The notes under the pieces: model-generated
What the model was told of the DNA's origin: nothing
Seen by the model: only the letters and a program-made list of their open reading frames with translations
The model's database searches: none
Shown here: piece after piece, positions 1 through 64,000 of the stretch
Position numbering within the stretch: the stretch's first letter is position 1
Layout of the letters: each line of letters starts with the position of its first letter
Origin: an uncultured delta proteobacterium
Lineage (GTDB): Bacteria; Desulfobacterota; Binatia; DP-6
Length of the DNA: 64,000 nucleotides
Reading direction: 5' to 3'
Assembly: GCA_963811605.1 (NCBI GenBank)
Contig: CAWESA010000010.1
Span: 1,165,066-1,229,065, forward strand
Program-made: the position numbers and the translations under genes

Positions 1-883
1 TCTCCACCTCCATCGCCATGCGCGCGAGCTTGAACTTGATGGCCTGGAACTTGGCGATCTTCTGTCCGAACTGCTCGCGTTCCCGGGCGTAGCCGAGCGC
101 GGCCTCGAGGGCCGCCTGGCTGACGCCGACCGAGCGCGCCGCATGCGTGATGCGCCCGCCCTCGAGCGTCCCGGTCACCTGCTGGAAGCCGCCCTCGACG
201 CCGCCCAGCAACGCCGACGCCGGGACGCGCAGGTCCTCGAACGTGAGGGCCGCGGTCTCGGAGGTGTGATGTCCGGTCTTGCGCAGCTTGCGCGAGACGT
301 GGAAGCCGGGCGTCGCGGTGTCGACGAGGAACGTGCTGATCCCCGTGCCCCGCTTCGTGCGATCGGTATAGGCCGCGATCAGGCAGTAGTCGGCGATGTT
401 GCCGTTGGTGATGAACATCTTCGAGCCGTTGATGACGTAGTGGTCGCCCTGCCGTTCGGCGAGCGTGCGGATCGAGGCCGCATCCGAGCCCGAGTTGGGC
501 TCGGAGAGGCCCCAGCAGCCGAGCTTGTCGCCGCGCAGGGCGGGCACGAGATAGTCGCGCTTCTGCGCCTCGGTCCCGAAGCGCAGGAGCGGGATGCAGC
601 CGAGTCCGACGTGCGCCAGCAGCGCCGCCGCGAAGCCGCAGTTGACGCGGGCGATCTCCTCGATGAGCAGGCAGCGCATCACCATGTCGCCGCCGCTGCC
701 ACCGTACTCCTCCGGATAGCCGACGCCGAGGTAGCCGAGGCGTCCCAGCTCGCGAAACAGATCGCGCGGGAACGTCTCGCTCGCTTCGAGCTCGTCCACC
801 CGCGGCGCGAGCGACTTCTCCGCGAAGCCGCGCACCGCGGCGCGAAACGCCTCCTGCTCCTCGTTCAGCGTGAAACCGAGCAT
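1..883 (-). CDS. acyl-CoA dehydrogenase, N-terminal part (C-terminus lies beyond window start)
   Basis: Reverse-strand translation from ATG (complement of 881-883) reads [33 protein letters not shown]...[16 protein letters not shown]...KMFITNG, the ACAD N-terminal and middle-domain signature. It is absent from the ORF track only because it runs off the window edge. Confidence 0.8.
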
Positions 884-989
884 GGGAACCTCCGAGCCGC
901 GGGTTGTACCAGGGGCGTCCGCCGGCTGTCACGAGGAGCGGGCATGGAGGAGCCTGGGACGCCCCGCATGCATCTGGTATGGGCGCGTC

Positions 990-2285
990 ATGACCGTGGT
1001 GCGCGTGGAGGACATCGGGAGCCACGACGGCGAGACCGTCGTCCTGCGCGGCTGGCTCGCCGCCCGGCGGTCCAGCGGCAAGGTCCACTTCCTCCAGCTG
1101 CGCGACGGCAGCGGCACGATCCAGTGCGTGATGGGCAAGAACGACGTGCCGCCCGACGTCTTCGCGCGCGCCGACCACCTGGCGCAGGAGAGCACGCTGG
1201 AGGTGACGGGCACCGTGCGCGCCGACGCGCGCGCGCCCATCGGCTACGAGCTGGGCGTGTCGGACCTGCGCGTCCTGCACGTGCCGGACGCGGAGTATCC
1301 GATCTCGCCCAAGGAGCACGGCGCCGCGTTCCTCCTCGAGCATCGCCATCTGTGGCTGCGCTCCAGCCGGCAGCACGCGGTGCTGCGCATCCGCGCCGAG
1401 GTGGTGCGCGCCTGTCGCGAGTACCTCGACGCCAACGGCTTCGTCGGCTTCGACGCCCCGATCCTGACCCCGGCCGCGTGCGAGGGCACCACGACGTTGT
1501 TCCCGGTCGAGTACTTCGGCGAGACGGCCTACCTCACGCAGAGCGGCCAGCTCTACGGGGAGGCGGGCGCGCTCGCGTTCGGAAAGGTGTACGTCTTCGG
1601 CCCGACCTTCCGCGCCGAGAAGTCGAAGACCCGACGCCACCTCACCGAGTTCTGGATGGTGGAGCCGGAGATGGCGTTCGCCGGACTCGACGAGGACATG
1701 GCCCTCGCCGAGGACTTCCTGGTCCACATCGTCGGGCGCGTGCTCGAGCGCCGTCGTCCCGAGCTGGCCGCGCTCGAGCGCGACGTCGCGGCGCTGGAGC
1801 GCATCCAGGCGCCGTTTCCCCGCCTCACCTACTCCGACGCGATCGAGCTGCTCCGTCGCGCGGGCATGGACATCGCCTGGGGCGACGACCTGGGCGCGGA
1901 GGCCGAGACGGCGCTCTCCCGGCAGTTCGACCGTCCCGTGCTGGTGCACCGCTATCCCCTCGCCGCCAAGGCGTTCTACATGAAGGCCGACCCGCAGGAT
2001 CCGCGCCTCGCCCTGTGCGTCGACGTGCTGGCGCCGGAAGGATACGGCGAGATCATCGGCGGGGGCCAGCGCGAGGACGACCTGGCCGCGCTCGAGGGGC
2101 GCGTCGCGCAGCACGGACTGCCGCGTGACGCATTCGACTGGTATCTCGACCTCCGCCGTTTCGGATCGGTGCCCCACGCGGGCTTCGGCATGGGTATCGA
2201 GCGCTGCGTCGCCTGGCTGTGCGGCTTGCACCACGTGCGCGAGACGATTCCGTTCCCGCGCATGCTCGAGCGCCTGCGCCCGTGA
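990..2285 (+). CDS. asnS: asparaginyl-tRNA synthetase (class II aaRS)
   Basis: ATG 40 codons inside track ORF 870..2285. Class II motif 2 [24 protein letters not shown] and motif 3 [13 protein letters not shown] are present. The N-terminal OB fold and ~430 aa length are typical of AsnRS rather than AspRS. Confidence 0.75.
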
Positions 2286-2325
2286 CTTGACGGTCTCCCG
2301 GGCCGCGATTAGGAGAGGCGGTCTC

Positions 2326-2760
2326 ATGGCGCAACGCGGCAGGCTGCTCACATTCGGGTTTCTGATCCTGTTCGCAGGGGCCGCCTTGGCGCAGACGACG
2401 GCCGCCAAGCGGTCGGCCGCGGACGAGCAGCGCTCGCTGCTCAACCAGCTGGCGGAAGCCCAGAAGTGGGCCGGCGAGCAGCTGTGGCACGTCAAGGAGG
2501 AGATCGACACCCTCCCTGGCCTGATCGACCAGATGAAGGACGCGAACAACGCCCGCCAGGAGGACGTCCAGAAGCTGCGCGACGAGGTGAAGGGGCTCTA
2601 CGTCGAGACGTCGAGCCTGCGCCAGCAGCTCGAGGAGCTCAAGAGCGACATCGGCGGCGTCAACGCCAACGTCTCCGGCTTCCGCACGTTCTCGGGCTTC
2701 TTCATCGCGGTCATGATCCTGCTGCTGGCCGTCATCTTCCTCATGACGATCCGCCGGTGA
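2326..2760 (+). CDS. hypothetical secreted coiled-coil protein with C-terminal TM anchor
   Basis: Internal ATG preceded by GGAGAGG. MAQRGRLLTFGFLILFAGAALA is a signal peptide, the middle is heptad-rich (QLAEAQKW...LRQQLEELKSD), and the C-terminus is hydrophobic (FFIAVMILLLAVIFLM). Confidence 0.55.
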   Translation: MAQRGRLLTFGFLILFAGAALAQTTAAKRSAADEQRSLLNQLAEAQKWAGEQLWHVKEEIDTLPGLIDQMKDANNARQEDVQKLRDEVKGLYVETSSLRQQLEELKSDIGGVNANVSGFRTFSGFFIAVMILLLAVIFLMTIRR

Positions 2761-2998
2761 CATCGACGATCGCCGGATCGGCGCGGAGTTCCGGGGGGCG
2801 GATCTCGTACGGTTCGTCGCGCGGCGTGGATGGCCGATACGGTCGATACCGGACGGCCCAGGGCGTCAGCAGCCGACGGCCGAATGGCGTCATGGCCGCG
2901 ATCACGAGCGCGCACAGGACGAGGCCGACCTCCATCCGTCCCCGATCTAGCAGCCCCCTGGAACGCTGCCAAGCTACCGGGAGCGGCGCGGTATCGCA

Positions 2999-4144
2999 TC
3001 AGGAGTTGCCCAGCACCACCACGCACGACACGGCACCCGGGCCGCCGACGTTGTGGGCCAGGCCGAGGGCGGGGCTCTTCACCTGGCGCGCGCCCGCTTC
3101 GCCGCGCAGCTGCGTCACCACCTCGTAGATCATGCGCACACCGCTGGCCCCGATCGGATGCCCGAACGACTTGAGCCCGCCGCTCGGATTGATCGGGATG
3201 TCGCCGTCGAGCGCGGTGCGCCCCTCCTCGACGAGGTTGCCGCCCTCACCCTTCTTGCAGAAGCCGAGATCCTCGGTGTTCGAGATCTCGGTCCAGGTGA
3301 AGCAGTCGTGCACCTCGGCGAAGTCGATGTCGCGCGCGGTGATCCCGGCCATCGCGTAGGCCGCCTGCGCGGCCTTCTGGGTGGAGCGGAAGCCGAGGTA
3401 GTCGAAGGTGGGATCGAAGTACGGCTTGCCCGTCTCGACGGCCAGCGCGGCGCCCTTGACCAGGATGGGCGCCCGCTTCCAGCGCGTCGCCAGGTCGGCG
3501 CGGCAGACGATCGCCGCCGCGGCGCCGTCGGTGGTGGGGCAGCAGTCGAACAGGCCGAAGGGCCACGCGATCAAGGGCGCCTTCAGCACCTGCTCGACCG
3601 TGATCTCCGCGCGCAGGTGCGCCTTGTCGTTCCGGGCGCCGTTGGCGTGGTTCTTCACCGCCACCCGGGCGAGCGTCTCGCGACCCAGCCCGAAGGTGTG
3701 CATGTACCGGGTGGCCGCGAGGGCGAAGAGTCCGGGCGCCGTGTTGCCGCGCGCCAGCAGCGGGTGGCCGAGACGCGGGATGCCGCGGCCGCCACGGTCC
3801 TTCAGCTTCTCCGCGCCCAGCACCAGGACGACGTCGTGCACGCCCGCGGCCACGGCGAGGCAGGCGTTGCGGAACGCGTCGGTGCCGGTGGCGCAATAGT
3901 TCTCGACCCGCGTGATCGGCCGGCCGTAGAGCCGGAGCGCGTCGGCCAGCGAGGTGGCGGATTTTCCCCCGCCCGGTCCGGGCAGGTACGTCCCGAGGTA
4001 GCCCGCCTGGATGTCGTCCGGGTCGATGCCGGCGTCGTCGTAGGCGGCGAACGCGGCATCGCAGATGAGCTCCTCGTAGCCGCGATCGTAGCGCTCGCCG
4101 AACCGGGTGCAGCCGACGCCGATGACGGCGACGCGATCCTTCAT
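2999..4144 (-). CDS. thiolase-like protein, SCP-x / nonspecific lipid-transfer type
   Basis: MKDRVAVIGVGCTRFGE... start; nucleophile Cys in ENYCATGTDA; C-terminal NPSGGLKSFGHPIGASG and GGPGAVSCVVVL motifs. The start overlaps the upstream stop as ATGA at 4141-4144. Confidence 0.8.
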   Translation of the reverse strand: MKDRVAVIGVGCTRFGERYDRGYEELICDAAFAAYDDAGIDPDDIQAGYLGTYLPGPGGGKSATSLADALRLYGRPITRVENYCATGTDAFRNACLAVAAGVHDVVLVLGAEKLKDRGGRGIPRLGHPLLARGNTAPGLFALAATRYMHTFGLGRETLARVAVKNHANGARNDKAHLRAEITVEQVLKAPLIAWPFGLFDCCPTTDGAAAAIVCRADLATRWKRAPILVKGAALAVETGKPYFDPTFDYLGFRSTQKAAQAAYAMAGITARDIDFAEVHDCFTWTEISNTEDLGFCKKGEGGNLVEEGRTALDGDIPINPSGGLKSFGHPIGASGVRMIYEVVTQLRGEAGARQVKSPALGLAHNVGGPGAVSCVVVLGNS

Positions 4145-5532
4145 GCCGGTCTCACCTTCCAGAAGTAGTTGCGATCGCCGCCGGCCTCGTGCAAGCGGCG
4201 GAACGTGAGGCGCACGCGGGCCCCGACGGCGATCTCGCCCTCGGCGCAGTCGGTTCCCTGCAGGTACACGCGTCCGCCGCCGTCGAGATCGACCACGACC
4301 ATGGGCATGGGATGCTCGGCCACCTGCGCCAGGTTGTCGATGGTGAAGGTGAAGACCGCGCCGGTCTTGGCGAGCTTCGCGTCCGTCATGCGTTGGCGCG
4401 CCCGGCACCCGATGCAGATGAGCGCCTGCGGGTACTGCACGAGCCCGCAGGCGTCACACCGGCTGCCGTACAGCCGCACGTCCTGCTTGAGCTCCTTCCA
4501 CTCGATGTACGTGGAGACCGCCTCGCCGCCGACGTCCGACGGCAGCATGCCGCGGGCGCGGAGCCAGCGCTCGTACGAGAGCACCGGCAGGCCGCCCGCG
4601 AGGCGGTCGGCGAGCGGAACGGGCCGCCGCGCCGGCAGCGCGTCGGTGGCGCGGAACACCAGCGCGTCGGCGCCCTCGCCGTAGCCCGCGACGACCACGA
4701 ACTCGCCGGGCGTTGCGGTCTCCAGCGCACGCGCCAGGAGCGCGAACGGCTCGGCGGTTCCGAGCATGCCGGTCCCGAGCGGCGCGCCCAGCTGGGTCTC
4801 AGGGTCACATCCGACACGCCGCACGACGTCGGAGGCCGCGCGCGCATCCGGAAGGCCGAGGCACAGGGTCGCGACCCGCGCCGGCGGTACCTCGGCCTTG
4901 CGCAGCGCCGCCGCGATGGCCTCCGGGACGTCGCGCGCCACGCCGTACTGGTTGCCGAAGCGGGCGTCGGCGACCTGCAGGTAACGCTGCTCGTCCGTCC
5001 GCCACGCGTAGGTGAACGTTTCGCTCACCGACGCGGCGCTCACCAGCTCCGCGATCACGTCGTCCGCGCCCACGGCGAGGCAGGCGGCGCCGTCGCCGAG
5101 CTGCGCCTCGAGCTCGGAGCCCGGCTCGGCGGGCCGGACGTCCGCCGCGACCACCAGCGGGCGCGACAGGCTCCCGGCACGCACCGCATCGCAGGCGGCG
5201 CGCAGCGCGGCCAGGCCCGCGCGCGCCGAGCCGGCGTGGTCCGCGACGGCGGACGAGCGCGGCAGATCGACGGCCGTCGCCACCATGCTCGCCACCTGCT
5301 TCTCCCGGTACGGCGCGCTGGTGCTGGCGAAGAACAGGCCGTCGCAGGCCGCCGGATCGGCATCGCCGAGGCAGGCCAGGGTCGCGTCGACGGCCATCGT
5401 GAGGGCGTCCTCGTCGAACGCGGCCACCGTGCGGCTGCCGGCCGGAACGCGCGAGCCCCAGGCCTGCGCGATGAGCCTGCGGTCGAGGCGGCGCCGCGGA
5501 AAGTACGTGGCGAGACGCGTGATGCCGGGCAT
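4141..5532 (-). CDS. HMG-CoA synthase-like (KAS-III fold) N-domain fused to DUF35 (Zn-ribbon + OB-fold) C-domain
   Basis: N-terminus MPGITRLATYFPRR...RTVAAFDEDALTMAVDA is HMGCS-like. The C-terminus has a CDACG...CIGC zinc ribbon followed by an OB-fold segment (VFTFTIDN...VVVDLDGGGRVYLQ), which is a DUF35 architecture. Confidence 0.7.
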   Translation of the reverse strand: MPGITRLATYFPRRRLDRRLIAQAWGSRVPAGSRTVAAFDEDALTMAVDATLACLGDADPAACDGLFFASTSAPYREKQVASMVATAVDLPRSSAVADHAGSARAGLAALRAACDAVRAGSLSRPLVVAADVRPAEPGSELEAQLGDGAACLAVGADDVIAELVSAASVSETFTYAWRTDEQRYLQVADARFGNQYGVARDVPEAIAAALRKAEVPPARVATLCLGLPDARAASDVVRRVGCDPETQLGAPLGTGMLGTAEPFALLARALETATPGEFVVVAGYGEGADALVFRATDALPARRPVPLADRLAGGLPVLSYERWLRARGMLPSDVGGEAVSTYIEWKELKQDVRLYGSRCDACGLVQYPQALICIGCRARQRMTDAKLAKTGAVFTFTIDNLAQVAEHPMPMVVVDLDGGGRVYLQGTDCAEGEIAVGARVRLTFRRLHEAGGDRNYFWKVRPA

Positions 5533-5636
5533 GTCGGGCGGACAGTAGTCCAGAGCGCGCGCGATGTGCCAGCGGACGCGGGCCCGACGCCGGCCACCCT
5601 CGCCTTGACCACTCCGGGCGCTCCGGCTACCGCATC

Positions 5637-6347
5637 TTGACCATGCGCCGCGACGTCGGCATCGGGACCACGCGGCTCGGCGGGCGGCCCGCGATCGTTG
5701 CCGCCGGCGGCGAAGCGGACCTCGACGCCCTCCTCACCGCCGACGCCGCCGACGTCGTCGAGCTGCGCGCCGACCTGTTCGACGAGCCGACCGTGGCCCG
5801 GGTCCTCGACGCGCTGGCGCGGCTGCGGGCGACCGGGCGTCCCCTGCTCTTCACGGCGCGCGCCGCCGTCGAGGGCGGACGCGCCATGCCGGAGACGATG
5901 CGGGCGGAGCTCTATCGCTCCGCGCTGCCGCACGTCGCGGCGATCGACGTCGAGATCGCCTCGGATGGACTCGTCGCCGACCTGCTGCCGGCTGCCCGCG
6001 CGGCGGGATGCACCGTCATCCTGTCCGCGCACGACTTCGTCACCACCCCGTCGCGCGAGGTGCTGCTCGGGCTCGTCGACGCCGCGCGCGCGCGCGGCGC
6101 CGATGTGCCGAAGCTGGCGACGCACGCCGCCACGCGGGACGACCTGCGGACCCTGATCGACGTGACGCTGGCGGCCAGCGTGGACGGCATCGTCACGCTC
6201 GGCATGGGCATGCTGGGGCCGCTGTCGCGCCTCGTCCTGCCGGCGGCGGGCTCGCTGCTCACCTACGGCGCGGCCGGCGGCGGCACGGCGCCGGGTCAGA
6301 CGCCGGTGGCCGAGCTCGCGGCGCTGGTCGGACGTCTCTTCCCGTGA
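5637..6347 (+). CDS. aroD: 3-dehydroquinate dehydratase type I
   Basis: DVVELRADLF, ILSAHDFVTTP and the general AroD length and pattern. Divergent from the HMGCS/DUF35 gene. Confidence 0.6.
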   Translation: MTMRRDVGIGTTRLGGRPAIVAAGGEADLDALLTADAADVVELRADLFDEPTVARVLDALARLRATGRPLLFTARAAVEGGRAMPETMRAELYRSALPHVAAIDVEIASDGLVADLLPAARAAGCTVILSAHDFVTTPSREVLLGLVDAARARGADVPKLATHAATRDDLRTLIDVTLAASVDGIVTLGMGMLGPLSRLVLPAAGSLLTYGAAGGGTAPGQTPVAELAALVGRLFP

Positions 6348-7012
6348 GCATCGTCGTCCGCAACGCGGTCCTCGCGTGCTGGCTCGTCCTCGGCGGGACG
6401 GCCGGCGTGGCGCCGCCGCGTGCCCAGGAGGCGCCCCCCGCGACGGCCGCGCCGACCACCACCACGACGGTCCCCGAGGGAACGGACGAGTCGGTCGGCT
6501 TCGAGAGCCCGCGCAGCGCCATGCGCGGATTTCTCTGGGCCGGCCGCGCCGACGACTGGGCCGCGGCCGCCAAGTACCTCGACCTGCGCGGACGCGACGC
6601 GAAGGACGGTCCGCGCCTGGCGCGAGAGTTGAAGACGGTCCTCGACCGCAAGCTGTGGGTGGACCTCGACGCGCTCAGCACCGAGCCCGAGGGCGATCCC
6701 AACGACAGGCAGGTCCCCAACCGCGATGCGGCCGGCGCCTTCCAGCTCGCCAACGGCGACTGGGCGAAGATCCTGCTGGAACGCGTGCCCGGACCCGGCA
6801 ACACGCGGCAATGGAAGATCGCACGCTCCACCGTCCAGCAGATGATCCACAGCGCGGCCGACCGCGGCCTCGACCGCGAGCGGCAGCGGTCGGTGGAGGC
6901 GCAGGTGGCGGCCTGGCGGGCGGAACGCTCGCTGCCGCTCCCGCACATGTCGCCCGAGCGCGCCGCGGAGATCTCCGACACGCTCGAGTGGCCCGTCCCG
7001 CGCAAGACATGA
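6344..7012 (+). CDS. hypothetical secreted protein
   Basis: GTG start overlapping the aroD stop (GTGA). Signal-peptide-like N-terminus VSIVVRNAVLACWLVLGGTAG, then a TTTT linker and a conserved-looking SPRSAMRGFLWAGRADDWAAAAKYLDL. Confidence 0.45.
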   Translation: MSIVVRNAVLACWLVLGGTAGVAPPRAQEAPPATAAPTTTTTVPEGTDESVGFESPRSAMRGFLWAGRADDWAAAAKYLDLRGRDAKDGPRLARELKTVLDRKLWVDLDALSTEPEGDPNDRQVPNRDAAGAFQLANGDWAKILLERVPGPGNTRQWKIARSTVQQMIHSAADRGLDRERQRSVEAQVAAWRAERSLPLPHMSPERAAEISDTLEWPVPRKT

Positions 7013-7569
7013 GGTGGGGCGACACCCTCGACCTCGACCGCTCGCTCCGCGAGCTGGCCTACCGCTGCTGGCCCGACGGCTGTCCGCGTGCCCGGACGTG
7101 CTGCGTCGGGCTGGTGGTCGAGGCGTCGCGACGCGAGGTGCGGGTGATCGATTCGCTGATGGACCGGCTCGCCGCGATGCTGCCCGCGCTGCGGGACGGC
7201 GACACGTACGCCAGCGTGTTCGTCGACGAGACGCCCGGCTACGTCATCGAGTCGCACGACGACGGCGCCTGTCCCTTCCTCCTGCGCACTCGGCGTCACG
7301 CGCTGTGCGCGATCCACTCCCTCGCGCTGCGCGACGGAGTGCCGGTCGCCTCCGTCAAGCCCGCCGCCTGCCGGCACTGGCCCCTGATGCTCGACGTCGT
7401 GCGCGGCCGGCTGCGGCTCACCGTCCAGCCGACGGCGATCGCGATGGGATGCGTCGCGCCGCGCCGCGAGCTGCCGGGACACCCGTCGGTGCGCGAGGCG
7501 TTCGGCGCCGAGATCGACGAGCTGTGCCGCGACAACCGGCTCCGGATCGCTCGCGCCTCGAGGCGCTGA
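7009..7569 (+). CDS. cysteine-cluster protein (DUF3109 / YkgJ-like?)
   Basis: ATG overlapping the upstream stop (ATGA). Cys pattern CWPDGCPRARTCC...C...C...C...C resembles a Fe-S/Zn cluster-binding small protein family. Confidence 0.4.
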   Translation: MRWGDTLDLDRSLRELAYRCWPDGCPRARTCCVGLVVEASRREVRVIDSLMDRLAAMLPALRDGDTYASVFVDETPGYVIESHDDGACPFLLRTRRHALCAIHSLALRDGVPVASVKPAACRHWPLMLDVVRGRLRLTVQPTAIAMGCVAPRRELPGHPSVREAFGAEIDELCRDNRLRIARASRR

Positions 7570-7577
7570 GCGCCACC

Positions 7578-9026
<1,449 letters not shown>

Positions 9027-9123
9027 GGCGCGAGCATAGCGCATGTCGCAGGGTCGCGGGATCCTTGACATGGTGCGGCATAAGCCGGTTCTTGAGGGTC
9101 TGAACCGCCAGGAGGTGCCTCGC

Positions 9124-10974
9124 ATGGCCGACACCGCGCCCAACCACTACAAGCTCGACCGCCGCAGCATCGACTTCACCCTCTACGAGCACCTGCACAT
9201 CGAGCAGCTGTTCGACACCGAGCGCTACGGCCACCTCACGCGCGACGAGTGTGACGCGGTCCTCGATCAGTGCGGCCGCTTCGTCACCGAGGTGACGGGG
9301 CCCCTCAACGGTCCGGCCGACCGCGCCGGCTGTCGCTTCGACAACGGCACGGTGCACACCCCGGCCGGCTTCAAGGATGCGTGGAAGAAGCTCTTCGACC
9401 TCGGTCTGGTGTCGTTCGCCATGCCGCCGGACGCCGGCGGCTTCGGCGGACCGCACGCCATCGAGGTCATCCTCCAGGAGATGCAGAGCGGCGCCAACAC
9501 CGCCTTCAACATGTATCCCGGCCTCACCCACGGGGCCGCGGACGTGATCCAGCACTTCGCGCTGCCGGAGAACAAGGCGCGCTTCCTGCCGCACATGCTG
9601 GCGGGCCGCTTCTCCGGCACCATGTGTCTGTCGGAGCCGCACGCCGGCTCCGACGTCGGCGCGACCAAGACCAGGGCCAGGCACCTCGAGGGCAGCCTCT
9701 ACGCCATCAGCGGCACGAAGTGCTGGATCTCGGCGGGCGACCACGACCTGGCCGAGAACGTCATCCACCTCGTGCTGGCGCGCATCGACGGCGCCCCCGC
9801 GGGCACGAAGGGGCTGTCGCTCTTCATCGTGCCGAAGATCTGGGTCAACGACGACGGCAGCCTCGGCGAGCCGAACGACGTGGTGACGGGCTCCATCGAG
9901 CACAAGCTCGGCATCAAGGCGTCGGCCACGGCGGTCCTCAACTTCGGCGAGAACGGCGCGTGCCGCGGCATCCTGGTCGGCGGCGAGCAGCATCAGGGCA
10001 TCAAGCAGATGTTCCGTATGATGAACAGCTCGCGCATCGCGGTCGGCATCCAGGGCGTCGCCGTCGCCTCGACGGCGTACCTCAACGCGCTCGGCTACGC
10101 GCGCGAGCGGCTGCAGGGCTCCTCGGTCCGCCACTTCAAGGATCCGAACGCGCCGCGCGTGGCCATCATCGAGCACGCCGACGTGCGGCGCATGCTGCTC
10201 GAGATGAAGGCCAAGGTGGAAGGCATGCGCACGCTGGCCGTCAAGCTGGCTTTGCACTCCGACCTGGCCCTCGCGCTCGAGCAGGCCGATCCTGCCAAGG
10301 CGCAGTACCACCAGGGGCAGGTCGACCTGCTGACGCCGATCGTCAAGGCGTACTGCGCCGACCAGGCCTTCCGCATCGCCGAGCTGGCCGTCCAGACCTA
10401 CGGCGGCGCGGGTTTCGTCACCGACCACCCGGTCGAGCAGTACGTCCGCGACGCCAAGATCTTCTCGATCTACGAGGGCACGAACCACATCCAGGCGGTC
10501 GATCTGGTGGCGCGCAAGCTCCAGGCCAACGGCGGCGAGAGCTTCGCGACGTTCATGGGCGAGATCGAGCGCTTCGTGCGCGAGCACGAGCGTCAGCCCG
10601 GGATCGGCAACGAGGTGCGCGCGCTCGGCGAGGCGCTCGACGCCCTCAAGCGCTGCGCGGGCGCGCTCATGGAGTACTTCATGGGCGGCAAGATCGACCA
10701 GGTGACGCTGTGCGCGAACTCGTTCCTCGAGGCCATGGCCGAGGTGACGCTCGCGCACCTGCTCCTCGAGGCGGCGGTCATCGCGGAGTCGAAGCGCTCG
10801 GCGATCGAGGACGATCAGAGCGAGGACGACGACTTCTACGAGGGCAAGGTGGCGGCGGCGAAGTTCTTCGTCAACTTCGTGCTCCCCGGCGTGCACGCGA
10901 AGACGGCGGTGATCACGAACGCCGACCGCAGCGCGCTCGACGTGCCGAATCGTGGGTTCTCGACCGTGGGCTGA
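9124..10974 (+). CDS. acyl-CoA dehydrogenase, long (~616 aa) form
   Basis: AGGAGG precedes the ATG (MADTAPNHY...). SEPHAGSDVGAT, YGGAGFVTDHPVEQYVRDAKIFSIYEGTN and a C-terminal extension are typical of the FadE/AidB-like long ACADs. Confidence 0.85.
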   Translation: MADTAPNHYKLDRRSIDFTLYEHLHIEQLFDTERYGHLTRDECDAVLDQCGRFVTEVTGPLNGPADRAGCRFDNGTVHTPAGFKDAWKKLFDLGLVSFAMPPDAGGFGGPHAIEVILQEMQSGANTAFNMYPGLTHGAADVIQHFALPENKARFLPHMLAGRFSGTMCLSEPHAGSDVGATKTRARHLEGSLYAISGTKCWISAGDHDLAENVIHLVLARIDGAPAGTKGLSLFIVPKIWVNDDGSLGEPNDVVTGSIEHKLGIKASATAVLNFGENGACRGILVGGEQHQGIKQMFRMMNSSRIAVGIQGVAVASTAYLNALGYARERLQGSSVRHFKDPNAPRVAIIEHADVRRMLLEMKAKVEGMRTLAVKLALHSDLALALEQADPAKAQYHQGQVDLLTPIVKAYCADQAFRIAELAVQTYGGAGFVTDHPVEQYVRDAKIFSIYEGTNHIQAVDLVARKLQANGGESFATFMGEIERFVREHERQPGIGNEVRALGEALDALKRCAGALMEYFMGGKIDQVTLCANSFLEAMAEVTLAHLLLEAAVIAESKRSAIEDDQSEDDDFYEGKVAAAKFFVNFVLPGVHAKTAVITNADRSALDVPNRGFSTVG

Positions 10975-10978
10975 CGGC

Positions 10979-11566
10979 TCAGCGGGGGCGGCCCGGCCGC
11001 ACGGTGCGACCGACGAAGTACGGTCCGCCGCGGTACCAGCCGCCCCACGGTCCTCCCCAGCCGCCGAAGCCGAGGCCCCAGCCCCAGCCGGGGTAGCCGT
11101 AGTACCCGTACGGATACGGATACGCCTCGCGGGGCGCGCGCTTCGGCCACAGGTACATGGCCTCGGCGCGCAGCTTCGGGAAGGTGTAGTCGTAGTCCCC
11201 CACCTTCGCGCTGGAGGTGCCCTCGAGCGTCCCGACCACCGTGATCTCACGACCGGGCGCGTAGATCGTGGGGTCGTAGAAGCCCGCCTCGCAGGCGAGG
11301 AAGCGCCCCGAGGTGTCGTCCGACGGGATCGGGCGGGTACGGCGATCGAGCGCCTGGCTCACGATCTCGACGCAGGTCTCGCTGTTCCGCGGCGTCGTGC
11401 TGGCGATCTCGCCGCCCCAGCGCACCCGCTCACCCGTGACGTGGTCGGCCTGGGCCTGCGCGACGGTGAGCTGCGGGTAGACTCCCTGCAGGGGGGGCGG
11501 GATGCGGGGCGCGCAGGCGGCGAGCAGCGGAAGCCAGGCGAGCCAGCGAAGACGACGCACGATCAC
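10979..11566 (-). CDS. Slp-family outer membrane lipoprotein with Tyr/Gly/Trp-rich C-terminal tail
   Basis: Lipobox LLAAC, then the Slp core GERVRWGGEIASTTPRNSETCVEI...TVVGTLEG. The C-terminal 45 aa are an aromatic-Gly low-complexity tail. GTG start immediately after the arfB stop. Confidence 0.65.
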   Translation of the reverse strand: MIVRRLRWLAWLPLLAACAPRIPPPLQGVYPQLTVAQAQADHVTGERVRWGGEIASTTPRNSETCVEIVSQALDRRTRPIPSDDTSGRFLACEAGFYDPTIYAPGREITVVGTLEGTSSAKVGDYDYTFPKLRAEAMYLWPKRAPREAYPYPYGYYGYPGWGWGLGFGGWGGPWGGWYRGGPYFVGRTVRPGRPR

Positions 11567-11977
11567 TCACTCCTCGGCGCCGGGTCGGCGGCGCATCACC
11601 TTCTTCTGGGCCTGCACGTGTTTTTCCGCAAGCACCTTCTCCTTGGCGCGGCGGGAGCGCCGCCGCTTCTGACGCCGGATGCGGGCGACCGCCTGCGCCC
11701 GCGCGCTGGCCTCGCCGCGCCGGCGCGCGTCGAGCTCGTCGGCGAGGCGGCGGCGCGCCAGGAACCGGTTCATCGCCTGGGTACGGGTCTCCTGACACTT
11801 GACCACGAGTCCGCTCGGCACGTGCCGGAGCACCACGCAGGTCGCGACCTTGTTGACGTTCTGCCCGCCCTTCCCGCCCGAGCGCACGAAACGCTCCTCC
11901 AGCTCGTCCTCGCGGATGCCGAGGGCGGCGAGCCGGGCAACGAGCGCGCGCTCCTTGTCCGAGGTGACGGGAAACAT
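11567..11977 (-). CDS. arfB: alternative ribosome-rescue factor ArfB (peptidyl-tRNA hydrolase, GGQ domain)
   Basis: 136 aa with [20 protein letters not shown] (GGQ motif) and a basic C-terminal tail [14 protein letters not shown]. The ATG lies inside larger track ORF 11567..13174. Confidence 0.75.
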
Positions 11978-12024
11978 GGGCGACGCGCTCGACGCTACAC
12001 GAGCGCGTCGCCCGATGCATGCGC

Positions 12025-13827
12025 TCAGCTTCCCGGAACGATCCGGTACACCTTGCCCTGGCCGGCCGCGCCACCGCCGTAGTCGACGATGTAGAGCTCG
12101 CCGCGCGCGTCCTCTCCGAACGAGCTCACCCCGCCGCCGGTGCCGACGTCGCCGGTGCGATCCTGCTGGTTCTGCGCGGTTCCACCGGAGACGCCCTTGA
12201 AGGTGCGGATGAAGCCGGAGCAGATGTCGGAGTAGAAGTAGGTGCCGCGCAGGTCCGGCATGCGGCAGCCACGGTAGACGTAGCCCCCGGTGATCGAGCA
12301 ACCCTGCGTGTGGTCGTACTCGACCACGGGGAAGGTGAACCCGCTCGAGCTCGGGCACGAGCCGGGGGAGCTGGGGGGCGGGTAGGATGCGCTGCCCTCG
12401 CAGACGTTCCAGCCGTAGTTCTCGCCGCCGCCGCTCGACGCCGGCTGCACGTCCACCTCCTCGACGTTGCCCTGGCCGACGTCGGCGATGTAGAGGTCGC
12501 CGGTACCCCGGTCGAAGCTCCAGCGCCAGGGATTGCGGAGGCCGTAGGCCCAGATCTCGTCGAGGCCGGCGACGCCGACGAACGGATTCGACGGCGGGAC
12601 CGTGTACGTCGGCGCGTTCACGTCGATCCGGAGCATCTTGCCGAGCAGCGTGTTCAGGTTCTGGCCGTTCCCTTGCGGGTCGCCGCCGCTCCCCCCGTCG
12701 CCGAAACCGGCGTAGAGGTAGCCGTCGGGACCGAAGGCGATGTTGCCGCCGTTGTGGTTGGCGAACGGCTGGGTCACGCCGAGGATTAGCGTGCCGGTCG
12801 TGTTCGCGACGTCCGGATTGGCGCTCACGGTGTAGCGCCGGATCTCGGAGTTGCCGCTGTTGTTCGTGTAGCTCAGGTAGAAGACGCCGCTGGTGGCGTA
12901 GTCGGAGGCGAACGCCATGCCGAGCAGCCCCTGCTCGCCGCAGCAGGACGACACTCCGGTCACGTCGATGAACGGGGTCGGCAGCAGCGAGCCGTTCTTG
13001 ACGATGCGCACCAGGCCGTTCTGCTCGAGGATGAAGAGGCGACTCGTGTCGAGGGGAGGTGCCGTGACGAAGAGCGGCATGGTGAGGCCGCCCTGGACGA
13101 GCACCGTGTCGAGCACGGTACCCGAGACGGTCGGGATGCCGTCGCACAGCGCCGACGCGTTCTCCAGCTGACACGTGGCGGAGCAGCCGTCACCGCTCGT
13201 GGTGCCGCCGTCGTCGCACTGCTCGCTGCCTTCCACGACCCCGTTGCCGCACACCGCGGGCGGAGGCGGCGCACAGCTCTGCGGGGCCGGCGCGAGCTTC
13301 GCCCGCACCTTGCCGACCTCGTTGTCGTCGAACGTCGTGAAGCGCGCGCAGTAGTCGTCGCCGCCCACCGTGAGGCGAACGTCGATCGTTCCCTGCGGCT
13401 GCGTGATGGTATAGCTCCAGCCGCTCTTGCCGCCCGCGATCGAGAGCGTGCCGCCGTTCTTGCCGGACTTGAGCGTGATCGTCTTGATGCCGTCCGAGCG
13501 CAGCGCGTCCTTGAACTTGTAGCCCTTGCTGCCCGCCGGCTTGCCGAGCCCCCTCCACAGGGCCGCCGGCAGGGGGATTGCATCGGTGCTGCCGTCGCCC
13601 GGGTTGGCGCCCATCACCTCGAGGGTGGCTCCGACCGCGGTGGGATCGGCGCCGCCGGCGGGATCGATGGCCAGGTCTCGCGACGCCTTGAACTTGAAGC
13701 TCCGACCATCGGGCTTGCCGGCCGGATCCTTCATGGACAGGCGATCGCCCTCGATGGGGTGATCGACGGCAACGGCCGAGCCGGCGACGCACAGGGCCAG
13801 CGCGACGGCGACAGGGGCATGGCGCAT
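12025..13827 (-). CDS. PQQ-dependent soluble sugar dehydrogenase-like beta-propeller with Myxococcus cysteine-rich repeat
   Basis: Signal peptide [16 protein letters not shown]; [30 protein letters not shown] is a Myxococcus-type Cys-rich repeat; the remainder ([23 protein letters not shown]..., [11 protein letters not shown]) resembles YliI/GSDH family propellers. Confidence 0.75.
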
Positions 13828-13987
13828 GGGTTGTCCTTTCAGGAGGGTCGGATGCACTGCCCCCCACACGGTGTTCGTACAAGAACATCGTCGCAGGGGT
13901 CAACGCGCTTCTGCGGCTGCCGCGGTGATTTCACCGTGACGACGCGGCGCGGTTGACAAGCGGGACGGGCGGTGAACCATCCGACCG

Positions 13988-16181
<2,194 letters not shown>

Positions 16182-16198
<17 letters not shown>

Positions 16199-16589
16199 GC
16201 GCGCAGCAGCGGCGACCGGCTCGCCACCCTGCCCGGGGCGACCGCGCTGCGCCGCGTGGAGCGGCGCGCGCGGCGAGGGTCTCGATGCCTGCCACGATGA
16301 CGTCGAGCGCGGTCTCGAATTGCGCCTCGTCGAAGGGGCCGAGACGTGCGGCCACCGCGGCCCGCGTCGGGTATCGGTGCGGCTCGAACTCCTCGTAACG
16401 CGCCGGGTCCACCGCGCGGCGGCCGATCTCCATGCCGACGTATCCGGGGGTGAAGCTGTGCAGCAGACGAAACGACGATCCGGACGGCGTCATCGACAAG
16501 ATCGCCACCGGCACGATCGAGGCGGATCGCCCGGGCGTGCTGCCCTTGCCGTGTGCGGTCGGATCGCCCAGCGGCGCCTTCCTCGACAT
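16182..16589 (-). CDS. hypothetical protein (weak call)
   Basis: This is the only sensible frame between the flanking genes. C-terminal [29 protein letters not shown] is reminiscent of TetR C-domains, but no HTH is recognisable. Confidence 0.2.
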
Positions 16590-16656
16590 GCCCTGAGCCC
16601 GCGCGCGCGACGTGCCATTGACGGCGCCGCTGCCGGTTTGCGAGAAACCCGGGCGA

Positions 16657-17937
16657 ATGACGCTCTCTGCCGCGGGCCGCTGCACCGCCGACACGCTCCT
16701 GGACCACATCCCGGACGGCGCGGACGTCATCATCGGCCCGGGGAACGGCGAGCCGGTCCACGTGCTCGACACGATCGAGGCGAACGCCGGGCGATTCCGC
16801 GCTCTCCGTCTGCACCAGATGCTGCCGCTGCGGCAGAGGCGCTACATCGACGGCGCGTTCCCCGGGCTGCGACACGTCTCGTGGTTCCTGTCGCCCGCCG
16901 ATCGCACCGCGTTCCACCGCACCGCGTGCGACCTCGTGCCCAACAACTTCAGCGAGGTGCCGCATCTCATGCGCTCGCTCGCGCCCGCGCTCGTCATCGC
17001 CGCGGTCTCACCCCCCGACCGGCACGGCTACTTCTCGCTCGGGTGCACCGCCGACTACACGGCGGCGTTCATCGGCGAGCTTCCCTTCTTCGTCGAGGTC
17101 AACCCGCGCATGCCGCGCACGTTCGGCGAGAACCAGATCCACGTCAGCCAGGTCGTCGGCTGGTGCGAGGGAGACGCCGCGCTGATCGAGGTGCCCCCGC
17201 ATCCGCCCGGCGACCTCGACCGCCGCATCGCCGCCCTCATCGCGCAACGGATCCCCGACGGGAGCACCCTGCAGGCGGGCGTGGGAGCGGTCCCCAACGC
17301 GGTCCTGGAGCTGCTCGGCGACCACCGCGACCTCGGCATCCATACCGAGCTGTTCTGCGACGGGTTCATCGACCTGATCGAGCGCGGCGTCGTCACCGGC
17401 ACCAGGAAGCGCACGCACCGCAACAAGATCATCGCGACCACCGCCCTGGGATCGCGCCGGCTCCTCGAGTTCCTGCACGAGAATTCGGGTATCGAGCTCT
17501 GGCCGGTGGACCACACCAACGATCCCCGGACCATCGCGGCCGAGGACGCGATGGTCACCATCAACGCGACCCTCGAGGTCGACTTCCTGGGCCAGTGCGC
17601 CTCCGAGTCGCTCGGCAGCGACTACTGGTCGTCGTCCGGCGGCCAGCCCGACTTCACGCGCGGCGCCATCATGGCGGAGCACGGCCAGTCGTTCATCGTG
17701 CTGCACTCGACGCCGAGCGACGAGTCGGTGTCGCGCATCGTCCCCCAGCTGCACCCGGGAGCCGCCGTCACCACCTTCAAGAACATCGTCGACCGCGTGG
17801 TCACCGAGCACGGCGTCGCCGAGCTGCGCGGCTCCAGCATCCGGGAGCGCACGAGCCGGCTGATCGGCATCGCGCATCCCAAGTTCCGCGACGAGCTCAC
17901 CGCCGCCGCCCGGGCGATGGGCTACCTGCGCGGCTGA
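16657..17937 (+). CDS. acetyl-CoA hydrolase/transferase family protein (4-hydroxybutyrate CoA-transferase-like)
   Basis: ELFCDGFIDLIERGVVTG, VTINATLEVDFLGQCASES and SGGQPDFTRGA motifs. An alternative GTG start lies at 16612 per the track. Confidence 0.75.
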   Translation: MTLSAAGRCTADTLLDHIPDGADVIIGPGNGEPVHVLDTIEANAGRFRALRLHQMLPLRQRRYIDGAFPGLRHVSWFLSPADRTAFHRTACDLVPNNFSEVPHLMRSLAPALVIAAVSPPDRHGYFSLGCTADYTAAFIGELPFFVEVNPRMPRTFGENQIHVSQVVGWCEGDAALIEVPPHPPGDLDRRIAALIAQRIPDGSTLQAGVGAVPNAVLELLGDHRDLGIHTELFCDGFIDLIERGVVTGTRKRTHRNKIIATTALGSRRLLEFLHENSGIELWPVDHTNDPRTIAAEDAMVTINATLEVDFLGQCASESLGSDYWSSSGGQPDFTRGAIMAEHGQSFIVLHSTPSDESVSRIVPQLHPGAAVTTFKNIVDRVVTEHGVAELRGSSIRERTSRLIGIAHPKFRDELTAAARAMGYLRG

Positions 17938-19332
17938 TCAGGGCGTCGCGCTCGCGCCGGCCACGTCGGCGCGCGCCAGGATGCGCGCGACGATGGCGTC
18001 GTAGTCGCCGCCGAAGTGGTGCCCCCCGTCCTGCGGCATCGACGTGGCGAGCCCGGCATCCAGGACCGGGCACAGGCTGTCGGACTCGTCGCGACCGTAG
18101 ATGCACAGGATCGGCATGCCGCGCAGCTTCTCGACCTCCGGCCGGGTCGGCAGCGTGTCGCCGTGCACCGCGTCGCTCACCCAGTCGGAGAGATGGAACT
18201 GGAAGTCCACGCCCGTGCCGGGTCCCAGGAGCACGACCAGCGCGACGCGTGCGCGCAGGTCGGCCGGCAGGCGGTTGGTCAGGAACGGCAGGACGTCGGC
18301 CCCGCGCGAGTAGCCGAGCAGCAGCACACGGCGCGCGTGCCAGGCGGCGAGATAGTGGCGCAGGATGCGCGCGAGATCGGCCGCCGCGCCGTCGGGCGTC
18401 CGGCGCGTCCAGAAGTAGCGCAGGGAGTTGAGCCCGACGACGCCGACGCCGCGCGTCGCGAGCTGCTCGCCGATGTCGCGATCGATGTTCGCCCACCCGC
18501 CGTCGCCGGAGAGGATCACCGCCAGCATATCGGTGGACGGCCCGCTCCCCGGCACCTCGATCAGCGGCAGGTCGGCCACCTCGGCCGCCGCGGGGGCGCG
18601 GTCCTCGGCCGGCGCCACGCCGGCGACCGCGTGCAAGGCCGCCCGCAGCACGCGGTCTCGATCGTGCGGCGGGGCGACCAGCAGCTTGGCGTGCCCGACG
18701 GCCCCCACGAAGGCGCGCGTGGCATCGAGCGGGCACTCCGGATCGTCCTCCGGCTCGACGACCACCCAGCGTCCCTGGACGTGCGGCGACGGCGCGAGCC
18801 GGATCGTGCCACCATCGCCGGTGGTGGCCACGAGTCCGCGCAGCCGCCCCGGCGGCTTCGGCAGGTCGAGCGCCGGACAGAAGTCCACGCTGATCGCACC
18901 CCGGAACGTGTCCGGGTTGGCCTCGGCCAGCGCGGCGTACGCCAGCGCCGCGCCCGCCTGCCGTCCCACCAGCACGGGCAGCTGGTATGCCGATACGCCG
19001 AGCGCACGCTGCGCGAACTGGCTGAGCAGCTCGAGGTCGGCGGACGGATAGACCTCGTCGCCTGGAGCCTGCGCGACGTGCGCGCGATACTGCGCCAGAT
19101 CGACCCCGAGGACGAGCGCGCCCGCGCCGGCGAGCAGCTCGGCCAGGTCGAGCGTGGCGCGATCCATGCCACCGTCGCCCGAGAGCAGGAGGGCAACGCC
19201 CGCGGGCTCACCGGCCGGCCGCGTCACCGTGATGTCGCCGATCGGGTCGTAGCGCAGCGTCTGCGGCGCCGCCCAGACCCCGCCGGCACGCAGGAGGACC
19301 GCCGCCGCGAGCAGTCGCCGCCATCGCCTCAT
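17938..19332 (-). CDS. acvB: AcvB/VirJ-family protein (lysyl-phosphatidylglycerol hydrolase-type), tandem-duplicated domain
   Basis: Signal peptide MRRWRRLLAAAVLLRAGGVWA. Two homologous halves: VALLLSGDGGMDRATLDLAELLAGAGALVLGVD and LAVILSGDGGWANIDRDIGEQLATRGVGVVGLN. The start overlaps the mprF stop (ATGA). Confidence 0.75.
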   Translation of the reverse strand: MRRWRRLLAAAVLLRAGGVWAAPQTLRYDPIGDITVTRPAGEPAGVALLLSGDGGMDRATLDLAELLAGAGALVLGVDLAQYRAHVAQAPGDEVYPSADLELLSQFAQRALGVSAYQLPVLVGRQAGAALAYAALAEANPDTFRGAISVDFCPALDLPKPPGRLRGLVATTGDGGTIRLAPSPHVQGRWVVVEPEDDPECPLDATRAFVGAVGHAKLLVAPPHDRDRVLRAALHAVAGVAPAEDRAPAAAEVADLPLIEVPGSGPSTDMLAVILSGDGGWANIDRDIGEQLATRGVGVVGLNSLRYFWTRRTPDGAAADLARILRHYLAAWHARRVLLLGYSRGADVLPFLTNRLPADLRARVALVVLLGPGTGVDFQFHLSDWVSDAVHGDTLPTRPEVEKLRGMPILCIYGRDESDSLCPVLDAGLATSMPQDGGHHFGGDYDAIVARILARADVAGASATP

Positions 19333-21875
19333 CGCGTGACGACGCCCTTCATGCCGCCGGAGACGAGTGCGGCAACGTTGGTGAGCACGCGCGGCAACAC
19401 GACGCCGCCCGGCGACGCCAGGTAGCGCGGGTCCCACACGGGGTCGAACTTGTCCTTGAACCGGCGCAGACCCTGGAAGTTGTAGAACTCCTCGCCGTGC
19501 CGGAAGAGCAACGCGCCGAGCCGGTTCCAGAGCGGCCCGAGCGCATGCCCCTCGAGGCCGGAGAACGGCGCCATGCCGAGATTGAACCAGCGGTAGCCCT
19601 CGCCCTTCCCCCACAGGAACAGCTCGACGAAGAGGAACTCCATCAGGCCCGGATGCGCCCCGGCGCGGTAGCGCATCAGGTCGCAGGACGCCTCCTCGTG
19701 ATCGGCGCCGGGCAGGAGATTGGTGAAGGCGATCAGCGCTCCCTCGCGGCGCACGACGGCGACGGGCAGCCGCGTCAAGTAGTCGGGCGAGAAGAAGCCG
19801 AGCGAGAAGCCCTTCTCCCGCGTGCGTTTCTGCGCCAGCCAGGCGTCCGAGATCTCCCGCAGATCCGGCAGCAGGGCGGCGACGCCTCCTGGAGGCACGA
19901 CCTCGAAGGTGAGGCCGTCGCGCTGCGCCCGGCGGTACGTGGTGCGCAGGCTCTTGCGGGCGCCGCCGTCGAGGGAGAACGTGGCGAGCGGCACGCGCGC
20001 TTCCTCGCCCAGCTTCCGGAGGTCGAGACCCATGTCGAGGTAGAGCGGGAGCTGCTCGGCGCCGACCTCGTAGAACACGGCCCAGCCGCCATGCCGATCG
20101 CTCAGCTCGCGGAAGCGCCAGGCCAGCTCGCGGATCACGTCGGGCGGCCCGACCGGATCACCGAGCGCGACCCAGCTGCGCCCCTCGATCCCGTACATGA
20201 CGAAGCCGCGTCGCCGCTCGTCGAGGAGGAATCGCTTGTCGCCGAGCAGCGCGAGACCCGCGGCGGCCCGGGGCGCCCGGGCCACCACCGCGGCGATGTG
20301 CGCCATGTCCTCCGGCGTCGGCGCGGGAAAGGCGGGGCGCGCGGGACGCAGCAAGCGCCAGCCGCCCACCAGCACGAGCACCAGCATCGCGCCGACCGAC
20401 GCCCGCAACGAGCGCGGCGCCTCGCCCGAGAGCTCGAACTGCCACCAGAGATCGCGCGAGTACTCGACGTGCTTGAAGGAGAAGAGCAGGAGCCAGGTGA
20501 TGCCGACGACGACGAGCAGGATGGCGGCGATCCACTCGGTGGTGAACGGCTCGTCGAGAAGCGACAGGCGACGGAAGAACTGCCGCCGGCACGGCAGCAG
20601 CGCGGCGAGGACGAGCGTGAGGAGGATCGCCTCCTCGTAGTCGAACCCCTTGAGCAGGGAGGCGACGATGCCGGCGACCAGCAGCGCCACGGTCACCATC
20701 CAGGCGCCGTCGAGGCGGCGCTGCAGTCCCCGCGCGAGGACCAGCAGCGCGGCACCCACCAGGCTGCCGACGAAATGCGACACCTCCACCACCGACAGCG
20801 GCAGCACGTCGCCGAGGAGCCCGAGCCGCCCCGCGGCGGCCGGTGTCGCCCCCGAAGCGAGCAGGACGACGCCGGCGACGAAGCTGGTCGCCGCGAGGAT
20901 CTGCGGCAACGGCAACCAGCGGCCGACGATGCCCGCCGCCCGCGCCATGTGCGAGCGGCGCCGCAGCACCTCGCGCCCGGCGAGGAGCACGGCCGTGACG
21001 ATCAGCGGAACGAGGTAGTAGATCAGCCGGTAGGCGAGGAGCGAGGCGAGCATCGCCGCGCCGGCGGTGCCGCGCGGGACGAGGTGCAGCATGATCACCT
21101 CGAACACGCCGAGCCCCGCCGGCACGTGACTCACCACGCCGGCCACCTGCGCCAGCAGGAACACGGGAACGAAGCGCGGGAACGACACCAGGCCCGGCGG
21201 GAGCAGCACGAACAGCACGCTGGCGGCCAGCAGCCAGTCGGCCGCCGACAGCGCGACCTGCGCCAGGGCGACGCCCACCGACGGCATCGGCAGGGGCCAG
21301 CGCCGACCGTCGAGCGGCTTGATCGTCCCGGCGGCGAGCAGGAGATAGATGACGGTCACCGCGAGACACCCACCGCCGATCGTCCTGGCAAGCGCCACCG
21401 GCATGGGCAGGGCGAGCGCGGCGGCGGACGGCGAGACGAGCAGCGACATCCCGAGGAGCACCAGCACGCCGAGCCAGAAGGTGACCGCGTTGAGCGCGAT
21501 CACGCCCGCCACCTCGCGGCGGGACAGGCCCCATCCCGAGTACAGGTGCAGCCGCACGGCGGCGCCGCCCAGGAACGACGCGCCGACGTTGTGGGCGACG
21601 ACGTAGCTCACGAAGGACGCGAACGCCGTGCGGCGATAGGGCAGCGCGTGCCCGACCACGCGCAGGCCGAGCACGTCGTAGCCGCCGAGCACGAGGTAGT
21701 TGAGCAGCGTCAGCACGCCGGCTGCGACCAGGCGGAGCGGCGCGAGAGCCTGCAGCGCGGCCGCCACGTCGTGCAGGTGGTACTGGCCGAGCTCGTGCGT
21801 GAGCAGGCCCAGCGCCAGCACGAAGAGCAGCAGGCTGATCACCGCGCCCGCGATTTGCCTCCGCTCCGTCATCAC
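19329..21875 (-). CDS. mprF: phosphatidylglycerol lysyltransferase / flippase MprF (LpiA)
   Basis: 848 aa with a polytopic N-terminal flippase domain plus a C-terminal DUF2156 synthase domain (FLLDERRRGFVMYGIEGRSWVALGDPVGPP). Classic pairing with acvB downstream. Confidence 0.85.
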   Translation of the reverse strand: MMTERRQIAGAVISLLLFVLALGLLTHELGQYHLHDVAAALQALAPLRLVAAGVLTLLNYLVLGGYDVLGLRVVGHALPYRRTAFASFVSYVVAHNVGASFLGGAAVRLHLYSGWGLSRREVAGVIALNAVTFWLGVLVLLGMSLLVSPSAAALALPMPVALARTIGGGCLAVTVIYLLLAAGTIKPLDGRRWPLPMPSVGVALAQVALSAADWLLAASVLFVLLPPGLVSFPRFVPVFLLAQVAGVVSHVPAGLGVFEVIMLHLVPRGTAGAAMLASLLAYRLIYYLVPLIVTAVLLAGREVLRRRSHMARAAGIVGRWLPLPQILAATSFVAGVVLLASGATPAAAGRLGLLGDVLPLSVVEVSHFVGSLVGAALLVLARGLQRRLDGAWMVTVALLVAGIVASLLKGFDYEEAILLTLVLAALLPCRRQFFRRLSLLDEPFTTEWIAAILLVVVGITWLLLFSFKHVEYSRDLWWQFELSGEAPRSLRASVGAMLVLVLVGGWRLLRPARPAFPAPTPEDMAHIAAVVARAPRAAAGLALLGDKRFLLDERRRGFVMYGIEGRSWVALGDPVGPPDVIRELAWRFRELSDRHGGWAVFYEVGAEQLPLYLDMGLDLRKLGEEARVPLATFSLDGGARKSLRTTYRRAQRDGLTFEVVPPGGVAALLPDLREISDAWLAQKRTREKGFSLGFFSPDYLTRLPVAVVRREGALIAFTNLLPGADHEEASCDLMRYRAGAHPGLMEFLFVELFLWGKGEGYRWFNLGMAPFSGLEGHALGPLWNRLGALLFRHGEEFYNFQGLRRFKDKFDPVWDPRYLASPGGVVLPRVLTNVAALVSGGMKGVVTR

Positions 21876-21917
21876 CGGGTATCGGCTCGCTCGGCAAATT
21901 GCGCTACATCACCCCTG
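21876..21917. promoter_or_regulatory. 42-bp divergent intergenic region between the mprF and cytochrome-c/GCH-II operon starts
   Basis: Only 42 bp (accgggtatcggctcgctcggcaaattgcgctacatcacccctg) separate two divergent start codons, so promoter elements for both operons must overlap here. No consensus hexamers are asserted. Confidence 0.3.
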
Positions 21918-22775
21918 ATGCGACGTCCACGCCGGCCTCCGGCCCCACGAGTCGTCCCGGCGCTGGCGGTTGCCTGTGCGTGCGTCCTGCTGACCGCCGA
22001 ACGACCCGCCGCGGCTGCGTCGCTCCGCTTCCTGCGCGACGACACGGAGGTGGCGCGGCTCGACGCCGACACCCTCCGGCGCGACTGCGCCACGGAGACG
22101 ATCACCGTCGACGACCCCTACTACGAGCGCCGCGTACGCTACATCGCCTGCCCGCTGCGCGAGGTCCTGCGACTCGGGCTCGGCGAGGACGCGTCGGCGC
22201 TGGCCGGGCGCGACGTGCTCTTCCGCGCCTCCGACGGCTACGTGAAGCCCGCGGGCGGCGCGCGGGTGGCGGAGGACGGCGCCTACCTGGCCTTCGCCGA
22301 CGCCGACCGTCCTTCCGGCTTCGCGCCGCTCGGGCGCAAGGCGGTCGACCCCGGACCGTTCTATCTCGTGTGGACGAAACCGGCGCAGCGCGACCCCAAC
22401 GTCTACCCGTGGCCCTATCAGCTCGCCGCCATCGAGGTCACGGATCTGGCCCGCCGCTATCCCCACATCGTGCCGCGCGCGGTCGCGCACGGGTCGCTCG
22501 CGTGGGCCGGCTTCGACCTCTTCCGGGCCGAGTGCATCGCCTGCCACTCCATCAACGGCGAGGGCGGCACCGTCGGTCCCGATCTGAACATCCCGCAGAG
22601 CGTCGTCGAGTACCGGCCGGTCGAGCAGCTGAAGCGCTACATCCGCAATCCGGCGACGTTTCGCTACGGCAACATGCCCTCGCACGAGCACCTGACGGCG
22701 CGAGATCTCGACGCGCTCATCGCCTACTTCTCGGTCATGAAGACCCAGAAGCACGACCCGCGGGCGACGCCGTGA
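21918..22775 (+). CDS. secreted c-type cytochrome domain protein (unknown N-domain + C-terminal CxxCH)
   Basis: ATG 42 bp from the divergent mprF start. Signal peptide MRRPRRPPAPRVVPALAVACACVLLTA and heme motif CIACHSINGEGGTVGP...NMPSHEHL near the C-terminus. The real gene is only the last 286 codons of track ORF 19497..22775. Confidence 0.65.
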   Translation: MRRPRRPPAPRVVPALAVACACVLLTAERPAAAASLRFLRDDTEVARLDADTLRRDCATETITVDDPYYERRVRYIACPLREVLRLGLGEDASALAGRDVLFRASDGYVKPAGGARVAEDGAYLAFADADRPSGFAPLGRKAVDPGPFYLVWTKPAQRDPNVYPWPYQLAAIEVTDLARRYPHIVPRAVAHGSLAWAGFDLFRAECIACHSINGEGGTVGPDLNIPQSVVEYRPVEQLKRYIRNPATFRYGNMPSHEHLTARDLDALIAYFSVMKTQKHDPRATP

Positions 22776-23878
22776 CGCCTGCCGTGCAGGGGGCGCTGCT
22801 CGCGCTCGACGTCCGCCGCCTCGACACCGTGCACGGCCGCTTCCGCGCCCATCGCTTCCACAATCTGACCACGGGGCAGCCGTCGCTCGCCATCGCGATC
22901 GGGCGGCTCGGGGGACGCGCCCCGGTGCTGGCTCGCATCCACTCCTCGTGCGTCACCAGCGAGGTCTACGGGGCCTGCGACTGCGACTGCGCCGAGCAGC
23001 TCGATGCCGCGCTCGCCGCCATCGCCCGCGCCGGTCGTGGCGTGCTCTTCTACCTGACCCAGGAAGGGCGCGGAGCGGGCTTCGCCGCCAAGGCGCGCGA
23101 CCGCATGCTGGTGCAGGCCAGCCGGCATCGGCTCACCACCTTCGACGCCTATCAGCGGCTCGGGCTCGGGCACGATCAACGCCGCTACGACGAGGTTGCC
23201 GTCGCGTGCCGGCTGCTCGGCATCGCCGCGCCGCTTCGCGTGCTCACCAACAATCCCGAGAAGCTGGACGCGCTGCGGATAGCCGGCGTCGCCGTCGCGG
23301 GCCACCTTCCCGTGGCCGTCGGTGCCTCACCCTTCAGCGCCCACTACCTCACCGCCAAGTCGCGCTCGGGGCACCTCCTGGCGCCCGGACGCAGCACGCT
23401 GGCGGTCCTTCCCGAGCGCGTCGCGCGGCTACGGCCGCGCCGGGTGCGGGGGGCTCCCCGCTTCGTCGAGCTGGCCTCCTACCTGCTCCCGCTCCGGACA
23501 CCGGCGCCCGCCTGGTTCCGCCTCCATCTCTACCTCGACGCCGTCACGCGCGAGGAGCGCGTGGTGCTGACGCACGGCATGGGACGCCGCCTCCGCCGCC
23601 CGCCGCTCGTGCACGTGCAGCAAGACGTGCTGCTGGAGCGCTTCCCGCTCCGTCGCCCCCACCGGGCGCGATCGTGGCCACGCGCACGCGCCGCCATCGT
23701 CCGGCACGGCGCGGGATGCGTCCTCTTCCTGCCCGACGGCGAGACCCTCGAACCGGTCGCCGGCCGGCTGCTGGCGCAGCACCTTCCCGGGCGCCGCGCG
23801 GCGTGGGCGGGCGTGGCGGGCGATGCGATGGTCCCGGCGCTCACGCGCGCCGGGATACGGTTCGAGCCCTCGGCATGA
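22772..23878 (+). CDS. GTP cyclohydrolase II paralog with degenerate C-terminal duplicate half-domain
   Basis: GTG overlapping the upstream stop (GTGA). RibA zinc motif RIHSSCVTSEVYGACDCDCAEQL; GRGAGF...LTNNPEKL...SPFSAHYLTAKSRSGHLL match the GCH II core. Residues ~205-368 repeat the N-half pattern without the Cys ligands. Confidence 0.75.
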   Translation: MTPAVQGALLALDVRRLDTVHGRFRAHRFHNLTTGQPSLAIAIGRLGGRAPVLARIHSSCVTSEVYGACDCDCAEQLDAALAAIARAGRGVLFYLTQEGRGAGFAAKARDRMLVQASRHRLTTFDAYQRLGLGHDQRRYDEVAVACRLLGIAAPLRVLTNNPEKLDALRIAGVAVAGHLPVAVGASPFSAHYLTAKSRSGHLLAPGRSTLAVLPERVARLRPRRVRGAPRFVELASYLLPLRTPAPAWFRLHLYLDAVTREERVVLTHGMGRRLRRPPLVHVQQDVLLERFPLRRPHRARSWPRARAAIVRHGAGCVLFLPDGETLEPVAGRLLAQHLPGRRAAWAGVAGDAMVPALTRAGIRFEPSA

Positions 23879-25659
23879 CCCCGGCCGACTGGCGCGAGGG
23901 GCATCGCAGCCTCGCCCTGCGCGTCGCCGCGCTTCCTGCGCTCGCCGCGCGCGCCGCCGCCGAGGTCCTCGACCCTCCGGACCTCCCCGCGTCCGTCGGG
24001 CGCCTGGTCACCACGGGCATCGGCAGCTCCGAGTCGCACGCCCGCGTGCTCGCCGCGCTCGTCGCCGAGCACACGTCCCGGCCCGCACGCTTCGCGCCGG
24101 CCAGCGCCCTGCTCGCGTCCGCCGCGACGCGCACCGCCGACACGCTGGTGGTGTTCTCGCAAGGACTGGCGCCGAACGCGCAGCTCGTCCTCGCCCACGC
24201 GCAGCGCTGGCGTCACGTGATCCTGGCGACCGCGGTCACCGACGCCGCACGCCTCGCACCGCTGCGCGCCCGCGGCGTGCTCCCGGTGCGGTTCGCCGGC
24301 GAGGACGAGTACGAGACGCTGGTGCGCGTCACGGGACCGATCACCGGCCTGCTGTGCGCGCTGCGACTCGCGCGTGCGCTCGGCGTCGCCATCGATGTCC
24401 CCGCCACGCTCGAGGTCGCCCTGGCGCAGGCGTCTGCCGCCACCGCCGGGGTGACGCCGGCCCTGCTCGCGGCGCCGCTCGCGCTGATCGCGTCGGGAAC
24501 CTACGGGGAGCTCCTGACCAACCTGCGTTTCAAGGTGCTCGAGGGGATGCTGCGCCCGCTGCCGCCGGTGTGGGACGTGCTCACGCTCGCCCACGGCCCG
24601 TTCCAGCAGGCGGCCACCGGGGCGGCCACGTTCCTCGCGCTCACCCGTCCGGACGCCCCGGACGACGAGCCCCTCCTCCAGCGCTTCGAGGCCATGCTCG
24701 ATCCGCCCCGCCAGGCGCTGGTCCGGCTGCGCGCGACGCTGCCGTCGCCCTTCGCGTTGCTGGAGCACGAGATGCAGCTCAACGCCCTGCTCCTGGGCGA
24801 GGTCGAGGCGCGTGGCGTCGATCAGGTGCGCTGGCCCGGGCGCGGCGCCGACGCGCCGCTGTACCAGCTCGCCGCACCGCCGATCGAGCGCCGGCTGGAC
24901 GACTGCACGTGGCGCGACATCGAGGGGCTGGTGACGCGCGGGTGTCGCACGGCCGTCCTGCCGCTCGGCTCCACCGAGCAGCATGGCCCGCACCTGCCGC
25001 TCGGCACCGACACCCGCATCGGCGACGCGCTCGCCGAGCGCCTGTGCGCGGCCGTCGGCGACGCGATCGCCTGCCCCGCCCTGCCCGTCGGCTGCGCCGG
25101 CGAGCATCTCGCGTTTCCGGGCACCCTGCACCTCGAGCCGTCCACCCTCGCGGGCGTCCTCCGCGACACCATTCGCGCGCTCGGGCGGCACGGCATCACG
25201 CGCGTCTTCGTGTTCTCCGCCCATGGCGGCAACGTCGCGCCGCTGCGCGCGATGCTGCCCGGGCTGCAGGCGGACTGCGCCCCGGTGGCGGTGGCGGCAT
25301 TCCTCGAGCTCGACGGCCTGATGGCCGCGCTGCAGGCCGTCGGCGCGGCCGCGGGCGTTCCCGCGGCGGAGGCCGGACACCACGCGGGCGAGGTGGAGAC
25401 GTCGATCGTGCTCGCGCTCGACGCGACGCGCGTGCGGTCGGGCGCGCTGGCGCCGGGCCTGGTGATCGACACCGACGACCCGCAGTCGCTGTTCTACCCC
25501 GACCTGCGCGCCAACGCGGCGGAGGGCGTGGTGGGCGACCCGCGACGCGCCGAGACGGCGCGCGGGCTGCGCTACCTGCGCGTCTGGGTCGAGCTGCTGG
25601 CCGCGGCGTATCGCGGCGAGAAGAACAGCATCCAGACCACCGGCACCCAGAACGCGTAG
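23875..25659 (+). CDS. fusion protein: SIS-like phosphosugar-binding N-domain + creatininase-fold amidohydrolase C-domain
   Basis: ATG overlapping the upstream stop (ATGA). N-half LVTTGIGSSESHARVLAAL...TLVVFSQGLAPNAQLVLAHA is SIS-like. C-half VLPLGSTEQHGPHLPLGTDTRIGDA...VFSAHGGN...HAGEVETS matches the creatininase/ArfB-type metal-amidohydrolase fold. Confidence 0.7.
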   Translation: MTPADWREGHRSLALRVAALPALAARAAAEVLDPPDLPASVGRLVTTGIGSSESHARVLAALVAEHTSRPARFAPASALLASAATRTADTLVVFSQGLAPNAQLVLAHAQRWRHVILATAVTDAARLAPLRARGVLPVRFAGEDEYETLVRVTGPITGLLCALRLARALGVAIDVPATLEVALAQASAATAGVTPALLAAPLALIASGTYGELLTNLRFKVLEGMLRPLPPVWDVLTLAHGPFQQAATGAATFLALTRPDAPDDEPLLQRFEAMLDPPRQALVRLRATLPSPFALLEHEMQLNALLLGEVEARGVDQVRWPGRGADAPLYQLAAPPIERRLDDCTWRDIEGLVTRGCRTAVLPLGSTEQHGPHLPLGTDTRIGDALAERLCAAVGDAIACPALPVGCAGEHLAFPGTLHLEPSTLAGVLRDTIRALGRHGITRVFVFSAHGGNVAPLRAMLPGLQADCAPVAVAAFLELDGLMAALQAVGAAAGVPAAEAGHHAGEVETSIVLALDATRVRSGALAPGLVIDTDDPQSLFYPDLRANAAEGVVGDPRRAETARGLRYLRVWVELLAAAYRGEKNSIQTTGTQNA

Positions 25660-26270
25660 TAGAGCTGGTTCGGCACCACGCGCAGGCCCCAGCCGACGTC
25701 GAGGCCCGCCACGATGAGGACGTCGGCGAGCGCCCACAGCGCGTAGTAGATCGCGACGTACGCCAGCACGGCGCGCAGGAACCGTTCGGCGCGGGGGCGG
25801 CGCGCAGGCACCAGGTGCGTCCGCCACCAGAGCGCGAGCAGGGCGAATGCGGTCTCGTAGATCAGCCACAGGCTCTGATCCGGCAGCGGACCGGCGACCG
25901 CCCGGGCCAGACGATGGAGCGTCACCGCCACCGCCGGGACGAGGACCGTCCATGCCGCCGCACGCACGAACGTGCCCGCCAGCGGCCGCTCCGGCTCCAT
26001 CACGCCGAGGACGAGGAGGAAGACGCGGAAGTCGCCGAGCAGGACGAACGGGATCATCGTCATTCCCCCCGGCCCCGTCGCCACCGGGTCGACGATGGTC
26101 TCGAGCGCGAACGCCGCCGCCCAGGCGCGCACGAACATGGCCGCCCGCGGCTCCGCGCCCGGCGCGCGCGGCCGCAGCCAGGGCAGCGCGAGCAGGAAGA
26201 GCGCCGGAAGGGCGACCAGGCCCCACAGCCCCTGCAGGTCGCTCTGGTAGAACGCTTGCCACGGTCCCAC
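25572..26270 (-). CDS. hypothetical 7-TM membrane protein
   Basis: GTG start 1 nt after the cdaA-fusion stop. Seven hydrophobic helices (LWGLVALPALFLLALPWL ... LYYAFWVPVVWMLFF). The 3' end overlaps the convergent SIS-creatininase gene by 88 nt. Confidence 0.5.
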   Translation of the reverse strand: MGPWQAFYQSDLQGLWGLVALPALFLLALPWLRPRAPGAEPRAAMFVRAWAAAFALETIVDPVATGPGGMTMIPFVLLGDFRVFLLVLGVMEPERPLAGTFVRAAAWTVLVPAVAVTLHRLARAVAGPLPDQSLWLIYETAFALLALWWRTHLVPARRPRAERFLRAVLAYVAIYYALWALADVLIVAGLDVGWGLRVVPNQLYYAFWVPVVWMLFFSPRYAAASSSTQTRR

Positions 26271-26271
26271 G

Positions 26272-27471
26272 TCAGGATTCCGGCGCCGCCGGCTGCTGTT
26301 CGGGGAGCGGCGCGGCCTGATGGACCGAGATCTTCACCTCGTCGGGGTCGATGTCCTCGAGCGTGAGCGACTTGGGATAGCGCAGATCTCGCCCGAGAAC
26401 CTGGAAGGTGCGGCGGCCCTGCGACGCCATGCTGGCGTCGACCGTGATGCGCAGGAAGCGCGGCGCGAAGAGGTAGAACTCGCGCCGGAGACCGGAGAGG
26501 GTGACGTCGATCTTGGCGGGCTTGATCTCGTCGAGGACCATGCCGGGCGGCAGGTTCGAGAGCTCGACCGGCACGGGGAAGGTGCGCTCGAGCGGGCGCG
26601 ATCCGGGCACGGCCGCCATCCACAGCGCCGACACGAAGACCAGCGATGCGATCTTCTCCACCCAGTGCTCGCGCAGGAGCTGCCGCCAGAACGACGGCCG
26701 CTCGCCGTCGCCCGGCCGCGTCTCGCGCAGGAAGAGCTCGATCTCCGCCGCCAGCTGGCCCGGGTCGGCCATGCGCCGGAGCCGGCCGTTGCGGGCCACC
26801 GAGATCACGCCGCGCTCCTCCGACACGACCAGGCTGAGTGCGTCGGTCAGCTCGGCGAGTCCCAGCGCGGCGCCGTGCCGGGTCCCCACACCCGCCAGGG
26901 CCTGGAAATTGGTCGACAGCGGCAGGTGCGCGGAGAAGCGGGTCACGCGGTCGCCCTCCAGGATGATGGCGCCGTCATGCCCCGGCGAATGGGGATCGAA
27001 CAGGCTCTCGAGCAGCGGCACGCTCACGACGGCGTCCAGCGGCACCCCGCCGCGCACGTGGCGCGCGACCGGCTGCAGTCCCGGCAGGACGACGAGCGCG
27101 CCGCGCCGCTGGCGCGCGAGATTGGACAGCGACTCGACCAGGATGTCGGCCGGCAGCGAGCGCGGGGGCTGCCGGCGGCGGCCGCGCACGCTCCACACCC
27201 CGAGGCGCTCGAAGAGCTGGCGCAGCTCCTCCTGGAACAGCACCACGATGAGCACGACCGAGATGGCGAAGAAGCTGCGGAAGATGGCGGTCGTCAGCTG
27301 GAGGTCGAGGGCCTCGGCGAGCACGTACAGACCGGCCAGGATGAACAGCCCGATGGCGACGAACCCGGCCTGCGTTCGCCGGATCCAGACCACGGCCGTG
27401 TAGACCAGGGCCGCGACCAGCAGGATGTCGACGACATCCGCCAGCTCGATCACGTCCACCGGGTTCTGCAT
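26272..27471 (-). CDS. cdaA: diadenylate cyclase CdaA fused to a YbbR(CdaR)-like C-terminal domain
   Basis: Three N-terminal TM helices, then DAC domain motifs [16 protein letters not shown] and [34 protein letters not shown]. The C-terminal ~150 aa ([31 protein letters not shown]...) is YbbR-like. Confidence 0.75.
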
Positions 27472-27502
27472 CCGCGTCGCGACCTACTGGGGCGAGCGGG
27501 CG

Positions 27503-29494
27503 ATGGCAAGCCATCCCGGCCCGGAGCACGGGAATCACGCCTCGGCAGGAAGGGGACGCCCTGCTACAAGCCTGCTCGTGCCCGGCGACCGCACCCTCCT
27601 GACCGACCAGGACCTCTACCTCTTCAACGAGGGCACGCATCTTCGCCTGTGGGAGAAGCTCGGCGCACACCTGGTCGAGGGCGGCGTCCACTTCGCGGTC
27701 TGGGCGCCGAACGCCGACGCGGTCGCGGTGATCGGCGACTGGAACGACTGGGACCCCGCCCGCAACCCGCTCCGCTCGCGCGGCGCGTCCGGCATCTGGG
27801 AAGGCCTGGTGCCCGGCATCGGCCGCGGCGAGCGCTACAAGTATCGCGTCACCTCGCGCTACCGCTCCTATCGCGTGGACAAGGCCGACCCCTGCGGCTT
27901 CCTGCACGAGGCGCCGCCGCAGACCGCGTCGCGCGTCTGGTCCCTGGACTATTCCTGGGGCGACGGCGTCTGGATGCGGCAGCGGGGCGAGCGCCGCGCC
28001 CACGAGGCGCCCATGGCCATCTACGAGGTCCATCTCGGCTCGTGGCGCCGCAGCCCGGAGACACCGGACCAGCCGCTCGGCTACCGCGACCTGGCGCGGC
28101 CGCTGGCGGAGTACGCCCGCGACCTGGGGTTCACCCACGTCGAGCTCCTGCCCATCACGGAGCACCCGTTCTACGGCTCGTGGGGATACCAGATCACCGG
28201 CTACTACGCGCCGACGAGCCGCTACGGCACGCCCCAGGATCTGATGTTCCTGATCGACACGCTGCACCAGCACGAGGTCGGCGTCATCCTCGACTGGGTG
28301 CCCTCACACTTCCCCACCGACGCACACGGTCTCGGCTACTTCGACGGCACGCACCTCTACGAGCACGGCGATCCGCGCCAGGGCTTTCATCCCGACTGGG
28401 AGAGCTTCATCTTCAACTACGGTCGCAACGAGGTGCGGAGCTTCCTCACCTCCAACGCGCTGTTCTGGCTCGAGCACTACCACGTCGACGGCCTGCGCGT
28501 GGACGCGGTGGCGTCGATGCTCTACCTCGACTACTCGCGCCGCGCGGGCGAATGGGTCCCGAACCGCTTCGGCGGGCGCGAGAACCTCGACGCGATCGAC
28601 TTCCTGCGCTCCACCAACGAGCACGTCTACGCCTACCACCCGGGCGTGCAGACGACGGCGGAGGAATCCACCGCCTGGCCTTCGGTGTCGCGGCCGCTCT
28701 ACCTGGGCGGGCTCGGCTTCGGCTTCAAGTGGGACATGGGATGGATGCACGACACGCTGGACTATCTCAGACACGATCCCGTGCACCGGAAGTTCCATCA
28801 CACGGCGCTCACGTTCCGCGGTCTGTACGCCGCGTCGGAGAACTTCGTGCTGCCGCTGTCGCACGACGAGGTCGTGCACGGCAAGGGCTCGCTCCTCGGG
28901 AAGATGGCGGGCGACGACTGGCAGCGGTTCGCCAACCTGCGCCTGCTGCTCGGCTACATGTGGACGCTCACCGGCAAGAAGCTGCTCTTCATGGGTGGCG
29001 AGCTGGCGCAGGAGCGCGAGTGGAACCACGACACCAGCCTCGACTGGCACCTGCTGCACGATCGCGCGCACGCCGGCATCCAGCGCTGGGTGCGCGACCT
29101 GAACGCGGCCTACCGGACGCTCCCGGCGCTGCACGAGCTCGATTGCCACCCCGACGGCTTCTCGTGGATCGACTGCAGCGACGCGGAGCAGAGCACGCTG
29201 GTCTACCTGCGTCGCGGCCGGACGCCGGACGACCTGGTCGTCGTGTCGTGCAACTTCACCCCCGTGCCGCGTCACGGCTTCCGCGTCGGCGTGCCCGTGG
29301 CCGGCTGGTGGCGAGAGGCCCTCAACAGCGACGCCGAGGCGTACGGCGGCAGCGGCCAGGGCAACTTCGGCGGCCTCGCGAGCGCGCCGGTGGCGTGGCA
29401 CGGCCAGCCCCAGTCGCTCGTGATCACCCTGCCGCCGCTCGGGCTGGTGGTGCTGACGGCGCCAGCCGGCACGTCCGTCGGATCCGAGCGGTGA
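27503..29494 (+). CDS. glgB: 1,4-alpha-glucan branching enzyme
   Basis: [44 protein letters not shown] and [12 protein letters not shown] are GH13 GlgB signatures. The start is uncertain (ATG 27503 chosen; 27425 would overlap the divergent cdaA). Confidence 0.8.
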
Positions 29495-30462
29495 GCACGC
29501 CCGCACCCCCGGGGCCGAACCCGTCGCCGGCCATCGTCCAGACCGACCGGCTCACGCGCCGCTTCGGCGACGTCGAGGCCGTCACCGACCTCTCGCTCGC
29601 GATCACGCGAGGCCAGATCTTCGGATTCCTCGGGCCCAACGGCGCGGGAAAGACGACCACCATCAAGATGCTCTGCGGGCTGGTGACGCCGACCCGGGGG
29701 AGCGCGACGGTGGCGGGACACGACATCCTGCGCGAGCGCGACGCGATCAAGCGCGAGACCGGCTACATGGCGCAGACCTTCTCCCTCTATCCGGACCTCA
29801 CCGTCGAGGAGAACTTCCGCTTCTTCGCGGGCGCATACGGCGTGTACGGGGCCGCCGCCACGCGGCGCATGGACACCCTCTTCGCGGAGATCGAGCTGGC
29901 GGACCTGCGCGACGTGCAGGCCGGGCGCCTGTCGGGCGGCATGAAGCAGCGGCTCGCGCTCGCGTGCGCCCTCGTGCACGACCCGGAGCTCGTCTTCCTC
30001 GACGAGCCGACGGCCGGCGTCGACCCGGCCAACCGCCAGCGTCTGTGGGACTTCCTCTACGCGCTCGCCGAGGGCGGCACGTCGCTCTTCGTCACCACGC
30101 ACTACCTCGACGAAGCCGAACGCTGCCATGCCGTCGGCTTCATGCTGGACGGACGCCTGATCGGCCACGGCGACCCCCGCGTGCTGCGCGAGCAGCTGCG
30201 CGATCGCATCGTCGGGGTCGAGGTCCGTCGCGGCGTCGAGGCGATGCGCGCGCTGCGCGGCGTGCCGGGCGTGGAGGCCGTCACCATTCACGGCAACGAG
30301 CTGCGCGTGTGCTTCGACCGGCGGATCGACTGGCACGCGTCGGAGGCGTCGCTGCGCGAGATGGCGACCCGCGCCGGCGTGCCGCTCGACCGCGTGTATC
30401 CGCTCGATCCCACCCTCGAGGACCTCTTCCTCGCCTACGAGCGCCACGGGACGATGACGTGA
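29491..30462 (+). CDS. ABC transporter ATP-binding protein (ABC-2 exporter type)
   Basis: GTG overlapping the glgB stop (GTGA). Walker [10 protein letters not shown], signature [12 protein letters not shown], Walker [13 protein letters not shown]. Confidence 0.8.
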
Positions 30463-31628
30463 TGTGGAACATCTACCACCTGGCGCTGAAGGAGTTCCTG
30501 CACCTGGTGCGGGACCGGCGCACCCTCGCCTTCCTGATCCTCATCCCGTCGGTGCTGACGGTCATCTTCGGCTACGCCATCGGCAACCCGCGCGTCACCG
30601 GCATCCGGACGCGGGTGCTCGACCTCGACGGCGGGCGAATCGCCTACGAGTTCGTCGAGGCGATCGGCGAGAGCAGCACGTTCAAGGCCGACGTGCGCGA
30701 GAACGCGACCGACGCCGACGTCGCGCAGGCGGACGAGGACCTGCTGCACGATCGCATCAACGCCTACGTCGTGCTGCCGAAGGGACTGAGCGCGGCGCTC
30801 GACGACGGCAGGCCCGCCACGGTCCGGCTGGTGGTGGACGGCTCCGACACCTTCATGGCGCCCTCGGCGATGGGGGAGCTGGCCAAGACCACCGTGCAGC
30901 AGAACACCTTCGTGATCGCCAACCAGCTCCAGCGCGCCGGCAAGGTACGCACCGTCGAGGACGGCCTCCAGGCCGCGGCGCCGATCGAGCTCAGCACGGA
31001 GTACCGCTTCAATCCCGACCTGAAGAGCCAGAACTTCGTCATGCCGGGCGTGATCGGGCTCATCCTCCAGCTCCTCGCGGTCATCGTGATGGCGACGTCG
31101 ATCGCCCGCGAGCGCGAACGCGGCACGCTGGAGCAGCTCGCCGTCACGCCGCTGGCACCCGCCGAGATCTTCGTCGGCAAGCTCATCCCCTATTTCGTGC
31201 TCGCCGTGCTCGACACGGTGAACGCCATGATCCTCGCCCGCCTCCTCTTCGGCGTGTCGCTGGCGGGACACTATCCGGTGGTGATCACGCTTCTCGTCGT
31301 GTTCATCCTGGGCTCGCTCGGCATCGGGCAGCTCATCTCCACGGTGTCGAAGAACCAGGGCCAGGCGGTGCTGCTGGCGGTGTTCTACATCATGCCCGCC
31401 TTCGTCCTGTCGGGCGCCTTCACCCCGGTCGAGACGCAGCCCGAGCAGGTGCGTCCGGTCTCGCTCCTGTTCCCGCTCACGTACTTCTGCCGCGGCTTTC
31501 GCGCCGCCCTGCTGCGCCAGTCGTCGTTCGCGGACGTCGCGGTCGACCTCCTGGCGCTGAGCGCGTTCGTGGTCCTGACGTTCGGCGCCTCGGTGCTGCT
31601 GCTGCGCATGCGCCCCGACGTGCGCTGA
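30462..31628 (+). CDS. ABC-2 family transporter permease
   Basis: TGATG overlap with the ATPase gene. [32 protein letters not shown]... plus six TM helices is typical of ABC-2 permeases. Confidence 0.75.
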   Translation: MWNIYHLALKEFLHLVRDRRTLAFLILIPSVLTVIFGYAIGNPRVTGIRTRVLDLDGGRIAYEFVEAIGESSTFKADVRENATDADVAQADEDLLHDRINAYVVLPKGLSAALDDGRPATVRLVVDGSDTFMAPSAMGELAKTTVQQNTFVIANQLQRAGKVRTVEDGLQAAAPIELSTEYRFNPDLKSQNFVMPGVIGLILQLLAVIVMATSIARERERGTLEQLAVTPLAPAEIFVGKLIPYFVLAVLDTVNAMILARLLFGVSLAGHYPVVITLLVVFILGSLGIGQLISTVSKNQGQAVLLAVFYIMPAFVLSGAFTPVETQPEQVRPVSLLFPLTYFCRGFRAALLRQSSFADVAVDLLALSAFVVLTFGASVLLLRMRPDVR

Positions 31629-31801
31629 GAGGCGCCCAGGGCAAGGGCCGGCCGGCGTACCCCCGGTCGAGGGTGCCGTCGCACGCGACGCCGGGTCGCA
31701 AGGAGGTGTCGATTGCCAGCAGGCGCCGCGTGAGTCACTGTGGGCGAACATCGAGCAGCGCCGGTGCCCGCCCGGGCGGCGGGTGCCGCAGGAGGAGGAG
31801 G

Positions 31802-32617
31802 ATGATGAGGATGACGATGCTCGCGGCCGCCCTGGTCGCCTGTGCCTGGTCGGCGACGGCCCACGCCCAGCGCGGCGGCCCGCCCGCTTCGCCGTTCGCG
31901 TACGCGGTGTTCGGGCTCGGCGACGTGACGTTCAAGGACGGGGTGCGCGCCGTCGATGGTGACGTCGGATCCAACGCCGGGACGATGACGGTCGGCCAGA
32001 ACGTCCGCATCGCCGGCACGGTGGTGGGGCAGACCATCACGCTGCGCAAGGGAGCGCTGCCGGACGAGCTGTTCTGCCTGCTGCTGAAAGGCGCCCCATC
32101 CACCATGACGTGCCAGGCGGCGACCTTCCCGGTGGTGAGCGCCTCGCAGCTCCCAGCCGTCCAGGTGGTCCCGGGGACGACGGACCTTCGGGTGCCAAGA
32201 GGCGGCAGCACCTCGCCGATCCCCGCCGGTGCCTATGCCAACGTCCGCGTGGCCTCGCACGGCACGCTGGTCCTGGCGGGCGGCACCTACGTCTTCAGGT
32301 CGATCCGCGTCGGCGCGCGCGGACAGCTGCTGTGCGCGGCGGCCTGCCAGCTCGGCGTCGCCAACACCGTGCAGGTTCGGGCGAACGCCATCCTCGGCGG
32401 TACGAGCGGAACGCGCGCGGAGGCGGTCCGCGTGAACGTCGCCAGGACCTCCGGCAACACCGTCTTCTCGGCCAACAAGCGATCGAACGTGTCGGCCGTC
32501 GTGTACGCTCCCGGCGGTCGCATCGACCTGCGCGACCGCGGCACCTACGTCGGCGCCTTCGTGGGCGGACGGATCAAGGTCGGCCGGGGCGTCATCGTGC
32601 AGGCGCGACGGCCGTGA
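31802..32617 (+). CDS. secreted beta-helix-like protein (ice-binding-like / DUF3494-like?)
   Basis: GGAGGAGGAGG RBS, MMRMTMLAAALVACAWSATAHA signal peptide, and repeated short strands (GTYVFRSIRVGARGQL, VQVRANAILGG, VYAPGGRIDLRDRGTYVGAFVGGRIKVGRGVIV). Confidence 0.5.
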   Translation: MMRMTMLAAALVACAWSATAHAQRGGPPASPFAYAVFGLGDVTFKDGVRAVDGDVGSNAGTMTVGQNVRIAGTVVGQTITLRKGALPDELFCLLLKGAPSTMTCQAATFPVVSASQLPAVQVVPGTTDLRVPRGGSTSPIPAGAYANVRVASHGTLVLAGGTYVFRSIRVGARGQLLCAAACQLGVANTVQVRANAILGGTSGTRAEAVRVNVARTSGNTVFSANKRSNVSAVVYAPGGRIDLRDRGTYVGAFVGGRIKVGRGVIVQARRP

Positions 32618-32725
32618 CACCTGCGCGACGCGCCTGTGGCGCGTGCAGGCGCGTTCAATCGCGTTGAACGACGTTCCACGCTCCGGGCGTTCCCAGTCGC
32701 CGGTGCCGCGGAGCGAGCCGGGCGC

Positions 32726-34213
32726 CTACGGGAAGGCGGTGAACAGCGCCGCGACATCGGGCGTGCCCCAGCCGGTCGCGAGATCGTAGCCCGGCTTGGC
32801 GGGGAAGCCCTTCGCCTGGGTCGTGGTGCTCGAGCCCTCCACGATGTCGTGGAAGATCGCGGCGCCTCCGCTCGCCTGGGCCTTGCCGAGCTCGTACAGC
32901 GTCGGGTTGAGGAGGCCGGCTCGCGTGCCCTTCTGCTGATTCAGCATGGCGATCAGGCCGGCGAAGGACGGCGCCCCGGCGCTGGTGCCCGAGACGCAGC
33001 ACACGACGCCACCGTTCTGTCCGATGGGATAGACGGCCGACGCGGCCAGCGCGACGTCCGGCACCGTGCGCCGGTTGCTCTTGAGGCCCTTCTGCCAGCT
33101 CGGACGGCGCAGCCGGCTCCTGCCGCCGCCGCTGGCCAGCTTCCGGTCCTGCCACACGACCTCGTTGCCGTAGCCGGTGACATCGTCCGGCGACGGTGTG
33201 AACGGTGTCGTCCCTCCCACGCCGGTGACGAAGGGCGACTGCGCGAACTGGTCGACGCCCCGCTTCGGCTTCGGCATCGAGACCACCAGGGGGCCGAAGT
33301 CGCCGGAGGCAACCAGCACCGTCTGCCCCTGCGACGCGGCCTGCATGAAGAGCTTCAACGCCTGCCGGATGAGCGGCTTCGCGCTCTTCGACGGGATGAG
33401 CACGATGGACAGGCTCAGCACGGAGACGTCCGCGCGATTGACCAGGTACGTGATCGAGTCGAGCAGCGTGCCCTGGCTGATCGCCGACGTCACGGCCGCC
33501 CCCGGGGCCACCGCCCCGGACCACGTGACGTCGAGGGCGGCCTCGAGCAGATCCTGGTCGTCGACGTGGGAGCCCGGCGTCCCGATCTGCTCGAGATCGA
33601 GGGGCGGCAGGCCGAAGCGGGTACGAAACGCCGCGATGTCGTCGGGATCGACGGGCGCGGTCGAGACGATGCCGATGCGCTGTCCCGCCCCGTCGATTCC
33701 GGCCGCCCGCAGGGACGCGAAGTCGTAGAACGCCGCGTACTCGTCCGGCGTGAAGAAGAACGTTCCGGACGGATCGATGCTGTTCGGCTGCAGCGCCGAG
33801 GTATCGAGCTGGTGCCGGAGCTCGACGTGCTGCCGGAGGTCGACCACGTCGTCGACGATGGACGCAAGAGCCGCCGGGCGGATGCCGGGCTGGCCGCCGA
33901 CGCACTCGACCTGCTGCCGGCCGGCCGGCCGTTTGATGCGGCAGCCGCCGGCGCGAAGCCAGCGCTCGGCGCGCTTCAGATCGCGCGGAGCGGCGCCGAA
34001 GCGCCGCCCGAACTCCACCGGCGTCAGCCATTGCCGGTAGTCCGGGCTGGCCGGATCCTGCTGGGCGTCGATCAGCGCGCGCAACCCGCCGGGGTCCCTG
34101 CCACGCAGACCGACCAGCGTCCGCGCGCCAGGATCGGCGGCGGCCCGCGAGACCTGCACGAGTGCGACGAGAGCGAGGGATCCGGCCAGGAGCCGGAGCG
34201 AGCGAGCAAGCAT
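32726..34213 (-). CDS. S53 (sedolisin/kumamolisin-type) serine peptidase with pro-domain
   Basis: Signal peptide MLARSLRLLAGSLALVALV, pro-kumamolisin-like N-domain, and catalytic Ser in GTSAGAPSFAGLIAML; SGDFGP... Confidence 0.75.
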   Translation of the reverse strand: MLARSLRLLAGSLALVALVQVSRAAADPGARTLVGLRGRDPGGLRALIDAQQDPASPDYRQWLTPVEFGRRFGAAPRDLKRAERWLRAGGCRIKRPAGRQQVECVGGQPGIRPAALASIVDDVVDLRQHVELRHQLDTSALQPNSIDPSGTFFFTPDEYAAFYDFASLRAAGIDGAGQRIGIVSTAPVDPDDIAAFRTRFGLPPLDLEQIGTPGSHVDDQDLLEAALDVTWSGAVAPGAAVTSAISQGTLLDSITYLVNRADVSVLSLSIVLIPSKSAKPLIRQALKLFMQAASQGQTVLVASGDFGPLVVSMPKPKRGVDQFAQSPFVTGVGGTTPFTPSPDDVTGYGNEVVWQDRKLASGGGRSRLRRPSWQKGLKSNRRTVPDVALAASAVYPIGQNGGVVCCVSGTSAGAPSFAGLIAMLNQQKGTRAGLLNPTLYELGKAQASGGAAIFHDIVEGSSTTTQAKGFPAKPGYDLATGWGTPDVAALFTAFP

Positions 34214-34262
34214 CCCGGCAGGCGTACCCACCCGGCGGCGACGCGTCAAATTTCGCGCGACG

Positions 34263-34703
34263 TCAGGGCCGGCAGGTCCCCACCGCCCAGGTGCAGCCGG
34301 ACGGAAGCCGCCCGTCGCGCAGCTCGGCACACTGCGCCTTGCAATCGAACTCGCTCATCCCGTTCTTGCAGTCGGATCGGTCGTCGCCGGTCGGGAAGCA
34401 GCAGCATCCCACCCGGTTCTCGGCCTTCTCGCACGACTCCCCGAACCACCCGCCCAGCAGGGGCTTGGCGTCCTGCGCCTTCGAGGCCTCGACTGCCTTC
34501 TTCCAGTCGGCGAGCTTGGCGAACTCGGGCGCTGCCGGCTGCACCGCCAGGCAATCGGCCTGGCTCTTCGGGGCGCAGGCGTACGAGCCGCCGTATCCCA
34601 CGCAGCAGCATCCCTCGGCGGCCACCGCCCGCGTGTCCCGTGCGCCGGTCCACAGCACCGCCAAGATCGCGATCACGACGCCCGCTCTGGCCTGGCTGGT
34701 CAT
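34263..34703 (-). CDS. small Cys-rich secreted protein
   Basis: MTSQARAGVVIAILAVLWTGA signal peptide. 15 Cys including CCCVGYGGSYAC and CCCFPTGDDRSDC. Confidence 0.5.
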   Translation of the reverse strand: MTSQARAGVVIAILAVLWTGARDTRAVAAEGCCCVGYGGSYACAPKSQADCLAVQPAAPEFAKLADWKKAVEASKAQDAKPLLGGWFGESCEKAENRVGCCCFPTGDDRSDCKNGMSEFDCKAQCAELRDGRLPSGCTWAVGTCRP

Positions 34704-34797
34704 TGCGCGAAGCCCTCCCTCGGTTGGCGACACGTTGCCCACCGCCTGCCCGGCGACCACCGGCCGGGCAGGCCGCGGATCGGAGTGACGAAGGGTC

Positions 34798-35055
34798 CTA
34801 TGGCTTCGCGCCGCCCTTCATCGAGCGCCGCCATCGATCGGTGCAATCACGCACCGTCTCGACGTCGGTGTCGGTCTTCTTCGCGATCTCGTCGGCGCTG
34901 AGCCCGCCGCCCCCCTGGTCCAGCACGGCGACGACCTTCGCGCAGCCAGGCGGCATGGGCTGCGCAGCCCCGGTGGCGCCCGGCTCCTGGGCGGCTGCGC
35001 CGGCGGCAAACAGCGAGCACCCGATCAGCAGTCCCAACGTCGTTCGCATTCGCAT
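34798..35055 (-). CDS. small secreted protein
   Basis: Strong RBS GGGAGGA before the ATG; signal peptide MRMRTTLGLLIGCSLFAAGAAAQ. Confidence 0.45.
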   Translation of the reverse strand: MRMRTTLGLLIGCSLFAAGAAAQEPGATGAAQPMPPGCAKVVAVLDQGGGGLSADEIAKKTDTDVETVRDCTDRWRRSMKGGAKP

Positions 35056-35126
35056 GGGGTGTCCTCCCGATGGGTCGATGGGCCGTCCCTAGCAGATTGT
35101 CCGTCGGTTGACAGTCGGCGGGGCCG

Positions 35127-35720
35127 TCACCGCCGGAAGGACCAGCCCAGCATCAGGAGGCCGATGGCGGCGATCCAGCTCCCCGCAACCCGGACCGCCA
35201 CGCGCACCCACAGGGCGCGGATCGCGGTCACCTGACCGGCGAGAAGCGACACGAGCACGAAGAGCGCGGTCGTGACGCCGGCCGCGCCCAGCGGGCTGGC
35301 GCGCGCCGTCGCCAGCTCGATCCCGTTGACGCCGCCGGCGAGCAGGCCGAGCGCCACGGCGAATCCGACCACCAGCGGCAACGGGAGCGCCGCACCGGCG
35401 GCTACCATGCCCCCGAGCGCGATGGTGAGCACGGCCTCCGCCACGGGCGACGTCATCTGCTGGGCGACGAGCAGTCCGATCACGCTGCCCGTGAGCCACG
35501 CGGCGGGGAGTGCGAACAGCACGGCGCGGCCGAAGCGTGGGCCATGCAGGCCCGCGAGCAACGCCAGCGCGACGACGGGCAGCAGCTCCTGCGGCGTGAC
35601 GAAGAGGTGCGCCAGCCCGTCGTAGAACGGGCCGAAGCCGGTGCTCAGCAGGTGCGCGTGCGCCCGCGACGGGGCGGCGAAGCCGGCGGCGAGCGCGAGC
35701 AGCACGGCTGGCCGGCGCAT
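35127..35720 (-). CDS. HupE/UreJ-family membrane protein (diverged paralog)
   Basis: Signal peptide then HAHLLSTGFGPFYDGLAHLF (GF..G..H motif), six hydrophobic helices, 197 aa. Start 3 nt after the upstream HupE stop. Confidence 0.55.
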   Translation of the reverse strand: MRRPAVLLALAAGFAAPSRAHAHLLSTGFGPFYDGLAHLFVTPQELLPVVALALLAGLHGPRFGRAVLFALPAAWLTGSVIGLLVAQQMTSPVAEAVLTIALGGMVAAGAALPLPLVVGFAVALGLLAGGVNGIELATARASPLGAAGVTTALFVLVSLLAGQVTAIRALWVRVAVRVAGSWIAAIGLLMLGWSFRR

Positions 35721-35722
35721 GG

Positions 35723-36313
35723 TCACACGCCGGTCCTGCCGACGGCCCGCACGAGGAAGACCACACCCGCCAGCGCGACGCCCGCACCGGCCACCCGCAG
35801 CGCCATCCGCCCGATCGGCCAGCGATGCGCGAGGCCGAGGCCGATGCCCGTGGCGTGGATCGTTCCCGTCGCGATCACGAAGCCGATGCTGTAGAGGATC
35901 GCGTCCGCTCCCGGGGGCAGCTCGGTGCCATGGGCGTTGCCGTGGAAGACCGCGAAGAAGCCGACGATCAGCGCGGCGAGCCACAGCCCCGGGCGCGCCT
36001 CGATGGACACCGCAAGCCCGAGCGCGATGGCCGAGAGGGCGATCCCGACCTCGAGCCCCGGGAGGGTCACGCCCATGAGGCCCAGCATCCCGCCGAAGGC
36101 CATCACCATCGGGAAGGTGACGGGGAGGAGCCACATCGCCGGCGCCCCGAGCTGCGCTCCCCACAGCCCGACGGCGAGCATCGCGAGCACGTGATCGAGA
36201 CCCGACACGGGATGCAGCAGGCCGCTGGTGAAGCCGAGCGCCTCGCCACCGCGCGTGTGCGCCAGCGCGGGTGATCCGAGTGACAGCAGCACGAGCAACG
36301 CGAGGCGGGTCAT
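35723..36313 (-). CDS. HupE/UreJ-family Ni/Co transporter-like membrane protein
   Basis: AHTRGGEALGFTSGLLHPVSGLDHVLAMLAVGLWGAQ and FFAVFHGNAHGTE are canonical HupE/UreJ motifs. 196 aa. Start abuts the upstream stop. Confidence 0.75.
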   Translation of the reverse strand: MTRLALLVLLSLGSPALAHTRGGEALGFTSGLLHPVSGLDHVLAMLAVGLWGAQLGAPAMWLLPVTFPMVMAFGGMLGLMGVTLPGLEVGIALSAIALGLAVSIEARPGLWLAALIVGFFAVFHGNAHGTELPPGADAILYSIGFVIATGTIHATGIGLGLAHRWPIGRMALRVAGAGVALAGVVFLVRAVGRTGV

Positions 36314-37314
36314 CGCACCATGCCGAGGAGGAGCGCCGTCCGCTGGATGGTCCAGAACGCCCCCAGCGAGCCGACCGCGTACCCCGGCAGCAGCTCCACC
36401 CAGCGCGGCCACCTGATCTGTAGCTGGCGAAACGAGCGCTCGAGCAGGAGGATCAGGAGGATGAACGTGACCTGGCCGATCTCGACGCCGGCGTTGAAGC
36501 TCACGAGCGCGAGCGGCAGCTCGCTGCGCGGCAGCCCGGCGCTGGTCAGCGCGCCGGCGAAGCCGAAGCCGTGCAGCAGCCCGAAGAGGAAGGCGACGAT
36601 CCAGGGCTTGCGGATCGTCAGACTGGTCTCGCCCCGCCACGACCGCACGATCTCCGGCCCGAGGAAGAGGATGCTGAGCGCGATGGCGGCGTTCAGCGGG
36701 AGCAGCGGCGCGTTGGCGTAGCCGAGCGTCGCGATCGCGAGCGTGATGCTGTGAGCGATCGTGAACGCCGTCACGGTCTCGATCAGCATCCAGCGGTCCT
36801 TCACGATCAGCAGCAGCCCCAGCACGAAGAGGAGATGATCCACGCCGAAGGCGATGTGCTGGATGCCGTGCAGCAGGTAGGTGCCCGCGAGCGCCAGGCG
36901 CCCCTGGGACGCGGCGATCTCCACCCAGGGCTGGGACGGGGTGACCAGCGTGGTGGAGCTCCCGCCGTCGGCCGTCTCCACGCGGACGAGCACGTCCGTG
37001 ATGGTTCCCTGGAGCCCGACGAACTCGATGCGCTTCCCGGCGAGCCCGGCTTCGCCGGTGTCGATCGTGCGCCGCTCCACCAGCGAGTCCGTGAGCTCCT
37101 GCACGATCGGCTCGCCGACCTCGCGCACGCCCTCCGGGAGCCCGAGCACGACGGGGAGGCGCATGCCGGAGAGCACCGGCGTGCGCCACAGCAGGGTCCA
37201 GCGCGCCGGGCCGACTTCCCGGACCTCGAGCAAGGCGGGGCGCACCTCGTGCGCGCGAGCCGCGGGCGTCGCCGCGAGCACCCCGAGTGCCAGGGCGATC
37301 AGGATGCGGCTCAT
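36310..37314 (-). CDS. HupE/UreJ-like membrane protein with ~140-aa N-terminal periplasmic domain
   Basis: Signal peptide MSRILIALALGVLAATPAARA, soluble domain, then HGIQHIAFGVDHLLFVLGLLLIV and LLHGFGFAGAL matching the H-x4-G-x-DH and HG motifs of HupE. Confidence 0.6.
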   Translation of the reverse strand: MSRILIALALGVLAATPAARAHEVRPALLEVREVGPARWTLLWRTPVLSGMRLPVVLGLPEGVREVGEPIVQELTDSLVERRTIDTGEAGLAGKRIEFVGLQGTITDVLVRVETADGGSSTTLVTPSQPWVEIAASQGRLALAGTYLLHGIQHIAFGVDHLLFVLGLLLIVKDRWMLIETVTAFTIAHSITLAIATLGYANAPLLPLNAAIALSILFLGPEIVRSWRGETSLTIRKPWIVAFLFGLLHGFGFAGALTSAGLPRSELPLALVSFNAGVEIGQVTFILLILLLERSFRQLQIRWPRWVELLPGYAVGSLGAFWTIQRTALLLGMVR

Positions 37315-37340
37315 CGAACCGCCGCGGCCGCCGCTGCGCA

Positions 37341-38186
37341 TCAGAACGCGAACCCGACCGCCATCAGCGGGCCGCGCAGCTGCAGGGCGAGGTCGTTCCC
37401 GGCTCCGAAATCGTGATTGAACCCGACCACCCGGTAGCCCGCCTCGAGCCAGGGCTGGGTGCCCCAGGGGGACCAGTCGAACCAGTACCGGATGTCGCCG
37501 AGGAAGCTCCAGTTCAGCCGGGAGCCGCCGGGAAGGCCGCCCAGGTCGCCGCGGAAGTCGAACGAGAAGTGGTCGTCGACCGGGATCTCCCAGCGCAGAC
37601 CGAGCATGGGGGTGGCCGTCGTGAAGCTGCGCGAGACGCTGCGGCCGCCGCCCTGGATGCCGCCCACCACGCCCGCCGAGGCCTCGAGGTCGACCCCCAG
37701 GTGGACGATGCGGGTGCCGAGATAGACGCCGAGCGAGATCGGACGCCGCCATGCGGGAACGCGATACTCGACCAGCTCGTAGCCCACGGCGACGTCCGCG
37801 ATCACCGGCCTGAGCCGTGCCGTCGCCCCGACCTGCACGGTGCAGCAGAACCGGGTGGGAACGCGCTCGCTCGCGCTCGTGTCGAGGAAGCCACCATAGG
37901 CATCCGCGAACAAGCTCCAGCGATCGTACCGGGCCGCGAAGTAGCCGCCGAGCGTGAATGCGTCGCCGTGCCACAGCAGCGTCAGGACGTCGCCGATCGT
38001 GGTGTCGACCGTGGCGGTGCGTCCCTTCACCTCGATCGTGCCGAACGTCCCCGGCAGCCAGGCGTACGGCATGACCTCGAACTGCCAGCCGGGAGCCTGC
38101 TCCTCCTCCGCGGCGCGGGCTGGCGCGGCGGCCACGAGGATCGCGATTCCGAGCAGCATCGTGCGGATGGCCGAGGGCATCGTCAT
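37341..38186 (-). CDS. outer-membrane beta-barrel protein (hypothetical)
   Basis: Signal peptide MTMPSAIRTMLLGIAILVAAAPARA, alternating amphipathic strands, terminal aromatic ...LMAVGFAF. Confidence 0.6.
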   Translation of the reverse strand: MTMPSAIRTMLLGIAILVAAAPARAAEEEQAPGWQFEVMPYAWLPGTFGTIEVKGRTATVDTTIGDVLTLLWHGDAFTLGGYFAARYDRWSLFADAYGGFLDTSASERVPTRFCCTVQVGATARLRPVIADVAVGYELVEYRVPAWRRPISLGVYLGTRIVHLGVDLEASAGVVGGIQGGGRSVSRSFTTATPMLGLRWEIPVDDHFSFDFRGDLGGLPGGSRLNWSFLGDIRYWFDWSPWGTQPWLEAGYRVVGFNHDFGAGNDLALQLRGPLMAVGFAF

Positions 38187-38189
38187 TGC

Positions 38190-39020
38190 CTACTTCGGGA
38201 ACAGGAACTGCACCTGGAAGCGCAGCTGCCAGTCCGGGCCGAAGCTCGGGGTGAGCGCGTTGTAGTACGCCTGCAACGACGTGTTGACCGGCAGCTTGGC
38301 GAGATCGCCCAGCGCCTCACCTCCGGGCAGAGCGCCGAGCCGGAACGTCCTGCCGCCGCCGAGCCCGAGCGGGACGGTCCACTGGTCGCCCTTCGAGGCC
38401 GTCCAGTCGGCCGTCAAGATGGGAGCGGTCGTGGCGTACCATCCCTTGCCGAAGTTGTAGTTCACGAACGGCTGCATGAGCAGCAAGTTCACGTCGTGAT
38501 CGCTCCAGCCGGCGAACGACCACTGGTTGTTGACCAGCATGCCGACCACCCACGGGCCCTGCATGGTGAGCGCCACGGCGGACGGCCCGGCGCTCCACTT
38601 GCCGCTGCCCAGCTCCGTGCTGGTCGCGGTCGGGAACGTGAAGGTCGGTCCGGCGCCCCAGATGAACGTCTCGGAACCGACCGGTGACAGGAACAGCGTC
38701 GGGTTGATGTCGCCGAGGCCGAAGGCGTGGTCGATGCCTGGCGCCAGCGACGGCTGGTTGATGATGGGCATGATCGTCCGCGTGATGAGGTTCCAGCTGT
38801 CACCGAGCTTGATCGGGATGACCGGCTGGACGTTCAGGACCCACACCGTCCGGTTCTCCGGCCCGCTGTTGAAGTTGAAGTTGTTCTGGAACGGGACGCT
38901 GATGAGATCGGCGACGGGGTTCTGCGTCTGCTTCGCGAGGTCGGTGTCGCTGTCGTCTGCCCCCGCCGGCGCGACGAGCGCGAGCGCGACCAGGCCCACG
39001 GTAATCCAGGTTCTCCGCAT
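38190..39020 (-). CDS. outer-membrane transporter-like beta-barrel (MetA-pathway/PF13557-like)
   Basis: Signal peptide MRRTWITVGLVALALVAPAGA, NPVADLISVPFQNNFNF, C-terminal ...LRFQVQFLFPK. Start 4 nt from the downstream gene. Confidence 0.6.
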   Translation of the reverse strand: MRRTWITVGLVALALVAPAGADDSDTDLAKQTQNPVADLISVPFQNNFNFNSGPENRTVWVLNVQPVIPIKLGDSWNLITRTIMPIINQPSLAPGIDHAFGLGDINPTLFLSPVGSETFIWGAGPTFTFPTATSTELGSGKWSAGPSAVALTMQGPWVVGMLVNNQWSFAGWSDHDVNLLLMQPFVNYNFGKGWYATTAPILTADWTASKGDQWTVPLGLGGGRTFRLGALPGGEALGDLAKLPVNTSLQAYYNALTPSFGPDWQLRFQVQFLFPK

Positions 39021-39027
39021 CGGCCCC

Positions 39028-39870
39028 TCACGCCGCCGGACAGGAGCGCACGCAGCCGACGTACTGCTGCTCGCAGGCCGTCAACGCCGGCGCCTGTGCG
39101 CTCTCCGCGCCGGTGCGGCAGATGAACGCATTCGTTTGGCTGGTCTCGACGCAGTCCGCGAGCGCCGCGCTGCCGGCGGGATTGGACGCCTCGCACGCGG
39201 TGGCCGCCGCGCGCCGCTCGGCGTCGCACATCGCGAATGCCACCACGAGCGCGGAACGCACCGGCGCATTGCAGGTCGTGCGATCCGCGCGGCAGGTCTC
39301 GGTGCAGCCGGAGTCCTTGTTGCGGCACCCGCTCGTATCGGCGTTGGCGATCCGGTTGCACGCCGCGTATGCCGAGGATCGCGTGCGGCGCGCCTGGATC
39401 TCGCACAGCCGCGCGCCCGCCGGCGGCTCGCCGGGGCCGCAGCGCTCCGTGCACGCGTCGAACTCGGCACGGCACGCGCGCAGCTCGGGGGCGGTCTGCC
39501 CGCGGACGCGGTTTCGGCACTGGAACCCCGCGACGCGGGCGTCGTCGATGCAGTGCACCCGCTGCTTCTTCTCGGTCGGGAACTGCCTGGCGCAGCCGGC
39601 GATCGCCAGCTGCTGCTGGCCGAGGCACGCGGCGACCGCCGGCCCGGCGCCGGTCGCGGCGTCGCAGTCGTTCTCCAGGGTCGCACACGCCTCGACACAT
39701 GCCGGGTCGCGATCGCGGCACAGCTGGCGGTCGAGCGCGAAGCCGTCGCGGGCGGCGCGGCGGCATTCCACGTAGTCGGTGCGCGCGGCCTCGAGGCACG
39801 GGTCGCTGCACACCCGGGCGAGTGCCAGCGGTGTCCCCAGGACGGCGAGCAGGAGCGCGAGGACACGCAT
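39028..39870 (-). CDS. Cys-rich secreted protein with internal repeats
   Basis: MRVLALLLAVLGTPLALA signal peptide. About 30 Cys in repeated C-x(n)-C-x3-C modules (CRDRDPACVEACATLENDCDA..., CRAEFDACTERCG..., CRNKDSGCTETCRADRTTC...). Confidence 0.55.
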   Translation of the reverse strand: MRVLALLLAVLGTPLALARVCSDPCLEAARTDYVECRRAARDGFALDRQLCRDRDPACVEACATLENDCDAATGAGPAVAACLGQQQLAIAGCARQFPTEKKQRVHCIDDARVAGFQCRNRVRGQTAPELRACRAEFDACTERCGPGEPPAGARLCEIQARRTRSSAYAACNRIANADTSGCRNKDSGCTETCRADRTTCNAPVRSALVVAFAMCDAERRAAATACEASNPAGSAALADCVETSQTNAFICRTGAESAQAPALTACEQQYVGCVRSCPAA

Positions 39871-39892
39871 GGAGCCGGGCGACGAGACGCAG

Positions 39893-40240
39893 CTAGCGCT
39901 GTGGCTGGAACCTGTCCCGGGGGTCCGCCGCGAAGCAGGTCGACGTCCCCTCCTGGCACAGGACGACGTACGTCGTGCGCTGGTTGCAGCCCGCGACACC
40001 CACCGTGTACTCGACCCGGTTGAGGCCCATCACGAACGGTCCCTGGATGGCGGGCTGGATGTAGTCCTGCGACAGCACGGTCCCGGTCGCCGACGGACAG
40101 TTGAGATCGAATCGGCCGCGCTCCAGCGCCGCCTGGATGGCGGCGGGCTGCCGGCTGGCGAGCTGCTGCGATTGCGTCGCGCAGCCCGCCACGATAGCCG
40201 CCGCGACACCGAATGCCGCCACGTCCCATGATTTCACCAT
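39893..40240 (-). CDS. small lipoprotein
   Basis: AGGAGGG RBS; lipobox AAAIVAGC; 115 aa with 4 further Cys. Confidence 0.55.
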   Translation of the reverse strand: MVKSWDVAAFGVAAAIVAGCATQSQQLASRQPAAIQAALERGRFDLNCPSATGTVLSQDYIQPAIQGPFVMGLNRVEYTVGVAGCNQRTTYVVLCQEGTSTCFAADPRDRFQPQR

Positions 40241-40415
40241 CCCCGGGTTCCCTCCTGAGAGCCCCAGCGATAGCCCGGGCTCGCGGGGACGTCTTGCCAT
40301 CTTGCGCCAGCCCCACGCAACGTCGCCATCGTGCACGCCGGCGTTACCCGGCAAGACTCGCACCGCAGCGAGCCGTCGCCTTGCGCGCAGGTTCGTGGGC
40401 CACGTAGGAGGCGGC

Positions 40416-41150
40416 ATGCACAGCAGCCACCACGGGGGCCGCGCCCAGCGCGACGGCTCGCTCGAGCTCGTGCTGACGGGCAAGCGGCTGCCGAAGTTCG
40501 GCCTCCTGCTCGGTGCCATGCTGGCGGAGCTCACGCTCTCGCCCTTCATCGCGATGATCCCCGGCGGGATCGTCGTCGTGCAGGGACTCACCACGCTCGT
40601 CCTCCTGGCGGCGCTGGCGGTCGCGGGTCCGCATCGCATCGCCGTCGTGCTCTTCACCGTCGCGCTCCTCTTTCACGTGGTGGCGAGCGTCGCGGAGGGC
40701 TCGTCACTGGCGACGATATCGCCCGCGTTCCGCCTCGCATTCCTCTGCTACGTGGTCTGGCTCGTCGTCCGGCGCGTGCTCGCCGATCGCGCCGTGACGC
40801 TGGACACCGTCGCCGGCGCGGCGTGCGCCTACATGCTCCTCGGGCTGGTGTGGGGGGAGCTCTTCCTGCTGATCGAGCGGCTACGGCCGGGCTCGCTGCA
40901 CGTGCCCGCCACCTGGATCGAAGGTCCGGGTCGAACGCTGCGAACGACGCTCGTGTATTTCAGCTTCGCCACCCTGACGACGCTCGGGTACGGCGAGATC
41001 CACCCGACCGACGCCGTGGGGGGCAGCATCTGTGCCGCGGAGGCTCTGGTCGGCCAGCTCTACCTGGCGATCATGATCGCCCGCATGGTCGGACTGCACA
41101 CCGCGCGGCAGACGACGGACGACGGCCCCGCTCCCGGCCAGGCGCCATGA
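40416..41150 (+). CDS. K+ channel-like membrane protein (Ion_trans_2 pore, TLGYG filter)
   Basis: AGGAGG RBS, ATG. Four N-terminal TM helices, a pore helix and selectivity filter FATLTTLGYGEI, and an inner helix. No cytoplasmic gating domain. Confidence 0.7.
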   Translation: MHSSHHGGRAQRDGSLELVLTGKRLPKFGLLLGAMLAELTLSPFIAMIPGGIVVVQGLTTLVLLAALAVAGPHRIAVVLFTVALLFHVVASVAEGSSLATISPAFRLAFLCYVVWLVVRRVLADRAVTLDTVAGAACAYMLLGLVWGELFLLIERLRPGSLHVPATWIEGPGRTLRTTLVYFSFATLTTLGYGEIHPTDAVGGSICAAEALVGQLYLAIMIARMVGLHTARQTTDDGPAPGQAP

Positions 41151-42421
41151 GCAACGCGTCCGGAGGAAGCGCCGCCGTCGCCGCGGCGCGCCTGCTCGAG
41201 TGCGAGGACTGCGCGCTCCTGCACCGGGTGCGACCCATCGCCGAGGACTCGCGCGCGACGTGCGGCCGCTGCGGCGCGCTGCTGTTCGCCCACAAGCGCG
41301 ACGCGCTGCAACGCTCGACGGCGCTCTATCTGGCGGCGCTCATCCTGTGGGGGGTGGCCAACGGTCTCCCGTTCCTCACCTTCGAGCTCGAGGGTCGCAG
41401 GCAGCCGAGCCTGCTCATCTCGGGGCCGCTGAGCCTCTACCGCGACGGGCTGTGGGAGCTCGCGGCCATCGTCTTCCTCTTCGTCATCGCCTTTCCGCTG
41501 CTGCGGATCGTCACCAGCCTCTGCGTGCTCCTCCCGCTCCAGGCCGGGCGGCGACCGCGCTGGCTCGCGTCGCTGTTCCGCTTCGTCGACGCGATCCATC
41601 CGTGGGCGATGGTGGAGGTGTTCCTCCTCGGCGTGCTGGTCGCCTACTCGAAGCTGGTCGATCTCGCCACCATCGTCGTCGGACCGGCCCTCGTCGCCTT
41701 CGTGGGCCTGATGGTCGCGCTCGTGGCGGCGCGATCGGCGCTCGACGTCGACGAGGTGTGGGAGCGCATCCAGCCGTCGCCGCCGGCGCCCCCTGCGGGC
41801 CCATCCGACCCGCTCCTGATCGGGTGCCACGGCTGTCACCGGGTCTGCCGGGTTCCCGCCCCGCCGGCGACCGGCACCCCGCGGTGCCCGCGCTGTGGAA
41901 CGCGGCTGCATCGCCGCAAGCCGAACAGCCTGAGCCGGTCGTGGGCGCTGGTGCTCGCCGCGCTGATCCTCTACGTGCCGGCCAATGTCTACCCCGTCAT
42001 GACGTTCGTCTCGTTCGGGCGCGGCGCCCCCTCCACGATCCTGGGCGGCGTGAGCGAGCTCGTCGAGGCCGGCATGTGGCCGCTCGCCGCCGTCGTCTTC
42101 CTCGCCAGCATCACCGTGCCGGTCCTGAAGCTCATCGGCCTCTCCGTGCTCCTCATCTCGGTCCGGCGGCGGTCGCACTCGCAGACGCGCCAGCGGACCA
42201 TGCTCTACCGCATCGTCGAGGGCGTCGGCCGCTGGTCGATGATCGACATCTTCACGCTCGCGATCCTCGCCGCCCTCGTCCAGCTCGGCTCCCTCGCCAC
42301 CATCCAGCCTGGCCCCGGCGCGATCGCGTTCTGCGCCGTCGTGGTCCTCACCATGTTCGCCGCCATGGCCTTCGACCCGCGTCTGCTGTGGGACGCGGCA
42401 GGAGCGAATCATGACCGATGA
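41147..42421 (+). CDS. pqiA: paraquat-inducible protein A (two-repeat PqiA)
   Basis: ATGA overlap with the channel gene. Two repeats each with a Cys4 zinc-ribbon (CEDCALL...CGRCG; CHGCHRV...CPRCG) followed by paired TM helices. Confidence 0.8.
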   Translation: MSNASGGSAAVAAARLLECEDCALLHRVRPIAEDSRATCGRCGALLFAHKRDALQRSTALYLAALILWGVANGLPFLTFELEGRRQPSLLISGPLSLYRDGLWELAAIVFLFVIAFPLLRIVTSLCVLLPLQAGRRPRWLASLFRFVDAIHPWAMVEVFLLGVLVAYSKLVDLATIVVGPALVAFVGLMVALVAARSALDVDEVWERIQPSPPAPPAGPSDPLLIGCHGCHRVCRVPAPPATGTPRCPRCGTRLHRRKPNSLSRSWALVLAALILYVPANVYPVMTFVSFGRGAPSTILGGVSELVEAGMWPLAAVVFLASITVPVLKLIGLSVLLISVRRRSHSQTRQRTMLYRIVEGVGRWSMIDIFTLAILAALVQLGSLATIQPGPGAIAFCAVVVLTMFAAMAFDPRLLWDAAGANHDR

Positions 42422-43994
42422 CATCTCCCATGTGGTCGTCGAGCGCCGACGCGGCCTCCCGCTCGTCTGGGTGATCCCGCTGCTCGCGGCGGCGATCGGC
42501 GCCTGGCTCGCCTACACGGCCTGGTCGCGCAAGGGTCCCACGATCACCCTCACCTTCGAGGCCGCGCAGGGCCTCCAGCCGGGCACCTCGCCGATCAAGT
42601 ACCGCGACGTGGAGATGGGCGTCGTCAAGACGGTCGACCTGAGCCCGGACCTCACGCACGTCGTGGTGACGGCGGAGATGAAGAAGAGCGCGACGGAGCA
42701 CCTGCGCGAGGGCACCCAGTTCTGGATCGAGAGCGTGCGCCTGAGCGCGTCGGGCGTCTCCGGTCTCGGCACCCTCCTCTCGGGCGTCTACATCGGCATG
42801 TCGCCAGGCGAGGGAAAGCCGACCCGGCGGTTCACCGGCCTCGAGCAGGCCCCCGTGCTGACGGTGAACCAGCCCGGGCGGAAGTTCCTCCTGCGGGCCG
42901 ACAGGCTCGGCTCCCTCTCCGCCGGCTCGCCGATCTACTTCCGGGGTATCCCGGCGGGCGAGGTCCTCGGCTACGACCTCGACCGCGACGGACAGGGCGT
43001 GAGCATCTACGCCTTCGTGCACGCGCCGTACGATGCGCTGGTGCGCGACCAGTCGCACTTCTGGAACGCCAGTGGCATCGACATGTCGGTCGGCACGAGC
43101 GGGCTCACCGTGCGGACCGAATCGCTGGCCGCCATCGTCGAGGGCGGCATCGCCTTCGACACGCCGGTCTCCGCCAGCACGGGCGAGCCGAGCAAGGACG
43201 GCGCCACGTTCGGTCTGTATCGCTCCTTCGAGAGCATCAAGGAGGCGCAGTTCACGACCAAGGTCCCCTTCCTCATCTACTTCGAGGGCACGGTCGGGGG
43301 CCTGTCCCCCGGCGCGCCGGTCAACTTCCGGGGCATCCAGATCGGCGAGGTGAAGGACGTGCGCCTGGAGATCGACGTGAACACCTACATGATTCGGCTG
43401 CCGGTGCTCATCGACATCGAGCCGCAGCGCATCAGCGTCGTCGGCTCGATGGTGCCGCTGGCGCATCAGGAGCACATGGCCAGATTCGTCGAGCAGGGCA
43501 TGCGGGCGCAGCTACGCTCGGGCAACCTTCTGACCGGCTCGCAGGTAGTGGCACTCGACTTCTTCCCGAAAGCGCCGGCCGAGCATCTGACCTACGCCGA
43601 CGGCTATGCCGTGATCCCGGCCGTTCCGTCGCAGACCGCGGAGCTGATGGACAAGGCCACCGCCTTCATCGACAACCTGTCGAAGGCGCCGATCGCGCAG
43701 CTCGTGACCGACCTGCGCGCCACCGTCGACAACGTGAACCGGCTCGTCGGCTCCGGCCCGGACAACGGCGTGGGACCGTTGCTGGACGGGGCACGCGCCA
43801 CGCTGGCGCAGGCCGACGCGACGCTCAAGTCGGCAGACGGGGTGATCGGCCCCGACTCGGCGCTGCGCTACGACATGGCCAACCTGTTCCAGGAGCTGAC
43901 CCGCATGTCACGCTCGCTGCGAACGCTCGCCGACTATCTCGAGAACAACCCCAACGCGCTCATCTTCGGCAAGGGAAAATCGGGAGAAAAATGA
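42411..43994 (+). CDS. pqiB: paraquat-inducible protein B (multi-MCE domain)
   Basis: N-terminal TM LPLVWVIPLLAAAIGAWLAY, then three MCE-like domains (ITLTFEAAQGLQPGTSPIKYRDVEMG...) and a C-terminal helical tail. Confidence 0.85.
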   Translation: MTDDISHVVVERRRGLPLVWVIPLLAAAIGAWLAYTAWSRKGPTITLTFEAAQGLQPGTSPIKYRDVEMGVVKTVDLSPDLTHVVVTAEMKKSATEHLREGTQFWIESVRLSASGVSGLGTLLSGVYIGMSPGEGKPTRRFTGLEQAPVLTVNQPGRKFLLRADRLGSLSAGSPIYFRGIPAGEVLGYDLDRDGQGVSIYAFVHAPYDALVRDQSHFWNASGIDMSVGTSGLTVRTESLAAIVEGGIAFDTPVSASTGEPSKDGATFGLYRSFESIKEAQFTTKVPFLIYFEGTVGGLSPGAPVNFRGIQIGEVKDVRLEIDVNTYMIRLPVLIDIEPQRISVVGSMVPLAHQEHMARFVEQGMRAQLRSGNLLTGSQVVALDFFPKAPAEHLTYADGYAVIPAVPSQTAELMDKATAFIDNLSKAPIAQLVTDLRATVDNVNRLVGSGPDNGVGPLLDGARATLAQADATLKSADGVIGPDSALRYDMANLFQELTRMSRSLRTLADYLENNPNALIFGKGKSGEK

Positions 43995-44605
43995 TGCGTT
44001 GCCTGCGCCTCCTCTGCGTGCTCCTGGCCACCTCCATCCTCGGCCACGGCTGCTTCGGCTCGGCCGTCACCAGGTACTACATGCTGTCGAGCGTCGCGCC
44101 CGCGACCGCCACGTCGGTCGAGACGAGCCCCGCGTCGCGCGTGATCGCCGTGGGTCCCGTCTCGATCCCGGACTACGTGGACCGCCCGCAGATCGTCGTG
44201 CGCGAGGGCGCCAACCAGGTGCGGCTCGCCGGCTTCCACAACTGGGCCGGCTCGCTCTCGGACATGGTCGGCCGCGTGCTCCTGGAGGATCTGAGCGCGC
44301 AGATGCCCGACGACCACGTCCTCCCGTTCCCGCAGGGCGGCGCGTCCGTCTTCGACTACCGCGTGGCGGTGCAGCTCAGCCAGTTCGACGTCAGCAGCGC
44401 AGGCGAGGCCGTCGTCGGGGCGAGCTGGCGGGTGTGGGATCGGGCCGGGACGAAGACGCGCCTCACCGCGAGCACGACGACGCGAGCGGTGGCGACGGGC
44501 ACCGGCTACGAGGAGCGCGTGGCGGCCCTCAGCCAGGCGATCGCCGATCTCGCCGGGGACATCGCGCGCAGCCTGCAGCACCTGGACGCGGCGCCGCGGC
44601 ATTGA
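43991..44605 (+). CDS. pqiC: PqiC / ABC-type transport auxiliary lipoprotein (DUF330)
   Basis: ATGA overlap with pqiB. Lipoprotein N-terminus LATSILGHGC; YmbA/PqiC-like length and pattern (RYYML...IAVGPVSIPDYVDRPQIVV). Confidence 0.7.
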   Translation: MMRCLRLLCVLLATSILGHGCFGSAVTRYYMLSSVAPATATSVETSPASRVIAVGPVSIPDYVDRPQIVVREGANQVRLAGFHNWAGSLSDMVGRVLLEDLSAQMPDDHVLPFPQGGASVFDYRVAVQLSQFDVSSAGEAVVGASWRVWDRAGTKTRLTASTTTRAVATGTGYEERVAALSQAIADLAGDIARSLQHLDAAPRH

Positions 44606-44671
44606 ACGGCGTCACGCCGCCATCGGGGGAGCTGGTGGCCTCAGCGCCGTCGTCGGTGGTGAAGACGACGC

Positions 44672-45108
44672 CTACTGCTCGAACGCGAAGACGCGCTTCC
44701 AGTCGTTCTTCATGCTGATCAGCACCCACCCCTTCTTCTTCGCCTCGTCATAGAGCGCCTGGGTGAAGGTGCCGACCCTGGTGTCGGGCAGCCCCTGGGC
44801 CGGACCGTAGGCATACTCGCGCTCGCCGTCGTCGTGCAGCACCAGCATCTCGAGCCGCGCGCCGTCGCCCGCACCGGTGTACTCGAGCATCTGCGGGTCG
44901 CCGGTCGAGTTGCCCGACAGGCCACGGCCGTGGCCGGCTCCTGCGTCCCCGCCCGCGTGCCGACGACCTGCTCCGGCGGGATGCCGACGGGCTCGGATAG
45001 ACACGCACGAAATCCTGCCCGCCGCCGGTGACGATGTAGGTCCTGTAGCCGCTGGCACGCATGTACTCCACGAGGCCAGGGGATCGTGGTCGCCGGACCG
45101 GGTCTCAT
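44672..45108 (-). pseudogene. HAD-IB-like hydrolase remnant, 5'-truncated and frameshifted
   Basis: GAGAGGAG RBS + ATG at 45108. HAD-like segments sit in three different frames: LVEYMRASGYRTYIVTGGGQDFVRVY | SEPVGIPPEQVVGTRAG | AGDGARLEMLVL...WVLISMKNDWKRVFAFEQ. The motif-I/cap half is absent. Confidence 0.45.
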
Positions 45109-45231
45109 GACGCGCTCCTCTCAGTTCTCAAAAGCCGAGCAGCGTGCGGCGCTACGCGTCGCAGGCGATCCGTGGGCCTGGCGCCAGCGCGGGAGGCGCT
45201 CCCCGGCCCAGCCGAGCGCCGCGGGAGGTCA

Positions 45232-45825
45232 CTACTCCACCACGATGTGGGTCACGACGCGCTCGATGCCCGGGGTCTGCAGCGCCACCTGGCGCGCGAT
45301 CTCGACCTGACCCGGGTTCGTCGCCTCGCCCATGATGAACGCCGTGCCGTTCACGACCCGATGCTGGAAGCTCTGCGACGCGATCCCGTCGGCTGCGAGC
45401 AGGTTCACGCCGAGCTCCTTGTTGAGCGCGAAATCTCCGGCCGCGTCGCCGAGCCCGTCACCGGTGGCGACCTGGATGTCGTCGAACACCTCGTGGCCGG
45501 CCGCCACGTCGCGCACCAGCGACACCGCCCTGCGACGACTCGACCAGCGGGACACCACGCCGGTCAGCATGACGCGCCCGAGATAGACGTCGACGTCGAT
45601 GGCAGCCGCCAGCGACGGGGCGTCGGCGAGCAGCTGCTGCTCGATGCGCGTCTTCAGGTCGAGATCGGCCCCCTGCTGCTCCAGCGAGCGGTCGTCCACC
45701 ATGGCGCTCGCCGCGGTGGTGGCCGCCGTCGTGATCAGCATCTGCGGGCATCCCGTGCACCACGGAAGCGCGAGCGCTCCGACGATGATCGCTCCCCTCA
45801 GCGTTCCCCTCTGCATACCGTTCAT
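45232..45825 (-). CDS. BON-domain (OsmY-like) protein, two BON domains
   Basis: Signal/lipobox ALALPWCTGC; DLKTRIEQQLLADAPSLAAAIDVDVYLGRVMLTGVV and GQVEIARQVALQTPGIERVVTHIVV are BON repeats. Confidence 0.65.
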   Translation of the reverse strand: MNGMQRGTLRGAIIVGALALPWCTGCPQMLITTAATTAASAMVDDRSLEQQGADLDLKTRIEQQLLADAPSLAAAIDVDVYLGRVMLTGVVSRWSSRRRAVSLVRDVAAGHEVFDDIQVATGDGLGDAAGDFALNKELGVNLLAADGIASQSFQHRVVNGTAFIMGEATNPGQVEIARQVALQTPGIERVVTHIVVE

Positions 45826-46054
45826 CCTCTCGAGCTTTCGCCGTCACCGGCGCGTTGTCGACGACGGGGTGTACATTCGAACGCTCGCGCGATCTTGCCA
45901 TTGCGCGCCACGGCAGCTTGACGAGTCCGCTAGGCTCGTGAAATGGCACGGCCCGTGAGCGCTGCCATCCCGCTCGTGCGCGCCGCGGCGCTCCGCATCG
46001 TGGCCGGAATTCGTCGAGCACGCGGGCGTACCGGTCGGGCCGCTGCTCGAGCGC

Positions 46055-47092
46055 GTGAAGCTGTCGCCGCGGGCGATCGAGAAGCCGGAGACCCTCGTCC
46101 CGTTCGTCGCCGTCACCCGGCTGCTCGAGCACGCCGCGCGCGACCAGGGCATCGACGACCTCGGGATCAGGCTGCCCGCGACCGTGGCTCAGCTGGGAAC
46201 GTTCGGGCGGCTGATCAGCCAGTCGCTGACGCTGCGGGACGCGCTCGAGACCGCCTACCGCAGCTGGGGGGACTACAACTCGGGGGTACGCACCTGGCTC
46301 GGTCGACGGGGCGATCGGGTGCGCCTGCACCACCAGTTCCTGCACGGCGACGCGCGGGACTGGGGGCAGTACGCGGTCGCGGCGCTGATGACGTATGTGC
46401 GTTTTCTCGCTGCGGTGGCCGGCCCGCACTGGCGTCCGCTCGCCGTCGGGCTCCCGCTCCGTGGACTCCCGGGTCTCCGCGCCGTTCCACTCCTGGCCGA
46501 CGCGCGGATCGATTTCGGCCAGCCCTGGATGAGCGTGACGTTCGCGGCCGACGTGCTCGGCCGACCTCTTCCGCGATTCCCGGGAGGTCACACGTCGAGC
46601 CCGGACACCGCCTGGAATGGCTCCCGGCCTGCCGGCGACGTCGCCGGCGCCGTGGAGCAAATCGTCACCACGATGCTGGGCGACGGGCACCCCGACATCC
46701 GGCTGGTGGCCGAGGCCGTTGGCATGAGCCCCCGCACCCTGCAGCGCCGGCTACAGGGCGAGGGCCTCACCTTCGCCCGTGTCGTGGCGAAGGCGCGATT
46801 GGCCGAGGCGCGACGCTTGCTGGGCGACCCGGCACGCAAGGTCATCGACGTCGCGTTCGACCTCGGGTACTCGGACCACGCCCATTTCACCCGCGCCTTC
46901 GAGCGCTGGATGGGGATCCCGCCGCGCGAGTTCCGGCGCCGTGCGGTCGAGGGGGCGGGGCCGGCCGGACTCACGCGATGGCGACGGGCGCCGCACCGCC
47001 GGCCGCCGACTCGCGCCCACCACGGCGGAGCGCCAGCCGTACCCCGAGGGCGAGCCCGCGCCGGTCGCGGCGGTCGCAGCGCGCGACGATGA
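46055..47092 (+). CDS. AraC-family transcriptional regulator (N-terminus probably disrupted, see findings)
   Basis: C-terminal HTH_18: MSPRTLQRRLQGEGLTFARVVAKARLAEARRLL...LGYSDHAHFTRAFERWMGIPPREFRR. The N-domain continues upstream in another frame (45943 ATG). The 3' ~40 codons are antisense to the IS remnant. Confidence 0.6.
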   Translation: MKLSPRAIEKPETLVPFVAVTRLLEHAARDQGIDDLGIRLPATVAQLGTFGRLISQSLTLRDALETAYRSWGDYNSGVRTWLGRRGDRVRLHHQFLHGDARDWGQYAVAALMTYVRFLAAVAGPHWRPLAVGLPLRGLPGLRAVPLLADARIDFGQPWMSVTFAADVLGRPLPRFPGGHTSSPDTAWNGSRPAGDVAGAVEQIVTTMLGDGHPDIRLVAEAVGMSPRTLQRRLQGEGLTFARVVAKARLAEARRLLGDPARKVIDVAFDLGYSDHAHFTRAFERWMGIPPREFRRRAVEGAGPAGLTRWRRAPHRRPPTRAHHGGAPAVPRGRARAGRGGRSARR

Positions 47093-48400
47093 CCGCCCAC
47101 AGCCGCTGCAGGAGCTCGACCAAGCGGGTGAGCAGGTCCGCCCGCCCCTGCAGGCCCCGCGGCGTGCCCACGCCGAAGCGCGTCCGCATCAGCAGGCCCA
47201 AGTTGAGCCCGCTGACGTGCACCAAGAGCCGCTTGAGGATTTCTCATGCCGGCGCAGGTGCGTCCGCCGCATCGCCCCGGTCTCAAGCGCGTGCGCGAAG
47301 GGCCGTTCGAGCAACTCCCCACGCGACCGGAGCAGTGCCTTGCCACGGCGCCCGCGGATGCGACGGCGGTTGGCGTACACGGCGTCCCGTTCGGTCGCTT
47401 TGTCCGTCCAGTCGCGGCGCCCACGGTCGGGCTCCGCAATGTAGCTGCGGTGCCCCGCGGCGGTCAGCGCCACCAGCACCGCGTTGCTGTGGTACCCCTT
47501 GTCGGCCACGACGCCGCGAGGCGCGGGGCCAGGCGCGCGGCGGTCGCAGTGTCCGCCGCGGCCCCGCGGACCGTGGCGAGGTTCGCCGTGGTGGCGGCGA
47601 GCGTCGTCGGCAGCGTCGTCGTGTCGCCTGCGGCCCCGCCCGTGAGCGTGACCGCGAGCACCGCCCCCGTGTCGAGGTCGACGGCCTGCTCCTGCTTGGC
47701 GCCAAGTGCGTGCGCCCATCCTCATCTCGTGATCTGGGCGTCGGGCTCGTGCGGATTCACCCACTCCCCATTCGCACCCTTCTGCGCCGCCGCCGATCCA
47801 GCCGCGCCAGCTGGGCGCGCGTCGGCGTCTCGATGCCCGAGGCGTGCGCCAGCTCCGTCAGAAACGCCTCGTAGCTCTGGCCATCCTCGCGCCGCACGAT
47901 CGACCGCAACGCCGCGTTCGCCTCCAGCGTCGTCGCGTACACGCCGACGGTCTGCCCCTTGACCAGCCCCGCGGTCGCAGCACCCCCAGCACCCAGGTGA
48001 ACACTGCCCGTGGGTCTGGAGAGCGAGCCGCCGCCGCGTGCGCGACAGCGTGGAGTGGTGCGGCGGCGGCGTGTGCAGCGCCAGCCCGAGAAACCGCCGC
48101 AGGCTGAGGGAGTGCGCCACCCGCGACGCAATCTGGCGCTCGCTGTCGAGCTTTCGAAGTAGCGGAGCAGCAAGCAGCGGAAGTACATGCGCGGGGCCAC
48201 GCTCGGCCGGCCCTCGTAGGAGAGTAGAACGGCGCGCACCGCGCTTAGACGAAGGCGTAGAACCCCGCAGCGCGCAGCACCCGCTGCAGCGCTTAGTAGA
48301 ACGGGTGCGCGCCGACGGCGCAACTGCTGGTGTGTCACGAACAGTGGCGCTGCTCCGACCACGATCGAAATGCGGTCAGTTATAATAGGGGGGGAGGAGT
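46971..48400 (-). mobile_element. decayed IS5/IS1182-family insertion sequence (transposase in >=5 frame fragments)
   Basis: DUF772-type N-region SLSLRRFLGLALHTPPPHHSTLSRTRRRL. GLVKGQTVGVYATTLEANAALRSIVRRED..., QKGANGEWVNPHEPDAQITR, AVTLTGGAAGDTTTLPTTL, VVADKGYHSNAVLVALTAAGHRSYIAEPDRG and ...GAMRRTHLRRHEK | NLGLLMRTRFGVG lie in different frames. An AT-richer tract cagttataataggggggg sits at the right end. Boundaries are approximate. Confidence 0.6.
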
Positions 48401-48475
48401 GGATGGAAACTAGGCCCCCCGGGACCGCGGCGCGGAATGGCAAGACGTGGCTTCCCCGCCCCGGCATGATGGCTC

Positions 48476-49033
48476 GTGTCGTCCATGAACGACAGGGCTC
48501 ACGATCCGACGCCCCCGGGGGGGCCGTCTCGCCGCTGGGCCGTCCGGCGACGGCGCATGCCGTCGGGATCGGCGGCCGGGCGAACGCACGCCTCGAGATC
48601 GAACGGACCGGGGCGCATGGCACCGGCCGAGCTCGCTCCCTACGACGTCGACCACGTGCGACAGGTCGTGGCCGTGCTCCTCCTGCGGCGCAGTCCCGAC
48701 ATCCACCTGGTCGCCGACACCATGATGACGAGCCCGCGCACGCTGCAGCGCCGGCTCCGCCAGGCCGGTGTCACCTATGCGCATCTGATCGCGGAGGCCC
48801 GCCGCGCCTCGGCCGAGCGTCTGCTCGCCGATCCCGGCCGCTCGATCGCCGAGGTCGCCCGGAGGCTCGGCTACTCGGATCCCGCACACTTCTCGCGCGC
48901 GTTCCAGCGCTGGACGGGGGTCAGCCCGCGGGCGTTCCGCGCCGCGCAGCCCCATCCCGAATCGCCGATCATGGAAGCGGTGCGGCGGCCGGGTCGTCGC
49001 GCCCTCGGGAGACACGGCGCTACTTCCGCGTGA
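48476..49033 (+). pseudogene. AraC-family regulator fragment (HTH domain only, 5'-truncated at the IS)
   Basis: PYDVDHVRQVVAVLLLRRSPDIHLVADTMMTSPRTLQRRLRQAGVTYAHLIAEARRASAERLL...LGYSDPAHFSRAFQRWTGVSPRAFR parallels the C-terminal third of the upstream AraC. No ligand-binding domain precedes it. Confidence 0.5.
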
Positions 49034-50189
49034 CCACCAGCTCGGTGCGCCGGTTCTTCGCGCGCCCCTCCTCGCTGGCGTTCGATGCCACCGGACGTTC
49101 CTGGCCGAAGCCGAGCGCGTCGAGGCGCCCCCCCTCCACCCCGCCGGCGATCAGCGCGGCACGCACCGACTCCGCGCGCTCGAGCGAGAGACGCTGGTTG
49201 GCATCGGGATTGCCGACGTTGTCCGTGTGGCCCTCGAGACGGATCTCGGCGGTGGGAAACGCCTTCAGGATCGCCGCCAGGTCGTCGATGGTCGAGCGCG
49301 ACTCCGGCTCCAGCGTGCTGCTCCCGGACTCGAAGGCGAGTCCCTCGAACACGAAGGTGCGCGGCGCCGGAGCGGCGTGGTCGGCGAGATAGCGCGCCAG
49401 CTCGTGATTGAACGAGCCCTCGGGCACGTCGAGCGCGGCACCGTCCGGCAGCGCCAGCCGCGCCAGCCGCTTGTGCTCGGGGCGCGGAGGCGTGGGCTCC
49501 CGCCGCCACGGCGCCCACAGGAAGAGGCCCCACACGCCGACCAGCACGGGCAGGAGGACCGCGACGGTGCGCGCTGGCCACACCCGCCCCGGCTCGTCGA
49601 CCCGGCGGGCCGGAGCATCGATGACCCGCGGCCGCGCAGCCCGCAGAGCGGGCGCAGCGTCTCGCGCCAGGTTCCTCAGACCCGGGCTGAGCAATCGCTC
49701 GACGTCGCGCCGCTCGCCGGCCAGCATCCTGCCCAGCGCGTTGGCGGTCGTTGCGCCGGACTCGAGCTGGGCGGCGAGCGTGGACAGCACCAGGGGCACC
49801 CCGAGCTCCAGCAAGGTGGTCGCGGACGCAACCTGCACGCCTCCCGACGCCGCCAGCTCGCGAGCCACCGCGTCGGTCCGGTCTCCGAACAGATCCTGCA
49901 CCTGCGAGCGACCGCTCCGCAGCGCCGCCTGCGTCGTCGTGCCTCCGCCGAACAGCCGGCCCGGATCCGCCGGGACGCCATCGTCCGCCGCACGATCCAC
50001 CAGCCCGCCGAGCTGGCCGGCTCCATCCTCCGACGACGCCAGCGCCGCGAGGCGAGCGAGCACGACGGGGACCACGCGGATCGCGAGCGCGCGCTGGGTG
50101 TCGTCCGCGCTCTCGCCGACCAGGACGGCGGCACGCTGGATGACGCCGGGGGTGAGCAGGCCGGTGATGGACTTGAGCAGCTCCGCCAT
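49020..50189 (-). CDS. DUF937 + OmpA-C (peptidoglycan-binding) domain membrane protein
   Basis: N-terminus MAELLKSITGLLTPGVIQRAA... (DUF937-like), central TM VAVLLPVLVGVWGLFLW, C-terminal OmpA motif FESGSSTLEP...LEGHTDNVGNPDANQRLSLERA...NRRTELV. Confidence 0.7.
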   Translation of the reverse strand: MAELLKSITGLLTPGVIQRAAVLVGESADDTQRALAIRVVPVVLARLAALASSEDGAGQLGGLVDRAADDGVPADPGRLFGGGTTTQAALRSGRSQVQDLFGDRTDAVARELAASGGVQVASATTLLELGVPLVLSTLAAQLESGATTANALGRMLAGERRDVERLLSPGLRNLARDAAPALRAARPRVIDAPARRVDEPGRVWPARTVAVLLPVLVGVWGLFLWAPWRREPTPPRPEHKRLARLALPDGAALDVPEGSFNHELARYLADHAAPAPRTFVFEGLAFESGSSTLEPESRSTIDDLAAILKAFPTAEIRLEGHTDNVGNPDANQRLSLERAESVRAALIAGGVEGGRLDALGFGQERPVASNASEEGRAKNRRTELVVTRK

Positions 50190-50288
50190 GGGATCGATCC
50201 GGCCATCACCTTGACGGCTGCGTGACGGGCGCGCAATCCGCCGCCGGCGGACTGCCGTCTGGCATTCGCTCTACCAAGCGGGGTATCG

Positions 50289-64000: not shown

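Follow-up and report, generated by a model that had tools for sequence, protein, structure and literature searches.

c-di-AMP is an essential messenger that is toxic in excess, and how its synthase CdaA is switched is still unsettled. In Firmicutes such as Listeria monocytogenes, Bacillus subtilis and Staphylococcus aureus, CdaA (DacA or YbbP; 4rv7, 6hvl, 6huw, 9g69) consists of three transmembrane (TM) helices and a cytoplasmic DAC domain. Its partner CdaR, which is made of one TM helix and three to four extracellular YbbR domains, contacts CdaA via the TM domains (PMC10243994, PMC10636490). A passage of a preprint citing Brogan 2025 (bioRxiv 10.64898/2026.09.06.749708) also reports that the extracellular disordered region of CdaR senses peptidoglycan status and activates CdaA. 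Several YbbR structures are available for Firmicute CdaR proteins, namely Lmo2119 (5hqh), SP_1560 (4qdy), BH0266 (2kq1) and Dhaf_0833 (2kpu, 3lyw, 2l3u).

Departures from the cdaA-cdaR-glmM operon have been described. Operons lacking glmM exist in the diderm spirochaetes Borrelia (bt0008-bt0009) and Leptospira (cdaA-cdaR), in which the cyclase and its YbbR partner are encoded by separate genes. Natural CdaA-CdaR fusions, in which CdaA continues into the TM helix and the YbbR domains of CdaR, have been noted in streptococci (UniProt A5LQF8, E1M7C3, V8IIN0; PMC10243994); they are described as large, contain a full CdaR and occur in sporadic strains of species that normally possess two genes. Finally, c-di-AMP has been linked to the branching enzyme GlgB, and thus to glycogen control, through SbtB in cyanobacteria (PMC10117731). 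Here we describe a locus that shares features with each of these systems, in a 64-kb window, which is the whole stretch of DNA analysed.

Results

The minus strand of the window carries at 26272..27471 a cdaA-ybbR fusion gene encoding 399 residues followed by a TGA stop. From the N-terminus, its product comprises three TM helices (CdaA_N) and the DAC domain, then a further TM helix (TM4), a single YbbR-fold domain and a short disordered tail. A first-pass annotation had proposed that the cyclase carries a YbbR-like domain as its own C-terminus within one polypeptide, and family-level Pfam matches, a PDB profile, AF2/Foldseek and the relatives of the protein all agree with this. The protein has more than 2460 homologues, the best 120 being nearly all of about 390-410 aa, and it aligns end to end with 36 of them at 50-87% identity. 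Its nearest relatives come from MAGs labelled 'delta proteobacterium' and Binatia, and the sequence is that of a high-GC host.

The cyclase half is readily recognized. The CdaA_N domain (PF19293, residues 8-83, 27223..27450, minus strand) scores above threshold (E 7.4e-10, 39.3 bits for a cut-off of 23.8), and hydropathy peaks place its three TM helices at about residues 10-28, 37-55 and 61-79. The catalytic DAC domain (PF02457, residues 113-230, 26782..27135, minus strand) is also well above threshold (E 5.7e-32, 110 bits for a cut-off of 27). Solved CdaA chains can be aligned with the protein from end to end (E values of 1e-24 to 1e-30), and in 9g69, 8ofg and 6huw the DAC domain could be aligned residue by residue. 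The DGA motif is conserved at 166-168 and the SEE motif is present at 217-219, these catalytic residues being common to the Firmicute enzymes and to the present protein. At the position of the RHR motif of the solved CdaAs, by contrast, the sequence reads RHG (198-200), with R and H kept, as the first-pass annotation had correctly transcribed together with the three helices and the DGA motif; the third residue is S, G or A across the family. The protein differs further from Firmicute CdaA by about 130 extra C-terminal residues, which form TM4, the YbbR domain and the tail, and by its score against the NCBIfam equivalog TIGR00159 (154.4 bits, below the cut-off of 188.8). On these sequence scores, the fused cyclase is a member of a related subfamily and not a strict TIGR00159 equivalog.

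As the DAC domain uses ATP as its substrate, it has to lie in the cytoplasm. The counts of K and R, which are two in loop 1, none in loop 2 and seven after TM3, are compatible with loop 1 and the stretch following TM3 being cytoplasmic.

The fourth TM helix lies at about residues 271-290 (26602..26661, minus strand); it coincides with a hydropathy peak at 270-291 and with helix 19-36 of an AF2 model computed for residues 252-399 (pLDDT 89.4). Its end contains an invariant W284 and an invariant V288-P289-G290 in the 36 homologues. The flanking charges (three versus two K+R) do not by themselves decide its orientation. In both the AF2 model and the hydropathy profile this helix directly precedes the YbbR domain, as in CdaR.

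The single YbbR-fold domain occupies about residues 293-385 (26317..26595, minus strand). A domain search with the query alone, as the first-pass annotation had suggested, confirmed the DAC domain and gave for PF07949 a match at residues 300-353 that stays below threshold (E 0.022, 15.5 bits for a cut-off of 22.3). The match of the C-terminal 150 residues or so to YbbR profiles is thus supported at the family level and not by the Pfam score of the query itself. Indeed, PF07949 is found at E<=0.1 in 21 of the 36 full-length homologues, with a best value of 3.3e-7, and longer relatives of 473-506 aa display CdaA_N, DAC and YbbR matches of which the latter, at 30-58 bits, exceed the Pfam cut-off; two YbbR stretches are reported in three of them. 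When the C-terminal profile was compared with PDB sequences, the three best matches were all YbbR proteins (2l3u, E 0.0012; 5hqh Lmo2119, 0.026; 2kq1, 0.073), and it matches a stand-alone YbbR protein of 312 aa (P0371) at E 4.6e-21. YbbR structures are likewise the top Foldseek matches of the AF2 model (4qdy, E 1.4e-4; 2kq1, 5hqh, 3lyw and 2kpu with TMt of 0.53-0.77), together with ribosomal TL5/L25. In addition to the residues cited above for TM4, P318, R330, F332, D345, G352, R353, P366 and P376 are invariant in the 36 homologues. Altogether, the profiles and the model support homology of this C-terminal module with the TM-anchored YbbR modules of CdaR.

Since the DAC domain is cytoplasmic and is followed by one TM helix, the YbbR domain is predicted to be extracytoplasmic, that is, periplasmic. 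The protein ends with a disordered Pro/Ala/Glu-rich tail of 14 residues (386-399, 26275..26316, minus strand), no secondary structure being modelled after residue 134 of the fragment. In the 36 homologues the tails measure 9-31 aa, are not alignable and consist to 94% of polar, small or Pro residues. The succession of a TM helix, a YbbR fold (TL5/L25-like), here predicted to be extracytoplasmic, and a disordered C-terminal stretch is common to this module and to Firmicute CdaR. The first-pass annotation was right about the fused regulator, although only one YbbR domain is present and not the full set of three or four; the module is moreover covalently joined to the cyclase and its tail is far shorter than that of CdaR. 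As judged from its sequence, the 399-aa protein is a membrane-bound CdaA-type c-di-AMP synthase bearing on its C-terminus a one-domain version of CdaR. A 1:1 ratio of cyclase to regulator is a trivial consequence of such a single-chain fusion.

Such fusions are not rare. With the C-terminal module as query, 3986 clusters (50% identity) are matched at E<=1e-3, and 816 still at the stricter E<=1e-10, the full-length members having about 380-410 aa with the matched region at about 255-400. Among 587 confirmed matches in the genome collection, the best 80, many of which come from related MAGs and are hence not independent, all have the fused architecture. Their labels include the Deltaproteobacteria/Thermodesulfobacteriota and Myxococcota, in which a survey had been recommended, as well as Binatia, Acidobacteriota, Bacteroidota, Verrucomicrobiota, Omnitrophota and Elusimicrobia, about eight phyla in total. 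No second YbbR ORF was found within 6 kb of the fused cdaA in these best 80 of 587 loci, nor by hmmsearch in the 64-kb window. The streptococcal fusions contrast with the present family, a stable lineage of proteins some 400 aa long that occurs under many phylum labels and has a single YbbR domain (two in the relatives of 473-506 aa). The fused layout is real but, going by the domain matches, common in many Gram-negative lineages; the architecture is traceable in public domain databases, and existing annotation already calls the protein a diadenylate cyclase.

The locus is not a classical cdaA-cdaR-glmM operon, as glmM does not stand immediately downstream and is absent from the window. The active-site motif of phosphohexomutases, [ST]ASH[NL]P, is absent from all frames of the 64-kb window and from any frame within 6 kb of the fused cdaA in the best 80 of 587 loci (0/80). 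The gene that follows is, as had been noticed, that of a polytopic membrane protein (25572..26270, minus strand, 232 aa), whose GTG start lies on the same strand 1 nt beyond the TGA stop of cdaA. Its AF2 model contains seven long helices (pLDDT 90, pTM 0.87). No Pfam or NCBIfam family was above threshold for this 7-TM protein, and its 785 homologues are unnamed or called 'hypothetical protein'. An alignment of 30 sequences revealed D61, D80, R82, E139, D183, R197 and N201 as conserved polar residues.

Two known classes of 7-TM proteins were considered and rejected. For microbial rhodopsins, the best Foldseek match, 6lm0, reached only E 0.012 with a TM-score of about 0.46-0.55, and no Lys occurs in helix 7 or among the invariant and near-invariant columns. 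For Tmemb_40/CREST-type hydrolases, the match to PF10160 is partial and below threshold (18.4 bits for a cut-off of 25). The CREST superfamily is characterized by conserved histidines, and the 30-sequence alignment has no conserved His.

The 7-TM gene faces a three-gene cluster of the plus strand (21918..25659), with which it is convergent and overlaps by 88 bp. According to Pfam, this cluster encodes a cytochrome c (21918-22775), a GTP cyclohydrolase II (22772-23878) and a creatininase-family protein of 594 aa (23875-25659). The same convergent and overlapping arrangement is observed in 7/7 loci that hold the 7-TM gene, those other than the present one being L002-L005, L081 and L082. A 7-TM gene lies downstream of the fused cdaA in only four of the best 80 of 587 loci. 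The two genes abut only in the closest relatives, being directly adjacent, as here, in L002 and L003; in L004 and L005 an ORF of 177-254 aa separates them. Loose synteny within 8 kb is seen in L004, L005 and L083, the distance is 7.6 kb in GCA_026129405.1, and no DAC gene was called in the 11-kb L081 locus, which holds a 7-TM gene.

On its other side, cdaA is divergent from glgB (27503..29494, plus strand), which encodes a GH13 alpha-1,4-glucan branching enzyme with CBM_48, Alpha-amylase and Alpha-amylase_C Pfam domains. The two start codons are 31 bp apart, and L003 and L083 contain the same divergent pair. Genes of the GlgE pathway and of trehalose metabolism (glgE, treS-mak, glgB, trehalase) stand beside the fused cdaA in 43 of the best 80 of 587 loci, a sample that includes many related MAGs. 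When only loci with 3 kb or more of sequence on each side are counted, the figure is 26 of 43. The genes typically run cdaA-glgE-treS/mak-glgB and are separated by 17-290 nt.

Discussion

We propose that the CdaR protein, separate in Firmicutes, has here shrunk to a single YbbR domain preceded by one TM helix and followed by a short disordered tail, and is fused in frame to the C-terminus of the cyclase. The protein would have its N-terminus outside, followed by three TM helices, the cytoplasmic DAC domain, TM4, and the YbbR domain and tail in the periplasm. If the protein works as CdaA-CdaR does, its periplasmic module could report the state of the envelope or of the peptidoglycan. The signal would pass through TM4, assumed to be packed on TM1-3 as the TM helix of CdaR is in trans, and would alter how the DAC domains, which have to pair for c-di-AMP synthesis, associate in the cytoplasm. 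The fusion protein, like CdaR, ends in a disordered stretch. Taken as a whole, the explanation of an envelope-sensing synthase formed by CdaA and a mini-CdaR, linked to glucan metabolism and having the 7-TM gene as a bystander, appears to us probable.

One could object that the genes are in fact a separate cdaA and a short cdaR, joined by an assembly, frameshift or annotation error. The streptococcal fusions of the literature are limited to some strains, and we ourselves suspect some of them to be sequencing artefacts. For the present gene, however, the frame is uninterrupted, and junction and linker are conserved throughout the 36 aligned homologues, which rules out a frameshift artefact. GC3 is of coding type and uniform (0.94 in the cdaA-ybbR ORF, 0.93-0.94 over both minus-strand ORFs), no internal start or RBS signature for a separate ybbR gene was found at the junction, and the same module resides in one ORF in the best 80 of 587 loci, which come from independent assemblies. 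This objection is effectively already refuted, and we give it a negligible chance. Another view would see in the TM-YbbR module a structural relic or just one more membrane anchor, devoid of sensory or regulatory role. It has a single YbbR domain where CdaR has three or four, its sequence has diverged to below the Pfam threshold, and the function of CdaR itself is debated, stimulation and inhibition having both been reported (PMC10636490). Yet twelve invariant and several near-invariant residues of TM4 and the YbbR domain are retained down to 50% identity under several phylum labels, and the 816 clusters matched at E<=1e-10 add to this picture. Such purifying selection on the predicted periplasmic domain argues for a function, and a mere relic or anchor seems to us improbable.

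It had also been suggested that the 7-TM protein replaces GlmM as a membrane protein dedicated to modulating the fused cyclase. The spacing of 1 nt on the same strand would allow translational coupling and suggests that the two genes are co-transcribed in this genome, in which case a lineage-specific functional tie may exist; direct adjacency or loose synteny recurs in the few loci mentioned above, and known CdaA regulators act via its TM region (PMC10243994). Against this stand the rarity of the pair (4/80), the intervening ORF or larger distance in some relatives, and the locus in which no DAC gene was called. GlmM, besides, targets the cytoplasmic DAC domain (PMC10636490, PMC10243994), whereas the 232-aa protein is modelled as almost entirely composed of its seven TM helices and would expose very little cytoplasmic surface. 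Its invariant partner is the convergent creatininase/GTP-cyclohydrolase-II/cytochrome c cluster, with overlapping 3' ends in 7/7 loci. The replacement of GlmM is therefore not borne out and we regard a modulator role as quite unlikely; the 7-TM gene belongs with this cluster and is probably an unrelated neighbour of cdaA. Its abutment in this lineage could have arisen by loss of intervening genes.

Within the preferred explanation of a fused, envelope-sensing synthase, the glgB side of the locus deserves the most attention. The conserved proximity of cdaA to genes of the GlgE pathway and of trehalose metabolism, a correlation of gene positions, points to a coordination of c-di-AMP output with trehalose and alpha-glucan turnover, which would link an osmolyte to a carbon store. 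In cyanobacteria c-di-AMP is likewise connected with the branching enzyme; here cdaA adjoins glgB, glgE or treS-mak, the link is genomic only, no receptor resembling SbtB was identified, and the route is that of GlgE, from trehalose to glucan. More tentatively, and with considerable doubt on our part, the fused CdaA-YbbR proteins could represent a distinct and widespread diderm lineage partnered with the GlgE pathway or trehalase and not with glmM, in which c-di-AMP produced upon a periplasmic or envelope signal would directly coordinate the interconversion of trehalose and alpha-glucan, its receptor being one or more GlgE-pathway enzymes or an adaptor.

The value of the fusion as a discovery is modest because the architecture is common. 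Nevertheless, a single chain combining CdaA with a mini-CdaR, with its fixed 1:1 ratio, its one YbbR domain and its short tail, would be a convenient minimal system for the control of a cytoplasmic cyclase by an extracytoplasmic YbbR domain. The locus also illustrates that many Gram-negative phyla do not follow the cdaA-cdaR-glmM scheme known from Firmicutes. If the proposed coordination is true, it would give c-di-AMP osmoregulation a new output branch, trehalose being a compatible solute and alpha-glucan a storage compound. The adjacency of cdaA to the GlgE-pathway and trehalose genes, if functional, would tie c-di-AMP signalling to trehalose and glycogen homeostasis outside cyanobacteria.

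The fused cyclase gene

The G+C content of the window is 70-75% throughout. The cdaA-ybbR fusion is encoded on the minus strand by an ORF with an ATG start (26272..27471, 399 aa), next to which lies the ORF of the 7-TM protein, on the same strand and with a GTG start (25572..26270, 232 aa). The two ORFs meet in the sequence ...gaa tcc TGA c GTG gga..., which confirms that the second one starts 1 nt after the cdaA stop. Their GC3 values, 0.94 for cdaA and 0.93 for the 7-TM ORF, are those expected for real genes in this genome. In the 399-aa product, Pfam recognizes a CdaA_N domain (residues 8-83, E 7e-10), a DAC domain (residues 113-230, E 6e-32) and a weak YbbR match (residues 300-353, E 0.022, 15.5 bits for a gathering score of 22.3). 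The score of the cyclase against TIGR00159, the NCBIfam CdaA equivalog, is 154 bits and thus below the cut-off of 188.8.

Aligned with solved CdaA chains, the cyclase proved to have kept the DGA motif (residues 166-168) and the S-E-E stretch. At the position of the RHR motif of the solved CdaAs, the window cyclase has RHG (residues 198-200, window 26872..26880, minus strand), and each of the 36 aligned family members has RH[S/G/A]. Judged from the alignment, this replacement may be a signature of the fused-cyclase subfamily.

An Rfam scan of the whole 64-kb window (1..64000) gave no family at the gathering score, that is, neither a c-di-AMP riboswitch of the ydaO type nor an rRNA or other RNA. 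Promoters and terminators were searched for between positions 25300 and 27800 and none was found, such a scan being uninformative at 72% GC.

The C-terminus of the cyclase is a YbbR module

Since the YbbR match of the query alone is below threshold, we ran four further tests of the C-terminus, using homologues, a PDB profile search, AlphaFold2 and Foldseek, and a large protein-cluster search. Among 36 full-length homologues with 50-87% identity, 21 match PF07949 at E<=0.1, the best one at 3.3e-7. When a profile of residues 252-399 was compared with all PDB sequences, the top three matches were all YbbR proteins, namely 2l3u ("YbbR family protein", E 0.0012), 5hqh ("Lmo2119", the Listeria CdaR, E 0.026) and 2kq1 ("BH0266", E 0.073). 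The AlphaFold2 model of the same residues (mean pLDDT 89.4) displays a long helix that leads into a beta-rich domain, the tail being unstructured. In the PDB, Foldseek matched this model to the YbbR structures 4qdy, with an E-value of 1.4e-4, and 2kq1, 5hqh, 3lyw and 2kpu, for which the target-normalised TM-scores are 0.53-0.77. Ribosomal TL5/L25 proteins were also among the matches, and a structural likeness to L25 has been described for YbbR domains (PMC10636490).

The C-terminal profile was also searched against 1.84 billion representative proteins, and 3986 clusters were obtained at E<=1e-3, including 816 at E<=1e-10. The full-length proteins matched are about 380-410 aa long, the matched part being residues ~255-400. 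Longer relatives of 473-506 aa associate CdaA_N and DAC with YbbR above the Pfam cut-off (30-58 bits), Pfam reporting the YbbR match as two stretches in three of them, and a stand-alone YbbR protein of 312 aa (P0371) is matched at E 4.6e-21. Altogether, these matches identify the fused segment as a fourth TM helix (TM4, residues ~271-290 according to the AlphaFold2 model and to hydropathy), a single YbbR domain (residues ~293-385) and a tail of 14 residues made of Pro, Ala and Glu. Its length in the 36 homologues is 9-31 aa, its composition there is 94% polar, small or Pro, and it cannot be aligned. The first-pass annotation was therefore right to read the C-terminus as YbbR, although the query's own Pfam match is sub-threshold. 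A frameshift hiding two separate genes could have produced the same appearance. We looked for such an artefact and can exclude it, as the junction is kept in all aligned homologues, GC3 is uniform, and the module lies in the same ORF in the best 80 of at least 587 loci.

Distribution of the fusion and position of glmM

More than 2460 relatives of the cyclase were retrieved by a word-indexed protein search; the top 120 are nearly all full-length matches to proteins of about 390-410 aa. Scanning one genome for each species, we obtained at least 587 confirmed matches, the best 80 of which cover query residues ~1-390 and were used below. The labels of these 80 include Candidatus Binatia, Deltaproteobacteria/Thermodesulfobacteriota (including Syntrophobacteraceae) and Myxococcota, as well as Terriglobales, Bryobacterales, Bacteroidota, Verrucomicrobiia/Opitutaceae, Omnitrophota and Elusimicrobia. 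Such proteins are already named "diadenylate cyclase" in public sources, and full-text literature searches brought up no relevant account of such a fusion occurring naturally in Myxococcus or Deltaproteobacteria. The fusion is real, but with all of the best 80 of at least 587 matches fused it is a common architecture and not the unusual one that had been supposed.

None of the six frames contains the phosphohexomutase active-site motif, either in the whole window or in any of the 80 related loci. That glmM does not lie next to cdaA, as first proposed, is therefore the rule for the fused-cdaA family. Peptidoglycan synthesis needs GlmM, so the gene is expected elsewhere in the genome. The cdaA operons of Borrelia and Leptospira have likewise been documented to lack an adjacent glmM.

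The 7-TM gene probably belongs with another gene cluster

The AlphaFold2 model of the 7-TM protein (pLDDT 90, pTM 0.87) contains seven long helices, in agreement with the initial count. No Pfam or NCBIfam family scored above threshold for this protein, and its 785 homologues, all unnamed or "hypothetical protein", are also devoid of any Pfam match. Foldseek gave only weak matches in the PDB, to generic 7-TM or rhodopsin-type proteins (best E 0.012). The conserved polar residues are D61, D80, R82, E139, D183, R197 and N201, with neither a conserved lysine nor a conserved histidine. We rejected a rhodopsin-like identity for want of the helix-7 lysine, and a CREST/Tmemb_40 hydrolase identity for want of a conserved His.

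It had been supposed that this protein takes the place of GlmM as a partner of the cyclase. The 1-nt spacing does suggest co-transcription with cdaA. However, gene context argues against this role. By tblastn, the 7-TM gene was found downstream of a fused cdaA in only four (L002-L005) of the 80 loci, the best of at least 587. In GCA_026129405.1, the divergent pairing of glgB with cdaA is kept, but five genes (7.6 kb) stand between cdaA and the 7-TM gene. At another locus, L081, a SNF2 helicase, a decarboxylase and a hydrolase are encoded upstream of the 7-TM gene and no DAC gene was called. On the other hand, a cluster encoding a cytochrome c, a GTP cyclohydrolase II (GCH-II) and a creatininase-family protein (window 21918..25659, plus strand) is convergent with the 7-TM gene in all seven loci that hold the latter (the window, L002-L005, L081 and L082). 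The coding sequences overlap at their 3' ends, by 88 bp both in the window and in L082, and by 64 bp in L081. It is most parsimonious to group the 7-TM gene with this cluster. Loss of intervening genes would have brought it against cdaA in the lineage of the window, and a functional tie to cdaA specific to this lineage seems improbable.

In L004 (7304..7837) and L005 (~7322..7810), the space between cdaA and the 7-TM gene holds an ORF whose product is a homologue of a Cys-rich protein of 162 aa. More distant relatives, such as L082 (5466..5954), carry this ORF immediately upstream of the 7-TM gene; it is absent from the window, where the 7-TM gene abuts cdaA. Its products, of 162-177 aa, have an N-terminal hydrophobic, signal-like stretch and belong to no Pfam family. 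Within the convergent cluster, the creatininase-family protein is 594 aa long, its Creatininase domain covers only residues 343-578, and its N-terminal ~340 aa (window 23875..24900, plus strand) have no Pfam match. More speculatively, GCH-II together with an amidohydrolase of the creatininase fold could point to a pathway of the pterin or flavin type. Near the cyclase, immediately upstream of the gene for cytochrome c, lies a gene for an envelope-related MprF-like lysyl-phosphatidylglycerol synthase (19329..21908, minus strand; LPG_synthase_C, E 2e-97, and a weak LPG_synthase_TM match).

Association with alpha-glucan and trehalose genes

In the window, cdaA is divergent from glgB (27503..29494, plus strand; CBM_48, Alpha-amylase and Alpha-amylase_C domains), with 31 bp between the start codons. 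GlgE, a TreS-maltokinase fusion, GlgB, an alpha-amylase-family protein or a trehalase is encoded within 6 kb of cdaA in 43 of the 80 loci, which are the best of at least 587 genome matches, and such a gene is found in 26 of the 43 loci in which each flank extends over 3 kb or more. Most commonly, the genes run cdaA-glgE-treS/mak-glgB along a single strand and are 17-290 nt apart; in other loci, the glgE-treS/mak-glgB cluster is convergent and comes directly after cdaA. Bacteroidota loci have a trehalase or GlgE, and an Elusimicrobia locus has GlgB. Directly behind glgB in the window, on the same strand and with overlapping stop and start codons, comes an ABC-2 type transporter pair (29491..31628) made of an ATPase (29491-30462) and a permease (30462-31628).

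We estimate at well under 1% the probability that a single pathway cluster lies near cdaA by chance in a genome of several Mb. The association is strong, its strength being uncalibrated because the loci are not phylogenetically independent. We found no report of a link between cdaA and the GlgE pathway in the searchable literature. A mechanistic precedent comes from cyanobacteria, in which c-di-AMP-bound SbtB interacts with GlgB (PMC10117731). One could tentatively assume that the fused-cyclase lineage is functionally coupled to the GlgE/trehalose pathway, a possibility that we still regard as rather doubtful.

Topology and possible function of the fused cyclase

Loop 1 of the cyclase has 2 Lys and Arg residues, loop 2 has 0 and the stretch after TM3 has 7. 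Combined with the need of the DAC domain for ATP, these counts suggest that the N-terminus would be outside and the DAC domain cytoplasmic, the YbbR domain and the tail being periplasmic after TM4. A parallel can be drawn with the CdaA-CdaR pair of Firmicutes, which has the same layout but is made of two proteins instead of one chain. In that pair, the TM domain of CdaA is contacted by the TM helix of CdaR and the YbbR domains are extracellular (PMC10243994; PMC10636490); TM4 may pack in a comparable way in the fused cyclase. A preprint reports that an extracellular disordered region of Firmicute CdaR senses peptidoglycan status and activates CdaA (bioRxiv 10.64898/2026.09.06.749708). On the basis of these parallels, we propose that the periplasmic YbbR domain and the tail of the fused cyclase could sense the envelope, and that the signal would pass via TM4 to the DAC domains.

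Follow-up and report, generated by a model that had tools for sequence, protein, structure and literature searches.

Does an unbroken run of envelope genes on one strand constitute a single transport route, or does it bring together units that are conserved separately? This question is raised by positions 32726-40240 of the window (the whole 64-kb stretch of DNA that was analysed), which the first-pass annotation had read as nine genes with 0-27 nt spacers that supply the full inner-membrane, periplasm and outer-membrane inventory of a dedicated metal route. GC3 frame analysis revealed an unbroken same-strand run of ten minus-strand genes, not nine, and our models of G3, G6, G9 and G10 are identical to public gene calls on a 1.25-Mb contig. 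The run, its divergent neighbours and a conserved upstream block are as follows:

40416..44605, plus strand: divergent neighbours identified with Pfam, Ion_trans_2, PqiA, PqiB (three MlaD domains) and a PqiC-type lipoprotein
40291..40309, minus strand: conserved block TGGCGCAAGATGGCAAGAC, ~50-70 nt upstream of the G1 ATG
39893-40240, minus strand: G1, predicted lipoprotein, 115 aa
39028-39870, minus strand: G2, Cys-rich secreted protein, 280 aa
38190-39020, minus strand: G3, modelled outer-membrane β-barrel fold, 276 aa
37341-38186, minus strand: G4, predicted small outer-membrane β-barrel, 281 aa
36310-37314, minus strand: G5, anglerase-type HupE/UreJ-2 permease, 334 aa
35723-36313, minus strand: G6, canonical HupE/UreJ permease, 196 aa
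35127-35720, minus strand: G7, diverged HupE/UreJ paralog, 197 aa
34798-35055, minus strand: G8, exported protein, 85 aa
34263-34703, minus strand: G9, secreted protein with 14 Cys, 146 aa
32726-34213, minus strand: G10, S53 peptidase, 495 aa

From G1 to G7 the spacers are, in order, 22, 7, 3, 26, -4 and 2 nt, about as annotated, and the stop/start abutments at 38186/38190, 36310/36313 and 35720/35723 had been placed correctly, but the last three junctions are wider (71 nt for G7-G8, 94 nt for G8-G9 and 49 nt for G9-G10). As had been reported, hydrogenase and urease genes were absent throughout the 64-kb window. The suggested placement in the Myxococcota is not established, since the closest relatives carry the label 'delta proteobacterium' and those G9 family members that have names belong to Candidatus Binatia.

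The first four genes (module A) encode envelope proteins. G1, which carries a lipobox (IVAGC) and four further Cys residues, is preceded by an AGGAGG ribosome-binding site upstream of its ATG at 40240; it has no Pfam or NCBIfam match, and its orthologs in L053 (89% identity) and L054 (71%) likewise lie upstream of G2. G2, previously counted as a 30-Cys repeat protein, has 27 periodically spaced Cys residues and no Pfam match, and 27/27 Cys are conserved in its orthologs from L053, L054 and L056 (44-60% identity). Of the two outer-membrane β-barrels proposed, G4, with the C-terminus ...AVGFAF, is predicted to be one by transitive homology, as 12 of 60 aligned relatives (1251 representative relatives exist) match PF13505 OMP_b-brl with a best E of 7e-11; orthologs follow G3 in L053 (76%), L054 (48%) and L056 (52%). 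The model of G3 shows an N-terminal helix and an outer-membrane β-barrel with the FapF/COG4313 fold; the likeness is in fold alone, and the suggested PF13557 search gave no sequence match at E<=0.1. The best fold matches of G3 transport polypeptides or hydrophobic molecules, not metals; COG4313 channels are implicated in hydrophobic-molecule uptake (PMC4493636).

In the close relatives L053 and L054, too, the G1-G4 set is kept as a four-gene unit that faces away from Ion_trans_2-PqiA-PqiB-PqiC (61-81% identity in L053), and HupE genes follow in neither. The wider G3 family adjoins sulfatases, other hydrolases or PqiABC (the last in L067, L077, L084 and L091), not metal systems, and at 41 metagenome loci with G3 homologs no G1, G2, G4, G8 or G9 was found nearby, the neighbours being varied hydrolases. 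Because its synteny partner is Ion_trans_2-PqiABC, module A would more likely serve hydrophobic-molecule traffic or envelope maintenance than metal uptake, as an independent envelope unit that comprises a lipoprotein, a 27-Cys protein, a FapF/COG4313-fold channel and a small barrel; its link to Pqi we infer from synteny. Upstream of G1, TGGCG-N5-ATGGCAAGAC is common to the window, L053 and L054, where the flanking intergenic sequence has diverged, and the block at 40291..40309 is thus a candidate promoter or operator of module A. A search for Nik/Fur/Zur-type operators had been recommended upstream of 40240; neither a NikR-type box nor an AT-rich Fur/Zur-type operator was seen there, and no riboswitch was found.

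The three membrane proteins had been assigned to the HupE/UreJ family, and a profile check placed all of them above the Pfam gathering cut-offs: G6 matches PF04955 over its full length (185 bits, E 1.1e-54), G5 matches PF13795 (145 bits) and G7 matches PF04955 (35.1 bits, cut-off 23). The motifs ALA|H, HPxSGxDH and FHGxAHGTELP of G6 are kept in 15 orthologs. G7 retains the N-terminal His and is missing the TM1 HPxxGxDH motif, and its second His motif, GLLHGxxNG in most orthologs, reads GLLAGGVNG in the window copy. Of 12 non-redundant loci with a G5 of at least 70% identity and enough downstream sequence, 11 contain the trio, which is additionally found in L014 and L026; the hosts include Acidobacteriota, Verrucomicrobiota, 'delta proteobacteria', Thermoanaerobaculia and Casimicrobiaceae. 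G5, G6 and G7 are scarcely alignable to one another (BLAST E 0.1-0.6), yet each is 54-82% identical to its own orthologs, which argues for ancient, non-redundant paralog roles. Thus, G5-G6-G7 is a non-random, conserved paralog set that stands apart from hydrogenase and urease genes. The last 4 nt of G5 (ATGA) also hold the start of G6, and G7 begins 2 nt after G6; such overlapping or abutting codons suggest coupled, stoichiometric synthesis and hence, possibly, a hetero-oligomer. Together, and probably with G9, the three would form a transport set (module B) for a transition metal (Ni, Co, Cu or Zn) in which G6 is a canonical HupE permease and G7, a degenerate paralog with most metal ligands lost, is probably a structural or adaptor subunit. 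Uptake, rather than export, may be its direction.

Do the two modules nevertheless belong to one system? If all ten genes formed a single metal or metallophore acquisition route, as first proposed, G3 and G4 would carry the metal over the outer membrane, the Cys-rich G2, G8 and G9 would act as its periplasmic shuttle, the three HupE proteins would import it and the S53 peptidase would process a component. The ten genes are indeed co-directional, the gaps between G1 and G7 run from -4 to 26 nt, G9 is syntenic with the trio, and L056 (order G2-G3-G4-HdeA-G8-G9, trio missing) joins G2-G4 with G8-G9, so that G8/G9 bridge both modules. However, genes of the G1-G4 set are conserved without HupE in L053, L054 and L056, and conversely the trio is conserved without any G1-G4 homolog in many phyla (at least 11 genomes). 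In a close relative (GCA_975321975.1), the G3 homolog lies at the opposite end of a 36.6-kb contig from the trio and its DUF3604 and PPIase-like neighbours. Given also the G3 homologs at 41 metagenome loci without its partners here, the kinds of molecule carried by the best fold matches of G3, the failure to detect a metal-responsive operator or riboswitch, and a G10 that recurs in no related locus, we consider a single route quite unlikely. On balance we favour the reading that units conserved separately have come together in this run in a lineage-specific way and do not form one system. Against this stands the G4-G5 spacer of 26 nt in this genome: G5-G7 may well therefore be co-transcribed with G1-G4, and thus coupled at least in expression. 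The modules also share a neighbourhood network in this lineage and may not be fully independent, since L056 joins G2-G4 to G8-G9 and G9 joins the trio.

The extra periplasmic N-terminal domain noted in G5 proved to be real and is a β-sandwich. The protein runs from a signal peptide to a predicted mature N-terminal His22, a β-sandwich of ~110 aa and a transmembrane domain. In the ortholog alignment His22, directly after the A-x-A signal-peptidase site, is invariant, as are the transmembrane residues H153, D159, H160 and H248, and the N-domain is conserved as strongly as the membrane domain. This layout is that of the "anglerases" described in 2025, in which a signal peptide and an N-terminal His precede a β-sandwich and a HupE/UreJ-2 permease, although sequence similarity of the N-domain to Ang-1 was not detectable. 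By analogy with RbAng-1a, signal-peptide cleavage would leave His22 at the very N-terminus of the mature protein, on a periplasmic β-sandwich that is anchored to the HupE/UreJ-2 channel, where it could capture a metal ion (Cu or Ni) and pass it to a membrane His/Asp/Glu site; the capture step we infer from architecture alone.

The usual neighbours of G5 suggest another role for the trio. In 47 of 49 genome loci the gene directly before the G5 homolog encodes a membrane-anchored PPIase-like protein (PF13145), and 32 loci have a gene close by for DUF3604, which bears an N-terminal motif of the HxH type as well as a signal peptide. The trio might mainly be a device that matures periplasmic metalloenzymes such as DUF3604 or delivers metal to them, possibly by export; its anglerase domain would then be a metallochaperone tethered to the membrane, and in the window the trio would be an orphaned remnant or re-assigned to another client. 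The equally strong conservation of the G5 N-domain, which suggests docking to a protein partner, fits such a device, as does L024, in which the gene directly after G5 joins a G7-like domain to a NicO domain with a long His-rich loop. This fusion ties G7 to a Ni/Co-type permease partner, and its loop resembles efflux-type NicO proteins. Both DUF3604 and the PPIase-like gene are, however, absent from the window and from L140, where the trio is intact, and the trio thus works without them. Moreover, no related solved structure was found for DUF3604, on which the literature yields one passing mention, and the sole HupE with measured transport, from Rhizobium leguminosarum, is an importer of Ni (Brito et al. 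2010, as cited in PMC12537917). We therefore regard a delivery device as unlikely, and a metal transport set with uptake as its putative direction as the preferred reading.

Downstream of the trio, G8 is exported, possibly as a lipoprotein (LIGC), and has a 2-Cys domain of ~45 aa; in L056 and L057 a 138-aa protein encoded directly before the G9 homolog carries two tandem copies of this domain (77-84% identity). No G8-like sequence was found in L004, L055 or L140 (tblastn E<=1e-3). All 14 Cys residues of G9, including two GCCC motifs, are invariant in a 28-sequence alignment. G9, from a family of 41 proteins, follows G7 in L004, L055, L140 and L141; what lies between it and the trio differs (a non-G8 small gene in L004 and L140, no small gene in L055, G8 in the window). 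It also occurs in other contexts (L056, L058, L059, L142 and a second L055 copy), being solitary or elsewhere in about half of its loci. Could adjacency mean nothing beyond a shared envelope location, with the Cys-rich proteins ordinary disulfide-stabilised ones and G9 holding a gene order inherited in one lineage? No Cys of G2 or G9 varies and the G9 count is even, as expected of structural disulfides; G9 stands alone in L058, L059 and L142, it belongs to a small family that occurs in one lineage only, and envelope genes (BON, HdeA, DUF3300, DUF2950, sulfatases) occur in shuffled orders among relatives. Cys-rich secreted proteins are, moreover, common in this organism, as a further 992-aa protein of the window, with its 14 disintegrin-type Cys-rich repeats, indicates. 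However, G9 stays downstream of the trio though the genes further upstream and the small gene in between vary, which argues for selection on the adjacency, and invariant triple-Cys motifs are unusual in simple disulfide scaffolds; meaningless adjacency is accordingly very unlikely in our view. The Cys-rich proteins had been put forward as metal chaperones, and this holds in so far as G9, the sole one repeatedly following the trio, travels with it, whereas the invariant Cys of G2 and G9 are equally explained by a disulfide scaffold. G9 is therefore a candidate periplasmic accessory of the trio, with a putative role.

The last gene, annotated as a sedolisin-type peptidase, is indeed of family S53: G10 matches PF09286 (E 6e-9) and kumamolisin-As 1sio (E 1.3e-24), carries a pro-kumamolisin activation domain, and its EAALD, SGD and SGTSAGAP motifs align to the catalytic Glu/Asp, the oxyanion Asp and the Ser. 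With no homolog in any related locus compared, it is probably a neighbour alone, and nothing conserved ties it to G1-G9. Overall, the locus appears composite, with a three-paralog metal permease set as its core and possibly G9 as an accessory.

Among known systems, sedolisin/kumamolisin (MEROPS S53) has the same activation domain as G10, and the catalytic Glu, Asp and Ser and the oxyanion Asp of the two align; little but the low identity sets them apart. The COG4313 channel Pput2725 (4rl8) and the FapF amyloid-secretion channel (5o65) are 11-16% identical to G3, which lacks the coiled-coil domain and fap operon partners of FapF and has G1, G2, G4 and PqiABC as conserved neighbours. ZrgA and PA4063 are soluble periplasmic zinc-binding proteins with His-rich loops that are encoded in Zur-regulated operons and serve ABC importers, whereas the G5 domain is permease-fused, has a single invariant N-terminal His and is 10-12% identical to them. 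With the HupE/UreJ Ni/Co permeases (PF04955; Rhizobium leguminosarum HupE), G6 shares the N-terminal His, HPxxGxDH and FHGxxHG, while G5 and G7 belong by profile, G7 without the metal-ligand motifs; unlike these permeases, the window trio has no hydrogenase, urease or B12 riboswitch context and comprises three fixed divergent paralogs, not one gene. Anglerases are Ang-1 or Ang-2 domains fused to HupE/UreJ-2 permeases (Franco Cairo et al., Nat Commun 2025, PMC12537917; PDB 9GCE), published with a model and Cu/Ni affinities, and their AF3 models gave low homo-multimer likelihoods (PMC12537917). Ang-1 is reported mainly in Pseudomonadota and Ang-2 in Actinomycetota only (PMC12537917), whereas the G5 clade spans Acidobacteriota, Verrucomicrobiota and 'delta'/Binatia-like bacteria. 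Ang-1 neighbours DUF4198, IndA-like and PfkB genes, and G5 those for DUF3604, a PPIase-like protein and two more HupE paralogs. Finally, anglerases have been described as single proteins, whereas G5 here opens a conserved set of three paralogs.

Because the window is ~71% G+C, its raw ORF lists are full of spurious frames; gene models were taken from frame analysis based on third-position GC (GC3). By this analysis, ten genes (G1 to G10) follow one another without interruption on the minus strand between 32726 and 40240, with a convergent gene on one side and a divergent gene set on the other.

Genes of the cluster and its borders
39893-40240, minus strand: G1, lipoprotein, 115 aa, with lipobox IVAGC and an AGGAGG ribosome-binding site
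39028-39870, minus strand: G2, 280 aa, 27 Cys
38190-39020, minus strand: G3, predicted β-barrel, 276 aa
37341-38186, minus strand: G4, second putative barrel, 281 aa
36310-37314, minus strand: G5, HupE-type permease, 334 aa
35723-36313, minus strand: G6, HupE-type permease, 196 aa
35127-35720, minus strand: G7, HupE-type permease, 197 aa
34798-35055, minus strand: G8, small protein with a 2-Cys domain, 85 aa
34263-34703, minus strand: G9, secreted protein, 146 aa, 14 Cys
32726-34213, minus strand: G10, S53 peptidase, 495 aa
31802-32617, convergent: border gene, DUF7305
40416-44605, divergent: border set, Ion_trans_2-PqiA-PqiB-PqiC

The models of G3, G6, G9 and G10 match public gene calls of a 1.25-Mb contig exactly. 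The first-pass annotation had described nine tightly spaced genes on one strand, among them a 30-Cys repeat protein. The extent and the single-strand run are real, the genes number ten and G2 has 27 Cys; the spacers are indeed tight from G1 to G7 (22, 7, 3, 26, -4 and 2 nt), and the three junctions at the 3' end are looser (71, 94 and 49 nt for G7-G8, G8-G9 and G9-G10). Apart from gene number, Cys number and these 3' junctions, that description was essentially right. GC and GC3 are even over G1-G10 and the flanks and so give no sign of recent foreign origin; a repeat scan of the cluster found only chance-level GC-rich matches, and junction scars were absent. Pfam and other profile searches assigned no family to G1, G2, G8 or G9. 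Elsewhere in the window, the GC3-based caller accepted no gene in ~1.9 kb at 47100-49000, where three long ORFs scanned had no Pfam match, and at 58462-63527 on the minus strand subunits a, beta, gamma and alpha of an ATP synthase are encoded in a partial operon, with an extra gap at 59142-59811. At 17938-21875 on the minus strand, the gene for an MprF-like lysyl-phosphatidylglycerol synthase (848 aa) precedes that for a VirJ-family protein (464 aa); this pair concerns membrane-lipid modification and is unrelated to the cluster.

The assignment of G5, G6 and G7 to the HupE/UreJ proteins was borne out by profile searches, in which all three scored above the Pfam gathering cut-offs (23-24.5 bits); the refutation foreseen in the first-pass annotation, a failure of these searches, thus did not occur. 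G6 is the canonical member (PF04955, 185.1 bits, E 1e-54) and carries all the expected motifs (ALA|H, HPxSGxDH and FHGxAHGTELP). G5 matches PF13795 (HupE_UreJ_2) over residues 146-297 with 145.2 bits (E 1.6e-42) and PF04955 with 27.1 bits; its membrane motifs take the variant forms HIAFGVDH and LLHGFGF, and residues H153, D159, H160 and H248 are invariant. G7 is the most reduced, with 35.1 bits for PF04955 against a cut-off of 23: the N-terminal His and DGxxH are kept, the TM1 motif HPxxGxDH is absent, and the second motif (FHGxxHG) is missing from the window copy, in whose lineage the His of GLLHGxxNG has been lost. Signal-peptide cleavage predicted by the A-x-A rule would leave a His at the mature N-terminus of each protein (ARA|HEV in G5, ALA|HTR in G6 and AHA|HLL in G7), and this His is kept in the ortholog alignments of all three. 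Few metal permeases are as poorly understood as the HupE/UreJ proteins. A hydrogenase, urease or B12 neighbourhood is their typical context and no strict requirement. As initially noted, neither hydrogenase nor urease is encoded within the 64-kb window, and the same holds for B12/cobalt genes and any other obvious Ni/Co enzyme.

Homologs of G5 at 72-85% identity number in the thousands, and a scan of reference genomes with G5 returned 48 loci. Twelve non-redundant loci have both G5 at 70% identity or above and enough sequence downstream; in 11 of them G5 is followed by orthologs of G6 and G7, ordered as in the window, with L002/L003 as the exception. The trio is also carried by L014 and L026. 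The hosts are labelled Acidobacteriota, Verrucomicrobiae/Udaeobacter, Thermoanaerobaculia, Casimicrobiaceae and 'delta proteobacterium'. Among themselves G5, G6 and G7 are nearly unalignable (BLAST E 0.1-0.6), whereas the orthologs of each share 54-82% identity, which indicates that the triplication is old and that each copy is separately constrained. Directly behind a G5 homolog in a Promineifilaceae locus of the Chloroflexota (L024, 701-2218), G6's place is occupied by a G7-like HupE domain fused to a NicO domain that has a His/Asp-rich loop of ~45 residues; through it G7 is linked with a permease partner of the Ni/Co type. The 72-85% identity of G5 homologs (P0002-P0120) extends across Acidobacteriota, Verrucomicrobiota, Thermoanaerobaculia, Gammaproteobacteria and 'delta proteobacteria', with the periplasmic N-domain conserved as strongly as the membrane part, which implies that the gene was recently transferred between phyla or else is very strongly constrained.

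De novo ORF clustering of 51 loci and the window identified the usual partners of the trio. In 47 of 49 genome loci, the gene immediately upstream of the G5 homolog encodes a membrane-anchored PPIC-type PPIase-like protein (PF13145, ~290 aa), and 32 loci have DUF3604 (PF12228, E 2e-205) near G5, in one to three copies. The operon of DUF3604, PPIase-like gene and HupE/UreJ-2 permease is spread over many phyla (L004-L051; for example L004:6665-12134 and L001:6723-12134). By tblastn, the 64-kb window contains neither DUF3604 nor the PPIase-like gene, and another trio locus, L140, likewise lacks both. The searchable literature holds a single passing mention of DUF3604, and the DUF3604 protein of L004 had no sequence match in the PDB and no related solved structure.

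In L053, orthologs of G1 (89%), G2 (60%), G3 (84%) and G4 (76%) stand in unchanged order, divergent from Ion_trans_2-PqiA-PqiB-PqiC (61-81% identity); behind them lie opposite-strand cupin genes and no HupE genes, and L054 shows the same pattern at lower identity. On a 36.6-kb contig of GCA_975321975.1, whose PqiA is 86% identical to that of the window, a G3 homolog lies at one end and the trio block at the other, in the order DUF3604-DUF1254/1214-PPIase-like-G5-G6-G7-G9. Among 41 metagenome loci that are 4 kb or longer and have G3 at 53-70% identity, we found no G1, G2, G8 or G9 and one weak (28%) G4-like match; PqiABC occurred near G3 in four and sulfatases in about ten. G3-family neighbours in general are often sulfatases, DUF1254/DUF1214-like proteins, HAD hydrolases and PqiABC. 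G1-G4 is thus a module separate from the trio, and G2, whose 27 Cys are kept in all four orthologs, belongs to it. Read as a mosaic, the synteny does not support the earlier proposal that the whole cluster forms one complete metal route through inner membrane, periplasm and outer membrane.

That G3 is an outer-membrane β-barrel was upheld by its predicted structure, which has a COG4313/FapF-type fold with an N-terminal helix. The profile proposed for it, PF13557 (Phenol_MetA_deg), did not match, nor did any other Pfam model at E<=0.1; no Pfam domains were found among the 120 G3 homologs listed, and the family, with more than 7600 proteins and 63-85% identity among the top matches (P0121-P0240; L060-L139), has no Pfam model. 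FapF has a coiled-coil domain and fapA-E partners, whereas G3 has neither, being barrel-only (276 aa) with G1, G2 and G4 as neighbours. For G4, with 1251 representative relatives, 12 of the 60 relatives aligned match PF13505 (OMP_b-brl, best E 7e-11) and 4 match YfaZ; G4 itself has no PF13505 match, carries a signal peptide and ends in ...GFAF. PDB sequence searches with G3, G4 and a G4 profile gave no match. COG4313 channels have been implicated in taking up hydrophobic molecules (PMC4493636), a role that would fit a Pqi-type lipid-transport neighbourhood better than metal uptake.

Downstream of the trio, linkage differs from gene to gene. The G9 family has 41 members, the named ones from Candidatus Binatia, and all 14 Cys are invariant, including those in two GCCC motifs. 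The Cys of the Cys-rich proteins may bind metal or may form disulfides. In L004, L055, L140 and L141 the trio has G9 downstream of it, and G9 stands in other places in L056, L058, L059, L142 and a second L055 copy. Since the loci place G9 behind the trio and G2 with the G1-G4 module, G9 alone among the Cys-rich proteins shows, as judged from gene order, recurrent synteny with the permeases. A conserved G8 between G7 and G9 was considered and rejected, for the small gene at this place is a different one in L004 and L140 and is missing in L055. In L056 the order is BON-G2-G3-G4-HdeA-(two G8 domains)-G9-DUF3300-DUF2950, which is the window's order minus the trio and the S53 peptidase, and in L004 and L140 the trio is preceded by the DUF3300-DUF2950 pair. 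This pair adjoins trio, G9 or G3 homologs in varying orders (L004:4461-6619, L140:3162-5329, L056:7067-9381 and L127/L128), and BON, HdeA and sulfatase genes recur likewise, a pattern suggestive of loose linkage among the neighbouring envelope genes of this lineage. The 2-Cys domain of G8 (~45 aa, GCAKVVAVLDQGGGGLSADEIAKKTxTDVETVRxCTDxWR), present in tandem in the L056 protein (6098-6514), is helix-turn-helix-like in look, though exported. G10 proved to be the sedolisin-type peptidase it had been taken for: the pro-kumamolisin activation domain PF09286 scores 36.7 bits (cut-off 23.5), and an alignment with kumamolisin-As (E 1e-24) places EAALD (catalytic Glu/Asp), SGD (oxyanion Asp) and SGTSAGAP (Ser) in register. 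Also in the window, a plus-strand ORF of 992 aa (51557-54535), of which the GC3 caller took only the 3' part (53738-54535), contains 14 stretches matching Disintegrin (PF00200, E 1e-84) and, in addition, a Dictyostelium CTDC repeat; such a Cys-rich repeat protein is unusually long for a bacterium, and its presence implies that secreted proteins rich in Cys are common in the organism.

Searches for regulatory signals were largely negative. Rfam models, run over the whole window with gathering thresholds, gave no match, hence no cobalamin or NiCo riboswitch; a sigma-70 promoter scan returned 0 sites, and no terminator was convincing, the only minus-strand terminator-like site falling inside G5. 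Of the metal-responsive operators suggested for the region upstream of 40240, the NikR-type box GTATGA-N14-18-TCATAC had 0 matches in the window, and no AT-rich Fur/Zur-like stretch was visible in the 175 bp upstream of G1. A block TGGCG-N5-ATGGCAAGAC (40291-40309, minus strand), ~50-70 nt upstream of G1, is common to the window, L053 (about 8715-8735) and L054 (about 8666-8686). It resembles a sigma-54 (-24/-12) promoter, but we rejected this assignment, the spacing looking one base short of the consensus. The G8-G9 spacer can form a hairpin with a perfect 11-bp stem, which was likewise dismissed as a signal, its folding energy being ordinary for its composition (z = -1.07).

Overall, the initial observation stands with minor corrections, and its interpretation is half right. 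The cluster joins three parts as a mosaic: G1-G4, an envelope module associated with Pqi; the HupE permeases together with G8 and G9; and an S53 peptidase unrelated to either. The trio is a real and unusual metal-permease unit, of which G9 may be a part. Annotators can take from this that closely spaced same-strand genes of a high-GC genome can make up a mosaic, and that functional units are best defined by conserved synteny and not by spacing alone. Two further subjects emerge: an operon that is very common but unstudied (DUF3604, PPIase-like gene and HupE/UreJ-2), and the G3 family, a large group of outer-membrane channels that has no Pfam model.

How the trio might work is suggested by anglerases, in which β-sandwich domains with an N-terminal His are fused to HupE/UreJ-2 permeases (PMC12537917). 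One such domain, RbAng-1a, binds Cu2+ (Kd 74 nM) and Ni2+ (Kd 220 nM) via a mono-histidine brace, and its authors propose that Ang domains fish metal ions into the permease (PMC12537917); the idea is one year old and based on isolated domains. By analogy and from the gene arrangement, the exposed N-terminal His of the G5 β-sandwich would most likely capture a periplasmic transition-metal ion and hand it to membrane His/Asp/Glu sites for translocation by a G5/G6(/G7) assembly, with G7 as a putative ligand-poor adaptor; the metal could be Ni, Co, Cu or Zn, and transport could run in either direction. A far-reaching version of this scheme, which we regard as improbable though worth stating, is that G5-G6-G7 forms an obligate hetero-oligomeric metal translocon (capture anglerase, canonical HupE channel and adaptor), helped in Binatia-like bacteria by G9, a periplasmic protein with two invariant CCC motifs that would bind a soft metal such as Cu(I) or Ni, and that its ancestral form served the secreted DUF3604 enzymes encoded beside it in many phyla. 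If true, the translocon would be a widespread system supplying periplasmic metalloenzymes in soil bacteria. The trio occurs in several soil phyla, often translationally coupled and with the anglerase-type subunit first, and a fixed set of such divergent subunits could show how small permeases really work, as hetero-oligomers with one subunit specialised for capture. A three-paralog set led by an anglerase-type subunit appears to be undescribed in the searchable literature.

G5 has the two-domain architecture of the anglerases, a β-sandwich beginning with His1 followed by a PF13795 membrane domain. In its predicted structure (pLDDT 73.5, with blocks of the N-domain at ~77-87), strands of a β-sandwich span residues 27-132 and the helices of the membrane domain residues 139-329, and His22, directly behind the A-x-A site, is invariant in 36 of 36 sequences. 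The predicted N-domain is structurally similar to the solved Ang-1 domain (9GCE); to our knowledge, Ang-2 has no solved structure. At E<=10, neither phmmer with G5 nor hmmsearch with a 36-sequence profile matched 9gce, and the reported taxonomic range and neighbour genes of Ang-1 and Ang-2 differ from those of G5; G5 was therefore filed as anglerase-like and not as a member of Ang-1. Architecture and fold are thus common to G5 and the anglerases, whereas the G5 N-domain is distinct in sequence, and on this comparison G5 is provisionally classed as a protein that would work like an anglerase.

Follow-up and report, generated by a model that had tools for sequence, protein, structure and literature searches.

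The window, that is, the whole 64,000-nt stretch of DNA analysed here, carries a gene for a K+-channel-like membrane protein that is followed directly, on the same strand, by pqiA, pqiB, and pqiC (Table 1). A first-pass annotation of this DNA had described a 244-aa open reading frame with a TLTTLGYGEI selectivity filter and no RCK or other cytoplasmic domain, joined to pqiA by an ATGA overlap, with the pqi genes themselves overlapping by 11 nt (pqiA/pqiB) and 4 nt (pqiB/pqiC). Re-reading the sequence returned the same structure at every junction, and Pfam, NCBIfam, and a structure model agreed with the description of the channel. The gene 3' of pqiC lies on the opposite strand, a BON-domain gene is found near the operon, and the base composition at the locus gave no sign of an island.

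Table 1. Features of the channel-pqiABC locus (nucleotide positions in the window; residue positions in the channel protein)
Feature	Position (nt)	Strand	Position (aa)	Description
Conserved leader	40392..40415	+		TTCGTGGGCCACGTAGGAGGCGGC; directly 5' of the channel start
Channel gene	40416..41150	+		244 aa; ATG at 40416
Selectivity filter	40971..41000	+	186-195	TLTTLGYGEI, read from sequence
Channel/pqiA overlap	41147..41150	+		ATGA; TGA 41148-41150, ATG 41147-41149
pqiA	41147..42421	+		424 aa, fused two-module type
pqiB	42411..43994	+		527 aa, three MCE (MlaD) domains
pqiC	43991..44605	+		204 aa, ABC_trans_aux lipoprotein; last operon gene
TM helices 1-4			27-46, 51-70, 74-92, 96-123	Structure model
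Outer helix			129-156	Structure model
Pore helix			175-188	Structure model
Inner helix			200-235	Structure model

The leader contains a CGTGG-G-CCACG palindrome and a GGAGG Shine-Dalgarno sequence (40407-40411). It is identical in the window, L089, and L091, differs by one mismatch in L090 despite a different gene upstream there, and is kept in part in L005. The inverted repeat upstream of the channel is conserved and was folded as a hairpin by RNAalifold; given a single-sequence z-score of 0.22, we do not claim an RNA structure at this position. The whole window returned no Rfam matches at gathering thresholds, and a promoter and terminator scan of positions 39900-45000, blunted by the 70% GC content, found no promoter-like sites and one terminator-like site on the wrong strand, numbers no higher than in shuffled sequences.

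All three Pqi proteins were recognizable by family and architecture. PqiA matched its family at 4e-100, with PF04403 in two stretches, a TIGR00155 score of 314.9 bits (cut-off 260.35), and zinc-ribbon CxxC pairs at aa 19/39 and 227/247, one ribbon preceding each of the two modules; it also carries GRWSMIDIF (aa 361-369; nt 42227-42253), which matches the polar-network motif of LetA. PqiB showed three Pfam MlaD stretches, as expected of a three-MCE protein, and scored 423 bits against NF008070, below the equivalog cut-off of 525. The match of PqiC to PF03886 (ABC_trans_aux; 4e-44, 150.5 bits) predicts a PqiC-type outer-membrane lipoprotein, though a divergent one, as its score against the NF033620 pqiC model was 49.5 (cut-off 200). 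With NCBIfam scores under the equivalog cut-offs, the Pqi proteins of the window are best regarded as distant orthologues.

The channel protein matched Pfam Ion_trans_2 (PF07885) at aa 177-225 with 35.7 bits (cut-off 22.5). No further Pfam or NCBIfam domain was found, including RCK, RCK/TrkA, CNBD, or any other soluble domain of the kind seen in ligand-gated channels, and only about 10 residues extend beyond the inner helix. Across 32 family members, T186 of the filter is invariant and L187, T188, T189, G191, Y192, G193, and I195 are nearly so, such that the K+ signature T-x-G-Y-G stands after the pore helix within a nearly invariant T188-T189-L190-G191-Y192-G193; G213, a candidate glycine hinge, is also invariant. 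The structure model is confident and places six transmembrane helices and a pore helix, with no cytoplasmic domain, and the modelled outer, pore, and inner helices reproduce the P-loop K+ channel fold, which supports the pore topology that had been proposed. The voltage-sensing role suggested alongside it did not hold up: helix 4 and its linker carry only R106, R119, R120, and R125, without the RxxR ladder of Kv-type channels, and there was no Ion_trans (PF00520) match. The best whole-chain Foldseek matches were six-TM channels, with weak superposition (TM-score 0.4-0.48, E about 1e-2).

We describe the protein as a putative minimal six-helix K+-selective pore, belonging to a large uncharacterised Ion_trans_2 subfamily that counts about 4,400 clusters at 50% identity when searched at E<=1e-30. 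Modelled as a monomer, it probably assembles as a tetramer, and the existence of tandem two-unit relatives (P0351 and others, 410-500 aa) would fit side-by-side assembly of channel units. Purifying selection acts on the channel, which has evolved faster than PqiA and PqiB; in the closest pair, its dS equals that of pqiA.

Comparison with related loci identified a high-GC, probably Binatia-like clade of soil bacteria, all of them uncultured, whose informative members all have the channel adjoining pqi. The channel is directly upstream of pqiA(BC) on the same strand at seven loci (the window, L089, L090, the P0008 contig, L091, L093, and L001), and the window, L089, L090, L091, and L093 share the ATGA junction, these being all five such loci with DNA showing a direct overlap; at L001 the two genes are separated by an intergenic gap instead. 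The linkage persists between channels that have diverged to as little as 59% identity. In the channel tree, the linked loci group as a single clade, which is set apart by residues at twelve positions, none of them pointing to a function. The clade also holds two pqi types, one with a fused and one with a split PqiA, whose PqiB proteins share 39-42% identity. This recurrence in relatives, together with the conserved ATGA, indicates that the gene order is more than an accident of one genome. Retention of the ATGA, and of the channel with two divergent pqi types, could reflect a dependency tighter than co-regulation.

The arrangement is not rigid, however. In one sublineage (L092 and L106-L109), two opposite-strand genes stand between channel and pqi, which are 1.6 kb apart but still neighbours; this implies that coupled translation is not obligatory. 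In L106 and L107, a gene for an MscS-family mechanosensitive channel starts 8 nt past pqiC. In L005, a metagenome-assembled genome, pqi is inverted relative to the channel and shows at least eight frame changes, which may be due to nanopore error, misassembly, or pseudogenisation. The genes flanking the four-gene block vary among loci, while the block itself stays together.

Outside this clade, the linkage all but disappears: pqi was a neighbour in 1 of 60 informative family loci, and of 107 pqiA-carrying records of plasmids or chromids, four annotated loci of which were inspected, none had a family channel beside pqiA. On these counts, a K+ channel does not qualify as a general Pqi component. 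In agreement with the initial observation that described pqi operons lack an ion channel, neither such operons nor the papers searched tied Pqi to a K+ channel, and a literature search for PqiA or MCE proteins with potassium or mechanosensitive channels returned nothing relevant. Neighbours of the channel family were heterogeneous (88 Pfam families among 98 neighbours), and most have no relation to transport. The single outside case, L081/L094, is on a low-GC Desulfobacterota-like contig, where a same-family channel overlaps a split pqiA by 11 nt (L094) and this pqiA is without any MCE gene. We initially viewed L081 as independent confirmation of the pqi link but downgraded it, because the conserved partner of its clade is NhaA, which the channel directly follows, overlapping, in 4/4 sampled loci, and because its pqiA has no MCE gene.

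These distributions could mean that the adjacency is inherited synteny of one lineage with no functional relation, and that the L081 case is coincidence. All strongly linked loci do belong to one clade, the scarcity of pqi and the diversity of neighbours outside it are as neutral hitch-hiking would predict, and one chance match in 60-100 loci has a probability of roughly 0.03-0.1, a rough estimate assuming about 1-2 pqiA per few thousand genes. Yet the four-gene block was kept through a turnover of its flanking genes, the channel has stayed beside pqi after insertion (L092/L106) or inversion (L005), and the linkage holds between loci whose PqiB proteins are as little as 40% identical. We consider a purely neutral origin improbable.

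A second explanation is electrical: PqiA-type transporters would be H+-coupled or potential-sensitive, and the channel would compensate charge or interconvert membrane potential and pH gradient, a service that the family would likewise provide to other H+-coupled transporters that it accompanies. Family members do occur in apparent operons with such transporters, after NhaA as above, 7-17 nt after a lone Proton_antipo_M (MrpD/NuoL-like) gene in the sister clade L002/L003, and 15-39 nt after an AcrB-type RND pump in L027, L073, and L083. The window PqiA also keeps GRWSMIDIF, the motif of the water-filled polar network through which, according to one proposal, protons may pass in LetA, and the energy source of LetA/PqiA is explicitly left open in the literature. 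Against this, transporter genes are common anyway, which makes any enrichment tentative, and most family neighbours are unrelated to transport; in addition, lipid equilibration by PqiABC is passive in vitro, and Pqi of Proteobacteria works without such a channel. Overall, we regard an electrical partnership as unlikely, if less so than neutral synteny.

Alternatively, the channel-like protein might be a subunit that binds PqiA within the inner membrane and has a regulatory or sensing function, much as TARP/gamma subunits sit on P-loop channels. The conserved, translationally coupled junction, the linkage kept with two divergent pqi types, the separate overlap of a same-family channel with a split pqiA in L081/L094, and the tetraspanin/TARP/claudin-like modules of LetA/PqiA would all fit such a complex. 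Stop/start overlaps are common in operons generally, however, and coupling is lost in L092/L106 and the order inverted in L005. The NhaA partnership and missing MCE gene weaken the L094 example, helix 4 is without a gating-charge ladder, and the channel evolves faster than the proteins that it would bind. Moreover, 100 matches to a chimeric query included no Ion_trans_2+PqiA fusion, all being PqiA-only (367-474 aa) plus one PqiA+MlaD fusion. A physical complex is, in our view, improbable. Taken as one proposal, a dedicated PqiA partner, whether a K+ shunt for H+- or potential-coupled transport or a P-loop pore bound by tetraspanin-like PqiA modules, seems doubtful.

We instead favour, with middling confidence, a reading of channel-pqiA-pqiB-pqiC as a four-gene operon particular to this lineage, with a generic K+ channel that is co-produced and acts in parallel to Pqi rather than as part of its machine. 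Several observations argue for a parallel role: the two genes stay neighbours despite the intervening pair in L092 and L106-L109; an MscS-family gene follows pqiC in L106/L107, and a BON-domain gene lies near the window operon; family neighbours are heterogeneous and channel-PqiA fusions were not found; and pqiA in the 107 plasmid and chromid records has no adjoining family channel. In a preprint, pqi is further presented as a lipid redistribution pathway induced by envelope stress, with PqiABC equilibrating lipids passively in vitro. A co-expressed helper is thus more likely than a new Pqi subunit; what ties the channel to Pqi is probably membrane stress or ion homeostasis, and less probably a complex of their own. 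Of the functional links first put forward, co-regulation under membrane stress fits best, whereas a partner dedicated to Pqi is weakened by the many contexts in which the family sits.

Mechanistically, the channel and PqiABC would be made from one transcript, on which translation of pqiA would re-initiate at the channel stop codon, and perturbation of the envelope or membranes would presumably switch the operon on. Pqi might then redistribute phospholipid between the membranes, while K+ conductance through the channel might adjust membrane potential, K+ content, or turgor. A channel joined to pqi across two divergent types offers a natural system for studying whether lipid transport is linked to membrane potential or ion flux, and the locus draws attention to a large family of minimal six-helix K+ channels, so far uncharacterised, that recurs in apparent operons with H+-coupled transporters. 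Were the channel a dedicated PqiA partner, the locus would offer a first entry point from genome data into the energising or gating of LetA/PqiA transporters; if the link is co-regulation only, the finding is a modest gain for the known envelope-stress responses of an uncultured phylum.

Compared with known channels, the window protein has four N-terminal TM helices more than KcsA, the MthK pore, GsuK, and KirBac, and has none of their gating domains (RCK, Kir, or C-terminal). It shares the six-helix plus P-loop layout with the six-TM channels that have non-swapped S1-S4 domains (hERG, HCN, KAT1/SKOR, SthK, MloK1) and with Kv channels (KvAP), which gave its best whole-chain Foldseek matches, but differs from them in having no Ion_trans match, no RxxR charges, very short loops, and no CNBD. 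PqiA has two claudin/tetraspanin-like four-helix modules (PMC13017536), so that a module of this kind is encoded beside a P-loop pore protein as with TARP/CaV-gamma; the likeness is an analogy, as PqiA is a lipid transporter component and TARP/CaV-gamma are channel auxiliary subunits. The window PqiA shares with LetA the two-module architecture and, at the same positions 361-369, the GRWSM-psi-D-psi-F polar-network motif defined in PMC13017536; LetB has 6-8 MCE rings, and no ion channel partner has been described for LetAB. The closest counterpart is PqiABC of E. coli, a paraquat-inducible, MCE-type trans-envelope phospholipid pathway with the same three components in the same order and in overlapping genes (a two-module zinc-ribbon PqiA, a three-MCE PqiB, and a PqiC lipoprotein). 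Unlike it, the linked clade includes another pqi type, in which PqiA is split, and whereas described pqi operons have three genes, the first cistron of the window operon is a K+ channel gene.

The channel ORF, its selectivity filter, the stop/start overlap with pqiA, and the order and overlaps of pqiA, pqiB and pqiC described by the first-pass annotation were all borne out by the ORF table, the raw sequence, and Pfam and NCBIfam searches. The Pqi genes passed the PqiABC family tests, though with scores below the NCBIfam equivalog cut-offs.

Features in and around the channel-pqiABC block (window positions; downstream stretch surveyed, 44675-47092)
Feature	Position	Strand	Remarks
Two HupE/UreJ genes, three secreted proteins without Pfam match (one Cys-rich), 112-aa lipoprotein	35130-40231	-	upstream cluster
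Inverted repeat GTCTTGCC ... GGCAAGAC, with the invariant 27-nt stretch	40291-40357 and 40392-40418	n/a	inverted repeat has an inner GCGCCA/YGGCG repeat; divergent intergenic region
GGAGG	40407-40411	+	precedes channel ATG (raw sequence)
Channel ORF	40416-41150	+	244 codons; Ion_trans_2 sole match, aa 177-225 (Pfam, NCBIfam)
TLTTLGYGEI coding segment	40971-41000	+	raw sequence
Channel TGA / pqiA ATG overlap	41148-41150 / 41147-41149	+	raw sequence
pqiA	ends 42421	+	424 codons; PqiA, two modules (Pfam, NCBIfam)
pqiB	42411-43994	+	527 codons; 11-nt overlap with pqiA; three MCE domains (Pfam, NCBIfam)
pqiC	43991-44605	+	204 codons; 4-nt overlap with pqiB; PqiC-type ABC_trans_aux lipoprotein (Pfam, NCBIfam)
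BON-domain protein	45235-45825	-	downstream
AraC regulator with Arabinose_bd domain	46055-47092	+	downstream

The adjacency of channel and pqiA, which the first-pass annotation had proposed to check in related genomes, is conserved among close channel relatives with usable flanks. A same-strand pqiA directly follows the channel gene at compared loci L089, L090 and L091 and on the contig of relative P0008, where both PqiA modules are fused in one gene (channel identity 81%, 68%, 62% and 67%, respectively), and at L093 and L001, where pqiA is split into two genes (60% and 59%); the window shares an identical ATGA junction with L089, L090, L091 and L093. Flanking genes outside the four-gene block vary by locus (e.g., on the upstream side a sigma-54 activator, serpin, radical-SAM gene or small lipoprotein; on the downstream side MarC or a chromate transporter), so the block, not the neighbourhood, is the kept unit. 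At L092 and L106-L109, two opposite-strand genes (DUF7305 and a 171-aa protein) follow the channel, and pqi lies ~1.6 kb further on. Two loci of this sublineage carry a gene for a 779-aa MscS-family mechanosensitive channel starting 8 nt after pqiC (L106 11760-12657, L107 8697-9594). A single clade of the neighbour-joining tree holds all these loci, L005 (see below) included (GC 0.65-0.72). The relatives with depositor names are Candidatus Binatia, so the window probably belongs to that lineage too. We conclude that the channel-pqiABC operon is real and lineage-specific.

According to identity matrices, the linked pqi systems fall into two deeply separated types: type 1 (window, L089, L090 and L091), with fused PqiA and PqiB 80-88% identical among members, and type 2 (L092, L093, L001 and, more loosely, L005), with split PqiA and PqiB 72-88% identical (58-61% for L005). 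Between types, PqiB is only 39-42% identical versus 55-66% for the channels, and type-1 PqiA resembles that of Alphaproteobacteria (~50%) more than type-2 PqiA (~43%). Their history may have been old co-divergence with unequal rates or pqi gene exchange; the channel has stood beside pqi throughout either way. Persistence through two such divergent types is the strongest argument against neutral hitch-hiking of the channel (i.e., mere inherited synteny), which we regard as improbable. At L005 (6900-10450), a type-2 pqi is inverted and convergent with a type-1-like channel; it contains at least 8 frame changes, which may reflect nanopore error, misassembly or decay, and the channel ORF is intact. 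Channel dN/dS (0.28-0.41) indicates purifying selection, looser than that on pqiA/pqiB (0.18-0.23) and about as strong as that on pqiC. Between the window and L090, channel dS (0.77) exceeds that of pqiA/pqiB (0.38-0.40) about twofold, perhaps because their histories differ or through codon bias; the dS values are equal between the window and L089.

When 1.84 billion representatives were searched with a profile, 4,449 proteins matched at E<=1e-30, indicating that this Ion_trans_2 channel subfamily is large; outside the clade, pqi lay beside a family channel at 1 of 60 informative loci (L081). That low-GC contig (L081/L094) carries NhaA, the channel and split pqiA, with 11-nt overlaps at both channel ends; no MCE or PqiC gene was found near the pqiA pair (L094 6728-7934), which is thus an orphan PqiA. 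The pqiA gene is likewise split in L092, L093, L001, L106 and Sagittula plasmid p1 (L104). Within the L081 clade (Desulfobacterota-like, including Dissulfuribacter; L094 4695-6684, L096-L101), NhaA is directly upstream of the channel in 4/4 sampled members, often overlapping it, in what looks like a conserved operon; pqiA is not conserved there. In the clade sister to the pqi-linked channels (L002/L003), the channel lies 7-17 nt after a lone same-strand Proton_antipo_M (MrpD/NuoL-like) gene; this encodes 526 aa, and AraC-type regulators flank the pair (L002 4404-6627, L003 4405-6645). Three unrelated contigs place the channel 15-39 nt after the end of a same-strand AcrB-type RND pump gene (L027 2900-5983, L073 2-1219, L083 1-1104), and at L026 an HlyD-type MFP gene starts ~120 nt beyond the channel, with an RND gene after it. 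The remaining neighbours are heterogeneous (88 Pfam families among 98 neighbours). The top profile matches (P0351-P0370; 410-540 aa) carry two complete channel units one after the other, which amounts to a bacterial two-pore layout. In P0372, EamA is fused to a channel, and P0307 (619 aa) is a PqiA+MlaD fusion.

From the pqi side, pqiA (107 plasmid/chromid records) and a family-like channel (10 records) never shared a record, and none of four inspected plasmid/chromid pqi loci had a channel. One Burkholderia sp. SFA1 plasmid locus (L103, 1-6939) joins pqi to an efflux pump operon in an overlapping string of RND permease, outer-membrane factor, pqiA, pqiB and PqiC-like genes. The window channel is best described as a generic family member recruited to a pqi operon, not a universal Pqi part. 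A chimeric channel+PqiA query returned no channel-PqiA fusion among the matches listed; a physical complex of the channel with Pqi seems to us rather doubtful.

The recurrence of family members after H+-coupled transporters, together with the LetA-type polar-network motif GRWSMIDIF intact in window PqiA, is consistent with the channel serving Pqi electrically, as it might such transporters, a reading we consider possible but unlikely. We instead favour, giving it about an even chance, the co-regulation under membrane stress that the first-pass annotation had raised, in which the channel would be co-produced with Pqi for a response that the two share, in membrane stress or ion homeostasis. Hints in this direction come from the MscS-family gene after pqiC, from the BON-domain gene near the window operon, from one sublineage in which channel and pqi have remained close despite not being translationally coupled, and from published work that presents Pqi as a pathway induced by envelope stress and passive in vitro.

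Upstream, the inverted repeat is kept in the window, L089 and L091, and a 27-nt stretch ending at the channel ATG, holding a CGTGG-G-CCACG palindrome, is invariant in all three. This region may hold a pair of operators or, alternatively, a stem in the 5' UTR; its folding energy is not unusual given base composition. Synteny of the upstream cluster extends to L091 and the P0008 contig.

In the literature searched, no paper connected a K+ channel with PqiA and no pqi operon with a K+ channel as its first gene was described, hence the operon is new as a variant. Its value is that it offers a way to test for a connection between ion flux and PqiA/LetA-type lipid transport, for which published work leaves the energy coupling unsettled. 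The channel itself has the pore-forming topology expected of its proposed identity: a confident AlphaFold2 model on a 32-sequence alignment of relatives (pLDDT 86, pTM 0.80) shows six membrane helices (27-46, 51-70, 74-92, 96-123, 129-156 and a last helix 200-235) and a P-loop (pore helix 175-188), with the N-terminal ~25 residues disordered and hardly any tail at the C terminus. In the same alignment S183, T186, A210, G213, A222 and V225 are invariant and the filter residues L187, T188, T189, G191, Y192 and G193 nearly so. The protein passed P-loop K+ channel tests and failed those for Kv-type, RCK-gated and CNBD-gated channels. The suggested voltage-sensing role found no sign of a sensor, with only R106, R119, R120 and R125 in helix 4 and its linker and no Pfam Ion_trans match. 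PDB sequence searches matched the pore alone, and the best whole-chain Foldseek matches, weak at TM-scores of 0.4-0.48, were the six-helix channels with non-swapped S1-S4 hERG, HCN, SKOR, SthK and MloK1.
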